64,000 nucleotides of DNA from Podarcis vaucheri (Eukaryota): assembly GCA_965113315.1 (NCBI GenBank), contig OZ220369.1. One strand, given 5' to 3'. The position numbers were made by a program, and so were the translations under genes. Positions within the stretch are counted from its first letter, which is position 1; the number at the start of each line of letters is the position of its first letter. Below, one piece after another: positions 1 through 64,000 of the stretch. The notes below the pieces were generated by a model that did not search any database, was not told where the DNA came from, and was given only the letters and a program-made list of their open reading frames with translations.

Positions 1-962
1 CCTAACAACTCTTGTGGTGCTTTTCAAACATAAGGGAAGTATCAAGCACTCTGAAATTATCTTCTAATTCCCGGGGGAGGGGAAGGAGAAGAGAAGTTTG
101 CCTCAGAATTGCCTCAGAATTGTTCCCTATCATATTATCTCATATTCACAGTGGTGCCATTGGGGTGGGACTTTGGGGCAGATGAGGACCCTGTTCAGCA
201 GAATGAGCAGGATGACCCCCAACCCACATAGGACCATTATGTCCAGAGACTAATGGTAACCAACTGCTTCTCTTTTGCTTTTGGTATTCACTGGTGAACA
301 AATGAAAAATGGCTCCTCAGCTGTGAGATTACATGAAGTTCTGCTGTGCAGCAGTGGGTGGATAATGAAATGCTAACCAGAGCTAACAAGGCACTCTGTC
401 TGGAGAGCACTAAACTGCCCATTTGCCCCTTTTCAAGCCTAACGATGCCAGCTGTTCTTAATGAAGCTAGAATCTTAAGTTGCTTTGCACTGTTTTAGTC
501 TACTTGGAGAACAGAAAATACAAACCATCTGAATAAACATATTCCATTCAAATTAGAGGCCTATACTGTGGCCATCTTTAACTTTTTGTGAGGCGGAAGG
601 GCAAATATGTGTTATTCTTCTTGATTCAGAGCAGCTGGTGTTAAATCTCTGCAATATAGAGTGAGCCCTTTTGATGAGATGATTATATATGGAGGGATGT
701 AATGGGAATATGAAATTGTAAGAAGCGATGGGCAAAGCTTTCAATTTCAGCTTCTCTCCCTTTTCTTCTTTCTCGTATCTTAAATTCAGTTCTCCACATT
801 TCCACATCAGGGTGCTTTTTTTTTTCTTAAGAAGTACTCATAAAAAATCATCAGCATATTTGCGCAAATTCTCTTAATACACTCCCTTTCTACGCAACTT
901 TGTCCAATAAATATACTTGCAAAAAAAATATCCCCCAATAGAATACACACACACACACACAT

Positions 963-994
<32 letters not shown>

Positions 995-2236
995 CTGCAT
1001 GCACTTTACCCTAGTGTATACATTCTTGTGCACATAATTTAGCTGGAGAAGAGCACTGCAAAATTCAGAGAATTTTGAAGGATTGCTGCGTTTTAGTTTG
1101 TGTAATGCTTCAGAAAGGTAGAATTAAGTAGGTATGCTCAAATCAAGCAATGTAAAAGTTCAAACATTGGGGGTGGGACTGCTTGGGAATGTGAAAGGAA
1201 GAAAGAAGTCTCAGAATTCCAGGCATGTATAATGCCCTAACATTACGCAGAGGAAAGCAACTGTCTCAGGCAGCACTGTATGGGTTGTGATGGGGCAGTG
1301 GTGGCAATTATCCCAAGCCATTCCTCTTGAGCCCCCCCCCCCAGGCCACAGGACACAGCTGTGTGTGCCATATTGCCTGCCCCGAACCTTGTAGATTAGC
1401 CTGCTACTATGATTCAGCTTGCCGTCTGGCTGGCTCCTGTACATTAAATGGGAGGACTGTCATAGGCTCCTATGACAGTCCTCCCTTTGGTGTACAGAAG
1501 CCAGCCAGCCAGCAAGCTGAACCTGCTGGATCATGCCTATGGCCCATCTACTCCAGTATCCTGAATCAAGTACCTAAAGGGGGCCTGAAAGCAGGGCCTT
1601 ACTGCAATAGCCCTATCCTCACTTGTGAGTCCCAGCAACTGATATTCAGAAGCATCCTTCCTCCAACACTGGAGGGAGAACATAGACATTGTGGCTAGTC
1701 GCCTTATCCTTCACGAATTGGTCTGATTCTCTTTGAAGGCCATCAAAGTTTGTGGCCATTGCTACTTCTTGTGGGAGCAAATTCCATTGTTTAATTATGT
1801 CTTTTGTCTCAGGCAGGAAAAAAAATGCCTTGGATCAGCTTCAGATCTCTCTGTCTCCTAAGCACTTTCATATATTTTGGGTTAATGGTAGACACCACTA
1901 AGAAGCTGCACACATGTGTTTCATTACATGTACACAACCATGACCCTCAACCTATTGCGTGAAACATATGGAGAAACAGATGTAGGCTGCCACTTCAAAA
2001 CATGATGATGAACACTCTTAAGCCACAACAGCAGGTGGTCCCTTTCCTCCCTTATAGCGTCTCACAGATGGTAAAGACCAATATTTTTACCCACCGACTG
2101 TGCTCCCTATGTCCTTGTGTTTGGGGGCTCTGAGTATATAGAACATGAACCTGTGGCCCTCCAGATGCTGTTGGACTCCATCTCTGACTCTATTTTATGA
2201 ACTCCCATTAGACCCAGCCAGCATGGCCAATGGTCA

Positions 2237-2495
2237 GAAGAAGAAGAAGAAGAAGAAGAAGAAGAAGAAGAAGAGGAGGAGGAGGAGGAGGAGGAGGAGG
2301 AGTTTGGATTTGATATCCCGCGTTATCACTACCCAAAGGAGTCTCAAAGAGGCTAATATTCTCCTTTCCTTTCCTCCCCCACAACAAAAACTCTGTGAGG
2401 CGAGTGGGGCTGAGAGACTTCAAAGAAGTGTGACTGGCCCAAGGTCACCCAGCAGCTGCATGTGGAGGAGCGGAGACGTGAACCCGGTTCCCCAG

Positions 2496-2549
<54 letters not shown>

Positions 2550-3421
2550 TTATTATTTGTACCCCTCCCATCTGGCTGGGTTTCCCCAGCCACTCTGGGC
2601 GGCTTCCATAGAAACCAAAAAAACACTAAAATATCATACATTAAAAACTTCCCTGAACAGGGCTGCCTTAAGATGTCTTCTGAATGTCAGGTAGTTGTTT
2701 ATCGTTTTGACATCTGATGGGAGGGCGTTCCACAGGGTGGGCACCACTACCGAAAAGGCCCTCTGCCTGGTTCCCTGTAGCTTTGCTTCTCGCAGTGAGG
2801 GAACCGCCAGAAGGCCCTCGGCGCTGGACCTCAGCGTCCGGGCAGAACGATGGGGGTGGAGACGCTCCTTCAGGTATACTGGACGAGGCCATTTAGGGCT
2901 TTAAAGGTCAACACCAGCACTTTGAATTGTGCTCGGAAACGTACTGGGAGCCAATGTAGGTCTTTCAAGGCCGGTGTTATGTGGTCTCGGCGGCCGCCCC
3001 CAGTCACCAGTCTAGCTGCCGCATTCTTGATTAGCTGTAGTTTCCGAGTCACCTTCAAAGGTAGCCCCACATAGAGCGCATTGAAGTAGTCCAAGCGGGA
3101 GATAACTAGAGCATGCACCACTCTGGCGAGACAGTCTGCGGGCAGGTAGGGTCTCACCCTGCGTACCAGGTGGAGTTGGTAGACAGCTGCCCTGGATACA
3201 GAATTGACCTGCGCCTCCATGGACAGCTGTGAGTCCAAAATGACTCCCAGGCTGCGCACCTGGTCCTTCAGGGGCACAGTTACCCCATTCAGGACCAGGG
3301 AGTCCTCCACCCCAGCCCGCCCCCTGTCCCCCAAGAACAGTACTTCTGTCTTGTCAGGATTCAACTTCAATCCATTAAATTATGAGTCTATTGCTCTTAA
3401 CCACTACACCACACTGGCTCT
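2237..3421 (-). mobile_element. Squam3-type tRNA-derived SINE with (CTT)n(CCT)n tail, interrupted by an L2 insertion
   Basis: Minus-strand head AGAGCCAGTGTGGTGTAGTGGTTAAGAGC (~3393-3421), body 2300-2499 matches the copy at 30687-30920; tail 2237-2301. Confidence 0.8.
2499..3372 (-). mobile_element. L2-clade LINE 3' fragment (end of ORF2, 3' UTR, microsatellite tail)
   Basis: ORF 2870-3370: KLNPDKTEVL, LGVILDSQL, ALVISRLDYFNALYVGLP, NAAARLV, HITPALKDLHWLPV are L2 ORF2 C-terminal motifs; 3' stem-loop near 2570-2605. Confidence 0.92.
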
Positions 3422-3470
3422 AGCCAGTGATGATGGGAGTTGTAGTCTAACAATATTTGGAGGGCCACAT

Positions 3471-3547
3471 TGTCACGAATTCCTCGCGGCGCTTTAGCAG
3501 AATGCTCAGAGTCCCAGGTTCTTTAGTGCAGTATTATTTATTGTGAG

Positions 3548-3580
<33 letters not shown>

Positions 3581-3790
3581 TCTACAGAAGCAGTTCATAT
3601 AATCAGACAGAGTACCTGGCTGCACCTTGAGGCAAAAGACGACTCCACACTCATCCAATCACATTACATACAGCCAATCACATTACTGCTGAGTCATTCT
3701 GACCCAGCACTTCCTCAAAATCTTCTCTACCTGCAGCCTGATCCTGTGTGCATAGCTCTAGCTGAGAGGTTAAAAGAAACAGATTTGCAA
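3471..3790 (-). mobile_element. Possible solo-LTR fragment
   Basis: Starts TGTCACG exactly where a MITE arm is cut; minus-strand AATAAA at ~3537; repeated CCAATCAC motifs 3655-3680; far boundary and TSD not found. Confidence 0.35.
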
Positions 3791-5236
3791 GCTCCAGTAT
3801 GTTTTACAACCTATTCTTTCTTTCTTTATTTGTTTGCTTAACTCATTAATTGCCTTATACAAAGATGGATCTAGACACATCAAAGAAGCGTTTCAGTTTA
3901 AAGCCTTGTAAATTTAAGCAGGGAAAACAGGTAGAGAAGAACGGGCCTCTATGTTGCCATCTGGTGGCACAATGTTATATCGCACATATAACATATATAA
4001 ATCGCTTTTTCTTTAGCAGTCTAGCTGCATCTCAACACTCAATTATGCATAAAATTTAACTGCAGCAATGGATCACATTCAGTGATGTGCACCTGTTTGT
4101 GCAGTGGAGATCCATTTATGCAATGCAACCTCTGACTAATCTCCTCCACCAGCCTCCCATATGCATCCAAAATCTGCTTCAGAGGTCCCAAAACATGCAG
4201 AGCTGATGATGGGGTGCACATGGGCTGCAAGGGGGGGGGAATTGCATTGCATCTGTAGACACTTCCTTGTGCTACGTTGGATCTTATGACATCAGTCCAC
4301 TACAAAGGATCATCCAAATAATTCTCAATACATTAATCCACAACCTCCCAGTCACCATAAAATCAGCCAACTCACAAATCCTGCCCAACAGCAGTGATGA
4401 AATCACTGCGATCAAATGCCTATTGGATTCTGTGATTGTAAGTGATAGTTGTTTGCCTATTCCTAAGTAAATCTTAGAAACTAAATAACTTACATGGCAA
4501 AAAAGTATTTTGCGATACCTTTAGTTTCTTCCTGATAAATATGCATTCAGAACTGGTCAGAGGAAACTTTTAGAACTCCATTGCCCTTCCACAATGCCCG
4601 CAAGGCATGCTGTCAGTAATGTGATTTTACTGTACCATCTCCTTGGAATGCTGTACATTTTTATACTTTTTAAGGTGAACACTTACTGTCACTTTAAAGA
4701 TTACATATCGTGGAAGTGTTCTTATTCAGTGATTTCCCATGCACCCTGAGCATTTGCATTGCTCGAGGTGGTTTCTACTTTGAAGAACTTTAAAATCACA
4801 GAGGAGCTGTCCCTTACAAAGATTTTTACATCACTGGGTAACTGCTCTCCCTTTGAGAGTTTTCATGTTATTGTGCAATTCCCCCTTTGAAGATTTACAT
4901 AGTGATGAAGGAGAGCCTTTGAAGATGGAGTCATTGCCAGGGTAGAAATAACCTTTTTTAAATATAAAAAAGAGGATAAACCCCCAGAAAAGTTTCCATC
5001 ATTAGACTACCCATCCATGAAAAGATCCTCTAATAATTAATTATTCAAAACAAAAATATCCAACAGCACTTTTTTGTTCTAGAGAAGCGTATGTAGAATG
5101 ATGCAAATCCAATGATGTGGATCAATCCAACCACAACTTGGTGGCCCAGATTAAACCACCAGGATGTACTGAATACTTCCAGTTCATAAGAGCACCAACT
5201 CATGGGGACCGAGCTGTTTTGGCCCCCACAATAGCT

Positions 5237-5640
5237 TTTTTTTAAAAAAAAAAAAAATATTTATTAAAGTTCCAGAAAAAGGAATTGCATAAAGCAGAAA
5301 ATGCAAAAATAAAAGACAAAAACAAAAATACAAGAAAAATACAGAATAAATACACAGATAAAAAAAATAAAAAAATTCAACCTTTCCATATCTTACATTC
5401 ATATCCTTGTTTCCCTGACCTCCTCATACCTCCCTTTTTTGTATTCCAATTCAGTTAATTAATTCAGCAATTTCTTTCCCTCCTTATTATCCTGATCTTT
5501 GATCTTAATATATTATAACATTAAATTTTTACCTATTTAAAAATCCAATTTTCCATATTCTTTTATATCATTACAGCTAACTTCATTCAAACATCATTCT
5601 AACATTCATTAATTTTGCATTACTTCTGTAAATAGAGTAT
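5237..5640 (-). mobile_element. Probable L1-type LINE 3' end
   Basis: Poly(T) with minus-strand AATAAA (~5259), strong strand-skewed composition, purine-rich patch typical of LINE 3' UTRs. Confidence 0.45.
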
Positions 5641-5756
5641 AAGTATTGTCTTACTGGAACTGGATTGTGCCATAGTCCAACTAATCCAGCAGACATTGAC
5701 CACATTCACACCATACATTTGATTTAAAGCTCTATGATACCACTTTAAACACTCGT

Positions 5757-6125
5757 AAAAAGGTAAAGCTAAAGGGCCCCTGACAGTTAAATCCAGTCGT
5801 GAACGACTCTGGGGTTGCGGTGCTCATCTCACTTTACTGGCCGAGGGAGCTGACGTTTGTCCAGAGACAGTTTTTCGGGTCATGTGGCCAGCATGACTAA
5901 GTCGCTTCTGGTGAAACCAGAGCAGCACACGGAAACGCCGTTTACCTTCCTGCCGGAGCGGTACCTATTTATCTACTTGCACTTTGACGTGCTTTCAAAC
6001 TGCTAGGTTGGCAGGAGCTGGGACCGAGCAACGGGAGCTCACCCCATTGCGGGAATCAAAACACCGACCTTCTGATCGGCAAGCCCTAGGCTCAGTGGTT
6101 TAGACCACAGTGCCACCCACGTCCC
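5757..6125 (-). mobile_element. Sauria SINE, full length
   Basis: (ACCTTT)-type tail, Sauria body, near-perfect TSD ttaaacactcgt (5745-5756) / ttaaacgctcat (6126-6137). Confidence 0.92.
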
Positions 6126-8751
6126 TTAAACGCTCATGGATTCCCCCAAATAATTCTAGAAGCTCTAGCTTGAGAGTTGTTAGGGGACCTATATTCTCCC
6201 TCACACAGCTACAATTCCCAGAGTGATTTAACAATCACTCCTCCCAGGGGAACTCTGGGAAATGTACCTCTGCGAGGGTCAGAGACAATATGCTTCTGAA
6301 TACCAGTTGTTGGGAATCACAAGTGGGGAGAGTGATATTGTTCCCTGCTTGTGGGCCTCCCATGTGGTTGGCAATGTGAAAATAGGATGCTAGACTAGAT
6401 AGGCCATTGCTCTGATCCAGAAGGGCTCTTCTCATGCTTTTATATTCTTAGGATAAGAGAGAGTCCCAGGAACCTTTGCATCACTACTTAAGAATACTTA
6501 CTTTGGTGTCCACAGTATGGGGAATGCATGGGACAGAAACAAGTGGCTTTGAGATTTTGAGGAAAACTATATTTAAAAAATCTGACATTTCACTTGGTTG
6601 GATTAAGCCCTGGTTGCCCTAATGGCCCAGCCTCAGCTGACTTTAATCAGGGAGTAGAAGAATTGAAGAGTGGAAATAACACAGTAAATAAAAATTCTAG
6701 AATTCAAAGAGGGCATTTCATCATATGAAATCACATTTCAAAGGCATCCTTTCAGTTATCTATGTAAACTAATAACTTGGGGGGGCCCTCAGCCACACAG
6801 GGGCCTAGTTTTGCCCAAACTGTGAGTATCTATAAAATCCACCACTGGGTAGAGGAGAGAAACAGAATGACGAGAATGAAGAAAGAAAAAAGAGAAGGGG
6901 CGGGGGGAGAGACTCAGAAAACGTAAGGAAGAAAAACGAATGTGCTAGAGTCCATTTAATGTCACAGCTACCATGGCTACATCACCACATTTGTCCATAA
7001 CATTATGGTATAATGATTTGCCAGGGTAATATTTAAGCTTACATCATAGCCAATATAATTTATAGAACTTGCTTTTTGCTTTCTAATGATGCTCTAATGT
7101 TAAATCCACATGGTTTTCATTCTATGTACAGAATCTGCAAGCATTTCTAAAAAGTCAAGGCCAGACATCATTTCCAGTAAAAATATATACCTTTCAGTGC
7201 TGTGGAACTTGATTTTGACATTTCGCATGTGGCAGCTAATGCCTGCAGTAAATTTTGATCACTGTTTCAAAAGCAGAAATCTGTCATCACATCTTAAGAT
7301 TGTCCAAATGCAAAAACCAGATGCCCAGTTCTCAAAGATATTTAGGCGGCAATCCTGTGCCCAGTTAGCTGGGAGTAGATCCCATTGAACTGAATGGAGT
7401 TGACACCTGGATAGACATTGTGCTGTTCATGGTTATGCAATCCCCCCCCCAAAAAAAACCCACTCTATAAAAGAAAGGTACTTCTTAAAGTTATAATGAC
7501 TTTTATCTTAGGCCATAGACTTCATTTCAACCTAAAGCTTTTAATTTACTGTGGGTAATGAAAGTAGGACAGGAAGAGTTGCCTATAGACTCTAGAAACC
7601 TTAATGCTTAATGTGTTTTTTATTGTAACCCCACCCTCTGTCAAGTCCCGGACACTACTCTTTGAATAATCAGAAGTAAGGAAACATCCTCAAATAGGTG
7701 TTTTGTTTTTTGTAAAAAAAAAAAATTAAAAGATTTTCATGAAATACAAAAGAACGAGCAATCTCTCTCTCTTTTTTGTTCAGATTACAGTATAAAGTCT
7801 TTTGGTTACGTTCAGTGCAAGACAATATGGTATCCAGAGGTAGGAGGAGAGAGCAGAAGGGACAGGGTGGGTGATAAACTTACACACCTTTTTTTTTTTT
7901 TTTTGGTCTTTCCATCCTTGCACACAGACCATGTTAATCTTCCCTACTACATTCCAATGTTCATATATGCACTGCCAAAGCGAGTACTCAGAAGAGTACT
8001 CAGAAGATGGCAAAACAAAGGCAGCCCAGGAGGAGAAGAAGAAAGTTCTTCTGGGGGTTCTTGCGATGGATGACCTCATTCCAAATTGAGCTGGGGAGAG
8101 TGTGTCCTTCACTACTAGCCATTCGCAAAGCAGGGGAATGCATTGTATTTTATCCTACGGCCTTTATCAATGTTTCTCTGTTCTGTTTGAGAATCACACA
8201 AGGAGAAGAGATTCGTGGCTCTGAATATGGGTCATCAGCCTTCTGCACATCATTTAATCCAGCACAGCTAGCGAAAAAATGGTCGTGCATTCCCATACTC
8301 ATTTTTAGAGCCAGATATTTTAAAACAAACCCTTGACATATTGAGAGCTGGCACTTGAAGTTAGTCAGGCCTTAGCCCTTTCCCATCCTTCTATTGAATA
8401 TTCTGCCGCTAAATGTGAAAGGTGTGGAGACTTCCTTTAGAAATAACTTTGTTTGAGTAGAAAGCAGTAAGAGTCGAACAAAAGATGTATTGACTGAGCA
8501 GAGAGCGTTTGCCCTTCTGGGTCTCAAGAGGGGTGGGGTTACAAATGAAGTGAAATACAATCTTTGTGTTAAATTCTTACAATGATTTTTCCATATCAAA
8601 GATTCCATCTGAATAAATTTAGTGCTGGGGTGTGTGTGGAATAACACTTTTTTTAAAAAAAGAGCAGCTGAAATTGCTTTAGTACTGCAACATCCCTCAG
8701 TACCTCTAAGAATAATTTCCTGAATTTTTCCAAGTGCTTCCTATTGCAATA

Positions 8752-8992
8752 CAGTGGTACCTCGGGTTACATACGCTTCAGGTTACATACAGTTCAGGTT
8801 ACAGGCTCCGCTAACCCAGAAATAGTGCTTCAGGTTAAGAACTTTGCTTCAGGATAAGAACAGAAATCGGGCTCCGGCGGTGCGGCGGCAGCAGGAGGCC
8901 CCATTAGCTAAAGTGGTCTTCAGGTTAAGAACAGTTTCAGGTTAAGAACAGACCTCCGGAACGAATTAAGTACTTAACCTGAGGTACCACTG
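8752..8992. mobile_element. TA-target Tc1/mariner (pogo/Tigger-like) MITE
   Basis: TIR CAGTGGTACCTC(G/A)GGTTA, TA on both sides, internal TTCAGGTTA repeats; five close copies in the window. Confidence 0.9.
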
Positions 8993-10574
8993 TACAAAGG
9001 GAGCGATTTGTACAGGGTGATGGGGATTCCTTTGCACTAATTATTTGCATTGATTAACAGGGAGAAGTTGAAGCTGTGGGGATGAACTGTTTTCAAGTAA
9101 GTCCTGGCAGACCTTAGCAAAACCATTTCAGCCCACCATTTCTTTTAAACATTTCTAAACTGCTCCTCATCTAAATGAATCACAGAATGAAGACCATGAT
9201 TAACTCCAAAAACAAGACAATATAAAAATGTAGGGTGGTATTCAGCATTAGTCCTACGCCAAGTAGATCCATAAATATTAATAACTATTAGGTTCATTAA
9301 TTTCAGTGGGTCAACTCTAAGTAGGAGTTATTTAAACTTGTTTAAATTGTTAGGCAGCACATACACATAAACACACACAGCTAAAACCAAAAAGCTAATC
9401 ACACAAAATATAACACATTTAAAAATGCCTGGGCAGATGAAAAGTTTTATTCTGGTGGCAAAAATGCTGTAATGTCCACACACCCAGAAAGAAGACTCAA
9501 GAAGCAAGGAAGGGATAGAAAATGATAGATTTATGAAAAATATCAAATAGAACATCTGCAACATGATTAGCCAAGTTCAGAAAGTTTGGGCAGCTGAGGT
9601 TCTATATGAATCCGGCTGGAATACATCCCTCCAGTCCTCTGGGCATGTTTCTAGCTGCAGCATGTGACTGACTTCCCAGCCAAGGAGTGGCAGACTCTCC
9701 AAGAATCCCTAATTTTCAGGGACAGTCCCAGATTTGCAGGAGCTATCCAAGATTCTGATTTGCAAACTGAGACAGGAGCTGCTCCAATCAGCCTTGTGTG
9801 GGAGGGGCTTATCCTCTATATCCCTGACTCTGTGTGATTTGCTGTTCAGAGGTCCCAAAGAAAGCAGATTTCCTGAGGGAGGGTCCTGTCAGTGCACTGT
9901 GCAGGAAAACCCAGGGACAAGCAAGAGGGCTGGCTTTTCACCACTCCTCTCTCTTCCCCTAAGCAGCGCTCCCTTGCACCAGTCACACTGTCCTAGATCT
10001 GCCTCTGCAGGAACCACAGCTAAAGAATCCCTGACGATTGGCCATTAAACTTCTGTCGAAAAACTATAATGAGCAGACTGCCACTTTCCAGTCAATGCAT
10101 GGGGTTGGTTACGTGTGTGTGTGTGTTTCAGCAAAACATGCTAAGATTCTCAGGGGACTAAATCCTTTTCAAGATACCATGACTGGCTGGCATGGAATCG
10201 GGCTCAGTAGGCAGAATAGCCCTCTTATTTCCCACATGCATGTGGAAGGTGCATCACTGTGATTTCCAGTGGCTGGGGAATGAAGCTTCGACTTTGCACG
10301 GCCGCTTATCTCTCTGCTATGAGCAGCAAATGCTAAGCAAATCAGCAAACTAGATGTGAAACTCTTGGATTTGCATAATTTATACAGACACACCATTTGA
10401 ATGTTTAGTGTGCCGAAGAGTGGGCTGCCTAGGTGAGACATTATTTCCGGCCTCACAGAAATGGTAGGATATACACCGACAAAACAAGGAGACCCAGCTA
10501 TCTCACTTCATGCAGAGTGCTCCAAACTGCTTTCCATTCTACTTTGCATCCTTTAACATAGCTTGTCATTGTCA

Positions 10575-10760
10575 CATAGGAAGCTACTTTATATTGAGTC
10601 AGGCTGTTGGTCCATCTAGCTCAGTAGTGACTGACTGGGAGCAACTTTCCAGAGTTTCAGACAGGGGATAATTCCAGCCCTATCTAGAGATGTTGGGTCT
10701 GGAATCTAGGACCTTCTATATGCATGCAGATGTTCTACCACTGAGCTACGACTTTTCCCC
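10575..10760 (-). mobile_element. tRNA(Ala/Cys-like)-derived SINE, decayed
   Basis: Minus-strand TAGCTCAGTGGTAGA A-box head; 3' body shared with copies at 19470, 35489 and 54413. Confidence 0.7.
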
Positions 10761-11740
10761 TTGTAAATTTTGGATTGCATGTGTGTAGGATGCTTTAGCT
10801 TTAGGTATGGAACGACCAGTCTGTTTCTGGTTTGTGTAGCTTCCACCTGTTTTCATTCTGACCTGTTTCCACATTAAACTGCAAATTCTTCACCCTTCCA
10901 AAAGCTCACCTTAAAAAAAAATCTGCATAAGAATTCAGCTTAAAATGCACATTTAAACACATATTTTTGTAAGTATTTTCTCCCAAAACAAGCATTTGTA
11001 AATCTATTTTGTTATTTCTTTGCACTTCTAACGTTACTCAGTACTGAGGTCAAAAGAATGATGGATTGCTATGTTCCAGTTTCCACAATAGTCTGGGGAA
11101 AGTATGGATCAGGTCAGGTCTTATTAGCACTTACAAAGACTGAATTCCTCAAGCCACTCTATTTGGCATATATGTCCCATTTCAATCAGGGCACAGCACA
11201 AACCAATCATTAATATTACATTCAATCATCCTAATCAAAAACGCCAATTCTTGTTTTCATGGTTTGAGCAGCAAGCAACCAGTTCAATGGCACATGTCCA
11301 CTCTCTGCAGAAACTAATGGCATATTATGCATTTTTGCTGCTATCACTCACCCTCATCTCACAGTCAGGATGCATTGTGCACTTTCCAGCCCATTATTTG
11401 TTCCCAAAGCCTGAGATAACTGATGGGATGCTTCACTGGTTCTTAAAGTTATTCATAATGATACATGTATGTTTTGAAATGCAATGATACTGAAATGCTG
11501 AAGTAGGCAGCCCTTCCCCACAATATCTATCAAAGTGCAAACTATCTGACACTGCAGTCTATACATTACTGGCGATTATAGGAAATTGACTTCTTAAACG
11601 ATATGGCAGCTGCAGACACGACTGAGGTTAATTTCATCTCTTAATGAGCCTATTTGCAACCCACCCTTTCAGAAGCTGCATGGCTATACTCTGTTTAGCA
11701 ACAAGAAAATCCAAATTGTCACACTCATAGAGGTTAAATA

Positions 11741-11785
<45 letters not shown>

Positions 11786-12153
11786 ACATATAAGCACATA
11801 CAAGGGACTATCACTCAATTTTAAAAAGTTTAGACTGAAAGTGTAAAAGGAGAAGGGAGAGAAAACTGAGGGCAATTGAACTGCTGGATCCACTGACCTA
11901 ATGGGGCTTATAAAAGCACAGAATCATAGAGTTGGAAGGCAACTCAAGGGTCATCCAGTCTAGCCCCTGCAACACAGGAATCACAGCAGGGAATTATGCT
12001 AACAGGGGAGAGGGAAAAAGGGGAGGAGGGGAAACCGCTGCATCAGCAACTGCTTCCTAGTTTGGGGGGGGGTGTCAGGGGGCTGGGAACAGTAACGGAG
12101 GAACCCTCTCTGGTACCCGAGGCGGGATGCCGATGGGCAGGGCAAACCGCCTG

Positions 12154-12356
12154 GTGGCACATGCACAACGTCCATACGGAGTGCGCACACGCAGCATCCT
12201 GTACAGACTGTGCACATGTGGCATCCCGTATGGAGTGTGCACGTGTGGCAGCCTGTACGGTCGCCATGCGAGAGGCAGCCCATATGGACGCCCGTATGGA
12301 TGGCGCGCGAGAGCGGCAGCCCATATGGATGCCGCGCAAGTGGCGCCCATATTGAC
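12154..12356. repeat. Degenerate 27-bp minisatellite inside a GC-rich, probably transposon-derived segment (~12003-12464)
   Basis: Units start at 12181, 12208, 12235, 12262 (e.g. ctgtgcacatgtggcatcccgtatgga); CpG-decay substitutions. Confidence 0.75.
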
Positions 12357-12585
12357 TGTGCGTGCCCTCAGCTGCTCTACAGCTGGGGGGAGGCCATCTT
12401 GTCACCTCCCCCAGAGTGGCACCCTGGTCAGACCGCCCCCTACCCTCCACTTTGTATGCCCCTGGCTGGGAAGGCTATGGCCCCTGCCCCAGCAAGCCTT
12501 TTGGTCCAACCAATGTTGAGCTCTGAAGACAATGGGGCAAGGAGGCACCCAATGTCCATATCTCCTTTTTTTAGATACTCTCTCT

Positions 12586-12995
12586 TAGAATCATAGAATC
12601 ATAGAGTTGGAAGAGACCACAAGGGCCATCAAGTCCAACCCCCTGCCAAGCAGGAAACACCATCAGAGCACTCCTGACATATGGTTGTCAAGCCTCTGCT
12701 TAAAGACCTCCAAAGTAGGAGACTCCACCACACTCCTTGGCAGCAAATTCCACTGTCAAACAGCTCTTACTGTCAGGAAGTTCTTCCTAATGTTTAGGTG
12801 GAATCTTCTTTCTTGTAGTTTGGATCCATTGCTCCGTGTCCGCTTCTCCGGAGCAGCAGAAAACAACCTTTCTCCCTCCTCTATGTGACATCCTTTTATA
12901 TATTTGAAAATGGCTATCATATCACCCCTTAACCTCCCCTTCTCCAGGCTAAACATGCCCAGCTCCCTTAGCCGTTCCTCATAAGGCATCGTTTC
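12586..12995 (-). mobile_element. CR1 LINE 3' fragment (young)
   Basis: [32 protein letters not shown] is the CR1 ORF2 C-terminus; (ATTCTATG)n tail. Confidence 0.93.
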
Positions 12996-14588
12996 TCAGA
13001 GGGAGAGGGAGATCTGATGATTCCCATGGCCTGTAGGATGACCACTCAGGAACCAACACACTCATAAAGAAGACCCAAGATGCAGGAATGGGGAAATGGT
13101 TAGATTTATCGAACATAACTGTAGAAGATCTGCAAAACCAAATTATAAAAGTGCAGGGTTTGAATTCATTGCTGGACAAGATGACATTTGGGATCCCCCT
13201 TCCAACTCTACAATTCTATTACTCCCATTGGGCTCTAGTCCCCATGTGGTCTCAAACTCCCTGCCCTTGGGAGAGACCATCTCAAGTATTCTTGCTAAGG
13301 GATGGGGTGGGGGGGGGGCAAATTTGTCCCTGCTGCTGAGCAGGAAGTGTGTTTTAGTGGGCTAGGCTGGGTTGCTCCCCCTTAGTTTTTCCTTTTAAAA
13401 GAATGATTTTGGAAATCTTGGCATCTCCTTCTTGCTGCCATTTTGGCAAAAGAGTATCAGGCTGTCTCCTGTGAACACCAGGAACGAAATATATAAGACG
13501 ATGCATGGAAGAGATAGAGAATATACCTTTTCAGAGCTATCTACACAGGTGTCGTGTTTTGTTCCTTCTGGTCTTGAATCTTTTGTGTGCTGTGCACCTC
13601 AATAGGAATAATGAATTTGGTCTGATGCTGAGCTAGTGATAGCAGCAAACTACAGGACTTCAAGTGGTGATTGTTTAGCCGATGCAGACTGCAGAGTCGG
13701 AATCATTCTGGGAAGGGAGGAATACATTCAAGCGGCTGAATTACCTCTTGCATTGAAGGGAAGGTTATCTGTGTTAGTCAGGGCTGAGGCACAGCTTAAC
13801 AAACTATTACAGAATGGTATCTTTGATTCTAAATTAAATGTCAAGCATAGTTACACAATGGCAAGCTGGCCCAGTTGTCTGGCAAAAAAATGAAAAAGTG
13901 CCCTGCATTGCATAAGTAATGTAAAAGGAAAAGAATGTCTTCTGGAGAAGGCATGAAATGACTGTGTTCTGACTAAAGAAGTGACAGGAGAGGAAAGCCA
14001 CAAATAATGGGCAGAGAGTGGCTAAGAATGTGGGACAGAGAGAAGGGACTCTTGCATTGAAATTGCCGCTCCGTAGTAAAGCTTACCAGGTCTCAGCAGG
14101 CATGATATTCTCAGCATAAGTGACTTCACAGGGTTGTTGCAAGAAGAAAAATGAGGGAGGGGAAAACCTACAGACCAGTCACATTTTACACAGACTTCAC
14201 TAACAGAACTGCAACTCTGAGTGCTTGACCAAAAAGAGAGAGAAAAGAATAAAATGAATAAAAGTGGGTGGGACAACATTGCTTGCTGGGGTGTTTCCCT
14301 TCACAACCTTGCCTGCCAGGGTTTTTTTTCAGAGTTTTTAAGCTCTCCAACTTGCTTTCTAGGCTCCGGGAGGCTCTTGTGAGAGACCACACAGCCCCAA
14401 TCATGGGGAATCTTCAGCAGAGGGGGTGGTTCCTGGGGTAGTTTGGCTTTGCATCATTTTGCTTTTTACGTGCAAACCCCCAGAAAGTAACACACATGTA
14501 AGTAACCCTGAGATGGCAGAGGCAGAGCAGGGTGGTTTAGGTGGCAGTGACAGCAGCAACAAGGCTGGGCGGCCACCCCTGTCTAAAT

Positions 14589-14678
14589 CATAGCTGTCAA
14601 CGTTTTCCTTTTTTTAAGGGAAATTCCCTTATGCCAAATAGGATTCCTCACAAGAAAAGGGAAAAATTGACAGCTATG
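14589..14678. mobile_element. 90-bp hAT-type MITE
   Basis: TIR CATAGCTGTCAA / TTGACAGCTATG; perfect 8-bp TSD gtctaaat (14581-88, 14679-86). Confidence 0.88.
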
Positions 14679-15350
14679 GTCTAAATACATATCTAAATCC
14701 CCTCCCCCAAGTCAACAGCATACAAGATTTGTGGCTTAATGGGTTGCCTCCATTTTTGTATTTATTATATATCTTGTATTTTTTTATATTGTAGTTCTAT
14801 GAACCACACTGAGATCTACGAGTATAGGGCGGTATTCAAATTTAAATAGTAGTAGTAGTAATCATTATTATCATCATCTTCAATATCTTCATACACACCT
14901 GCAGTTTGATCTTCATCTGCTGAAGTTATAGCTCTTTTGTTTTTGTTTTTTCTACTTTTTTTTTTTTTGGTCTTCCAAACAAAGACAGATGGATACTGCG
15001 GTTCCCAGTCCATCTCAATGCCCTAGAGGAAAATGTCCTGCTGGTTCCTTGAAAAGTACTGCTCTGAAAAAGAACAGATTTATGGAGGTGTCAGAGATGT
15101 TGTGTGCTTCTTTCCCATAATTCAGTGCTTCTGTACTAGAAAGAAGAGCTTTTTTCTTTAAAAAATAATAATAATGAAAAGTTGAAATGGCTCTCTTGTA
15201 TGCACACAGTGCATACAGAATGTCCAGGTGCCAACTAGTGATATTTGACACATTAGTTATTTACTAGAAGGATGACTACACCAAAAAAAATGAGATATTT
15301 AACACTCAACACACTAAATTGCACCATGATTCAGATTCTAAGTTTGAGAA

Positions 15351-15486
15351 AAGGGTTTCAGAACCTGTAGCTCTCCAGATGTGGATGAACTCCAGTTCCC
15401 ATCAGCCCTAGCCATTAGGGTCAATGGTAAGGGATGATGGGAGCAGAGCCCAGCAACATCTGAAGGCCACAGTTTTCCCATTCCTG
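15351..15486. mobile_element. Old palindromic hAT MITE (ACTACAACTCCC family)
   Basis: Imperfect palindrome; 8-bp TSD tttgagaa / ttttagaa. Confidence 0.7.
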
Positions 15487-15501
15487 TTTTAGAATCCACA
15501 G

Positions 15502-15637
15502 CAGGCATCCCCAAACTCAGCCCTCCAACTGTTTTTGGACTACAACTCCCATCATCCCTACCTAACAGGACCAGTGGTCAGGGATGATGGGAATTGTAGT
15601 CCCAAAACAGCTGGAGGGCTGAGTTTGGGGATGCCTG
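15502..15637. mobile_element. Young palindromic hAT-type MITE (ACTACAACTCCC family)
   Basis: CAGGCATCCCCAAACTCAGCCCTCCA ... TGGAGGGCTGAGTTTGGGGATGCCTG near-perfect fold-back. Confidence 0.85.
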
Positions 15638-15873
15638 CTGTGGATACTAAAACAAGTATGCTGTGAGTGTTGAATTTTCAATTGAGTAAATAGGATGGAG
15701 AAAACAAAGGTAAAGATGGCTCATTGGCTTTTGCTGTCATGAAGACTCTTTGCTCTGCATGGGGACAGCCCCTTTCCTTCCTGGTTTCCCTACTTATTTA
15801 TTTACTGCTTAATAGATTAAAATATCTCCAAATAGTGTACAACAAGCTAAAACAACAACAAATTACACAGTAA

Positions 15874-15874
<1 letters not shown>

Positions 15875-15921
<47 letters not shown>

Positions 15922-16086
15922 CATACCGCCCTTCATCTGAGAATCACAGGGCAGTTTACAATATAAGAACACAAAAATACATAACACAGTAACTTACAAA
16001 ATCAATATGCACCCATTTAAAAAGGCAATAGATTGTTTAATTAGCCAAAGGCCTGGGAGAAGAGAAATGTTTTTGTCTGACGCCTA
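15875..16086 (-). mobile_element. L2-type LINE 3' tail, cut by the Penelope insertion
   Basis: (TTA)n tract, TACCGCCCTTCATC..CAGGGCAG stem-loop end, A-rich UTR. Confidence 0.65.
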
Positions 16087-17812
16087 TATATATTATCCCC
16101 AGAGAAAAATCTTCCCCAGAGAAAAATCTTCCAGATGCCCCAAACTCTACGGTCTCCCCAAGATACACAAAGAAGGAACACCACTCAGACCAATAGTCAG
16201 CTCCATAGGCTCACCTCTACAAAATCTCGCTAAATTTCTCGCTAAGCAACTTCAGCCCTATGCAGAATCCATCGCTTCACACGTTACTAACTCCTTCCAG
16301 TTCATAGAAACAATAAAGAAGCAATACCTACATCCCGATGACCTACTTGTGAGCTTCGATGTTGTATCTCTCTTCACTCAAGTGCCCATTAATGAAGCCT
16401 TGACAGCCATTCAAAACAAATACAACCCCCCCAAATACATCCTGGACCTGACCAACCACTGCCTAACCAACACGTACTTCATCCACAATGGACAAAGATA
16501 CAAACAGATAGAAGGAGCACCTATGGGATCACCCCTCTCACCGGTCATCGCAAATTTGTACATGGAACACTTTGAAACCAATGCTTTAGACAAGTCAGAA
16601 CACAAACCCAAACTTTGGCTCAGATATGTTGACGACACCTTTGTAATTTGGCCACACGGGAAAGAAAAACTAGATAGCTTCCTCACACATCTCAACAGCC
16701 TACACCCCAAAATACAATTCACTATGGAAATAGAAGACAACAACCAACTCCCCTTTCTTGACGTCCTAATCTACAAAAAACCTGATGGCTCCCTAGGACA
16801 CACTATCTACCAGAAAAAAACACACACCAACCGCTACTTACATGCACAATCACACCACCACCCTGCACAAATAAACTCCGTAGCCAAGACTCTCATCTCC
16901 AGAACCAAACGCCTGGCTGACAAAGACCACTTGACAACTGAGTTACAGAATCTCTCAAATGTGTTAATCGCCAATGGATACCAGAAAAACAGGGTTACGA
17001 AGCTAATCCAAAAAGAAACACCCCCCAAAAACCAAGACACAGAAGAAAACAATGGCATGGCCCTCCTTCCTTATATCAAGGGCACTACAGACAAAATCAG
17101 CAAAATCCTCCATAAACACAATATCAAAACAGCCTTCTGCACCAACCAAAAAATAGCCAATATCCTCAGAAACCCAAAAGACAAAATCCAGCTGGAAAAC
17201 CAAGGGGTCTATGAAATACCCTGCAAAGTCTGCCCAGCCACGTACATTGGACAAACAAACAGACGAATAAATACACGTATCGCAGAACACAAGAATGCCG
17301 TCAAAAAAGAAGAAAAAACTTCCTCTCTTTTCCAACACATGAAAGAAACAGGACACGAAATTAATTTTGCAGATTCCAAATTGCTCTTTAACATGGAACA
17401 TCACCACAAGAGAATAATCATGGAAGCCATCGAGATAGAGAAACACCCTCACAACATGAACAAGCGTGACGACACGTCCCGCCTGCCAGACATCTGGAAA
17501 TTAGCCCTCCCCACAAAAACCGACACCAGAACCAGAGGCACACAGAACGCCGTCACCAATCAACCACACCAGACCCAAACCCAGACCCTCTCCACAGACA
17601 TATTACAGACTCCATCCAGTAGCCAAACTATAGTGGCACCTCCGGATGCTGCACCCCCCTGCAATCCCTACACAGATCTGGCTGGCACAAGGCACAAAAC
17701 CACAGCTCGCCCCTATACACGAAGCCAAGCCAGAGCACAACTAAATGCAGCACAGCCATCTTCTCAGAAAAACTCTTCACAAGCTCAAGAGGTCAAGACA
17801 CAAAAGCTTTAG
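16007..17812 (+). CDS. Penelope-like element polyprotein (reverse transcriptase + GIY-YIG endonuclease), 5'-truncated; real homology starts ~16115 (PREKSS...), first ~36 codons are flanking DNA
   Basis: PLE RT motifs LYGLPKIHK, PLRPIVS, LVSFDVVSLFTQVP, GAPMGSPLSP, WLRYVDDTF, LPFLDV; His motif HAQSHHHP; GIY-YIG domain GVYEIPCKVCPATYIGQT..R..EH with EAIEI and MNKRD; no internal stops or frameshifts. Confidence 0.95.
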   Translation: MHPFKKAIDCLISQRPGRREMFLSDAYIYYPQRKIFPREKSSRCPKLYGLPKIHKEGTPLRPIVSSIGSPLQNLAKFLAKQLQPYAESIASHVTNSFQFIETIKKQYLHPDDLLVSFDVVSLFTQVPINEALTAIQNKYNPPKYILDLTNHCLTNTYFIHNGQRYKQIEGAPMGSPLSPVIANLYMEHFETNALDKSEHKPKLWLRYVDDTFVIWPHGKEKLDSFLTHLNSLHPKIQFTMEIEDNNQLPFLDVLIYKKPDGSLGHTIYQKKTHTNRYLHAQSHHHPAQINSVAKTLISRTKRLADKDHLTTELQNLSNVLIANGYQKNRVTKLIQKETPPKNQDTEENNGMALLPYIKGTTDKISKILHKHNIKTAFCTNQKIANILRNPKDKIQLENQGVYEIPCKVCPATYIGQTNRRINTRIAEHKNAVKKEEKTSSLFQHMKETGHEINFADSKLLFNMEHHHKRIIMEAIEIEKHPHNMNKRDDTSRLPDIWKLALPTKTDTRTRGTQNAVTNQPHQTQTQTLSTDILQTPSSSQTIVAPPDAAPPCNPYTDLAGTRHKTTARPYTRSQARAQLNAAQPSSQKNSSQAQEVKTQKL

Positions 17813-18163
17813 CAACTAATCTACACTTAATGACCCACCCAGTGGTATTCAGAATATCACTCATGAAATCACTCAAGATATCCCTCAAGTAATTAAGGAA
17901 CAAAAGAAGAAGAGGCACACTAATCTAGGAACTTCCTCTCTGCCCAGAACGTTGGAGGCTATACACCACACCCCTCAACAGTATTTATAGGAACTCAAAC
18001 ACCAGATTCTGCTCTGTTCCAGTAACAAGAAGCCGAAAGCACCAGCCTGAAGATGACGAGTGAGACCTCGTCGAAACGTCGCACAGACACCCCGACTCTT
18101 ACACGGGAAGACACCCGAAGACACCAAAACCTGCATTCCTGTACCCGTGAAAATCTACGAAAG

Positions 18164-18168
<5 letters not shown>
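16096..18168 (+). mobile_element. Penelope-like retrotransposon (probably Penelope/Poseidon group), 5'-truncated, inserted at a (TA)n tract
   Basis: ORF above, then a non-coding 3' region with TATA-like TATTTATA (17982-17989) and hammerhead motif; (TA)n on both sides (16085-16094, 18168-18194). Confidence 0.92.
18045..18087 (+). ncRNA. Minimal type I hammerhead ribozyme motif of the PLE 3' repeat
   Basis: CUGAAGA (18047-53), U, stem II GACGAG/CUCGUC (18055-60/18067-72), GAAA (18073-76), palindromic ACGU stem III and GUC triplet (predicted cut after 18080). Confidence 0.85.
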
Positions 18169-18197
<29 letters not shown>

Positions 18198-19122
18198 CCT
18201 TTAATACAAGTTACTAGCAAATGACTATTAATATAATTTATTTCTTCTGACACACTTCCCCACCCAACCCCTCTCAGATTCCTGATTCTCATTCAGGATT
18301 ATACCTATCCACCCCAACTCTGTTTGGACCCAAAGCAAAACTCACAGATCACTCCCAAAATCTCTCAACAAAGAGGGTTTATGGGTTTAATGGCGCTTCC
18401 TCAGGCTGCCCACAGCCATGTTCCAATCAGCACTCAAATCAGCTGTACTGCACACACCCAGTTCCAGGCTACAGCAGGTTTGGGCTGGTGGGTTCCCTGG
18501 GTGGGGGAGAGACAGTCCAATGGGTGGCAGATAGGACACCCCTCCACCCACAGTTCTTTCTCTGGCCTCTGTACACTGTACATTTATTCTTCCAGCTTCA
18601 ATCTTCTAGTGACACAACTACACACAATTTTAGGTGTAATTTGAATAAAAGACAGATCCCTCCTTCAAGCATCTTAAAATAATAGAACTGGTGCTGCTGC
18701 CAATACTCAAAATTAGTCAAATTTTAATAATTCCCAGATGTATAATGAGCCCTGACTTCAAGTCAATGAATTTTAATATTTTTGTCATTCAAAAAGAGAT
18801 TGATTATGAGTTAATCAGTAGAAGAACATAAAATATAAATTACGACCAGGATGGAAGGAGTCTTTGAAAACCTTGTATTAAAATGCCTAGGCAGACTGGT
18901 ATGAACAACTTGCCAAGATGTCTCCTTGGCATAGCTCAGCTCAGTCTTAGAGGAAAAGGTGAGTGTGAGCTTGAATCCCCACTGAGGCCACCTACAAGCC
19001 TGTGGATTGTACCATACCTTTGCCACCATGGACCACAGCTGGACTCATGGGCATGTCCTGCCATCCCACACCTCAACTGAGGCAGATCATACATTCTCAT
19101 AATGCTTCTACTGTTGATGTTA

Positions 19123-19371
19123 CAGTGGTACCTCTGGTTCCGGACACGATCCATTCCGGGGTGCCATTCGCACCCCAAAAAGTCCATAAACAGAGTGGCG
19201 CTTCTGCGCATGTGCGAAGTGCGATAGAGCGCTTCTGTGCATGTGTGAACAGCACAGAACACTTCTGCACGTGTACACATGGCAAAAGCCGGAAATAAAC
19301 ACTTCTGGGTTTGCCGCGTTCTTAACCTGAAAGAACGCAACATGAAGCGTTCGCAAGAAGAGGTATGACTG
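19123..19371. mobile_element. Related TA-target MITE with a different interior
   Basis: TA-CAGTGGTACCTC ... GAGGTATGACTG-CA; internal CTTCTGCGCATGTG-like repeats. Confidence 0.75.
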
Positions 19372-19469
19372 CATTCCATGCCTATCTACAATGATCCTTC
19401 TGCCATAGGACTTAACAGAAAACAAGCAATGAGCAAAACCACTGAGCTCAACCTATTTACAAGTAAGAC

Positions 19470-19640
19470 CAAAGATCTTTGGTAGAGCATCTACTTTGTA
19501 TACAGAAGGTCCCATTTCATTCCCCGGCATCTCTAGGTAGGCCTGGAAAAGTCTTCTCCTCTGACAGTTAGGATAGACAATACTGAGCTAGATGGACCAA
19601 TTGTCTGGCTCAATACAGGACAGCTTATTGCGTTCCTATG
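19470..19640 (+). mobile_element. tRNA-derived SINE, decayed
   Basis: TGGTAGAGCAT...CCCGGCATCTC...GAGCTAGATGGACCAAT, same family as 35489. Confidence 0.65.
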
Positions 19641-22600
19641 ACTTAATATCCCCAGATCTCACGGCAAAGACGGCAAAGCTGTTGGAATTTTGTAGCATAT
19701 GGATTTTAAAGCCTCTATTAATTTGCACTGGTTTTTAAAATGATGAAAACATTTAACACACCTGTCATTTATCACACATTGTGCTATTAACACATTCAGC
19801 TAAATACTAATTAATTAGTAGTGGCTTTCTTCAAAAAACAGCTGGGTTGGTTAGCCATGGACAATGGGTCCCTGAGTCTTCATTAACTTTCATTGCTGTC
19901 TCTGATGGATTTGTTCTCACAATTCATAGATGACAAACCTCCTCTCGCCTCCTCTCTCCTTAAGAAATAACTTCTTGTTCAACAAGGATGTGCAAGCAGA
20001 TGTTGATCTGTTGCTGACTCGTCTGCTCGTGCTTTCTAATTGAAGCCACATAGCTGTGAATATTTTTACAAGCCTAAGGTTGGTTATTCAGTTTCCTGGA
20101 GAGAAAAAAAATGTTAATAGCCCTGCTCTTTCACCCCATTTATTCTGGACACTTGAGAAGAAGAAAAGGTTGCAGTGCTAAGATTTGCCATGCATGGTTT
20201 CAGCTGTTTCCTATTTCCTCTGAGTATTATAGAGTTCACCTTGGGGTGTACTTGAATTTGCCTAATTGGCTAAGGGCAAGGCAAAACCACAGGCTTAAAC
20301 TAGTTGAAGTGTCACCACTGGGGATTGTAAGAATGTGGGCAGCTCTCTGATCACTACTGCCCATACTGGCAGGCAGCACCTACCCTGGGTGTCAAGCACA
20401 GAGTATTTCCAGCCCTACCTGAAGATGCCAAGAATTAAACTTGATACCTTTTGTATATAAAGCAGATTCTTTACCACTGAGCCATAGCCCTTTGAGGCAA
20501 CTTGGAAGATGCAGGAAAAAAATCGAGCAAACTAATAGCTCCAGAATTCCTTGGGGAAGCCATGGTAGTCAAACATTTAAATAGGCAGTGTAGACACGTT
20601 ATTTAAGAGCTTACAGCCATGCTGGATCCGAAGAAATGCCAATCCTGCCCAACATCCTGGTTCCTACAGTCCTTATGGAGAACCCACAGGCACAGAATGA
20701 GTATAATCCCTCTCCCTCATTTGATTTAAATCAGTAGGTCAAACAACTGAAGTTTTAATTACAGATAGAACTCTTCCTACCAATCAGGGAGAATGAGATT
20801 CAAGGGCATTCCACCGTGCAGATAAGCATCATGAAGCTACCTCTCTTCCCCATTACAAATCTGATTCCCTTCTTTCTGCATTCTGGACTCAAAACAAGTA
20901 GGGTTTGTTTGTTTGTTGAATTTCAGAGTGCAAGTACTTTATTTATTTATCAGTCAATCACTTAATTGTCACAACCTCTGAGCGGTTTCCACAAAACAGA
21001 AAATATGCATTAATATTGACGATAAAATCAGAGGTCAAAAACAGATCAGCTTAAAATTGTTCAAAATAAAATCAGCACTTTTAAGAATATACACTATAAA
21101 ATAAAAATACCTATTGAAATGTGTGCCAAAGGTCCGTGTCCAAGGAATCTTGCTTAAACAGCGAAATTTTTAGCTGGTGCAGAAAACAGCACAGCTAAGT
21201 TACCCATTACAAAGCATATGTGCTGCCCCACTGAAAGATGGATTCCTTGCAACTGTGGAATGAACATTATAGGGCATTATGATCTCCCTTCTACCAAGTA
21301 ACAACCATTGGCCTTTAGTGCACAGCTGAATCAAAGTAACAGCCCTCTTTAGGTATTTGTCTACAGTGCACATAGAAAGGGGAGAAGAGGGAGAAGCAGG
21401 CTAGCTTTTTCCTGCCACTGTCCCCATCACTCTCCATGTGACGAAGGCTGCAAGTCTGCATCTGAAAGCTCCTATAAACATGGAGGTTCCCTATGTGGTG
21501 TAGAAACCTGATTTTCCAGGGATCTGCATCATGTGGGGAGCCTACACAAATATAGCGGGCCATCCACTGCAGACAATCAGGGAACCAGCAGTAGTTGTCA
21601 GCAATGCAGCTTACCTGACCTCACATCGCCAGCGTTCCTGCCAGAAGGGGAAGGGGTGAGGTGGCAATGAGGGTGGCACAGTAAAAATGCACCTGTAGAG
21701 CCCACCTGGTGGTCCCATTTGCAATGCACTGACCTCGTCATCACTTCAACCCTGTTCTATACCCCCCCTGCAGTGATGTTGTTGATGGAGGGTCAGGTAA
21801 CTGCCCCCCACCTACCACTGAGTGGTGTGAGGAAAGCTATCATGCTCACCAGTGCTCCCCCTCTTTGAGTGTTCACTGAATACAAATGCTCAAAGAGAGG
21901 TGTAATGTTCCTTATAGCCATACCTTCCAGGATGCTGATGGGGTTTGAACTTGTTCTTGAGCAATAGCCCATTTCCAATAGTTTCATTCTTTCTAATATC
22001 TCAGAAGCCAAACTTGACAAAGTACAAAGCACATTGGAGCTAGCTCCAAGCTATGCTGGGTAGTTATCTCCTGCTGAAGTGGTTTTGATAACATGCAAAT
22101 TTATTTAGATTTAATTGGCTAATCAATTAGAAGCTGGATGGTTAATGAACTAAGAGTCTTTAGTCAATCAATAGGCCTAATTACATTGTCTCTCTTTATC
22201 CATTACCTGCCCTCACTGAATTAAGTAATATTTCAAAAGGTGCTTTGAGAAACCGAGGTCATCAGCCACATGGTGCTGCATAAATCGAAAGCAGTATTTC
22301 ATTACATCAATATCTGCTTTCGTTCTGGGGGGAAATATAATGATGTTTTTGGAACCTAATAGAGTCCAGTCTTTACAGAGGACAGACTTTATTCCCTGTT
22401 AGGTTCAGACCTTTCAGCAGTTCCCTTGGTAATAATTTCTGACATTGGAAATAGCTCCTAGGTATTTATATAGTTAATCCTGTTTCTGCCAATAGCCTTG
22501 GCTGCCGAGACAATTTTGTAAGAAAATGTTCAGCAGTTTGTTCAAGACCTTGTATGCTGGCAACATTGATACATTTTTATTCCTTCCCAAATTTTGTGAC

Positions 22601-23318
22601 ATGGCCGATCACTGATTTACGTCAGAGGAAGTGATTGTCTCAGGTGTTATAAGGATGGAGTCATTTTAGTCAAGCCCCCAGGCCTGTGCTCAACCATTTT
22701 CTTTGGGCAGAAACACTACAGGTATATCAGTATTCTACTGGGATGTAGTTTTTTAATTTATATGTCTATACAGAATCCAGCCATTCTCACCTGAGAGCGA
22801 CTCATATTTGTCCCCATCAGCCTACACTCAATCCCTCACCCTAACAAACAAAAACACGCAACTCTGCCACATCTGTTTCACCAATCGATTCAAAGTCAGG
22901 CAACATTTACACAAGCATAATGAAGTAATAGAGTTCTAACATGAAAGAATGGACTGTACCACTTTAGGCTGTCATTGCCAGAATGCATTCCTAAATGCTC
23001 CCCTGGGCAAACAATAACAACAACAACAAAAACACCTCTCACCAGGAAGAGAAGCTTAATGCTTCACTTTTCAGCTGTTTCTAGCTGCTGCTTTCAAGCT
23101 TGTTTTTCAGGGCTAGGGATTGAGAGAAAATTGATTCAGATCACATTTAATGGCACCTCATCACCCTTTTTTAAAACAATCTGAAATGGAGCCATCCTTC
23201 AAAATTTGCACTTTTCTGAATTTTGCAGTGCAGTGCAAAATTTTTCAGGGGTGGTGAGGAAGTGCCTCTTTAGACCTAATGGACCAGCCATTGCTCCTTT
23301 AAAGTTTGACCCATGTTG

Positions 23319-23613
23319 TACTGAAATCTGTTGACTTACCACAGGTAAGATTTTTATTTTATTTTATTTTAAAAATATTTAATCTGTTGATGTGTAAACC
23401 TGCCTTTAGTGATGGGATTAGATGGCTTCTTTGGGGCCCATCAAAACACGTTTCTCACTAACTACTGAAATCTGTTGACTTACCACAGGTATTGGAGATT
23501 TTTATTTTATTTTATTTTAAAAATATTTAATCTGTTGATGTGTAAACCTGCCTTTAGTGATGGGATTAAACGGCTTCTTTGGGGCCCATCAAAACATGTT
23601 TCTCACTAACTAC
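23319..23613. repeat. Local tandem duplication, ~144-149 bp unit x2
   Basis: Units start 23319 and 23463 (tactgaaatctgttgacttaccacagg...); few substitutions and one 5-bp indel. Confidence 0.95.
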
Positions 23614-25689
23614 ATTGTCCATAGTATCAGCAAGAGGGCAAGAACGAGAAGGAGAGAGAGAAATCAAAGGCAAGGGAGGGAGACAAGGCTCCCCAACAGA
23701 GGCATACATCCCTGTAAATAAGTGGATTTCAAAGGAGGAAAGATAAAGCCTTAGCTGTTTAAGTTGAAAGTCAAAGCTGAATATACAGTTAAGTCAAGCA
23801 AGGAAAGCTCTTTATTTATTTATTTTTCCTTGCTAAGGAACACAAACTCAGCCTGAATTAAGCTTTCGTATCAAAGCCCTTCCTGAACGCTCACAAGATT
23901 AATTTTCACATTTACTAGCGCCGCTCCTTACATGTTGTATTTGAGATTAAAGTACACTGATGAGGCTGACACCACTAAATGTAGGCAGGCAGCTCTTCTT
24001 TTGTTGCATTTTGGGGGCTCATCATTCCTGGTTTTAGCTACCTGTCAAGTGTGTTGTACTTAAACACAGGGATGACCCAAGACGATTTGTCGCTAAAGGG
24101 CAAAGAGTTTCCTCCCCATTGTCCTGCCTCCCATCCAACATACGCAGACAAAGGATCTTATGTGCAAGTAAGAAAAAGATCTTTATGCAGGCAAGTAACA
24201 GTACAGGCTTGGCAGCAGACACAGGGTTCAAAGGTCATGATCCAGGAGTTCAGGAGTTCAGGCAAGATGTTCAGAATTACACAGAAGCCATGGTGATGTT
24301 TCCACACCCTGCCTGCCAAGTGTTTAAAGATGAGGGGTGACACATTCACTTATGAGACTTGCTTGTTTTGCAGGCTTGCAAATTCACACTCCTCCACGCT
24401 TTGTGGTAGAGCTCCCATCTGCAAAGGTGCTGCCTGGTTCTGGGCAATAATATTTCACCCTCCTGTTCAGGCTACCTCATTCACTACTGTCTCCTGAATT
24501 TCCTGCCCACAGCCCTCCCCAGCCTCCACTGAGAGTCTCCACTGTGCCTGGAGGTTGTGAGAAGGAGCCAGCATCCCTGGAGTGCCTGTGGGTGGGGCAC
24601 AATGGGAAGAGCCCCCCTCATCCAACAACAGTTCATGCCAATTAGCGGCTCTCCCTGTTTCTTCTTCCTCCTCCTCTTGGATCAGAGTCTGACAATCCAA
24701 GCCCAACCCTGAGAGTGCTGTGAGGCTCATGACGCCCACTCCCATCACACCGTCTGGTTCAAGGCTTCCTATGACGGCTGCCTCCAGAGCCAGCCCAACA
24801 AGGAGGCAGGGTCAGGCAGCCACCTCATGCAGCACCCAAGAGAGGTGGCCCCAAGGAGGAAGAGGAACCTGGATCCCTGATGCTGCTTTACATGGTGGGG
24901 TTGCCATAGTGGCTGTGTAAAGTGGCAACAGAAGTGGGACTGTGACTTCTTTTTCTCCAGGTGCTGCCCCTTTATGAGCAGCCTTGGCAAATAGGCTTAT
25001 CATGAGGCAAAGTGAGGCAGCCAGGGCCAGCCCAATATATTTTGGCACCTGAGGTAAACAAAAAAATGTTCCCTCTTCCACCGTGCAACCTGATTGGAAC
25101 ATTTTCATGTTTGTACAGTACCAAGCACTCCCTAGCAATAATAATAATGGAGATATTTTTTGCATTTATACTGGTGTGGGACTGTGGGGAAGTGCAAACA
25201 AGTCTGGAAATATGAGAAACTGAGAGAAACCAAAACTGACATATTTCTCTATTCCTAGCTGCAGTTGTTATGAAGACCCCTGCCTGAGACTGCTGCTGCC
25301 AACTGGAATAAATCATACTGAACTGGGATAGATAGCCAAGATAATCTGACTTTGTACATGGCAGCTTCCTAACCAAGTGCCCTGAAACCTAATGGAAACC
25401 ATGTTGTTTGGGAGGTCCTCAAATACAGGAGTATCCACTGACTCCCCATCTGTCCCCCTTGTGGGTCGAAACAGCATCATACAATTCAGTTTAGATTGCT
25501 TTCCATATTTCACAGTTTCAAACCAAACCAACAATGCTTTAAAAAACCCTATTACAATCTGCTTTTTCACCAAGTGCCTGTGTTAAAATAGAAGAATTTT
25601 TCATCTCTCCATTGGACTGAGATTTTAAATTCAACAGCCATTCAGAAAAGAACGTAGAACAATATATTTCAAATTCTCTTGAAAAAGTC

Positions 25690-26100
25690 CTACATCTGTA
25701 TTAGGAGCGAGAAAACGAGGGGGGGAGGGAGAGACGACAGAACAGAACGGTGACATTTTCAAAGAGATCTTCCACAGCTATATTATCTTTTCAGTTTGAC
25801 ATATTAAATTCATCCTGAATCTCTGACCTTGTTCGGGAGCCAGAGCTGGAAATGAATATACGGATAGTCAAATAATCAACATTCTTTTAGAAGTCGCGCT
25901 TGCAAGTGCGACAGAATGAACAGATACGGCATGTGATTTACATAAAGCACAACCAGTTACTTTGGTCTTGAACTTTTCATGAGAGAAAGACATAATTTAA
26001 AATGTGATCATGAATGGCTTCTAATTAATGTGATATAAAGAGGTCATTGAAATTGATTAAGAGACATTTTATGAAAATGAAGATGCTGTGCTCTTTGAAA
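25690..26100. promoter_or_regulatory. Candidate conserved non-coding element / enhancer
   Basis: Repeat-free, CpGs retained in AT-rich context, PBX-HOX-like TGATTTAC (25934-41), TAATTA, nuclear-receptor half sites. Confidence 0.35.
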
Positions 26101-26656
26101 ATGCTCAGAGGTTCACACAAGTGTGCAGTATTTTTAAGCTTCCTGTGCAAGTATTCCTCAAACACCAGAGTAATGACTGTCCCCGGGTAGTTTCCCATCC
26201 ATCTGTTGAGATTATAAGTCCAGGAACAGAATAAATGCTCCTGTCATTAATGTTAGGCTTATACATGAAAAAGTTAGATCAGTTTCCAGTTCTCAGAGGT
26301 GGTTTACATAAATGTAAACTGCATTAAAAATTCTTTGTTGCCCTACCTTTTAAAATAATTATTCTATTCTGCTGAATGCAAAGGATGCAAAAAAAGGTCA
26401 AATAAAATGATCAGGGAGTAGAAGCATTTTCCCTAGAAGCACAGATGAAATCATTTGGATCTTTTTAGCTTAGAAAAAAATAAAACCTCAAAGGGATGGA
26501 AGTCTGGAGAAAGTGGGGAGAGTTTTTCTCCTTCTCCCAAGTAGACTTGGGAGGGTCATCCAATGAAATTGATTAGCAATAGATTAACATCTGATATATA
26601 TTTGCACAGAATTTATTGGATTCATTTCCACAAGATGTGATAATAGTTTAGCTATA

Positions 26657-26882
26657 CAGTGGTACCTCAGGTTATATACGCTTCAGGTTACAGACTCCGC
26701 TAACCCAGAAATAGTACCTCAGGTTAAGAACTTTGCTTCAGGATGAGAACAGAAATCGTGTTCTGGCTGCGCGGCGGCAGCAGGAGGCCCCATTATCTAA
26801 AGTGGTGCTTCAGGTTAAGAACAGTTTCAGGTTAAGTACGGACCTCCGGAACGAATTAAGTACTTAACCCGAGGTACCACTG
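26657..26882. mobile_element. Same TA-target MITE family, inserted in a decayed CR1 fragment
   Basis: TA-CAGTGGTACCTC...GAGGTACCACTG-TA. Confidence 0.9.
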
Positions 26883-27436
26883 TATTTAAAAAGAAAAGAA
26901 AAGAAATTCATGGAGAAGAGGCATATCAATGGCTTTTACTTATTGTGGGGAAGTATCTGATTAGCACATGTGGGAACCAGAATGTTGGGTAACATGAGCC
27001 TTTGTTCTGATCCAACAAGACTCTTATCGTGTGGTTCACTTCCAGATTTTTCTAAAATTCATTCATTTGTTTCTTTGTATATTTAATTTGTATGCCACGC
27101 TTCATCCAAAGATCTTAAAGCAGTTCACAGCATAAAAACACAGAATAAAACCACAATGTACATAATAAAAACAAGAACAACACAAAACAATAATCATTCT
27201 AGAGAAATGTTGATACGCTTTTAGGGGTGTGCAAAAGGAAAAGAATCAAAACAGGCTACTTGGAATGGATTCAGGGTTTGTCCAAGCAAAAGTGGACTAT
27301 TTCTGAAGCACCCCAAAACAGTGACCTCCAAAGTACTTCGAAGTCCTTTGATAACTGGGATGTTTTAAAAAAAACAACCCGTTTCTCCTGAAACTTGCCT
27401 TGTAAGGAAGGTACAGTTACAGTAGCACATATAGGG

Positions 27437-28370
27437 TGTGGGAAACTGGGGCAGGGTGCTATACAAGTATCAGCAACTCCCATTTATGTTTTGAGGCACT
27501 GCGTATGTCAGCAGGATGCGCATAAACCTGTCCCACTCCCTTCCGTTCTGCCCCGCCCTGTTCTGCCCCTGCCCCTCCCCCTTCCGGTGCCGAAAATTGA
27601 ATGCACGTCAGCAGTCACATGCATGCCAACCACACTCAACTTGGGAGTTGCTAGTATGCTCACTGAGTGTTCGCTGAGTGTTGAAAGGGGGGGCGAGTGT
27701 GTGAGAGTGTGGAATGGAGTATCTGGAAGGAGGCCAGGGCATGACTGGTCAGCTAGAACCATTGTAAAATGGGATGTGGGATGTAAAACTGCAGTCAAGT
27801 ACAACATTCCTACAGTGGACATGTTAGGGGATGTTTTGTACCACTCAGGAGAAGACTTTCTGTTTCCTCCTGAGCTGGGACAGACTTTCACTACATGTGA
27901 CTTGAAGAGGGTGTGTGGTCTGTTGTACTAGCACGAGGGACCACGTGGCCTCCATGTTCTGATCAGTGTGTGTTCTCCATTTTATATGTTGCTGCGTTTT
28001 TGGACAAGTGACTGCTTAGTCATAGTCACCTGGGACTAACTTCTTTATGGAATAGTTCTAGTTGTTATGTAACCTAAGTCTGCCTTCAGGGATATGTCTG
28101 TGAATCTGAAAGAATCTGTGAGTAAACTACTTTTATATTAACGTTAATCAGATTCTTGTGTTTATTCTTTTTAAGAGGGATTAGAAGGGATTTTACCAGG
28201 AAGGAATCTTTAATAGTAAGACTCAGATGAATCAGCAACTAGCTGATCGCTGCGTAATTTAAAAAGGGGGGATGTTTGGAACTCTGCTAGAATATGGAAC
28301 TTGCTAGTGCAATTTAGGAAGGATATCATTAAATAATATATCCTCTCCTTCCTTCCTAATCATCCCCACA
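27437..28370 (+). mobile_element. Possible solo LTR
   Basis: TGTGGG...CCCCACA ends, AGTAAA followed by a GT-rich tract near 28120-28170; no clear TSD, left edge uncertain. Confidence 0.4.
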
Positions 28371-29642
28371 AACTTTAATACACAAAAGTAATAGGTAAGT
28401 AATGGATGCACCCTTCAGTTGTCCAGCTATTTGTAGTCCCCATAGTTATTCATTGATTCATTCATAAATATACAGTTCTACGCAGTTCTATGAAGAGCTC
28501 CTACCACTGTACAGCTGCCACGCTTTTCACGAACTTCCACGATGCTGACCTTCCAATGTCTCAGTGCTACATGGACCCCCCCTTCAATTATTTCAAGTCC
28601 TCTCATCAGAATGTAGTAAGCTAAAGAGGTTTCATGTGATGAAGGGCAGTCTCAAAGCAGAATAAATAGATGAAAGCCTAAGCCAGCCTTTCTAAAACTT
28701 GTTTAGAAATATTTGTGCAGTTCAAAAATACCAAAAGTATTGAACGTTCATGTATTCAGCACTAGAAAATCAGGAGGAAACACAAACGCAATCACATTAG
28801 CTGAGTGAATCTGGCTCTTGTTCAACAGAGGCAGTGAACATTACAACCCCAAAGCTTTAAACAGCCATACCATACTGGGATATTGCCAGAAGATATTGTT
28901 TTTGCAAAGTATCTCATGATTATCAGTACATATTATCCCTCGGTAAGGGGAAAAACCAAACCCTTGGCAGATGTGAGGCTATATTAGGTCTCGCAATTCT
29001 ACTTCTCTCATGACCTGCCTTTTATTGGCTAAAGATGGTGAGTTAAGTCTGTCTCCAAGATGGCTATAAAAAATATAATGTTTCAATTTCTCATGGCTCC
29101 CATGTTCATTAAAGCCTTCTCTTTTTTCTCCAGCAATCTGCCTCGCTTGCAAAGGGCATTAGAAATAAAGATTGTATTTCAGCTGAAGACAGAGCGAGCA
29201 CAAAAGCTCCCCTAATTACGTTACTAATTACTTGAATAGTCCTCCATTTGACAGTATAATTACACCAAAGGAGGGTGAAATGTCTCCATTACCAGGGAAA
29301 GAACTGGAATTTGTTTTCATTCCAGAATTCATAGACTATGAATCTGGATGTATAAACTTCACATGAACTCCAAAGGGCAGACAAACTTTCTAAAAATAGC
29401 TATTTTTCAAACACATGTCTTGTAGAAAAAATAATAATTTGTGAAACATGTGCTTTTCATTAAACCCATCAGACATCTGAGCTCCAGGACCTGTTCACCT
29501 CCAACCTCTATGCTTGATTTTCACTGCTGTTCATTACAGATATTGCCCTCCTGCGTTTCGCCCATTTATAAACCATGACTGATCCAATGGGATCCTAACA
29601 TTTTCAGTACATGCATCAGACAAAAAACATTTAATGACTTGC

Positions 29643-30081
29643 TAGGGATGAGGAAGAAAATGGATTTTATTTGTATGTCCATGAGAAACTAACCAGTCTG
29701 CACTTCTCAAACCAATCCATGAACCAATACACAATTATCCTTCAAAATTCAAGCTGCTCTGATTTTTGTCATGCAGTTCTCCAGCCAAATAACATGTACA
29801 AAATGCATACACTGGGGAAAGCTGCACATAAAAAAGGAATAGCCGCACATACAATTGTGAAAACAATATGCAATAAATGTTTTATTTTTTGGGGGGGGGA
29901 TGCTTGCACAAATGTGTATATTTCTAAAAATAAAATCATCTATTTAGTGAAATTCCCACTAAAATGCTGACGAATTTTCATGAGGATTTTTTTTAATCCT
30001 CACAGATTGCTGCAGAAATGTGGAGAGCTGAATTTAAGATTGGAAAAATAAAAAACATAGAAAAACAGAAATCCATCCCTA
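29643..30081. mobile_element. Old AT-rich hAT (Ac-like TIR) MITE; decayed relatives at ~760-1140, 10800-11160, 37040-38210, 43260-43980, 59235-59610, 61330-61800
   Basis: TAGGGATG...CATCCCTA termini; degenerate 8-bp TSD tgacttgc / taactggc. Confidence 0.7.
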
Positions 30082-30501
30082 TAACTGGCACATAATTAGC
30101 ATGTTCCCCCCACCAAGGGTACGGCAACTAATTCATGATGAATTCAACTCTAGCTCTCTTTTCTTAATGAATTTTGATATATTTTGCAAAATTAGCAACT
30201 CCTTCCTAAAACTCTGGAGAATTCCTGCCTGTCAGTTTGGGCAATACTAGAAAACTCATGTAACTTCTTACACAGCTTTGTATACCTCCTGAATAGGAGA
30301 ACTGAAGCCCCACATTAGTAAAGTCCTGTTCAGCCTCCTTCTGGCTTTGGGGGTAGATAGGTGAGCTATTAATAGCATCTAGGCCAGGGGTGAGGAAGTG
30401 GAATCCAGCCAATTTGACAGCTTGGTGGGGGATACAGAGCAAAGTCTCAGAACCTAATTTGGGGAGTTTTATACTCCTGGCATCCTTGGGCAACTGCCAT
30501 G

Positions 30502-30669
30502 CAATGGCGTAGCGTGGGGGTGCAGGGGGGCCCGGCCGCACCGGGCGCAACATCTGGGGGTTAGAGTTAGGGGGCGCAAATCCACGGGTTAGGGGGCGCA
30601 AATCCATGGGTTAGGGGGCGCAAATTACTTGCCTTGCCCCGGGTGCTGACAACCCATGCTACGCCACTG
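30502..30669. mobile_element. 168-bp hAT MITE with internal 22-bp TTAGGG-containing repeats
   Basis: TIR CAATGGCGTAGCGTGGG / CCCATGCTACGCCACTG; perfect TSD ctgccatg (30494-501, 30670-77). Confidence 0.9.
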
Positions 30670-30686
30670 CTGCCATGGCCCCTATT

Positions 30687-30920
30687 GAGGAGTTTGGATT
30701 TGATATCCCGCCTTTCACTCCCTTTAAGGAGTCTCAAAGCGGCTAACATTCTCCTTTCCCTTCCTCCCCCACAACAGACACTCTGTGAGGTGAGTGGGGC
30801 TGAGAGACTTCAGAGAAGTGTGACTAGCCCAAGGTCACCCAGCAGCTGCATGGGGAGGAGCGGAGACGCGAACCCGGTTTTCCCAGATTACGAGACTACC
30901 GCTCTTAACCACTGGCTCTC
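30687..30920 (-). mobile_element. Squam3-type SINE
   Basis: Close match to 2300-2499 + 3380-3421; small deletion in the tRNA-like head. Confidence 0.8.
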
Positions 30921-31340
30921 CAGTTGCTTGAGCAGGGCCTGCTTCTAACGCTTGAAGTGCTTTTTGACTGGGTCTAGCTGCCCCGTTTAATTTTTCCAAA
31001 ATGTCTCTAGTGCAGTATCACTCAAGGGTAGTATGGGAATGCAGCTAGCCTCAGCCACTTGGTGCTTTTTGTAATGTTGCTCAGAGCATTGCTGCCTAAT
31101 AAGCCCAAGGCGGGCACAGAAGTGGAAGAGGGGTCCACAAGAGGTCACTTAGATTTTTGTGCACAGACCCCTGGGGGCTGCAGCCACGATCCTTAGCCAA
31201 ACAATGGCTTTTCCGTGTCTGCACTTGAATGCTGTATTTATGTGGCTTCTCAGCTTATACTACACGTTGCCACATTTTCAAGCTCATTGTTGCATCTATT
31301 TTATTTATTTTATTTCAATGATTTCTGTATTGCTTACTTA

Positions 31341-32631
31341 AAAAGGTAAAGGTGCCCCTGACTGTTAGGTCCAGTCGCGGATGACTCTGGGGTTGCGCGC
31401 TCATCATACTCTGTATGCCAAGGGAGCCGGTGTTTGTCCGCAGACAGCTTCCGGGTCATGTGGCCAGCATATCTAAGCTGCTTCTGGCAAACCAGAGCAG
31501 CGCACGGAAATGCCGTTTACCTTCCCACCGGAGCGGTACATATTTATCTACTCGCACTTTGAGGTGCTTTCGAACTGCTAGGTGGGCAGGAGCTGGGACT
31601 GAACAACGGGAGCGCACCCTGTCGCGAAGATTTGAACCACCAAACTTCTGATTGGCAAGCCCTAGGCTCTGTGGTTTAGACCAGTGTTTCCCAACCGGTG
31701 TTCCGCGGCACACAAGTGTGCTGTGAGATGTTGCCTGGTGTGCCGCGAGATGTTGCCTGGAGGGAGGCGGGCGAGGGCATTTGCTTCCCGGAGGACTTGT
31801 GGGAAGCCGCCCCTTCCCTGGGCGACGCGCCGCCTCGCGACTCCGGAGTCAGTCCCGAGGGCTCTCGGAGGGACTCGCGAGCGACGGCGCGGCGGCTCCG
31901 GGGCGCGCTCAGCCGGGCCGCCGCGCGCCCCCGCTGCAGCTGCCCGGCGTGGAGCGCGACGCGGAGCCGGCCGGGCTTGGAGGCGCCCAGGTAGGGCCGA
32001 GCCGGGCGGGGGCAGGGAGGTCTCTGTCTGCTGCGGGCGCAGGAGGGCGAGCGGGAGAGGGGGAGCCGTCGGGTCTCCTGGAAGGAAGCGAGGCGGTGGC
32101 TGAGGGGGATGCAGCCCCGTCCCAAGCAACAGGCGCTCCTCGAAGTGAGGCCACAAGTCGGGGCTCGGACAGGGCCTGGAAGCAGCGGCTCCGGCTCTTG
32201 GGAGCGGAGAAGGGGACTTCGAAAGCGGCCTGGAGGAGAAAAGCCCCGATGCAGCGAGAGCGGGGAGCGTGCTGCCTTGTCCAGGCCTCCTCGCTTTGTG
32301 CCGTCCGCTGCCGGGAGCAGGACACGGGGGCTCCTCGTTCGCATGCTTTCCCGGATGATCGGTGAGGGTTAGGGTTAGGGTTAGGGTCCCTCAGTCCCTT
32401 GCTTTGCTGCCTCCTCCCCCCCACCCCCAAAGCTTGGAGGTTCCCTGGCAAGGGGGAGGGAAAAAAATTGAAAACTTTCACTTTCGTGCGTCCCTCCCGG
32501 CGTGACGCTGCGCGCTGACGTCACGGGGCTGTAATGGTGGTGTGCCGCGAGATTTTTTTCATCAAACAAGTGTGCCTTTGCCCAAAAAAGGTTGGGAAAC
32601 ACTGGTTTAGACCACAGCACCAACCGCATCC
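31341..32631 (-). mobile_element. Sauria SINE split by a hAT insertion
   Basis: SINE body 31341-31681 and 32605-32631; TSD ctgtattgcttactta (31325-40, 32632-47). Confidence 0.92.
31682..32604. mobile_element. 923-bp non-autonomous hAT (Charlie-like) element with CpG-rich interior
   Basis: 15-bp TIR CAGTGTTTCCCAACC / GGTTGGGAAACACTG; perfect TSD gtttagac (31674-81, 32605-12); subterminal GTGTGCCGCGAGA motifs. Confidence 0.95.
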
Positions 32632-34244
32632 CTGTATTGCTTACTTACAATAGCCTAAAGCAAACAACAACAACAGAACTCAGTACAAAAAAAAACCTGT
32701 TATAATTATAAAATCAGAATTCAGTTAAATGCTGGCTGGAATTTTTTAAAAAAAATATACTCCAGTATGCACTGGAAGTTCAACAGGGAGAAAACCTGTT
32801 TTGCCTCAACTGGCAGGGAGTTCCATAAAATCAGGTCCACAATATGGAATGTGCAGTGCCTGGTTAATACAAGACTTGCATCTGAGCCATGGGGGACCAC
32901 AAACAGTGACTCATGTGAAGACCTCAATGACTGAGCGGGGATAGAATAATGTACTTTTAAGGGAAATTGCCCCAAACGGCCAACCTGAGTTTCCATACAT
33001 TTTTAGCAATTTCCATCCAGATACTACTTTGACTACACTGTTCCATATATGTCTGGAAAATTTTGACATTCGGCAACCCTAGGATAGTGGAACCTTTGGC
33101 CTTCTGTATGTTGTTGAACTACAAGGTCCGCCAGCCATAGAATGAATGGCCAATGGCCAGGGAAATTGGGAGTTGTAGTTCAGCAACATCTGAAGGGCCA
33201 AAGGTCCCCCACACTCGTAATAATGGACATAATCTATAAAGGCGTTAGGGAATGTCAAGATGATACATGCAATATTTAGTACTTGGTGGAATCACAGGAT
33301 GTGTGGACTCTACATGGCTCTGATGTGAAAACCCACTTTGGAAAAGTAGTTCCAGGCAGCAGCATTAAGCTAGATCATAAACCACAAATCAGCAACATTT
33401 GCGCACACAAGAATTTTACCTATTTTTCACCAGCCAAACAGCAAAGCTGCCTCCAAAGCTGCTGCAATATACCAAATTCCATGTGAATGCCCCACTGAAG
33501 CAAGACTATTATTAAGAATCTGTTTTACATTAGTAGCAGGATCTCCAACCCACTTACATTTTTCTCCTGCTGAGCTGACAACCTCCATCAACACCGGCCT
33601 GTCTGCACATCTAACATCAGGAAACACCTAACATAGCTATAATAAATTCAAGCCTTTAGACTCCATCCTGCCCAGCGGCATATAAATCAGATTCAAACTT
33701 TTGAACTGTGTTTATTTTTTCACCAGGGGGAAAAAACCCCTCCTCTTATTTGTTCAGATATGCAATGACTGACCAAATTGAAATACTAGAAAAATACAGC
33801 CTGCTTTGAAGAGAGTCCAGCATAAGGCACTGAAACATATCTGGCTATTACTAAGAAAATGGATACACATCTCAGGAATTTGTACCAATGATTTTAAATT
33901 AAATATGATTTGCTTTCTAAGCATGGGATCTAAGAGTTTATTGTTCCATTCTTGGAGGAACACAGGAGAAATATTTTTTGCCACAGTGCAGCAAAAATGG
34001 GAGGCATCTAGCAAGAGTTGTTCCATAGTGTCTGCCCCTAAATAACAGAATGACAAAATGTTTAAATGAAAGCTGCAGACGAGAGGAGGACATCTGTGCC
34101 TCAGTAAAAATAGTACAACAGACCAGTCATCAAAAATATCTGGAGGGTTCCCATCAACCACAGCTGAGGCTGATGCAGGTTGTAGTCCAAAGTGTCTGGA
34201 GGGCACCAGATTGGTAAATGGGATCATCTTAATAGATGGTCCTG

Positions 34245-34959
34245 GTTGCGGGCAGGCTCTCAACCTGGTTCCCCCCACCCAGGGCTATTGCCCAATCATG
34301 TCAAAGGGTGATAGTGGGGGGAAGTATAAAAGCAACAGCGCGACATGTGCATGCCTCCTGCTTCGCGCTGCTGAAGACCCGCCCACCCTCCCTTTAATTT
34401 AGATCCTTTGGCCTTGCTTTGGACTTTGGTTGGTAGCCTGGCTTGAGTCAGGGACCAGGTAAATTTGTCCATTTGGCAAACTGGCATGGGCCACTTGGTT
34501 TTTGCCTACCTCTTAGCAATCGTCACAGCTTTGTAAGGTTTGGCGGTTAGGCATTGGCTTATGGTGAATGCGGGAGGGGAGGTCGACCATCACCTGCCCC
34601 TCCAGTTTCAAGGGTATTCCGTTAAAGGAAGCCGGGGCCTGGTTTCTGTCTGAAGTCCACTTGAAGGGTGAGGGTCATGCCAGGCCTCCGGGAACACCGG
34701 GGGAGATGCAGGTGGGTTCCCCCGAAGCAATTTCCCTTTGGGTGGTTTACCCTTACAGACTCCCTGCAAAGGGGACAGGAGTCAGATATAGTCTTGCCAA
34801 TGCCTAAGCCAATACCGCTCTCATTCCTGTAATCAATAAAGCTGTGGCCAAATTGTTGCCCTTAAACAAAACCTTAAAAAACCTTAAACAAAATATCCGT
34901 GTCCATGTGAATTTATTTATCCTAACGGGGGGGTCGGCTTGAGGGTCTTGCCATGCAAA
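34245..34959 (+). mobile_element. Structured LTR-like dispersed repeat, copy 1 (possibly a solo terminal repeat of a DIRS/Ngaro tyrosine-recombinase retroelement)
   Basis: Colinear conserved blocks with 37256-38057; TATAAAA ~34325; AATAAAGCTGTGGCC ~34835; self-complementary ends; no TSD. Confidence 0.6.
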
Positions 34960-35177
34960 GGCTGCAACAGACATTTTCCAACATGCACACGGTTTGAGGC
35001 TTTTTAATAGGGAAGTTTATGTTTATATCTGTCCGGTGATCAGTTGACTGAAAGCTAGACAAATTTATATCCAATTAAGGTCTACTCACAGTAAACCCAT
35101 TGACAGTAATGAGCATGACTAACTTGGCCCCATTAATTCCTGAACAAGAATAGCATTGGCTGCCATCCAAAAGCTCA

Positions 35178-35298
35178 GCCAAGACTCTTAATTTCAGGGC
35201 AGTGGGTTCGAGACCCACGTTAGGCAAAAGGTTCCTGCATTGCAAGATCCACATGGTCCCTTCGAACACTACAGTTCTCTGATTCTCTGATTCTCTGA
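35178..35298 (+). mobile_element. tRNA-Lys-derived short SINE with CR1-type tail
   Basis: AGACTCTTAAT..CAGGG..GTGGGTTCGAGACCCACGTT (tRNA-Lys 3' half) then GGTCCCTTC..AC..TAC and (ATTCTCTG)n tail. Confidence 0.75.
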
Positions 35299-35359
35299 CC
35301 CTCCCACACATCGGTTGTAGGAACAGATGGAGCTCAAATGGGAAATGGACAAAACTGAC

Positions 35360-35425
35360 TACAAGTGGAGAATGTTCAATGCATAAAACAATACAAGTGG
35401 AGAATGTTCAATGCATAAAACAATA
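35360..35425. repeat. Perfect 32-bp tandem duplication
   Basis: tacaagtggagaatgttcaatgcataaaacaa x2. Confidence 0.95.
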
Positions 35426-35488
35426 TAGCAACAGGCCATTGCAGTCTTCAAATGCCACCTATGGGGAGTAAAACAGATGTGCCTTAAA

Positions 35489-35673
35489 GGGGAAGGGCCA
35501 TAGCTCAGTGGTAGAGCACATGTTTTGCATGCAAAATGGCCCAGGTTCAATTCCTGGCATCTCCAGGAAGGGTTAGGAGAAATTCATGAACCCCTGGAAT
35601 GCCTCTGACACTTACTGTTGACTATACTAGGTAAGATGGACCAATGGTCTGACTCAGTAGAAAGCAGATTCCT
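35489..35673 (+). mobile_element. tRNA(Ala/Cys-like)-derived SINE
   Basis: A box TAGCTCAGTGG, B box GGTTCAATTCC, then GATGGACCAATGGTCTGACTCAGT body shared with other copies. Confidence 0.8.
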
Positions 35674-37255
35674 ACAATACTATCAAACACTTTGAATAAC
35701 TAATTTGGAAACTGTACAATGAGAGGAGGGGGAATTTAATGTGGTGTCACACAAGTTGCGATTTAAACATAGAACATAAGATAACTGCGGCTGCTGTGAT
35801 TCTGAACTTTTTTTTAAAAAAAAAAGCTATATGAAAAGGCATATTCAAAGATTTTCCTGCCGTTCTGAATCACTGTGTCATGTACTCTCCCGAGGATTCT
35901 GCACCGTACAAGGTGGAACCTCTTTAAAAATGGCGTCAGCGTTATAGCATGAGACGCCAGGTAATTTGTAATTGCAAGTGACTTAGAAAAGTCACAGGGG
36001 ACTTTATCCAATTCAGTAATTATTCCTTTCTACTGAGCCCTGGTCTTTCACTGTTTCAGATCAGTAGGGGTTGGCCTTGTAGATAATACTTTGCGGTAAC
36101 TTAATTATATCAGATTCAATTCCTGATAAAGGCGCTGTCTTATGCTTTCAAACAGGGACATTGCAAATACACAAACAATTATAAAAAAGTTACATTATTA
36201 GATTGAGAAGTTATTAGGTTCCCACCACCTCTATTTATGCAGGAATCCTATAACTGTGTATTTTAAGTAAGCCCCTCTGAAATCAGCGGGACTTTGCTGC
36301 ATAGGTATGTATAGAATTGCACGGTTGATCAGAAATGTGGTGAATTAGAGACTGCTCGTGAAAAGATTTGCATGTGCTCTTTTGAAATCAAGTAGGGCTG
36401 TTGGTTTTAATTCCTCTCATTAAGCATTTGTTTTCATTTCATTTCAGCCAGTCATCCTTATCAGCTGAGTCCATTACCATTTGATACCCAAACCAGAGGA
36501 GTTTTTGTTTTATTTTTAAATCTGCATTCTGTCAAGATCCAGTTGCTTCTAATTTATTGCAATGAACCCTGGGCAACAAGATCCTCAAGGTTTCCTCTCC
36601 TAATGCACACCACCTGGTTTCTGTTAGGCTTAAGGTAGACAAGGACATTAGGTCATGTCACTCTGCACGTTGTAAAAACAACCATTTTAGAAGGTGGCAG
36701 ACTTGCATGTGAAGTGAAACAAAAGCTTCCACTGTGCCTTGACACCCTAGAAGTTCCACAGGGTTTCAATTAAATACAGATTGAATAAATAGGTATTCCT
36801 GTGACTTGGGTTTTAACTTCTCTCTTTCTTCATCATGCCATGAAAAATTCCAGGACTGGAGGAGGGGGATAAACTCTTTTTTTTTTTTAAGAGAAAGAAT
36901 GAGAAACCTTTCTGTATGGACCCAGGAGACAAGAAGCCAAAAATATAGCTGGTTATGTCAAATCAGCATAAAATACGTATGCCAGAGAATTTGAAAGATC
37001 AGTAGCAAGCCTAAAAAATATATATAAAACTATTACGGATGGACAGGTGTCACTCTGTTTCCTATTTATGTCCATTTTGCATAGCTTGTTCATTCCATCC
37101 TCTTTCTGCATTAATCTGCTTTTTTTTTTAAAAAAAAAAAAAGGAATTTCATATGAAAGTTTGTATTTATAATTATTTTATCTCAAGGGACACATTTCCA
37201 GGCCTTCTTTACCCTGAAAAACACATAGTGTGTTCTCCAATAAATGAGAGCACGT

Positions 37256-38057
37256 GTTGCGGTGTGGGCCACTGGGCCAGCCCTCTTGTTGCCAGGCAGG
37301 TTAATAGTTGTTGCCTGGCATTGTGATTGGATAACCGGGTTGCTGGGGGAAATTGTATGTTGCAAATTGGGTGGGTGGGACCATAGTCTTTAAATATTGG
37401 TGCACTCTGGTTTCTCTTTCTCTTTGCAGAGTGCATCGGATCACCCGCCCGCCCTCTTTTCCGGTTGACCTTGCTTTGCCTGTCATGGGGTCGTCTGCCT
37501 TGGCACAGGGGCCTAGTAGGAATTTTGCCATTTGGTGATTGGCTGGGCCATTTGGTTTTTGCCTACTACTCAGCAATTTGTCACAACTTGTAAGCTTGCG
37601 GTTAGGCATTGGTTATAATATGCTGGTGGTGGAGGGGTCAGGATACGCTGTGCCTGCCCCTCCTATTGCGCTGAAGGGAATTCCGTTAAAGGAATCCTGG
37701 GGCTTGCCATGATTTCATCCTATCCCTGTCATGGGATCAGGGCCGTCCAATCCCTGTCATGGGACCAGGGCCAGCAAGCCTTCGGGGAGCTGCTGGGGTG
37801 AGCGGCGTGGGTCTGACGCTTAGCTCAAATGACCCCCAAGTTTGACTTTCCCTTCTACTGGTTACTGATCAGACCTCGGGATGTCAGTTCTGTCCCGGGC
37901 GGGGGGACAGATAGTCATAACCAATGTCTAAACAACCACTCACTGATTTTGTATTTTAATAAAGTTGTGGCCAAAATAGTGCCCAAAAACCAAAACTAAA
38001 ATTACGTGTTATGTGTGAAGTTATTTGAGGGGTGGCCTGGGGACCTACACACGCAAC
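37256..38057 (+). mobile_element. Structured LTR-like dispersed repeat, copy 2
   Basis: GTTGCG...CGCAAC ends, AATAAAGTTGTGGCC ~37958, blocks shared with copy 1; no TSD. Confidence 0.6.
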
Positions 38058-41000
38058 TTGTAATGCATTTCTCTACATAATTTGAGCCAAGAACTTTATC
38101 ACAAATTTCAGACAAAAGCAAAAATTTGAAAAGATGAGTATGTCCTGACCCACTCACTGCTCCAGGAAGTTCTGTTCAGACTATTTCTCATTAGAAATTA
38201 AAACTGTATAAAAGCTTCAGCTGGTCCAAAATGATGTGTACAGACTGCTGACTGGGACCAGTTACAGAGAACACTTTACTCCTCTTTAAAAACAAACAAA
38301 CAAACAAACAAACTTCATTGTCTACTAGGCCACTTCCTAAATCCAGAGATTCCCTATGCAATCCATGTAGCTAGTGTTCCTGTTTGCGTTTTCAAAGGAC
38401 GGGGACTCTCTGGGTTTAAGAAGATAAGTAGTGAAGGAGAACACCACATAAACGAGGAGGAATTAAAGGAGTCACAAGGGGTACACAACCCCCATTAAGC
38501 TTAGGTATGGATGAGCCTTTAGTCAAGAATATTAGTGAGACACTTGGGAAGTGTCAGTTCATACTGGCATTTGCAAGCACGTCTAGTTTTAAGAGTTACT
38601 GCTTTAAAGGCTTATAAAGACCTTGTCTCAAAGTACATCCATTTTTAAATTACTGAAAGAAAACAAAATGTGCATCATTGTTATTTTTGCTATTTATCAT
38701 TTGCCAGCTATGTGATGCTGACAATCCCTTTTGAATTTTAAGGATTAAGAATGCCAGAGGGCATTACATTAACATTATGTCTGGGTTCCCTCTCCGCCTA
38801 CTCTTGTCAAAACAAAAAAACTGAGAAATCTGTCACAGAGAGATAGAAAAATTGAAGAAATCTAATTAGTGCTATATGTTTGGAAACTATTGCCAACAAA
38901 ATCTGTTGGTTTAAGTCATATTATGGAACAAAGACGTTTATATTGTTTAATTATGATTAGATCCTGAGTTGGGAATATTCCAGTCTGCTCCTCATATTAC
39001 CAAAAACATAATTTCCACAATCTTGAGAAACATCTCTTGTTCTTGCCATGATAGACGTGAATATTATAATTCTATTATTTTTAATGTATTTTCAGATGTG
39101 TGACTGCTACAAAGGCTCAAATAAAGTATTATCCCCTGGACAATAGACGATATGCTGCAAGAGCCAATGGAAGAAAATGAATTTCATTAGAATAATCACA
39201 ATATAAAGGACTCAGCTTCATGCCCCGTGACAGTCATTTTCTCTCAATGGGGAATCCTCTTCGTATTGACTTTTCTGATAAGTAAAGTCTGCTGCAACTT
39301 TTCCACGTATTGCAAAAGGATTGCAGGGAGGGTTTCTGTGAGGGGTGAATCCATTGCTGCAGGCTACACAGCCTGCAAATTTCACCCACTTCTTTCATGA
39401 AGAAAAAAAAAGTTATAGCCATTAAAAAGAAATCCCAGTAGGTGAGGGAAACAAAGGAAATTCAAATTGCTAAACTGAATTGTGCAGCCTCTGAATTGGT
39501 CAAAGCTGAACTGGACTGTTTTCCAAAGCACTTAATCAGGTGGGGCAAAGCAAATCCTGTAGTCAGTGCACACTCCTGCCACATACAATCTTCTATGTGA
39601 CAATAGAAGGTGGTGCTTCTTCCCCAGTCCCTATTCTGACTGCGCCAAAGAGATTATTGAACCTTCATTTGCCATAGGGCTAAAGCAGGATGGGGTATCA
39701 GATCCAAATAATAGTTTCTCTGTGCAATTTAGATTTGCACCTGAAATCCAGCAGGGAATAAACATAACCCCCTGTGTCCAGTAGGGCTGATTGATATATT
39801 GAGACATTGTCCAAAATCGGTTTGAAGTCCACATCATGGTAACGGGTTCATAATATTCAACATGGCGATATATCATGAATCACAATGTTTGTGTGTCCTA
39901 TGTAAAAGAAATAACGACGTGGGGAAAACCATGAAGCTGGTTGTCACTTCTCTCGTGATTGCTGCTGCTCCTGTTGCTCTGTACTGTAGAATAACAGTTG
40001 TAAGAATATGTTATAATGGAAAAATTACAGCAAACATTGTATTCTATCCCAGATAACTTTAGCAATTCTCCCCATTTAACCAAAATTCAGAAAGTAAATC
40101 TACTTGCCAGGTTGGATGGAGCTGCTATCTTCCTGACTTTTGGGTAGCTTTTGGTTACTGGACGGGGGGTGGGGTGGAGTAGATAGCGGGGAGGTTGGCA
40201 CAGTACAGACACACCAGTGATATTCATCTAATTTGAATTCCAGTGTGAATAACATCTTCCAGTCTACTATGAAGAACATAATTATTTTTCAAATTTCACT
40301 GATGTGTCAAAAATGCATATTTTAGAATTAAATATAAATGTTCATGCAGGTTTTTAAAATAAAAAAATGCAGCAGAAATAGGACAAAACAAATGCATAAG
40401 AACATGCATGAAATAGATGCAAGCTCAGGAAACAGACTGAGATGTTCCTGCTTAACTAGAGTAGGAAGACAAAATTAAAGCCCAGGATGAAGTAGGTTAC
40501 CATAAAGGAGATTAAGTGCCATATGCAAGTCTTCTCTGTTCATTTCGTTCGAGAGTTAGCATGTCTCTAAATGAAGCTTTCTAGATGTTTATGTTGGTTT
40601 TCAAACTGTTTATGAAACCCCAGCCTTGAAGGTTTACAGATGGAACAGTAAAACTTCGCAGTGGTGTTGGCCTTTCGTTTGCTTTTCTTCAACATCCACT
40701 TTCCCTCCCCCAGTTGCCTTTAAAACACCAATCTGGGCCAAGAATTGGGAAGCCATTTATTATTGTGCTTGCTGCCAAATAGTTTCAGCATGAAAATAAG
40801 CCCTGTCATGGCCAAAGATAATACCAGGCCTCCTCCAGGTACAACTGGCCACACTTATTAAAACAAAGCCAGGCTTTAGCTTGGAATCTGATGAAAAAGA
40901 ACACCAGGTGTCCGTTACTTAGTTTTATCGGGGTGGGGGATATGAATGCCCTAACAAATAATCTGTCCTCAGCATGGGGATCAAGTTCTTGCTTCATCCT

Positions 41001-43027
41001 TCTCTTTCCCTTCTGTTGTGAAGACGGCCGACCTGACCACACACAGCTTCACTGCGCAACTATTGGAGTGTGTGCACGTGTACACATGTGCTCACACGTG
41101 ATAGATGCTGCCAGATCAGCATCATGTTAAGAATGATCCTGTCATTTTAACTGATTCTCAGTTCGTTTCTGAGCTCAGGTCAAGGGGCTGGCTGGGACCT
41201 TTGAAGCCCTAAATGGTCTGGGACAATATCATATCAGGAATCACATTCCCTTCCCAGCACCGCCATGGGAACCCTTGTTGAACTATATGAAATAGTGGGC
41301 CATCAGGAGAGGAGGCGTGGCTTGGGGGTAGTTATGAAGGCCTGGAGAGGAACATTGGGCATCCCGGCCTGAGGTTTCCCAACTTTGTTCTAAAAGCATT
41401 GCTTTATTACATACGGCCAATCAGGGGAGCATGAATGGCAAATCCTAACCAACATATGTTAGGCTTTTGAAAGGCCTCCTTGAATTACTTAAATGTAGCT
41501 GAATTTTATGATCCTAGTATTTGGTATTTGGTATTTTGCATGGTTGTTTGCTACAAGCTTTTTAATGAAAGGCTTTTCGGAGGACAAATAAAGAGAAGGC
41601 GGGAGGCAGGGAGGGTTCGTTCCTCTAACAACCTTGCCATTGGAACAGGCCTTTGGGGTAGACATCCAGGGCTCCATGAAGCAGAATGAGGAGGGCTGAC
41701 TGACCACATCTGTACACCAGATTTGGCCAAAGCCTTGGCCCATAAGTAAAGTGTACCAAAATGGACAGATCTGATAAGCAGCTGGATTGGGTTGAGACAG
41801 CTCTGGGTTGCCCTGGGTTGGTTCATCCCCTTTTGCAGTGAATGGAGGCTGTCGAAAGGTGGGGTGGTTGGGTGCAGGGGGAGAAAGAAGAGCAGGTAGC
41901 AACCTTTGCAGTGAGAAGCACAAAGTTGTTGTTTTAGTTTTGCAAAAGGGCTTTCAAACAGCCCCACATTGCAATTTGGCTATGCGTGCCTGTTCCCAGC
42001 ACCACTGATACCCAGCTCTGTGGTCCCCCCCCACCCTTTTCCTCAGATGCAACAAATGGGCACATTAGTTTCACTCAAGCATATCTTATATTTTGTTACC
42101 TAAAAGCACCACTTATGCTTTGAAGCTGTTCTTCAACTGTTTTGCGGGCTTTTATTGCTGGTTCTCCTAAGCAGATAAAACAAGGCAACATTACGTGGGT
42201 ATCTACTGTTGAAGGAAAGAGACATGAAAAGGTCATTGTCTTGTGTGGTATTCAGTTCTTTAAACGTGCAATTTCTTTTATTTTTAAAGAGGAAAGCTGC
42301 CATCTACTCCATAGCAGAGATTTGATTTGTTGCTGCTGCTGTTCTTTTTAAACGTGCTCCTATCTGCCACCACAACAATAGCAGTTCCAGTGAACTAAGT
42401 GGTGGGCTCCAAATCCCATGTGAAAGATCAACAAGATACCACTTAATATATAAAAAAATATCTCTAAGCGGTGTACAAAAAACTGAAGCAACAACAGACA
42501 ACTTAAACAGAATATTGCAAAAAAATGCAGTTACATATAAAAACAAAAACGTAACACCAGTTTTTTTCAAGGTCCTGCTTCAAATGCAGATGAAGTGAAA
42601 GTAAAATTGCAGATCCCTTCCCATATTTTGACTTGGGTATGAAATAAGTTACATTATCAGCTTCTACCAGAAACTCTTTTGAGGTTCTGTTCATTTAGGA
42701 TTTGTGTTCTACACTGGAAGCCAGTGCAAAGGGTACCTAAGAATGCTAATGCTATGGCTTGGTAATATGTAAAAGCAATACTTGTGCCTAGTAATGACTC
42801 TGTTAGAAGAACACAATGAATCTTGTAACAGTAACTTAAGGATAACCAAGTCAGGAAAAAGCATCAGTGTCAATTCATCTGAGAGTGTTTGGATAGAATC
42901 CAAATAATATGCTTTTAAAAGGGGAGCTTATAGTAAGAATAGGTATTTGTATTCCACATGCATCTCAGACTCTGGGGAACAGATTACTAATTGGTTTAAA
43001 TAATGATTGACATCATTAAGGTAATAA

Positions 43028-43220
43028 TAGGTCTGGAAACCAAGCCTTATGAGAAATGGTTGTGGGAGCTGGGTATGTTTAGCCTAGAGAAGAGAAGACT
43101 GAGAAGTGATATGATCTCCATCGTCTAAAAGCTGAAGGACTGTCACATGGAAGATGGAGCAAGCTTGTTTTCTCGTGCATAGGACCCGCACCAATGGATT
43201 CAAATTCTAACTAAACATTG
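43028..43220 (+). mobile_element. CR1 fragment, decayed
   Basis: ggtctggaaaccaagccttatgag...tttagcctagagaagagaagactgag, homologous to 12756-12989. Confidence 0.75.
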
Positions 43221-43491
43221 AGGAGATTCCCCATGAGTTTGTGGATTTCTTTTTCTTCCTTTCTTTTTAAGTCCTCGTGAAAATTAATCAACAGATCAGG
43301 ATAAAAGCATTCCTTAATTCTTATGTGGACAAAAGTGCACATTTTTGTATGCAAATTTGACTAATATACACATGTTTGCAAAGCAATGTTCCCTAACAGA
43401 ATGCTTTTCATATGTTATTTTCACTAATATATGCATTTTTATGCACATTTTACTGTAGTACATGCATTTTGTGCATACTACTTGGTTGGGG

Positions 43492-43848
43492 GGGATGTGG
43501 GTGGTGCTGTGGGTTAAACCACAGAGCCTAGGGCTTGCCGATCAGAAGGTTGGCAGTTCGAATCCCCACGACGGGGTGAGCTCCCATTTCTCAGTCCCTG
43601 CTCCTGCCAACTTAGTAGTTTGAAAGCATGTCAAAATACGAGTAGATAATTAGGTACCGCTCCGGTGGGAAGGTAAACAGCGTTTCCGTACGCTGCTCTG
43701 GTTCGCCAGAAGCGGCTTAGTCATGCTGGCCATATGACCCGGAAGATGTATGCCGGCTCCCTCAGCCAATAAAGCGAGATGAGCACCGCAACCCTAGAGT
43801 CGGCCACGACTGGACCTAATGGTCAGGGGTCCCTTTACCTTTACCTTT
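43492..43848 (+). mobile_element. Sauria SINE, full length, nested in the AT-rich MITE
   Basis: (ACCTTT)n tail; TSD tacttggttgggg (43479-91, 43849-61). Confidence 0.92.
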
Positions 43849-45297
43849 TACTTGGTTGGGGAGCAGCATTGCAAAATTCAGAGAAATGCTAATTTTGAAG
43901 GATGGCTATGTTTCAGAAATTGCAAAACCGGTAGGTGCACCTTTAAATGTAAAGTGAATCAAATTTCTCCCTCGTCCCTACTAATGGATCCATCCATCCC
44001 AAGCAACACGTTAGCTATGCACGTCTTAAAGAAAACGCAGAGAGCAATGTTCCTCTATAGGATGGAGAAATATCACCAGTGTAGAATTTGTTCTACAACT
44101 GGATTTAGTTTTTATAATGCTATAGCTATAAAATGTCCTCTTTCAAAGGGGGGCTGGGGGGCTGCAGAGATTGCAGTTGTAATGGTATATTGAGAATGGA
44201 TTCATTTTGCAATGTTACCCTATCCTCATTAAATCATTGATTAATCTTTCCCACTTTCTGTTCTTTTTATGGTCTTTTGCAATAAAACGATCATCATCAT
44301 GAACTTTTAATTTGTATTATATCATGTAAGTTATGGTGCCACGCCACTGAGGTTTTACAGTTCAAGCTTCAGAATTATGACACACATACATTAAAGTTTT
44401 ATTTTGTCCTGCCATCTTAATTTGCTTATAAAGATAGGGGGTGCAAAAGAGCCCCTCGAGATAGATGCCATTTATGATCAAAAATGTCACTGTCGTATGC
44501 TGGATTTCTAATTCATTTCATAGAGTATTTTGTTCACCAAGGACTCAGCTAAATGCTTAACATTATTCCACCACTATTGCTACTTGCATGAAGAATAAAT
44601 TAAAATTTAAATTGCTGTTTTAGGTATTTTAGAATATGCAGACACTTAATAGATGGTCTTGTTTGGGGTTTTTTTTAAAAAAAAATACCTCAAATACCTT
44701 ACCATTCACTTGAAGAGGGAAGGGAGGCAGCTACAAATATTTAGGAATTACTGTTAGTTCCACACTGTCTGAATTGCTGCTCAGAAATCGTAATGATCTC
44801 ATACGTTTCTAATTAATAGCAAAATATGTGTTGCCATGTAATTTCCTCTGCCTTAAATTCCACCAGTTACATTGAAGGATTCTGTTCTGTTCTCTGTATG
44901 ATATCCAGTCCCCTGCCTGAGAGACCCCCCCCCCCAAGTGCTGCTGACAGCCAGTGTGCACAGTACTGAGTCAGATAGGCCAATGGTCTGATTCAGTATA
45001 AGGAAGCCTCCTATTTTCCTACGCTGTGGTCACATTGAATCTTCTGTTCTACCGTAAACAGGTGCCTTCTCTTCCATGTGTTGAAATACAGAGAATATAA
45101 AATATATCCCAAAGGATTGTTGGGGGGAAATAACAGCAAAAGGGTAATCAATAAATGCTGGCATGAAGATTAATGATTACCAGGTAATGAGGAGCAACAG
45201 TACAAGAGGGCTATATAGCCTTTATATCTTGCTTGTGGGCTTCATGGAGACATAATCAAAGCTTTACTACCTTCAGTTTTCGAAGGTCTCCCTAGAC

Positions 45298-45620
45298 CAG
45301 GGGTCAGCAAACCTTTCCAGCAGGGGGTCAGTCCACTGTCCCTCAGACCTTAGGGGGGGGCTGGACTATATTTGTTTTTTGGGGGGTGAACAAATTCCTA
45401 TGCCCCGCAAATAACCCAGAGATGCATTTTTAATAAAAGGACACATTCTACTCATGTAAAAACACCAGGCAGGCCCCACAAATAACCCAGAGATGCATTT
45501 TTAATAAAAGGACACATTCTACTCATGTAAAAACATGCTGATACCCGGACCATCCATGGGCCGGATTGAGAAAGCGATTGGGCAGCATCCAGCCCCTGGG
45601 TCTTAATTTGCCTACCCATG
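45298..45620. mobile_element. hAT MITE resembling OposCharlie1/OC1 non-autonomous elements, with an internal ~70-bp tandem duplication
   Basis: TIR CAGGGGTCAGCAAA / TTTGCCTACCCATG; TSD ccctagac / ccctagaa; duplicated aaataacccagagatgcatttttaataaaaggacacattctactcatgtaaaaaca; OC1 assignment from memory. Confidence 0.75.
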
Positions 45621-46286
45621 CCCTAGAACAACTCCATCCATCTCCCCTTGCTGGTCCTTAAAACTGAAACTGCAGACATGTCACCAGCTTCTATCTTTTT
45701 TTTAAGGTCACTACCAGGAAAATAACCATAGCATGACATAATAGGCATGTCACAGCAGAGGAAAGTCTTCCCAAGTTCCAGGGTTAAAGGATGCTATCAC
45801 CAAATCTGTATCATTCTGTGTTGTCAGAAGTAGACAAGGGAGCTGACCGGGAGTAGGCATCAGCTGCTGAAGAATCCATGAAGTCTCCCCCTCCTGCTGC
45901 AATTAACTCTCCTCCCCCCTGGTTTCCCAGAACACAGAGAGAAATGGAGAGGGTGGAGCAATGAGAGACAAAATGATGGAGCCTAGGACTGCAGGGATGC
46001 ATCACATTAGCAGCTTGAAACACAGTGGGGTCATTTCCCCCACAATGCATTTCAAGCTGTGTTTGTATGATGTTGTTCACATCAGAGTAAGGGCAGATAA
46101 TTATTCAGCCAATGCACATAATGTTTTGGGTTTTTCTGACCCTGGACACACACACACTCATGTGCCTCCACGCTCATCTGCACATGCAGATGACCTGTCA
46201 GGACATTTTCACATCACTGTACTCCACATCTGGTTTTCTGGTCACTCTGAAGCGGCTTTGAGAAAAGAATGTGTCAGAAAGCAGTA

Positions 46287-46519
46287 CAGTGGTACCACGG
46301 GTTAAGTACTTAATTCGTTCTGGAGGTCCATTCTTAACCTGAAACTGTTCTTAACCTGAAGCACCACTTTAGCCTCCCGCTGCCGCCGCACCGCCGGAGC
46401 ACGATTTCTGTTCTCATCCTGAAGCAAAGTTCTTAACCCGAAGTACTATTTCTGGCTTAGCGAAGTATGTAACCTGAAGTGTCTGTAACCTGAAGCGTAT
46501 GTAACCCGAGGTACCACTG
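46287..46519. mobile_element. Same TA-target MITE family (opposite orientation)
   Basis: TA-CAGTGGTACC...GGTACCACTG-TA. Confidence 0.9.
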
Positions 46520-47729
46520 TATTTGTTAGGATTGATATGGAGTGTGGCTACATGTGAACACAGCTTAGAAAACCAGCAGCAGGAGGACACTGGATGTGGA
46601 GAAAACAGTAATGTGAACATACCTTAAAACTCACAAGCCTATTCATGTCGACTCAGAAGTAAGCCCCACAGAGTTAAATGGAAGTAAATGTACATAAGAC
46701 TTCACCTTTAATAAAAAGGTTTCATTGTCTTACAGCATGCTAAGAGAAAAGAAAATACATCAGCAGTGCCCAAGGTCGGCACAGGATAATGAAAGGTTTG
46801 CAGTGGCCAAAGATAATCAGCCACGGGGTGCTTTCAAGCTTGCTGTGTATTTTACCTCTAACTTACATTTTATTGAATGCATTTTTCAAGTGCTGTGTTT
46901 CTAACTGATCCTGTTGGGAGGAGGAGATGGACTGGCTATAAGCTTAACTACTACTACCACTACTTTTTAAAATTGAGGTTTAGAAATATTTACCCAAGTA
47001 ATTATAGCAAATTGGTACATAGAAGGGTTAGTCTCCTTTCATTTTGCTTGGAGGGCTTGGCTGAATTTGGGTCAGTGTTTTAGCCAAATCCTTCAAGGAA
47101 AATTAAAGCTGCAAGAGGTTTTTTTTATTATTGGGGGGTGGTGGTTAAGAATTGTAGCAAGGGGGCTTCTTTCTTTCTCCTGCTTTTCTCCAGCTTTTCT
47201 ATAATTTCGCTTCCTTTTTAATTCTTGCTAGAACTGGCTGGTTTAGTGTGTTATGTGTGTGTTTTCAGGAATAATTTCAAGAAAAGGAAGAAAATAGAAA
47301 AGAAAGGTAATAAGCTCCCCACAAAAACACAATAGTACAATCCATTTCCCAGAAAAGGGAATTGAAAATGCCCCTCTCCCAAGTCACCCCCTGCAAATGG
47401 GGTGGCAAATGGATGGCTAGCTGTTTCAGCCAACCCCAAACATTCTCCCTAATTGATTCCTCAGCTGTCTTTCTTGATATGAGGGGCAACCACCCAGAGA
47501 CTGTGTGCCAGTGAAGGGTGTGGCTAAAGTGGGTGTGGACACCAGCCTCTTAATCTTCCATTCCAGCCAGCTAAAATCACTAGAGGATGATGCAGAGCAA
47601 TGCCAACAAGAGATTTGGCATGGGTAGAGTCATGAAAGCCAGATAGAGAGGCCTGGTAGGCTGCAATCAGCCCACAGACTTAAGGGTCCCCATCCTAGTT
47701 TATATAGACAACCGTCTCCAATATTGTCC

Positions 47730-47905
47730 CATTTATTGTTGTATTTATTTCCCACCTTTCCAGCAAGGAGGGAAATATGCACCCCATATTCTCTCAGAAC
47801 AACCCTGTGATGTAGGAGAGGCTGAGAATCAGTTACTGGCCCAAGGTCGCATCCAGCAAGCTTCATGGCTGAGTGGGGATTTGATCCAAGGTCTCCTTTG
47901 TCCAT
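47730..47905 (-). mobile_element. Older Squam3-like SINE fragment
   Basis: aacaaccctgtga..ggctgaga..actggcccaaggtc..gcttcatggctgagtgggga matches the SINE body. Confidence 0.6.
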
Positions 47906-50899
47906 GTCTGTACTTGGAAGCCATTGTTGAAAATTGGATAAAAAATATGGAGCTAATAATAATCAACAATGGACAAACTCCCTCAGTTTCATTTGGAATG
48001 CTAAGCCAAACTATTTTAATGTTTTTTTAAAAAAATGTTCAATGCTTGCAAGCCTAACTCCAAACATTCATAAACCCCACCATGCACCAAACAATGTCAC
48101 AAGCGCAGGGTTTGAAATTATCACTGCCTGTAACCATACACTTTCAAAACATTCTGTGGGTTATGACCTTGTTTTCTGAAGGAGCTCCACAGCTTTTGAA
48201 TTTTTGTTCTCAGGGACGAGAGCGAGGAACCTGAAGTCTAGGAAGCAAATGTGGCCCTCAATGCCTCCCTATCTATACTTCCATATTTTCCCCACATTAT
48301 GGCCCACTTTCCAGGCCACCCCGTTCCTCACAAGACCTGGCTCGTGCCCTCCTCGAGTGTTTTTGCCTGGCTGGAATCTGTCCCTGAGCTGCAATAGTGC
48401 CTCTTGATTGTATGGGTGAGGATGGAGGAGCATATGAGTAGAAACCTCTGGCTTTGTGGAACTGGGATGCAGCCCACTCTTCAAAGGTAAGCGTCACATC
48501 CTTTACTCCATCCACTTTGCTTCCTGCCTCACCTGCTGCTTCCCTGCAGCCCACAGAAGATTGCCTACCAGGGAATGCGGTCCTGGGCCTAGGGATGCAG
48601 CATACTGTCAGTTCCCATGCTGACATTCCTTAAAGAAAGGGCTTTCTCCATTTCATGGCTCCTTGCACTCCACAAAACAAACCACAATTTGTTTTGTTTG
48701 TTTGTTTCGATGACAGTTCTTTACGTAATTAACCTCAGCATGTTTTCCTTTCATATTGGCTCTAGAGGCAGATGCATCTCAACCCCTCAGGGAGCTAAAA
48801 AGATGCTTGGCATGGCTACCTTGGCTGGCCAGGGGGGGGGGGGGTGTCACCTCTACATCTCTGATGCTCAGGCAGAGACAAGAAGAACTGAGAGCTGAGT
48901 AAACTTCTGGGGCTGGGGGGTGGGCAAATACAGTCACAGTGCAAACCTAAAATGCCTGCTCAGAAGTGTCACTGAATAAAGTGGCACTTACTCCTAGGTA
49001 AGTATACGACTCTAGCATTAAATATAAAATAGATGGATAAATAAATCTTATGTCTCCCATTATATATTTGCCTAAGACTGTCATCACATAGCAGTTTGCT
49101 TAGCCACCCGCAGATGGCACTGTGAAATACAGCATGATGGCAGCCTTCTGAGAGTTGCTGGGCCAATGCAACAGTGGCAGAGGGGGGAGGAGGGAGGTGG
49201 TGGCAGGTGGCCCAGGTGAACCAATGGTGCCATTTCAGCCGAAGTAGCAGAGAGCAAGGAGGAAGGAAGCAGCAGCCAGTGGGAGAGTAGGACAGGAGCT
49301 GAGGAGATACCCTGTCCTGTCTTGAGTGTTCCTCCGTAGCTTCCTGGGGCACCAACCTTCCTGCATCTCTAACTCTTTTTGTTCTGTTCTTATGTGTCCT
49401 CATGCCTAGCATTAGGATGGCTTAGGTTGCTTTAGCCTGCAACAATCCAACCCCCCCATTTGTGGGAAGAAGTCCAATTTAATTCAATAGGACTTAGTTC
49501 CAAGTCAACATTGTTAGGGCTGCTCAGGAAGACTTCAAATGCCAATGCACCACTTCACCCCACAAATGCTAATATGAAACAGTAGCAGAAACTGTGAATG
49601 CACAATTGCATGCAAGAATCTTTGCACACTGCAGAAGAAATGGCTCGCATCAAGAAGGTGTCAAAAATTTGCAGGGAATTCGAAATATTGGGGAAACTCC
49701 AGATAATAGGACCTGTTCCAGTGGGAGCCTTGGAGAAAAGAACAAAGCAACTGCCTTGCGTGAACACAGAGTCAAAACCCAATTTTATGTATGAGATTTA
49801 CAGGGTAATCCTATGCATGTTTAGTCAGAAGCTTCACTGGGTTCAATGGAGTTTCCATCCAGGTAATGTAATGAAACTTCAATAACATTATTCATTTCAT
49901 AATATTTGCAGATTTGAGGTGGGGGGGATTCTGGGTCAACAATTGCTGCTCACATCTGCATGAAGTATATCTGGGCCTGACAACAAGTGCATGTATGAAC
50001 AGTGGCAAACCTGTTTCTGTTTCCATCAGAATTCCCTGGTGTTCCTACCTGAGGTAGGTAGGTTCCCCACTTCTCCTCAACCAACATTTCTATACTTTCT
50101 GTCAGGCTCTAGCAAGGTGGAAACATCAGATCACTATTTGCAATGTCCTCAAAACGGAACACCCCCAGCATGGCTGATGCAGGGAATAAACCTCTTCCTG
50201 AAAATGATGTAAAACTACCACAGGCCTTGACTTAACTGTGCAGGAAATATATAGTTTAATGTGGGGGCGGGGGCATTGTTCCAGGCTTTGAAATGTTTTA
50301 CAAGAAGTGGGATATCAGATACCACTTAGTCCTTTGGTACTATTTTTCTTCATTAAAAAATGTTGCATTATGTAGAAACGTGGGCAGCTACTGCACAATG
50401 GTATCTCTGAAATGACGCCACTGCATTCAGTAAGGCTTACTCTAAGGCAGCGGTAGAAAAAGTAGTGACCATAGGCAGGAGTGGCGAATCTTGGGTCCTT
50501 CAGATGTTGCTGAACTACAGCTTCCGGCTGACGTAGAAGGCATTGCCAATGTTCAAGGGTGGTGTGGGAAGATGGGATTTAAGAGATAGAGAGGACCAAA
50601 GAATCCTGGGAGCTGTAGTTTGTTAAAGGTACTGAGAGTTATTAGGAGACCCCTCTTCCCCTCATAGAGTTACAGTTCCTGAGTTTCTTGGGGAAGGGAC
50701 TGATTGTTTACATCATTCTGGGGACTGAAGTTCTAGAAGGGGTATCTTAACAACTCCCAGCACATGGAACAAACTATAGTTCCCATGATTCTTTGGGGGG
50801 AAGCTAAGACTGTTGAAACACTATAAAGCAGATATGGCCTAAGTGAACTAAAGAGAGCTTTCTGAGTAAAAAAAAAGTGGGTTAATTGAGGAGGCCTTT

Positions 50900-50902
<3 letters not shown>

Positions 50903-50971
<69 letters not shown>
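50903..50971. repeat. Compound (CT)n(CA)n microsatellite; others at 944-992, 3550-3582, 11744-11783
   Basis: Direct reading. Confidence 0.95.
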
Positions 50972-50974
<3 letters not shown>

Positions 50975-52319
50975 TAAATTTCAATTTGTGTACCTCCTAA
51001 ATGGTAGCTCAGGCTTACACTTGATCAGATACAACAAAAGGTCCCATTGACTTGCAATTGCAAATTGACACTAAGACTCTGCTCTGGACATTGTTGGCTC
51101 TCTCCTTGTTTTTTGTTTTTATTGACTCTCTTCCACTCCAGTTGCCTGGATTACTCACTCCAGACATCATTTGGTATCTGATATTGTGTGGTGCCCTCTA
51201 AAGCCCTCATGTACACCTTGACCTAAATCACTGCATCTCTGCAGTTCATCCTGAATAAATCTTTCCCTTGACCTCACAACAATACAAATTTAGCTCTTTC
51301 ATATCCCCTGTTCTTGCCCTCTTTGCTCTTTGCAGCTGGCTTTTCCCATCTTTTTTTTATCTCAACTTGGCATTAACTTTAGAAAACAATTTCTTCCTTT
51401 CTTGTTAGAGAGTCCATGTGTGTGTATGTGTACGGATAACCCTATTTGCATTTGTAAATTACAGCAGGACTCTGTCATTAGAGATAATTTGAGAAAAAAC
51501 TAAATTCACATGAAATTAAACACAGAATTAATAAATTGCATTAGAATTGGTTATGCCAGTTGTCTCAAAGGTGGCTTTAGAATAGAATTAGACACATTTA
51601 AGGAGGGTAGTTCAATGTGTAGTAGACTTTGACCACTGGAAACATCAGTAGAAAGGTAGATTTATGTCTGTGTAAGTTGGAAGGAAGGAAGAACAATAGG
51701 AGGTGGAGCCAGAATCAATGGCAGGCTGAACCAACTAAATCTAGTTTGGTCCCCATCCTCCTCCTCCCTGCTGACTGAGACAAAGTAAGAGGAAGCTGAC
51801 AGTCAGTGCCAGTCCCTGGACTGGCTAGAAGTAAGAATGCATACAGGTGGGACTTGCTGAGAACAGACTAAGGTTGATGGGGTGTTGCCCAATCCACCCT
51901 ACTGGACTAGCTACCACTGACCGGAAGAAAGGGACATATTAAAGTACTCCATTGATACTCACACTCTTCCCTGACACAATGCTCCCCTGAAGTTTTGGAC
52001 CACAACTCCCATCAGCACCAGCCAACACAGCCATGGCTGAGACTGATGGGAGTTATAGTTCAAAGCATTTGGAGTGCATTAGGCTGGAAAGGCTGCTTTA
52101 CCCCCTTTAGCAAGGTGGTAGGTCTGAGCAAACCTTCTTCAAAGTCCAGGAGCCAACCATGCATTGTAGGAAATTCTTTCTTCTCCAGTCAAATACTGCC
52201 GCCATCATTAAAACAAAACATGCTAATGAAAAATGCTAATGCTAACAAAACATTAGCTTGCCTCTAATGCATAAGGCACAAAGATGTGGTCAGAAATCAA
52301 AAAATGAGTTTTGTGGTTA

Positions 52320-53100
52320 ATGGGGGGAGCATCTACAGTTCCAACATGAATTTAATAGCTTTCATCACCCAGTTATGGCACAATTTTTGACATTACTCTA
52401 GCACAAAATTATGTCGTGTTATGTTGCTGAGACTCATTAGACATAAATCATGCGAGGCCTTTGCCAGATAGATAAAGAGGCAAGCGTGTCTCCTGCAATC
52501 ATTTTTTTGTAAGTACTACCTGTACCTTTTGGCTGGTGTGAGATGATGACTGTAGACGGGTGCCCTGTTTATTGTTTGTTGCACTTTGCCCAGGGAACAT
52601 GAGCCTGCTGCACTTTTCATTGCTTTTTACTCTGCCGTGTATTAAAAGGACAAACTTCCCCTCTCTGACACATGTATTGTTTGGCAGAACAAAAGATCTG
52701 CCATGGCAGGACCAGCCACCGTCTGTGGAGGATAAACAAATAAATGTACTCACTTATGTGTCTGTCACTTTTATGAGTTGCTCCGAGAGGTACATCACTC
52801 ACCGCTTTCCTGCACCCTTTAGTTAAATCCCTGTCGGCATCTTATTATCGCCGCCGCCGCCCTTCACCTTTTGAAGTTGCTGCAGCGGGCTGCAGAATTA
52901 AAAGGTTCATTTTCTGGGCCCTTCCTATGGATTCCGTTGTTTTGATGGCAACTAGTCAGGCCTGCAAGCCCATGGCAACTTGCAGCGAGCAACAGGCACA
53001 TCGCACGGGGGTAGCGATTAATCTCCTCTCAGGCACACAGGTGACATTTCTATTGTCAAGACATAAACCAGTGTAGCTTGCAGGGAAATAAGCTGGCTCT
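52320..53100. promoter_or_regulatory. Candidate conserved non-coding element / enhancer
   Basis: Repeat-free, retains CpGs, RFX-like motifs (52936-52952; CCATGGCAAC 52970-79), homeodomain-like sites; no conservation data available. Confidence 0.4.
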
Positions 53101-53589
53101 TCAGCAAGGATAATATGTTACACAGACAGCATTCAGTGCCAAAGAGTCTTCTTTTCTTTTCTCTTACTGGTAATGTTTAATAGTAATTGCCAAAAGCTAC
53201 TGTTTATGGAGGGCATGAATGCATTTGCTGAATATAAACAGTTCTGCTCCAGAGACCAGTCTCCATTCCTTTCCAAGAAATTTGCCTGTGACACTTCCCT
53301 GGGGAGTTAAAGCTGACACTTGTGAGGCTGTGTGTACACACAAAATAATTAGGTGACCCAGGTAGAAGTTGCTTTACCATTCTGTGGGTACAAACCAGGT
53401 CATGAAGAGTTGGGGAAGAACCAAGGATCAGTAGTAGAGCACATCCTTAGCATGCAGAATGTGCCACACTGCAGTGGCTTCAAAAATGCTTCTGCCTTTG
53501 TGGAAATTGTAGGTGGGTGGCGCCAGTTTATAGGATCTTTTTGTGTATGTTGCATTGTTTAGACATAGAACTACTTAGGGGTAACGTGA

Positions 53590-54010
53590 TGTGGCGAGAA
53601 AAGTTTTTCTCCTCTGTCGTCATACTAGAATTCATGCACATCCAATGAAGCTGAATGCTGGAAAATTCAGGACAGACAAAAATAAACAACTTTTTCACAC
53701 AGAGCATAGATAAACTATGGAATTTATTCCCCAAAGACGTAGTGATGACCACCAACTTGAATGGCTTTAGAAGAGAAGTAGACAGGATGGGGCCATCCAT
53801 GGCCACCAGCTACCACCTTCAGTGTCAATATTACTTCTAGTAGCAAAGCTGGCATGACTCTGAATACCAGTCGCTGAGAATTGCTGGACATTACAGGTGG
53901 TGTGAGTGCTTTTGGGCTTAGGTCCAAACATTTCTATAGCTAGTGTAGGCTTCTCATAGGCCACTGTGAGAACAGGATACTGGACTAGCTGGGTCTTTAG
54001 CCTGGTCCAC
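53590..54010 (+). mobile_element. CR1 3' fragment, decayed
   Basis: NSGQTKINNFFTQSIDKLWNLFPKDVVMTTNLNGFRREVD resembles the CR1 ORF2 terminal motif. Confidence 0.65.
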
Positions 54011-54412
54011 AGGGTTCCCAGAACTTCTGTCCCTCTTTCCTTTTAACATATTTATAAGAACAAAACACCTTTGCTTACACAGCAGCTTTCCTGCCAAAAA
54101 CCAGCCCCAAAGTATGTTTTTACATATAAACATGCAGATTTGTGCCCTGAGTCTTTTAAAGACCTAGCAATGTCTCCACAAGGCATGCTCTCTCTGCTTT
54201 CTAGCTTCATGCTTTCTGAGATTCAGTTCAACACGAGGAGTAAGGTGGAATCATCATTCCATAAACCAATAATCAGAAACACCTGAAAGCAGTTATAAAC
54301 CATCACTTCAATCAAGCAGATTGCTCAGCTGGTTTGTAGCTGCGCCATCCAAGCAGTACTTATTTACCAGTAAATTATTAAGGTGCAAAGTCCATAAATC
54401 TTAGAAAGGGTG

Positions 54413-54600
54413 AGGAAGGGCTGTGGCTCAGATGTAGAGAACCTGCTATGCATGCAAATAGCTGCAGGTTCCATTCCCCACATTTCAATTTAGGGCTTGG
54501 ACATACCCCTGCCTGAAAAACCTGGACAGCAACTACCAGGCAGTATAGAAAGTACTGACCTAGATGCTCTGAGTCAGTCAGAAGAAGGCAGCTTCTTATG
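54413..54600 (+). mobile_element. tRNA-derived SINE, decayed
   Basis: Same family as 35489. Confidence 0.65.
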
Positions 54601-54729
54601 AGGAGACATAGGTGGGAGCTGAGTGGGAAGCAAAGGTGGACAAACTACCCCAGAAGAAGCATGGCATGTCCCCCACCAGAGATACCACCCCTCTCTTAAC
54701 ATCCCATACACAACAAACAAACACACATA

Positions 54730-54943
54730 CAGTGGTACCTCGGGTCACAAACGCTTTAGGTTACAGACTCTGCTAACCCAGAAGTAGCACCTCGGGTTAA
54801 GAACTTTACTTCAGGATGAGAACAAAATCGCTCGGCAGCAGCGGGAGGCCCCATTAGATAAAGTGGTTCCTCAGGTTAAGAACAGTTTCAGGTTAAGAAC
54901 GGACCTCCAGAATGAATTAAGTTCTTAACCAGAGGTACCACTG
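54730..54943. mobile_element. Same TA-target MITE family
   Basis: TA-CAGTGGTACCTC...GAGGTACCACTG-TA. Confidence 0.9.
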
Positions 54944-56999
54944 TATAATTAATTACAAAACATTTTACTGGGTGGACATTGAGATGTATAATGTAGAGTA
55001 TTTTTGGTCAGAACTCCAGCAGAATGGAAACAGCGCTGCATGCATCAAACCAAGGGCAGAATATATACCAATATTTCCTTACATCTCTACACAGATTGCT
55101 ACTGCTTGAGGTGGGGGGTTTTCCATTCATATAATTTCATTTCATTTCATTAAATTTATATTCCACCCTTCCTCTCAAAGGAGTCTGGGTAGCCCAACAT
55201 AGCAGCCATCCCAAATAAATGGCATTTTGCTCATTTACCTCGCCATTTGCTTGGAATCACAGCTACTAGTTCCATACAGGTAGAATATCTATTCACAAAA
55301 GAATAATGGCAATTCTTTTTCACGAGACACTTTAAAACCCTCCTGCTGTGCCATCGATAAAGGCGTGAAAAGCTTCTCTATGGGGAGATATTGTAAAACA
55401 ACCCTTTATGTATGATTATAACGCAGATTAATGCTGTGCATTAATCCAGGTTCAGGCGCTTGCTGTTTGCGAGAGCACTCTGCGGTTTGCCAAACAACCA
55501 GTCATAAATGCTACTGCTCAATATTACTCCCAATGACATTTGAGCAATATCCTCCTCCTGCTTTCTTTCATAGCCCTTTAGGAATTTGTCCTGCTTCATT
55601 GTATAACGGCCTTGGAGAGCAGGAAATTAGAGGTGGGAATACAAAAAGAACAAAGTAATCCTGCTTGCGGTGTCAAATTAGAAGATACAGTGCAGTGAAA
55701 GAATGCCACGTCCTCCTCCCCCCTCCACCCCCTCCCAACTCAGACACTACAGTTGTTAATCCAGTACAGAAAGAATAGAAATCACTCTTAGGGGTTGGTG
55801 TGTTTACCAAACAGCTACTTTCAAAGCCCCTTTAGTAGGGACAAGCAATTCCCTGTTCTCCAAGAACAGCCTAATGCATAATGCATAAGGTTATGGGGAG
55901 GGGGGGAGTGTATTCACGAGGGTGGCTTGGCTTCCATCAAAAAGAGAACAGTGAGAAATTATGATAGAACAATTTTCATTTCTGCCACATTGTTTTTATA
56001 GTACATTCATGCCTGGGAATTGGAGGCTTTGGAGTCTGGTCTGCTGTAGCTGTTGTGGGGCCTGTCGCTATTTTCTCGCTGACAGTGACACTAAAAACAA
56101 CAGCACCCCAAAACAAAAACAAACAAAAACACACACGCCCGGAGATAGTTGTGGAATGCAAGTTGAATCCCTGCCTGTCCACTTTTGCTGTGTTACAAAA
56201 GAAAGAAAGAAACAGTTTAGGGAATGTTGTGGGGGGGGGGTGGAGCAAATACATTCTGCAGCTGGCATAGGATGGTGTCAACAGAATTGGAGCTTCATGG
56301 TCCCCTATTGAAGAACCTCACATTGTGTATGATGATGTGTGATGATGCGGCTGAGCAGTGGCAAAGGCAGGTAGAAAGCAAGGAAAGCTTTAGTAAACCT
56401 GCCAAGTAAATATTTCTAAAAGAATCCTTGGCCATCTCTTAATAATTTTCTGTGAACATATTGAGAATAAACAAATAAAAGGAAGTGCGGTCTTTTTTCC
56501 CATTTCCATTTCATATTTTTTTTACAAATTATCTCCCCTAGTGGCTTTCATCTGATCAAACATTGGAGTCTTCTTAACAGCTGGCTTCATTTTCTCCTTT
56601 ACCTGTAAGAGCAAAGGCATGGTAAAATCAGCAGCATATTGGAATTCCCTGGTACAATTAGCAAGCAAAAAGACTTTGTGTAATGTATAGGCTGTTTGTT
56701 TTTTATGGAAATTAGAGGGATAGATTGTACAAACAACATCAAGTGTCTCTTATCTTTGGGTAAGCCATTAGACCTGCAATCCTACGTGCACCTACTCAGG
56801 AGGAAGACCCATTTGGATGTAGCCGGGATGCTTCAGAGTAGAAATGCTTATGTAACCCACGCTGTTATTCTTATTATTAAGGGCAGGAGAATACACTGCA
56901 AAACCAATAGAAGGTCTATTCAGCTGACCTTTCATCCTCTTTTCCCCACACTACTGGAGTACTATACTGGAGTATAGTAGTGATGTATGTACTGGAGTA

Positions 57000-57431
57000 T
57001 AGTAGTGATGTATGGAAGTGAGAGCTGGACCATAAGGAAGGCTGATCGCCAAAGAATTGATGCTTTTGACGTATGGTCTGGAGGAGACTCTTGAGAGTCC
57101 CATGGACTGCAAGAAGATCAAACCTCTCCATTCTTAAGGAAATCAGCCCTGAGTGCTCACTGGAAGGACAGATCCTGAAGCTGAGGCTCCAATACTCTGG
57201 CCACCTCATGAGAAGAGAAGACTCCCTGGAAAAGACCCTGATGTTGGGAAAGATGGAGGGCACAAGGAGAAGGGGACAACAGAGGACGAGATGGTTGGAT
57301 AGTGTTCTCAAAGCTACCAGCATGAGTTTGACCAAACTGTGGGAGGCAGTGGAAGACAGCAGTGCCTGGTGTGCTCTGGTCCATGGGGTCACGAAGAGTC
57401 GGACACGACTAAACGACTAAACAACAACAAC
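57000..57431 (+). mobile_element. RTE-BovB LINE 3' fragment
   Basis: WRRLLRVPWTARRSNLSILKEISPECSLEGQILKLRLQYSGHLMRREDSLEKTLMLGK; (CAA)n tail; TSD actggagtac (56953-62, 57432-41). Confidence 0.95.
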
Positions 57432-58904
57432 ACTGGAGTACACCTAGTAACCTGCTTTTCAGGGGAAATTCCAGAAAGTCAGTTTGAAAGATGAGGCAGA
57501 GGGGCTGTTCCACAGGAGTTTGGATGAGACCTGGGTGTTGTTTTGAGCCTGTTTTCAGCCACTGCAGTTTCTCCAGGTTCCATGTTGTGTGATGCAGCAG
57601 AGAATGCTTGAAAGGAAATGTAAACTTTATCTTTATCAGAACATGTGCTTTGAATGTTGAAATCTCTTGAACTGTTACTTCTTCAAAGTGTTTTTCTTCT
57701 CTTTTGTCTAGTGGAGCCCCAGGGCTGCTAAAGATGCGGTATACCCTGCTTGATGTATATTCAGTGAGTAATAATTATATATACAGTAGAAACATATATT
57801 TAGTTTATAAATTATTTGCTGCTGGTGTTTTCTTCATTAGATAGGCTAGCGCAAGCACGGATGGAGGGACCACTTTGCAGATCAGACTGAACCTGCAAAC
57901 TGCTGGTGATTTGTGGCTACATATAGGATTGCATTGAGTGGAGAGCAAGTTGACTAAAGATAGTTGTAAACCTACTGTCTGTTTCAGGGTGTTCCGGACA
58001 TCTAGGTTAAACCATGATAAATTAATTTTCAGACATTGTACCAAACCAGCCAGCTGAGAGAGTTTGAAAATGCTATTCTCAGCAGTTTCCATGCACTTCG
58101 TGCTAGGATCTTCGTGACAAATTCATCAAACTATTTTCATTTCACTTCTCAGCCCAAAAGCTGCAGGCATCTCCTCTTGACCCTACCAATCAGGATCTTG
58201 GGCTAGTGTGTCATCAGGATTCACTAATATTAATTTCCTCACTGAATGATAAGGGAAAGAATGCTAAGATTTTGTCTAGTATATTAAGAGTACACTAGAA
58301 CAAGATTGTAAAAGTAAGTTGCAAGGAATAACAAAGTACTAGAATGGTTCATGAGGCATAATAGATTAATTCATAATTATATAGAAATCCAAAGAAACTA
58401 AAGATACCTTAATTAAAGATCTAGTAATTTGCCACAGCTATACACAACATTACAGTCATTAAACATCAGGAGTGGTGAACCAGAAACAAACTCAAGTGTT
58501 GTATGATTGCACACTGTGTCCAATCTAATTTTTCAGCTAATTTTAGTAGCTCATGAGATGTTTAGCCAACTGAATACAGTTTGCTTTTGCTTGTTTCAAA
58601 TCATTTTGGATACCGCAGAGCCCTATGGTAAGGGAAACAATGGGATAAAATTGCAACCTAATTATCACTGGTTGTATGCTCTATAATGTACTTGTATAAA
58701 ATCAGGTGTGATGTAAAGATATTGTAATAGTCAGTTAATTCAGTGTTTCACTGCCGGGAAAAGCATGAGTTCTCCAACTTACAGCTTGTGTCTCATCTGT
58801 TTTGGCCTTGATAAACAGCTGTCCCTCCTCAGAAACTCTCTTTCTTTCTGGTTACATCCAGGAGCAGAACTGGTGACCACCTCCAGGCCAGAACAGGGGA
58901 ACTA

Positions 58905-59146
58905 CATTGGTACCCCAGGTTAAGAACTTAATTCGTTCCGGAGGTCCATTCTTAACCTGAAACTGTTCTTAACCTGAAGCACCACTTTAGCTAATGGGGC
59001 CTCCTGCTGCTGCCGTGCCGCCGGAGCCCGATTTCTGTTCTTATCCTGAAGCAAAGTATTTAACCTGAAGCACTATTTCTGGGTTAGCGGAGTGTGTAAC
59101 CCGAAGCGTATGTAACCTGAAGCGTATGTAACCCAAGGTACCACTG
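58905..59146. mobile_element. Same TA-target MITE family (opposite orientation)
   Basis: TA-CATTGGTACC...GGTACCACTG-TA. Confidence 0.88.
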
Positions 59147-60624
59147 TACTACCACACAGTTCTTCATGTGAGACAGCAGGCTTGATGGCAACTATAATGT
59201 CTCCCATTTCTTAGTGGTCATACAAATTACTTGTGGGGATGAGTTCCTCATTTTTTTTCCAGATCAGTTCTCCATATTTACGCATCAGTTTGCAATTAAA
59301 GAAGAAAAAAATTCTCATGTAAATTTATCTACTTTTTATTTCATTTTTTTCCTGTAACATTCTGTATGCACTTTTACCCAATATGATACATTTTTGTACA
59401 CTATATTCAATAATCTATGCATTTTTATGCCCATGTCTACATGACATATGTATTTTATGCATGTTGTTTCACTGAATACTTGCATTTCAAGATTTGGAGC
59501 ATTACAAATTTAGAAGGGTGGGCGTGCTTTGATTCACATCCAGTTTCAGAAAGTGAATTTGGTAAGTTCACCTTTAAAAGAGAAGTGAATTGGATTTCTC
59601 CCTCATTTCTAATAATAGCTGTGTATTTTATTTATTTATTCAGAAATGTACATGTTAAATATCTATTTTCTTCCATTTTAATTCTATTTTACATTCTGTA
59701 ATTTGGGATTCTTTATTTTACTTTAACGAAATTTATGTATTGCTAAATTGTGAAAAAATAACCACCTCTAAGCAGTCTGCTAAAATTTTAAAATTATCAA
59801 TCGAAACAGTAAAAAAGCAATTAAAACATTTTAAAATAATTGAAAATAATGGTAAAAGAAATTTAAATGTGCCAACATTTATGTGCTTGAATAAATATTT
59901 TCCTTCTTTTTCTATTCTCTCTCTCCCCCCCCCATTCCTTCTTTTTCTATTCCTTTTCCCCCATTCCCATCCCAATCCAATCAGCCCTAGGAGGAAAACC
60001 TGTACCCTGGATGTCTGAATACCAGCTTCCTTGCCTTTCAAAAGACGTTTCATGAGCATAGGCCCCTGAGGAAAGAAACAATGCCTTTTGGCGGATGTTT
60101 TACAAGGCTAGACTATTGCGAAAAGACACAATTCTGAAGGCTGGTCAGATTGTTTGCTCAATGGCTTGCTCACCTCATTTGGAAGGCTTTGGAAGGGGTT
60201 CCCTAGTGAACGGAGCTATGCAGACACTTACCTGCAGGCTTCTAAGAGATAAAGAAATTATCTCTACTGAGAGGAGCAGATGAGAACTTCAGTAAGGTCA
60301 GGTTAATACAGTAAGAGAACAGCAGAAAACTGAATTGTTTCTGATCAATGCAGGGCATATGCTGAGAAGACCAGAAAAAGCTGGGAGCTTAAAAGGACAT
60401 GAAGGCAGCTGTAATCTAACAGGCATTATTCAGGCTTTGTCCAACAAGAGGATCAGAATTCAGAAGTCATCTGATCTTGGAAACGTCAGGCTCCAGACAG
60501 ACAATCAAGTTCTGGAATTAGTGGAGAGAGAGAGGAGAAGTGAAAAAAGCAGCTGGATCATCCAAATCAGGTAGGAGTCCAATTCCAGAGTAGCAGAGGC
60601 CAGATGCAGCCACACAGAGGAAGC

Positions 60625-61228
60625 AAACATGAGAACATAAGAAGATCCTGTTGGAGCAGGCCAATGCCCCCTCTAGTCCAGCATCCTATACTCACCATGG
60701 CCAGCCAGACTCTCTGGGAAGCCTGCAAGCAGAACCTGAGTACAACAGTTCCCTTCCCACTTGCAGTGTCCAGTGACTGGTATTCAAAGTTGTTCTCACT
60801 CCAACCGTGAAGGTATAACATAGCCTTGTCCTTCCTGAATTTGTTTAATCTGCTTTTTGAATTATCAAAATGGATGGCTATCACTATCTTTTGTAGGAGA
60901 AAAATTCAATTTCTTTGCACTGTGCAAAGAAATCATTTGTTTGGTCTGTCTTGATTGAATATTCTGACATTCAGCTTCATTGCAAGTCCCCAGATTCTAG
61001 TACTATTAGAGAAGAAAAACTTGTCTCTATCCACTTTCTCCAAACCATGCAGTCTTATACAGTCCCTCCCCCCTTACTTATCTCTTTTTATCCCCTATAC
61101 TAGAATGCCTGAAATGTTAGTTTAGTTGATCCACCACCTTGATCATCTTGGTCGCCCTTTTCTGAACCTTTGCCAACTATACAATGTGCTTTTTGAACTG
61201 AAGCAAGCAGAACTGTACACAGTATTAC
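60625..61228 (-). mobile_element. CR1 3' fragment, decayed
   Basis: aacatgagaacataagaaga tail then CR1-like UTR/ORF2 remnants. Confidence 0.65.
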
Positions 61229-63130
61229 ATACCCTCCAACATTTCTGTGATGAAAATGGGGACGTCCTATTCCATAATTATAATTTTACTATTTATACCC
61301 CACACATCTTACTGGGTTACTGCCACTCTGGGCAGCTTCCAACATATACACAGTTTTGTATGTGTATTTTTTGTCTAATGTACAATTTTTTGTAAGCACT
61401 TCTCCCTTTTATAAGGCATTTTTGTATGTTATTTTCTCTAATATATGCATTTTTATGTACACTTTACCTAGTGTATGCATTTTTGGGCAGATTATCTGGT
61501 TTGGAGAACTGCACTGCAGAACTCAGAGAAGTATGAATTTGAAGGATAACAAAAAGTAATTTGTACAATTTTACTAGGAAAAAATGTTCATATAAATGTT
61601 AAATAAACACACAAATGTACATTAGAGAAAACTGATTTGCAAAAATGAGGCAGTTAGGCAAAATTTCATATGGAAATGTGTACATTCGGAGAAATTTGCC
61701 CTGAAATGCTGAGGAATTTTCATGGGCTCTCTCATGATGAAGCAACTTAGGTTTGGAAATTTGAGAAACTGAAATTGGCAAGTTCACCCAGCTTTAGTTA
61801 CGGAACATGTTTGTAAACTGCACTGTGTCCCCTAAGCTAGCCTTCTGCCCTCCTATATAGTGGAGGATGCGGCCGCATTGCCAGTCTTAGAGTACACTGA
61901 GACTTTTGTCATGTGGAATTGGGGGAAGAATCTAGTCAACAACATTTTTTGGGCTCACCCTGCTTCCTGACTGCTAAGGTTGGGGAGCTTCCATGACTTG
62001 TGCCCATATATCAACAGCACTGTTCCACCAGACTTTTCTTTTAAGTGGGCCTTAGTGGCCTTTTTTGCAAAACTCACTCTGAAGTGTGATTAATATCCAG
62101 GACTTAGACCAATCAGAGAAAAACTTTCAGATTTCATGCTATTTGTTTAGCTGTTCAAGAAAAGGTTCTCTCTCTCATCAAACATGCAAATTTTGACACT
62201 TCTGCTCAACTCTGTGATTCAGCAGGGACAACGAACTGTTAACAGAAGACGCAAAGGAAAGCAGAGTCCTTCCATCTTCACAGTAAGTTGAAATGTGGTC
62301 AGACGAGATAGAGGAAAATAAACTTAAGGATGGAGGACAAAGGAATTCAGGTCAAGATAATAAAAGAACATGTCAGAGGATATCTGGTATACTTCAGTGA
62401 ACTCAAGTCATCAGAGGCTGATGCAGTGAACCCAAAGATTCTGAAGAACATGGCTGAATAAGGTCAGGTCACTGGGTATTTTTTTTTCCCTGGTGGGTGA
62501 CATATGAGAGACAGGAAGAGCTCAATTTTATTTTATAAAAATCCCATTGTTACTTCCGAGCAGAAAAAATGTCCTTCTAGTGGTCTGGGATGGTCCTCTA
62601 CATTGGATGCCCAGCTGTTGGGAAGCAAAGCATCTTCAAAATCCTCAAGCAGCTCCTTCTTCTTGAAGTTCAGTTAACATTCTGCCTTCAGCAGAGAATG
62701 CCAACTTTGTGCTGCAGGTTGAGCAGAGTTTTTTGTTGTTGTTTTTTGTCTTCCCTTAGCACCAGTTCTTTGATCAGTATCTCAGGGCTGAGCACTGTCA
62801 ACCCAAGAACCAGTACGGAACAGATTTGATCATTCTGACTTGATTGCTTCAAGCTAGGAATGAAATATTTCCCACAATGTGTAACTTGATTCCTCGTGGA
62901 TGCAGCATGCAGCCCCCTAGGCAACCTTCCCAACCTCATGCCTTCCAGATTAAAAAATCTTATGACTCTCATCAGCCCCAGGCCCCCAGCATGGCCAGTT
63001 GTCAGGGAGAATGGAAGTGGTGGTCTAAAACATCTAGAGGACACCAAGCTGGGGAAAACAACAAGGTGCTGTATTTGATCACATGCCTTATGCAGTGGAG
63101 AGTCATGGTTCAGTTCCTAGAATCTACCAG

Positions 63131-63804
63131 TTTGTTGTTGTTGTTTAGTCGTGTCTGACTCTTTGTGACCCCATGGACCAGAGCATGCCAGGCACTATTG
63201 TCTTCCACTGCCTCCCACAGTTTGGTCATGCTGGTAGCTTCAAGCACACTATCCAACCATCTCGTCCTCTGTCATCCCCTTCTCCTTGTGCCCTCAGTCT
63301 TTCCCAACATCAGTGTCTTTTCCAGGGAGTCTTCTCTTCTCATGAGGTGGCCAAAGTATTGGAGCCTCAGCTTCATGATCTGTCCTTCCAGTGAGCACTC
63401 AGGGCTGATTTCCTCAAGAATGGATAGGTTTGATCTTCTTGCAGTCCATGGGACTCTCAAGAGTCTCTTCCAGCACCATAATTCAAAAGCATCAATTCTT
63501 TGGCGATCAGCCTTCTTTATGGTCCAGCTCTCACTTCCATACCTCACTATTGGGAAAACCATAGCTTTAACTACACGGGCCTTTGTTGGCAAGGTGATGT
63601 CTCTGCTTTTTAAGATGCTGTCTAGGTTTGTCATTGCTTTTCTCCCAAAAAGCAGGCGTCTTTTAATTTCGTGACTGCTGTCACCATCTGCAGTGATCAT
63701 GGAGCCCAAGAAAGTAAAATCTCTCACTGCCTCCATTTCTTCCCCTTCTATTTGCCAGGAGGTGATGGGACCAGTCGCCATAATCTTCGGTTTTTTGATG
63801 TTGA
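63131..63804 (-). mobile_element. RTE-BovB LINE 3' fragment
   Basis: ORF 63272-63781: FTFLGSMITADGDSSHEIKRRLLFGRKAMTNLDSILKSRDITLPTK...; (CAA)n tail. Confidence 0.95.
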
Positions 63805-64000
63805 TCTACAGGTTAGGCTTTCTCAAAATTCAGATGAGAAGAATGGGCATGGACACAACCTCAGAGGCAATTTAGCCAAAAAGCTCTTTTATATTATCTA
63901 TTAATATATCATTTTTTTCAGTGGGCCTACTATTATAGCACACACTGGGAGTACAATAAGGACCACAAAAGATCACAATATTTAAAATAAATTCCTAGAA

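Follow-up and report, generated by a model that had tools for sequence, protein, structure and literature searches.

Solo Ngaro repeats in Podarcis vaucheri carry the two arms of a predicted junction hairpin, a likely folded single-strand substrate of a tyrosine recombinase

The stretch of Podarcis vaucheri DNA analyzed here (the window; 64,000 nucleotides of contig OZ220369.1) holds two diverged elements that lack both a target site duplication (TSD) and an open reading frame (ORF) and whose end regions can pair with each other. We asked what these elements are and what their pairing might serve. Each proved to be a solo A-spacer-B repeat of a Ngaro tyrosine recombinase (YR) retrotransposon. 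Their arms are the two halves of a hairpin predicted at the B|A junction of full-length elements, and this hairpin is probably a substrate that the YR would use as a folded single strand.

A preliminary description of the window had reported paired arms with a bulged A, and recalculation agreed. In copy 2, positions 37256 to 37285 pair with 38027 to 38057 with three G.T pairs, three mismatches, and bulged A38051 (duplex energy, -51.4 kcal/mol); the arms of copy 1 also pair, with bulged A34953 present (-44.1 kcal/mol). The bulged A is fixed in all copies of the respective families (29/29 for family 2 and 22/22 for family 1). The absence of ORFs (none of at least 150 amino acids within either element) and of TSDs (flank matches of at least 4 bp in 1 of 29 family 2 copies and 0 of 22 family 1 copies) was likewise borne out. 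The arms, taken earlier for the termini, are not both terminal: the elements span 34218 to 34958 and 37227 to 38056, so that another hairpin, roughly 30 nt farther upstream, forms the true start, and CGCAA forms the end. Homology reaches 28 to 30 nt upstream of GTTGCG in 30/30 family 2 loci, and this upstream stretch holds the second hairpin (z scores of -3.5 and -4.3). C38057 belongs to the host, as the base 3' of CGCAA varies among 29 copies (A, 12; C, 9; T, 7; G, 1). The features are as follows.

34216 to 34217, plus strand: target dinucleotide AA of copy 1, host DNA 5' of the crossover (from family copies)
34218 to 34958, plus strand: copy 1, solo Ngaro A-spacer-B repeat (from family-copy ends and homology to full-length relatives)
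34218 to 34379, plus strand: repeat A of copy 1, 3' limit approximate (homology to L093 and L110)
34218 to 34245, plus strand: 6-nt spacer, inner hairpin, and partner spacer with final G of copy 1
34246 to 34276, plus strand: A-side arm of the outer stem of copy 1 (TTGCGG...)
34540 to 34958, plus strand: repeat B of copy 1, 5' limit approximate (homology to relatives)
34927 to 34958, plus strand: B-side arm of the outer stem of copy 1, with bulged A34953 and the final AA at the crossover
37225 to 37226, plus strand: target dinucleotide AT of copy 2, host DNA, a minor target variant (from family copies)
37227 to 38056, plus strand: copy 2, solo Ngaro A-spacer-B repeat of 830 bp (from family copies and relatives)
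37227 to 37443, plus strand: repeat A of copy 2 (homology to relatives)
37227 to 37256, plus strand: 6-nt spacer, inner hairpin, and partner spacer with final G of copy 2
37257 to 37285, plus strand: A-side arm of the outer stem of copy 2
37598 to 38056, plus strand: repeat B of copy 2 (homology to relatives)
38027 to 38056, plus strand: B-side arm of the outer stem of copy 2, with bulged A38051 and the final AA at the crossover

Copy 1 is 741 bp long (its family is mostly about 780 bp), and the two copies share 71 to 72% internal identity. The first inner pair is T.G in both. Each repeat B contains an AATAAA motif read from the sequence (34835 to 34840 and 37958 to 37963). A putative TATA-like motif was seen by eye near 37389 in repeat A of copy 2. 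In sequencing runs X1, X3, X4, and X6, contigs cross the boundary between flank and window element; among the matches listed for these runs, none showed an empty-site joint.

Relatives in the same genome carry reverse transcriptase (RT) and YR ORFs in the layout A1-gag-RT-YR-hydrolase-B1-A2-B2, in which the hydrolase is putative. Split direct repeats (A1...B1-A2-B2) were seen by self-BLAST in 10 of 20 fetched YR regions, and relatives of the window elements lie 3' of the YR in the order B then A at 29 of 30 YR loci (L069 is weak). Along its length, copy 2 matches A2-spacer-B2 of L093 at 69% identity; copy 1 matches relatives in parts, at 67 to 72%. RVT_1 and Phage_integrase scored above the Pfam cutoff in both L093 and L096, where RNase H went undetected by Pfam. 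The catalytic residues R, K, H, R, W, and Y are invariant in 29 YR proteins. Among solved structures, Cre is nearest to the YR in both sequence and fold (IntI ranks 46). One of two ORFs 3' of the YR matched an SGNH hydrolase, below the cutoff (Lipase_GDSL_2; E = 3.8e-4), and none of eight ORFs matched a methyltransferase in Pfam. No YR relative was found in viral contigs. For the window's own two families, we found no full-length copy, and their exact tail-to-head junction patterns gave 0 matches each; contigs resembling copy 2, from runs X1 and X6, do contain a tail-to-head joint, which may be a sister family's.

The A1-ORFs-B1-A2-B2 layout and the gag/RT/YR content are shared with amphibian Ngaro (in the available text of PMC9210276), where a downstream hydrolase-like ORF also occurs, a possible counterpart of the putative one here; a unique spacer of about 165 bp between A2 and B2 sets the relatives here apart. 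Of the classes suggested earlier, the Ngaro-type YR retroelement stands and the undescribed nonautonomous element does not. The part of PMC8547959 available already reports scattered solo AB repeats for Ngaro.

In the relatives, both arms adjoin at the B|A junction and are predicted to form one long imperfect hairpin, a site of about 90 nt that we mapped to the base. What had looked like a terminal panhandle is the outer stem of this local hairpin, split in solo A-B remnants. There is no circle junction of the form CGCAAC|GTTGCG, as proposed earlier; the actual junction reads CACGCAA|A-spacer-hairpin-GTTGCG. The fold covaries across families, in keeping with the selection on arm structure first suspected: 94.4% of cells are paired, with two-sided change in 10 of 18 pairs (controls: 0 of 500 shuffles; slid controls, 36 to 55%). 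When changes were placed on a tree that excluded the arms, 24 of 55 events were independent double changes from one Watson-Crick pair to another. Distal arms bind their cognate partners at -15.0 kcal/mol versus -9.8 kcal/mol for swapped partners (31 families, leaving out six solos with miscalled or decayed ends; permutation P ≤ 1e-5), although the best-binding arm is the cognate one in only 9 of 31 rows. The first inner pair is T.G and the first spacer position is non-Watson-Crick, that is, mismatched at the crossover, in 31/31 families. The bulged A, located in the outer stem on the cut arm, is present in 29/31. Spacer positions 3 to 6 are mostly paired in this genome, leaving a bubble of 1 to 2 nt plus the bulged A.

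Outer pairs O1 to O6 are invariant in sequence; in 24 of 34 junctions, the search pattern itself had set them. Two of 36 candidates were dropped as not being B|A junctions, as was one shifted by 8 nt, and parsing failed for 137 of 233 motif units. For some GC-rich junctions, the predicted fold does not surpass that of shuffled sequence (L260, z = -0.9; L320, z = -0.95). The plus strand folds better in 19/19 junctions with RNA and DNA parameters, and the minus strand folds too (mean z, -4.0 for RNA and -3.3 for DNA). G.T pairs outnumber A.C pairs (75 versus 27), an excess of which the G-rich B arm may be the source. In silico, the predicted hairpin is conserved by structure rather than by sequence.

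Next, we considered the insertion joints. Left ends kept the family spacer in 60/60 cases, and right ends showed a uniform crossover in 57/57, with a lone spacer in 0 of 57 right flanks (hand counts). The crossover lies 3' of AA, and the target is a short A(A/T). B ends finish in AA in 100/100 cases, yet 10 of 60 targets are not AA (hand counts; P of about 0.007). The base after AA at the junction is A, T, or G. Target position -1 is A in 52/60 and -2 is A in 56/60, so the position adjoining the cut is the more permissive of the two. At -3, T is commoner than C, and at -4, A is commoner than G; the target resembles the B end (R-B-A-A). At six insertions into repeats, the flanks are contiguous in uninterrupted paralogues. 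The uniform junctions are indirect evidence of a single strand exchange, the reading given to junction homogeneity at integron attG sites (single cleavage; 10.1101/2022.09.11.507474). Biased repair could produce them too, as could a cut on the minus strand directed by 2 to 3 bp of homology. An avoidance of A at target position -6, ascribed to extrusion of the bulged A, was discarded because it was confined to young families (9/60, with G excluded by the pattern; 20/76 in older ones).

By analogy with integrons, integration probably proceeds from a folded single strand through one strand exchange. Through reverse transcription, the B1|A2 junction inside the element would pass into a circular intermediate, whose plus strand would fold, as single-stranded DNA or as a cruciform, into an outer stem, AA, the crossover, a 6-nt spacer, and an inner stem-loop. 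The YR would cut after AA and exchange this single strand with an A(A/T)|H site in the genome; the resulting junction would be resolved by replication. Solos would arise later through recombination of A1 with A2 or, less certainly, from integrated minicircles. The first cDNA strand is minus, whereas the fold and the AA| geometry are those of the plus strand; the scheme therefore assumes second-strand synthesis or cruciform extrusion.

A folded single-strand recombination handle is best known from bacterial integrons, and the attC analogy raised in the preliminary description proved a useful lead. Like attC, the junction is a predicted imperfect hairpin with the proposed cut after AA on the 5' arm, a spacer, a second stem, a variable loop, G.T pairs biased to one strand, and a structure kept as the sequence drifts. 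The better-folding strand is also the one that recombines at attC (PMC5027507). With attG sites it shares a short degenerate target (GWT, which is AW|C on the cut strand) and uniform junctions. Unlike attC, which has a conserved AAC cut A|C and an unpaired spacer, the junction here never has C after AA, its spacer is only partly unpaired in this genome, and its extra base belongs to the cut arm of the outer stem; the enzyme resembles Cre rather than IntI. In CTX phage, a folded single-stranded genome is the substrate of XerC, with one pair of strand exchanges. That substrate resembles the one proposed here, whereas the recombinase is the host's and the chromosomal target is fixed. DIRS-1 of Dictyostelium, in the available text of PMC7192593, is likewise a YR retroelement with an internal circle-junction copy, single-stranded cDNA, and a self-complementary junction; it differs in having inverted long terminal repeats (LTRs) plus an ICR, against the split direct repeats found here by self-BLAST, and in the model proposed for it, the YR acts on a double-stranded circle.

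Could the hairpin act in RNA instead, in read-through of the first polyadenylation signal, RT priming, or template jumps, with the YR integrating a double-stranded circle? We regard this as unlikely. The transcribed plus strand does fold better, with G.U pairs, and, with TATA-like and AATAAA motifs inside A and B, the transcript probably includes no copy of the arms other than that at B1|A2. The stem also covers the GU-rich stretch downstream of AATAAA in several families, but this extension is missing in others. A role in RNA leaves unexplained the mismatch fixed exactly at the crossover, the 6-nt spacers on both arms, the four TTAA half-sites of distant elements, and the uniform junctions; it is not exclusive with a role in recombination.

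Slightly less probable again is that the hairpin aligns and seals linear minus-strand cDNA, with integration by a double-stranded circle or by a minus-strand cut with 2- to 3-bp homology to (C/T)AA. The mostly linear, single-stranded DIRS-1 cDNA with a circle junction called self-complementary (in what is available of PMC7192593), the similarity of target and B end, and the folding of the minus strand agree with sealing, but no mixed junctions were seen, and the target base profile (-1 looser than -2, T over C at -3, A over G at -4) better fits a site read by protein.

Helentron/Helitron2 ends consist of TT, a subterminal inverted repeat, a hairpin, and TT, with no TSD. The end anatomy of the solos alone, read on the reverse strand, fits a nonautonomous DNA element of this type, which we nonetheless consider very improbable: the relatives are split repeats of RT/YR elements, the whole genome gave one marginal, interrupted Helitron match (E = 9.7e-4), no Rep/helicase partner with the same ends was found, and the A1-B1-A2-B2 context refutes the reading. 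Solo LTRs of the ordinary ERV/Gypsy kind, or terminal inverted repeats that have decayed, can be dismissed almost entirely; the promoter-like and polyadenylation motifs would suit them, and a few wobbles (e.g., T37273) are private CpG changes, but TG...CA ends and 4- to 6-bp TSDs are both absent, and T.G pairs and the bulge are fixed across whole families (one outer T.G is kept in 29/29 family 2 and 20/22 family 1 copies). A retrozyme or Penelope pLTR is unsupported, as Rfam returned a tRNA-like SINE and one chance match, and no ribozyme, at 34000 to 38300.

The folded-strand reading bears on how these elements spread. Thousands of dispersed TSD-less insertions are hard to explain by a YR needing two matching sites, but not by a donor that is one folded strand and needs a near-minimal target. 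If true, the reading would supply a eukaryotic counterpart of attC and a compact enzyme for insertion without duplication; with the site defined to the base, it is testable with oligonucleotides and one purified protein. A conserved junction fold with a single crossover point was not found in the Ngaro literature searched, outside which key Ngaro papers, figures, and supplements could describe the fold; the searched text of PMC9210276, PMC8547959, PMC13465315, PMC6681497, PMC3783388, PMC4157794, and PMC2685390 does not mention the word hairpin, and that of PMC7192593 has it once, for a 3' mRNA hairpin of DIRS-1 proposed as an RT primer.

Whether the scheme reaches further is evenly balanced: by the same analogy, Ngaro elements of reptiles through to those of distant eukaryotes, and conceivably all of order DIRS, might use a Cre-like enzyme, a folded junction strand, and an A(A/T) target in integron style. 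Animal genomes would then have a native form of site-specific recombination that acts on a single strand and recognizes its structure. The fold was absent in 4 of 9 repeat-defined distant candidates, and a loose junction scan of distant loci did not discriminate (54 plus, 42 minus, 25 shuffled, and 17 upstream). Six distant elements, all from one assembly, with 29 to 34% YR identity and found by protein alone, show a similar fold. They carry TTAA, a 6- to 7-nt mismatched spacer, and an inner stem, with a partner arm of TTAA-N6-TTAA and G opposite the first spacer base; the spacer is largely mismatched, bulges vary, and the bulged A and T.G are not kept in the six. A stricter TTAA scan, chosen post hoc after inspection of the data, gave 8 matches in 63 loci versus 0 upstream and 1.65 per shuffle.

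Flank comparison among copies fixed the boundaries of the two elements, copies 1 and 2, given here with the other features of the window.

34218-34958, copy 1
37227-38056, copy 2
35494-35565, plus strand, tRNA-derived SINE head between the two Ngaro solos (Rfam tRNA, 36.6 bits)
15941-17812, plus strand, open frame of 623 aa with RT and GIY-YIG-like motifs seen by eye, a putative Penelope-like element
56916-57417 and 63140-63805, two fragments, ~95% alike, 5.9 kb apart in inverted orientation, presumably RTE/BovB-like

The preliminary description had set the 5' end at the arm start; the true end lies 28 to 30 nt further upstream, and the additional nucleotides form a hairpin. By the same flank comparison, the 5' terminus is an A directly after host A(A/T), and the 3' terminus is CGCAA. 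The arm pairing was as first described in both elements. Both are high copy in the 1.6-Gb, squamate-like genome searched (3716 and 5001 first-look candidates; identities of 91 to 96% and 83 to 89%, 40 scored each), and a 15-nt B-repeat motif had 9,321 occurrences, versus 2 for its control. The elements are almost certainly ordinary solo repeats (A-spacer-B) of Ngaro tyrosine recombinase (YR) retrotransposons.

A genome search with PF00589, in which 103 of 277 candidates were scored, returned at least 65 matches. Of the 30 loci retrieved, 29 have relatives of the two window elements 3' of the YR, in permuted order, the right part before the left. Among 20 larger YR regions, 10 had the layout A1...B1-A2-B2, 2 had B1/B2 alone, 5 ended at B1, and 3 were unsettled, one of which had the full layout further out. 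The A repeat measures ~216 bp and the B repeat ~430 bp, with a unique ~165-bp spacer ahead of B2. The relatives carry both RT and YR frames, together with a CCCH-gag (below the cutoff) and a weak GDSL/SGNH match. This layout and ORF set define Ngaro (PMC9210276), bearing out the YR-retroelement class guessed at the outset; solo AB repeats are already known (PMC8547959). The nearest named relatives of the YR come from lacertid lizards (52 to 61% identity). Many lizard and amphibian proteins labeled "integrase/recombinase xerD homolog" in its match list are close to this YR and are probably transposon ORFs.

Families diverged by 5 to 15% seem to consist almost entirely of solos, whereas young ones are mostly full length, which favors A1 x A2 recombination after insertion over the alternative that solos are directly integrated mini-circles. 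Tandem A-spacer-B arrays in L177, L252, and L253, one of the forms being a double solo and the others lying within full-length elements, show that the A/B repeats recombine. A junction pattern matched 999 genome sites, versus 296 for the control; exact patterns for the tail-to-head junction of the window's own two families matched nothing, implying that full-length members of these families are scarce or have been lost. Elements with A-ORFs-B and no A2-B2 tail (L099, L100, L101, L102, and L111; 5 of the 20 regions) either arose by recombination between B1 and B2 or are smaller circles that integrated.

Where an element is full length, the A start follows the B arm without a gap, so what had looked like a terminal panhandle is in fact a local hairpin's outer stem, its arms side by side at the B-A junction. 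The hairpin runs from the outer stem (bulged A at -6) through AA, a 6-nt spacer with its first one or two bases mispaired, and an inner stem opening with T.G to the loop. We analyzed 34 junctions, from which 19 representatives sharing less than 90% identity were chosen. For 24 of the 34, the search pattern itself dictated the invariant core; the other 10 came from YR matches alone. The start of each singleton solo was placed from inner pairs; neither the T.G nor spacer positions 1 and 2 entered into this placement. The plus strand was more stable than the minus strand in all 19 representatives (mean z, -6.3 versus -4.0 with RNA and -4.5 versus -3.3 with DNA parameters). Two-sided changes in 10 of 18 hairpin pairs were matched by 0 of 500 shuffles (MAFFT alignment; a control that ignores relatedness). 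Of 55 events that parsimony placed at 13 positions on a tree from interior sequence, 24 were double changes from one Watson-Crick pair to another. The inner-stem T.G was unchanged across 31 families. Cognate arms bound at -15.0 kcal/mol, versus -9.8 when swapped (P ≤ 1e-5), yet just 9 of the 31 rows had the cognate arm on top. The fold at the junction is real and conserved; no prior description turned up in the literature searched, the key Ngaro reviews falling outside that search. One clade of families (L096, L109, L132, L172, and L179-L181) has a second GC-rich hairpin just 3' of the A arm.

Two-strand exchange over a nonmatching spacer is expected to leave mixed ends. A left-end scan that prescribed neither spacer nor flank gave 310 matches; of the first 100, 40 were internal junctions and the other 60 were genomic left ends, and the family spacer was kept at all 60 (3 with one substitution). 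Hand counts at these ends gave A 38/G 20 at target -4, not-A in 59 at -3, A in 56 at -2, and A 52/T 5/G 3 at -1. With AA left unspecified, AA terminated all 100 B ends listed of 456 matches; among these, 57 were genomic right ends (+1 base A 21, C 21, T 12, G 3; chi-square P = 0.001), none with a lone spacer. B lay upstream in all 29 junction rows that allowed a cross-check. For 6 of 82 elements, the flanks matched paralogous repeats that lack the insertion; in the closest such copy, or one near it, the two flanks adjoin with neither duplication nor loss of target, in line with the missing TSD first reported. T was enriched at target -8 (43 of 76 flanks of L001-L060 and singleton solos), so the recognized half-site may reach beyond 6 bp.

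A YR alignment search gave 79 metagenome loci (29 to 43% identity), of which 9 had repeats able to mark a junction. Five (L311, L313, L323, L332, and L345) showed an outer stem ending in TTAA, a largely mismatched spacer of 6 to 7 nt, and an inner stem, the partner arm reading TTAA-N6-TTAA with G opposite the first spacer base. The fold was absent in the other four: L314 is rearranged, and in L283, L289, and L321 the repeats lie at contig ends. In L320, the junction was predicted by scan and is confirmed by its own B2 end. All six fold-bearing elements come from one assembly; two further assemblies supply three candidates, all unconfirmed. The AA-N6-TT arrangement fits the usual YR core geometry, and four half-site copies around a noncomplementary spacer are required in a folded strand, not in a duplex. 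In contrast to the TSD-less norm, L313 lies between the two copies of a 96-bp direct duplication (3781-3876 and 10616-10711; 97% alike).

Layout, covariation, strand bias, uniform crossover, and absent TSD lead us to lean toward integration of a folded single strand as the best mechanism. A circle regenerated from the B1-A2 joint would present the folded plus strand either in single-stranded form or by cruciform extrusion; integron attC sites are known to take both routes (PMC8946536). The YR would cut after AA and exchange a single strand with its target, leaving replication to resolve the junction, as described for attC (PMC5027507); single cleavage at integron attG sites was established by the same end-uniformity reasoning (10.1101/2022.09.11.507474). 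Speculatively, second cleavage may be blocked by the T.G, which occupies the symmetric cut position. The scheme's chief problem is that the minus strand is the first product of reverse transcription, at odds with plus-strand folding; in DIRS-1, the cDNA is mostly linear and single-stranded, and the authors of that study retain a double-stranded-circle model (PMC7192593). The main rival, which may coexist with folded-strand integration, gives the hairpin a role in RNA, in read-through of the B1 poly(A) signal or template switching. The predicted YR structure (pLDDT 87) is closest to Cre, making the likeness to integrons one of mechanism, not of membership.

Follow-up and report, generated by a model that had tools for sequence, protein, structure and literature searches.

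Two solo end-repeats in the window

The window, a stretch of 64,000 nucleotides of Podarcis vaucheri (contig OZ220369.1), carries two related units on the plus strand, each composed of a repeat A, a spacer S and a repeat B (Table 1). Both are solo A-spacer-B end-repeats of Ngaro-type tyrosine-recombinase retrotransposons, a type common among vertebrates. A sequence-only reading of the window had noticed the stems within repeat B and had placed the two stretches in one element family that shares a structured RNA domain, an assignment borne out by covariation across subfamilies (see below). The identity of the copies as solo repeats, the start of the fold at the boundary of repeat B and the predicted extension of its closing stem over the poly(A) signal were absent from that reading.

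Table 1. Features of the two solo units in the window; positions are those of the window.
Feature	Position	Strand	Remarks
Copy 1, solo A-spacer-B unit, subfamily w1	34216..34958	+	Ends the same in most of 30 loci; order permuted relative to YR elements
Repeat A, copy 1	34216..34377	+	TATAAAA 34325-31; hairpin 34336-70; 3′ edge putative, from the spacer-start motif and by analogy with full elements
Spacer S, copy 1	34378..34540	+	ENE-like loop 34457-510 damaged, two lower-stem G missing
Helix Px (predicted), copy 1	34522-30 / 34840-48	+	Both sides changed relative to the family
Repeat B, copy 1	34541..34958	+	B1 match begins at unit position 326
Structured domain, copy 1	34547..34807	+	Shuffle test and covariation
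P1, copy 1	34547-58 / 34796-807
P2, copy 1	34573-603
P3, copy 1	34610-16 / 34748-54
P4, copy 1	34617-30
P5, copy 1	34634-86
P6, copy 1	~34690-747
P7, copy 1	34758-83
TGTA, AATAAA and Px 3′ strand, copy 1	34828..34848	+	AATAAA 34835-40
Copy 2, solo A-spacer-B unit, subfamily w2	37225..38056	+	Relatives L217 and L219
Repeat A, copy 2	37227..37443	+	TATA-like word 37388-96; hairpin 37399-437
Spacer S, copy 2	37444..37595	+	Intact ENE-like U-rich internal loop 37515-67; Px 5′ strand 37580-88
Repeat B, copy 2	37596..38056	+	Match to B1
Structured domain, copy 2	37602..37931	+
P1, copy 2	37602-16 / 37917-31
P2, copy 2	37631-63
P3, copy 2	37674-80 / 37848-55
P4, copy 2	37681-94
P5, copy 2	37699-780		28-nt duplication
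P6, copy 2	~37783-847
P7, copy 2	~37859-88		Damaged
P8, copy 2	37890-910
TGTA, AATAAA and Px 3′ strand, copy 2	37950..37971	+	AATAAA 37958-63

Copies 1 and 2 represent two subfamilies, with a mean column identity of 73%. No ORF of at least 120 aa lies between them, and they are separate insertions, not the two ends of one element. Copy 2 is longer than copy 1, partly because a 28-nt module occurs in tandem (37717-44 and 37745-72). Its link to Ngaro is direct and runs via the broken ORFs of two other loci (L217 and L219), in which the A (96%) and B (92%) of copy 2 flank remnants of RT, YR and hydrolase. The nearest ORF-bearing relative found for copy 1 (L216, one pattern match) is 73% identical in B; no full-length member of the copy 1 subfamily turned up in a pattern search of the genome. 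Both window copies are probably dead remnants.

Two single-cell runs, from one sample of a related organism, gave 57–80 reads each, in both directions and with no site at which molecule starts or ends are clustered; they are uninformative on the start, the end and the poly(A) site. One contig stops at 37987, close to where cleavage would be expected (contigs cannot show ends).

Relation to full-length Ngaro elements

The genome searched comprises 1.6 Gb, and all sequences compared here come from it. A profile search with Phage_integrase gave 65 matches; at 28 of the best 30 of these YR loci, B motifs lie 0.75–1 kb 3′ of the recombinase match, in permuted order, i.e., the second half of the window unit followed by the first. 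The order in full elements is A1-ORF1-RT-YR-hydrolase-B1-A2-spacer-B2: 12 of 20 longer regions contain both the A1/A2 and the B1/B2 pairs, and two more the B1/B2 pair only. In these elements, A1 measures ~215 bp, B1 ~400–435 bp and the unique spacer between A2 and B2 ~165 bp, and ORF4 has 203–213 aa. RVT_1 and Phage_integrase were found above the Pfam cut-off in full elements. ORF4, which follows YR, has weak GDSL-like matches below the cut-off (E 1e-4 to 0.03). For RNase H after RT, there is no Pfam match and a single, weak PDB match (E 0.12), and a search of the element ORFs for a methyltransferase (Dam) gave no match at E 0.01–0.1.

The longest target duplication measures 0–2 bp in 41 of 44 solos and never exceeds 4 bp; one of at least 5 bp was found in none of the 44. 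AA stands at the 5′ edge of 38 of these solos, and the ends are fixed in the family, with (A/T)AA on the left and CGCAA on the right. A solo LTR of an ERV or Gypsy element was rejected, as the ends lack both TG...CA and a 4–6 bp target duplication. An apparent CACG “duplication” of copy 2 proved to be internal sequence on the 5′ side, common to all 30 loci bar single changes.

A first look across the genome gave 3569 candidates for the copy 1 family and 2788 for the copy 2 family, figures that are not copy numbers; exact patterns matched spacer-B junctions at 1146 sites and ORF4-B junctions at 822. On one contig (C1), another listed B lies 0.4–1.3 kb upstream of only 25 of the 93 spacer-B sites, and most of these sites therefore look like solos. 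For annotation, over a thousand such units in the genome are best taken as Ngaro ends, not LTRs or RNA genes. Relatives outside the genome were found neither in metagenome contigs (by protein or pattern) nor in viral contigs.

A covarying fold in repeat B

The fold, of ~330 bases, takes up three quarters of repeat B, counted from its 5′ end. The 347 domains extracted from the genome were reduced to 66 representatives, with 13 false starts removed. In the recurring layout, a multi-branch loop closed by P1 holds P2, a P3 junction (with the P4 hexaloop, P5 and P6) and, optionally, P7 and P8; the peripheral helices vary freely across the representatives, by duplication or loss. The GUCY/GGNC stem of P5 occurs in all 66 and a UGUA-like word 5′ of AAUAAA in 62.

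The long-range stem of the sequence-only reading is P1, which consists of 12 Watson-Crick pairs in copy 1 and of 15 pairs, one of them G.U, in copy 2. The GGAGGGG/CCCCTCC hairpins with unrelated loops (P2) and the AATAAA downstream were found in both copies as described there. Its TTCC-GTTAAA-GGAA hairpin (P4) is also present in both, but the loop, which had been called invariant, is exact in 38 of the 66 representatives; 60 fit R-N-N-A-R-A. The GGGACAG-containing hairpin that it took to be common to both copies resolves into two non-homologous helices: GGGACAG pairs with CTGTCCC in copy 2 (P8) and lies inside a GACTCC/GGAGTC hairpin in copy 1, matching helix P7 of other subfamilies.

Both domains fold better than dinucleotide shuffles, a comparison that ignores relatedness (copy 1: z −3.42, 0 of 200 shuffles; copy 2: z −2.49, 2 of 100). 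A tree-based null was therefore generated, in which the tree was kept, the substitutions of each branch were reassigned to randomly chosen sites and the sequences were refolded. Compensatory events numbered 10.8 in group A, as against 2.0 ± 1.6 in the nulls, and 12.0 in group C, as against 1.3 ± 1.2, with 0 of 150 nulls as high in each group. In groups B and W, the latter of which includes copy 1's family, they did not rise above the nulls (reached by 5 of 30 and 3 of 30, respectively). A covariation test of all pairs, with 6–10 effective sequences per group, yielded no significant canonical pair in the four groups.

The fold is conserved by compensatory change across very different subfamilies. 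P1 and P4 are 99.2% paired in an alignment made on sequence only (n = 31), and the innermost P1 pair in 31 sequences is UA in 14, CG in nine and AU in seven; P4 and P5a are 90.6% paired (n = 32). In P5a, the sequence is almost wholly replaced with the pairing retained, and strands swapped between subgroups pair less well (−10.4 kcal/mol) than a subgroup's own (−15.8 kcal/mol). The same holds for the flank helix of B1 described below (−20.6 versus −28.6 kcal/mol), and the swap did not discriminate for P2, P3, P5c and Px. On the sense strand, G.U events outnumber A.C events (107 versus 52), an excess that falls short of significance when only internal branches are counted (24 versus 17), and both P4 and Px contain conserved wobbles. 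With the a-type and w2 families withheld from its construction, a covariance model gave each of their 16 sources a higher score than a sequence-only model did, a comparison of little weight as the score modes differ.

The boundary of repeat B and its flanking helices

The boundary of repeat B coincides with the base of the closing stem: of 39 distinct flank pairs, 38 show identity between B1 and B2 from 6–8 nt 5′ of the P1 strand onwards. B1 and B2 of the same insertion are on average 99.8% identical (58 insertions), as compared to 97.3% identity with the nearest other element, and element-private variants common to B1 and B2 are found in all four B segments (18, 47, 11 and 32, from 46 elements). 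This identity could reflect gene conversion instead of copying in each cycle.

Complementarity on both sides of P1 is specific to the flank. What the segment 3′ of P1 pairs with depends on the position: the end of ORF4 in B1, the spacer in B2 and the solos. In B1, a covarying helix of ~12–27 bp joins the ORF4 end with the segment 5′ of AAUAAA, and in several c-type families it covers the UGUA and the AAU. In B2 and the solos, the end of the spacer is predicted to pair, as helix Px, with the word directly 3′ of AAUAAA. Neither Px word has changed in 80 of 110 contexts; copy 1 carries changes in both, and two loci (L011 and L017) in just one. This invariance and the one double change are suggestive of Px.

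When whole spacers were folded, P1 had a probability above 0.5 in 18 of 22 folds, Px in 16 of 22 and the ENE lower stem in 17 of 21, while P1 lost to spacer sequence in four of the 22. The predicted arrangement in B2 and the solos is a P1-P0-Px rod, by which the closing stem would be extended across AAUAAA onto the spacer.

A U-rich internal loop in the spacer

An ENE-like layout, i.e., a U-rich internal loop between two stems, lies 26–32 nt 5′ of B in 80 of 89 spacer contexts. It occurs in none of the 108 B1 contexts, as expected because the spacer is unique. The loop is intact in copy 2 and damaged in copy 1. GG/CC stands on both sides of the loop, with AA and G or CG between it and the U runs. 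Of the 80 contexts, 46 have a 5′ U run of only 3–4 and 56 a 3′ run of at least five, as compared to the ~five U.A-U triples that an ENE forms with a poly(A) tail.

Possible roles of the fold

We consider it probable, albeit by no wide measure, that the stems noticed in the window are part of a covarying repeat-B fold that serves as a 3′-end signal in the sense RNA, protecting the tail and positioning the copying; the evidence is computational throughout. Transcription would start from the TATA in A1, read through B1 at some rate and end ~20 nt past AAUAAA in B2. P1, P0 and Px are predicted to loop out the domain, with the last ~370 bases folded back onto the spacer. The poly(A) tail would then be parked beside the U-rich ENE-like loop and might be captured as a triple helix, a grip that would stabilise only those RNAs that end at B2 or are made from a solo. 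The conserved P3-P6 core or junction and the GUUAAA loop may bind an element protein, Gag or RT, and the foot of P1 may mark a template switch in reverse transcription that keeps B1 and B2 alike.

A bolder version of this model, to which we give rather little credence, would have Ngaro prime its own reverse transcription: the B2 fold would snap the polyadenylated end onto the spacer, the tail in the loop or the Px-paired end would serve as the primer, and the P1 foot would fix the final switch by which B2 is recopied from B1. If true, self-priming would give tyrosine-recombinase retrotransposons a mechanism that is primed by the tail and needs no tRNA.

The most conserved part of the interior (the P4 loop and P5) resembles a protein-binding site and is present in B1 and B2 alike, as would befit a position-independent element for packaging or nuclear export, recognised by Gag or an export factor, with the flank helices and the U-rich loop being secondary. 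Such an element would, however, account neither for the start of B at the P1 foot nor for the complementarity of both flanks to the segment past P1, and we deem it unlikely as the main function.

The covarying helix at the ORF4 end, which covers UGUA and AAU in several c-type families, raises another possibility, a poly(A) switch: the end of the hydrolase ORF would hide the first AAUAAA, in B1, so that transcription continues to B2. Judging from the layout of the element, a template for the B|A junction would arise only by read-through of B1. Masking of the signal in B1 nevertheless failed as a rule, since only six of the 18 families have a hexamer that is costlier to open in B1 than in B2 (15 further chosen loci without a B1/B2 pair were left unscored), and a switch of this kind appears improbable.

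The structure might also act in single-stranded cDNA, as a substrate for end joining or the recombinase, and not in RNA. Amplification via single-stranded cDNA is described for DIRS-1 in an excerpt of PMC7192593, and the Watson-Crick stems fold on both strands (z-scores from 12 shuffles each). The sense-strand G.U events are, however, twice the A.C events, the wobble positions of P4 and Px are conserved, and the fold is located at the poly(A) signal, all of which make a role in cDNA very unlikely.

A multi-branch fold with conserved internal-loop bases could in principle be an unrecognised self-cleaving ribozyme that generates an RNA end, and other retroelements are reported to carry ribozymes. 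The catalytic role that the sequence-only reading had entertained, while recognising no known ribozyme core, found no support: the domain has no Rfam match at the gathering or the E-value level (the Rfam scan of the window gave only U6 and tRNA-like matches elsewhere, and E-value scans gave sub-threshold noise), and none of the 66 sense strands contains a hammerhead, hairpin or twister core pattern, while one contains an HDV-like pattern. The free duplication and loss of peripheral helices and the retention of a full canonical poly(A) signal also argue against a ribozyme, which we regard as highly improbable. A role in translation, likewise raised before, is unlikely, as no ORF follows B in either position.

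That the stems are a by-product of G/C runs and common descent, with no structural selection, is scarcely credible: P2 is indeed composed of G/C runs and no single pair is significant, but nulls that preserve ancestry and composition were beaten 150 times out of 150 in two groups, and P5a still pairs after an almost complete change of sequence. Rare changes in solos fall equally on paired and unpaired sites (2.10 versus 1.88% and 0.90 versus 0.90%), which would fit a by-product and amounts to neutral decay, with no signature of editing or selection in the solos; selection would therefore have acted in active elements.

Comparison with known systems

The preferred reading, a 3′-end signal in the sense RNA, can be put to the test, as a fold that runs from the B boundary onto the spacer consists of named helices to break and restore and predicts a cDNA start. 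Young intact copies in the genome (the 58 insertions with near-identical B1 and B2) make such testing practical. Whereas the solo end-repeats are a known kind of element, the RNA architecture at their 3′ end is real and apparently undescribed, on the evidence from this one genome.

In retroviral R/U5 and in RNA ends that recruit RT, a structured repeat with the poly(A) signal is made identical in each replication. In contrast to R/U5, both repeat copies lie at the 3′ end in the elements described here, which lack TG...CA ends and a target duplication.

The nearest described relatives are Ngaro elements (order DIRS) of the amphibian type with an SGNH hydrolase ORF, which, in the sections of 10.1101/2021.08.05.455354 and PMC3783388 that cover them, likewise have the order A1-ORFs-B1-A2-B2, with RT, YR, a fourth, hydrolase-like ORF and no methyltransferase match. 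Repeat B is ~370–435 bp here, as compared to 152 bp given in those sections for DIRS-53_XT, and the unique spacer of ~165 bp between A2 and B2 sets our elements apart from the amphibian Ngaro as described there. A word search for “secondary structure” gave no hit in either of these two reports, and no such RNA structure is described among the titles and abstract openings listed in searches of the Ngaro and DIRS literature. The primer of DIRS-1 reverse transcription is stated to be unknown in the excerpt of PMC7192593.

The single-domain ENE of KSHV PAN RNA and that of Evade/Copia93 are likewise U-rich loops between stems with flanking G-C, near the 3′ end of a retrotransposon RNA in the latter case, according to extracts from PMC7583470 and PMC12501189. 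Unlike the ENEs in those extracts, the Ngaro loop lies in the spacer, upstream of the domain reported here, its 5′ U runs are often short and its triplex is only putative; moreover, ~350 nt of folded RNA would be looped out by long-range stems between the loop and the tail.

ORF-less A+B units have been described before, as the solo AB repeats of Cafeteria Ngaro (PMC8547959) and as SIRE, which corresponds to A2+B2 of VIPER with a short unique middle (PMC6681497). For these isolated units, the relevant passages of both reports propose an origin by recombination and leave their own mobility open. Unlike the Cafeteria and SIRE units as presented in those passages, the solos of Podarcis vaucheri measure ~750–830 bp, carry both promoter-like and poly(A) signals, and are structured over most of their length.

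Element Arrangements and Integration Sites

The complete Ngaro-type element is arranged as A1-ORF1-RT-YR-hydrolase (ORF4)-B1-A2-spacer-B2, where A and B are the repeats, while copies 1 and 2 of the window are solo A-spacer-B units. Four loci of the same genome (L098, L108, L109 and L110) carry a single B after the open reading frames; these A1-ORFs-B elements are the reciprocal product of the solos. An excised A-spacer-B circle would carry a B|A junction and might reinsert. Three B units also occur in tandem on contig C1 (see table below). The 5′ flanks of the solos show a target preference: the AA core is preceded by a purine at −4 in 41 of 44 cases and by a pyrimidine at −3 in 36.

All B1 contexts include a small GAGC/GCTC hairpin, 25–35 nt before B, with a repeated TGGCGG-like word on its flanks; by sequence, the B2 side looks like the B1 side from which this hairpin has been removed. 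Much of the older set of ORF4 matches sits on one contig of 41 Mb (G000:C41), a pattern that a sex-limited chromosome might show.

Predicted Structures in Repeat A and the Spacer

The 3′ end of repeat A carries a hairpin that differs in sequence between the two copies of the window, with pairing kept in both; a hairpin is present at this position in most, though not all, of 14 families. Were transcription to start inside its loop, the hairpin would be able to form only in A2 and might direct the first template jump.

The spacer has a conserved multi-branch fold of its own, the closing stem of which competes in the predicted folds with Px, the helix predicted between the spacer end and the word after AAUAAA. 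The closing stem of the repeat B fold, P1, was not predicted in four of 22 folds (L092, L200, L206 and L043; B2 contexts). In L092, the GCCTAC word of the spacer is predicted to take the 5′ strand of P1 as its partner instead, which could be a co-transcriptional switch between P1 and the U-rich, ENE-like internal loop upstream of B.

Positions of structural elements and other features (window coordinates unless a contig is named)
Feature	Position	Strand	Remarks
Hairpin, 3′ end of repeat A	34336-34370 (copy 1); 37399-37437 (copy 2)		Shortly after TATA box
Spacer multi-branch fold	34409-34525 (copy 1); 37466-37583 (copy 2)		
Tandem of three B units	G000:C1:57898864-57900517		Spacing about 815 bp
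623-aa open frame	15941-17812	+	RVT_1 (E 1.5e-15); weak GIY-YIG match
U6 snRNA match	7882-7987	-	Score slightly over gathering threshold
tRNA-like match	35494-35565	+	Between copies 1 and 2
Dispersed repeats, first set	8746-8995; 26651-26885; 54724-54946; 46281-46521; 58903-59148		
Dispersed repeats, second set	5771-6107; 31349-31683		

Other Features of the Window

The U6 snRNA match is probably a pseudogene. The tRNA-like match is probably a tRNA-derived SINE head, and related 84-nt copies lie at 19547 and 44930. The two further sets of dispersed repeats are similar to a DNA-transposon MITE and to a SINE, and the 623-aa frame resembles a Penelope-type element.
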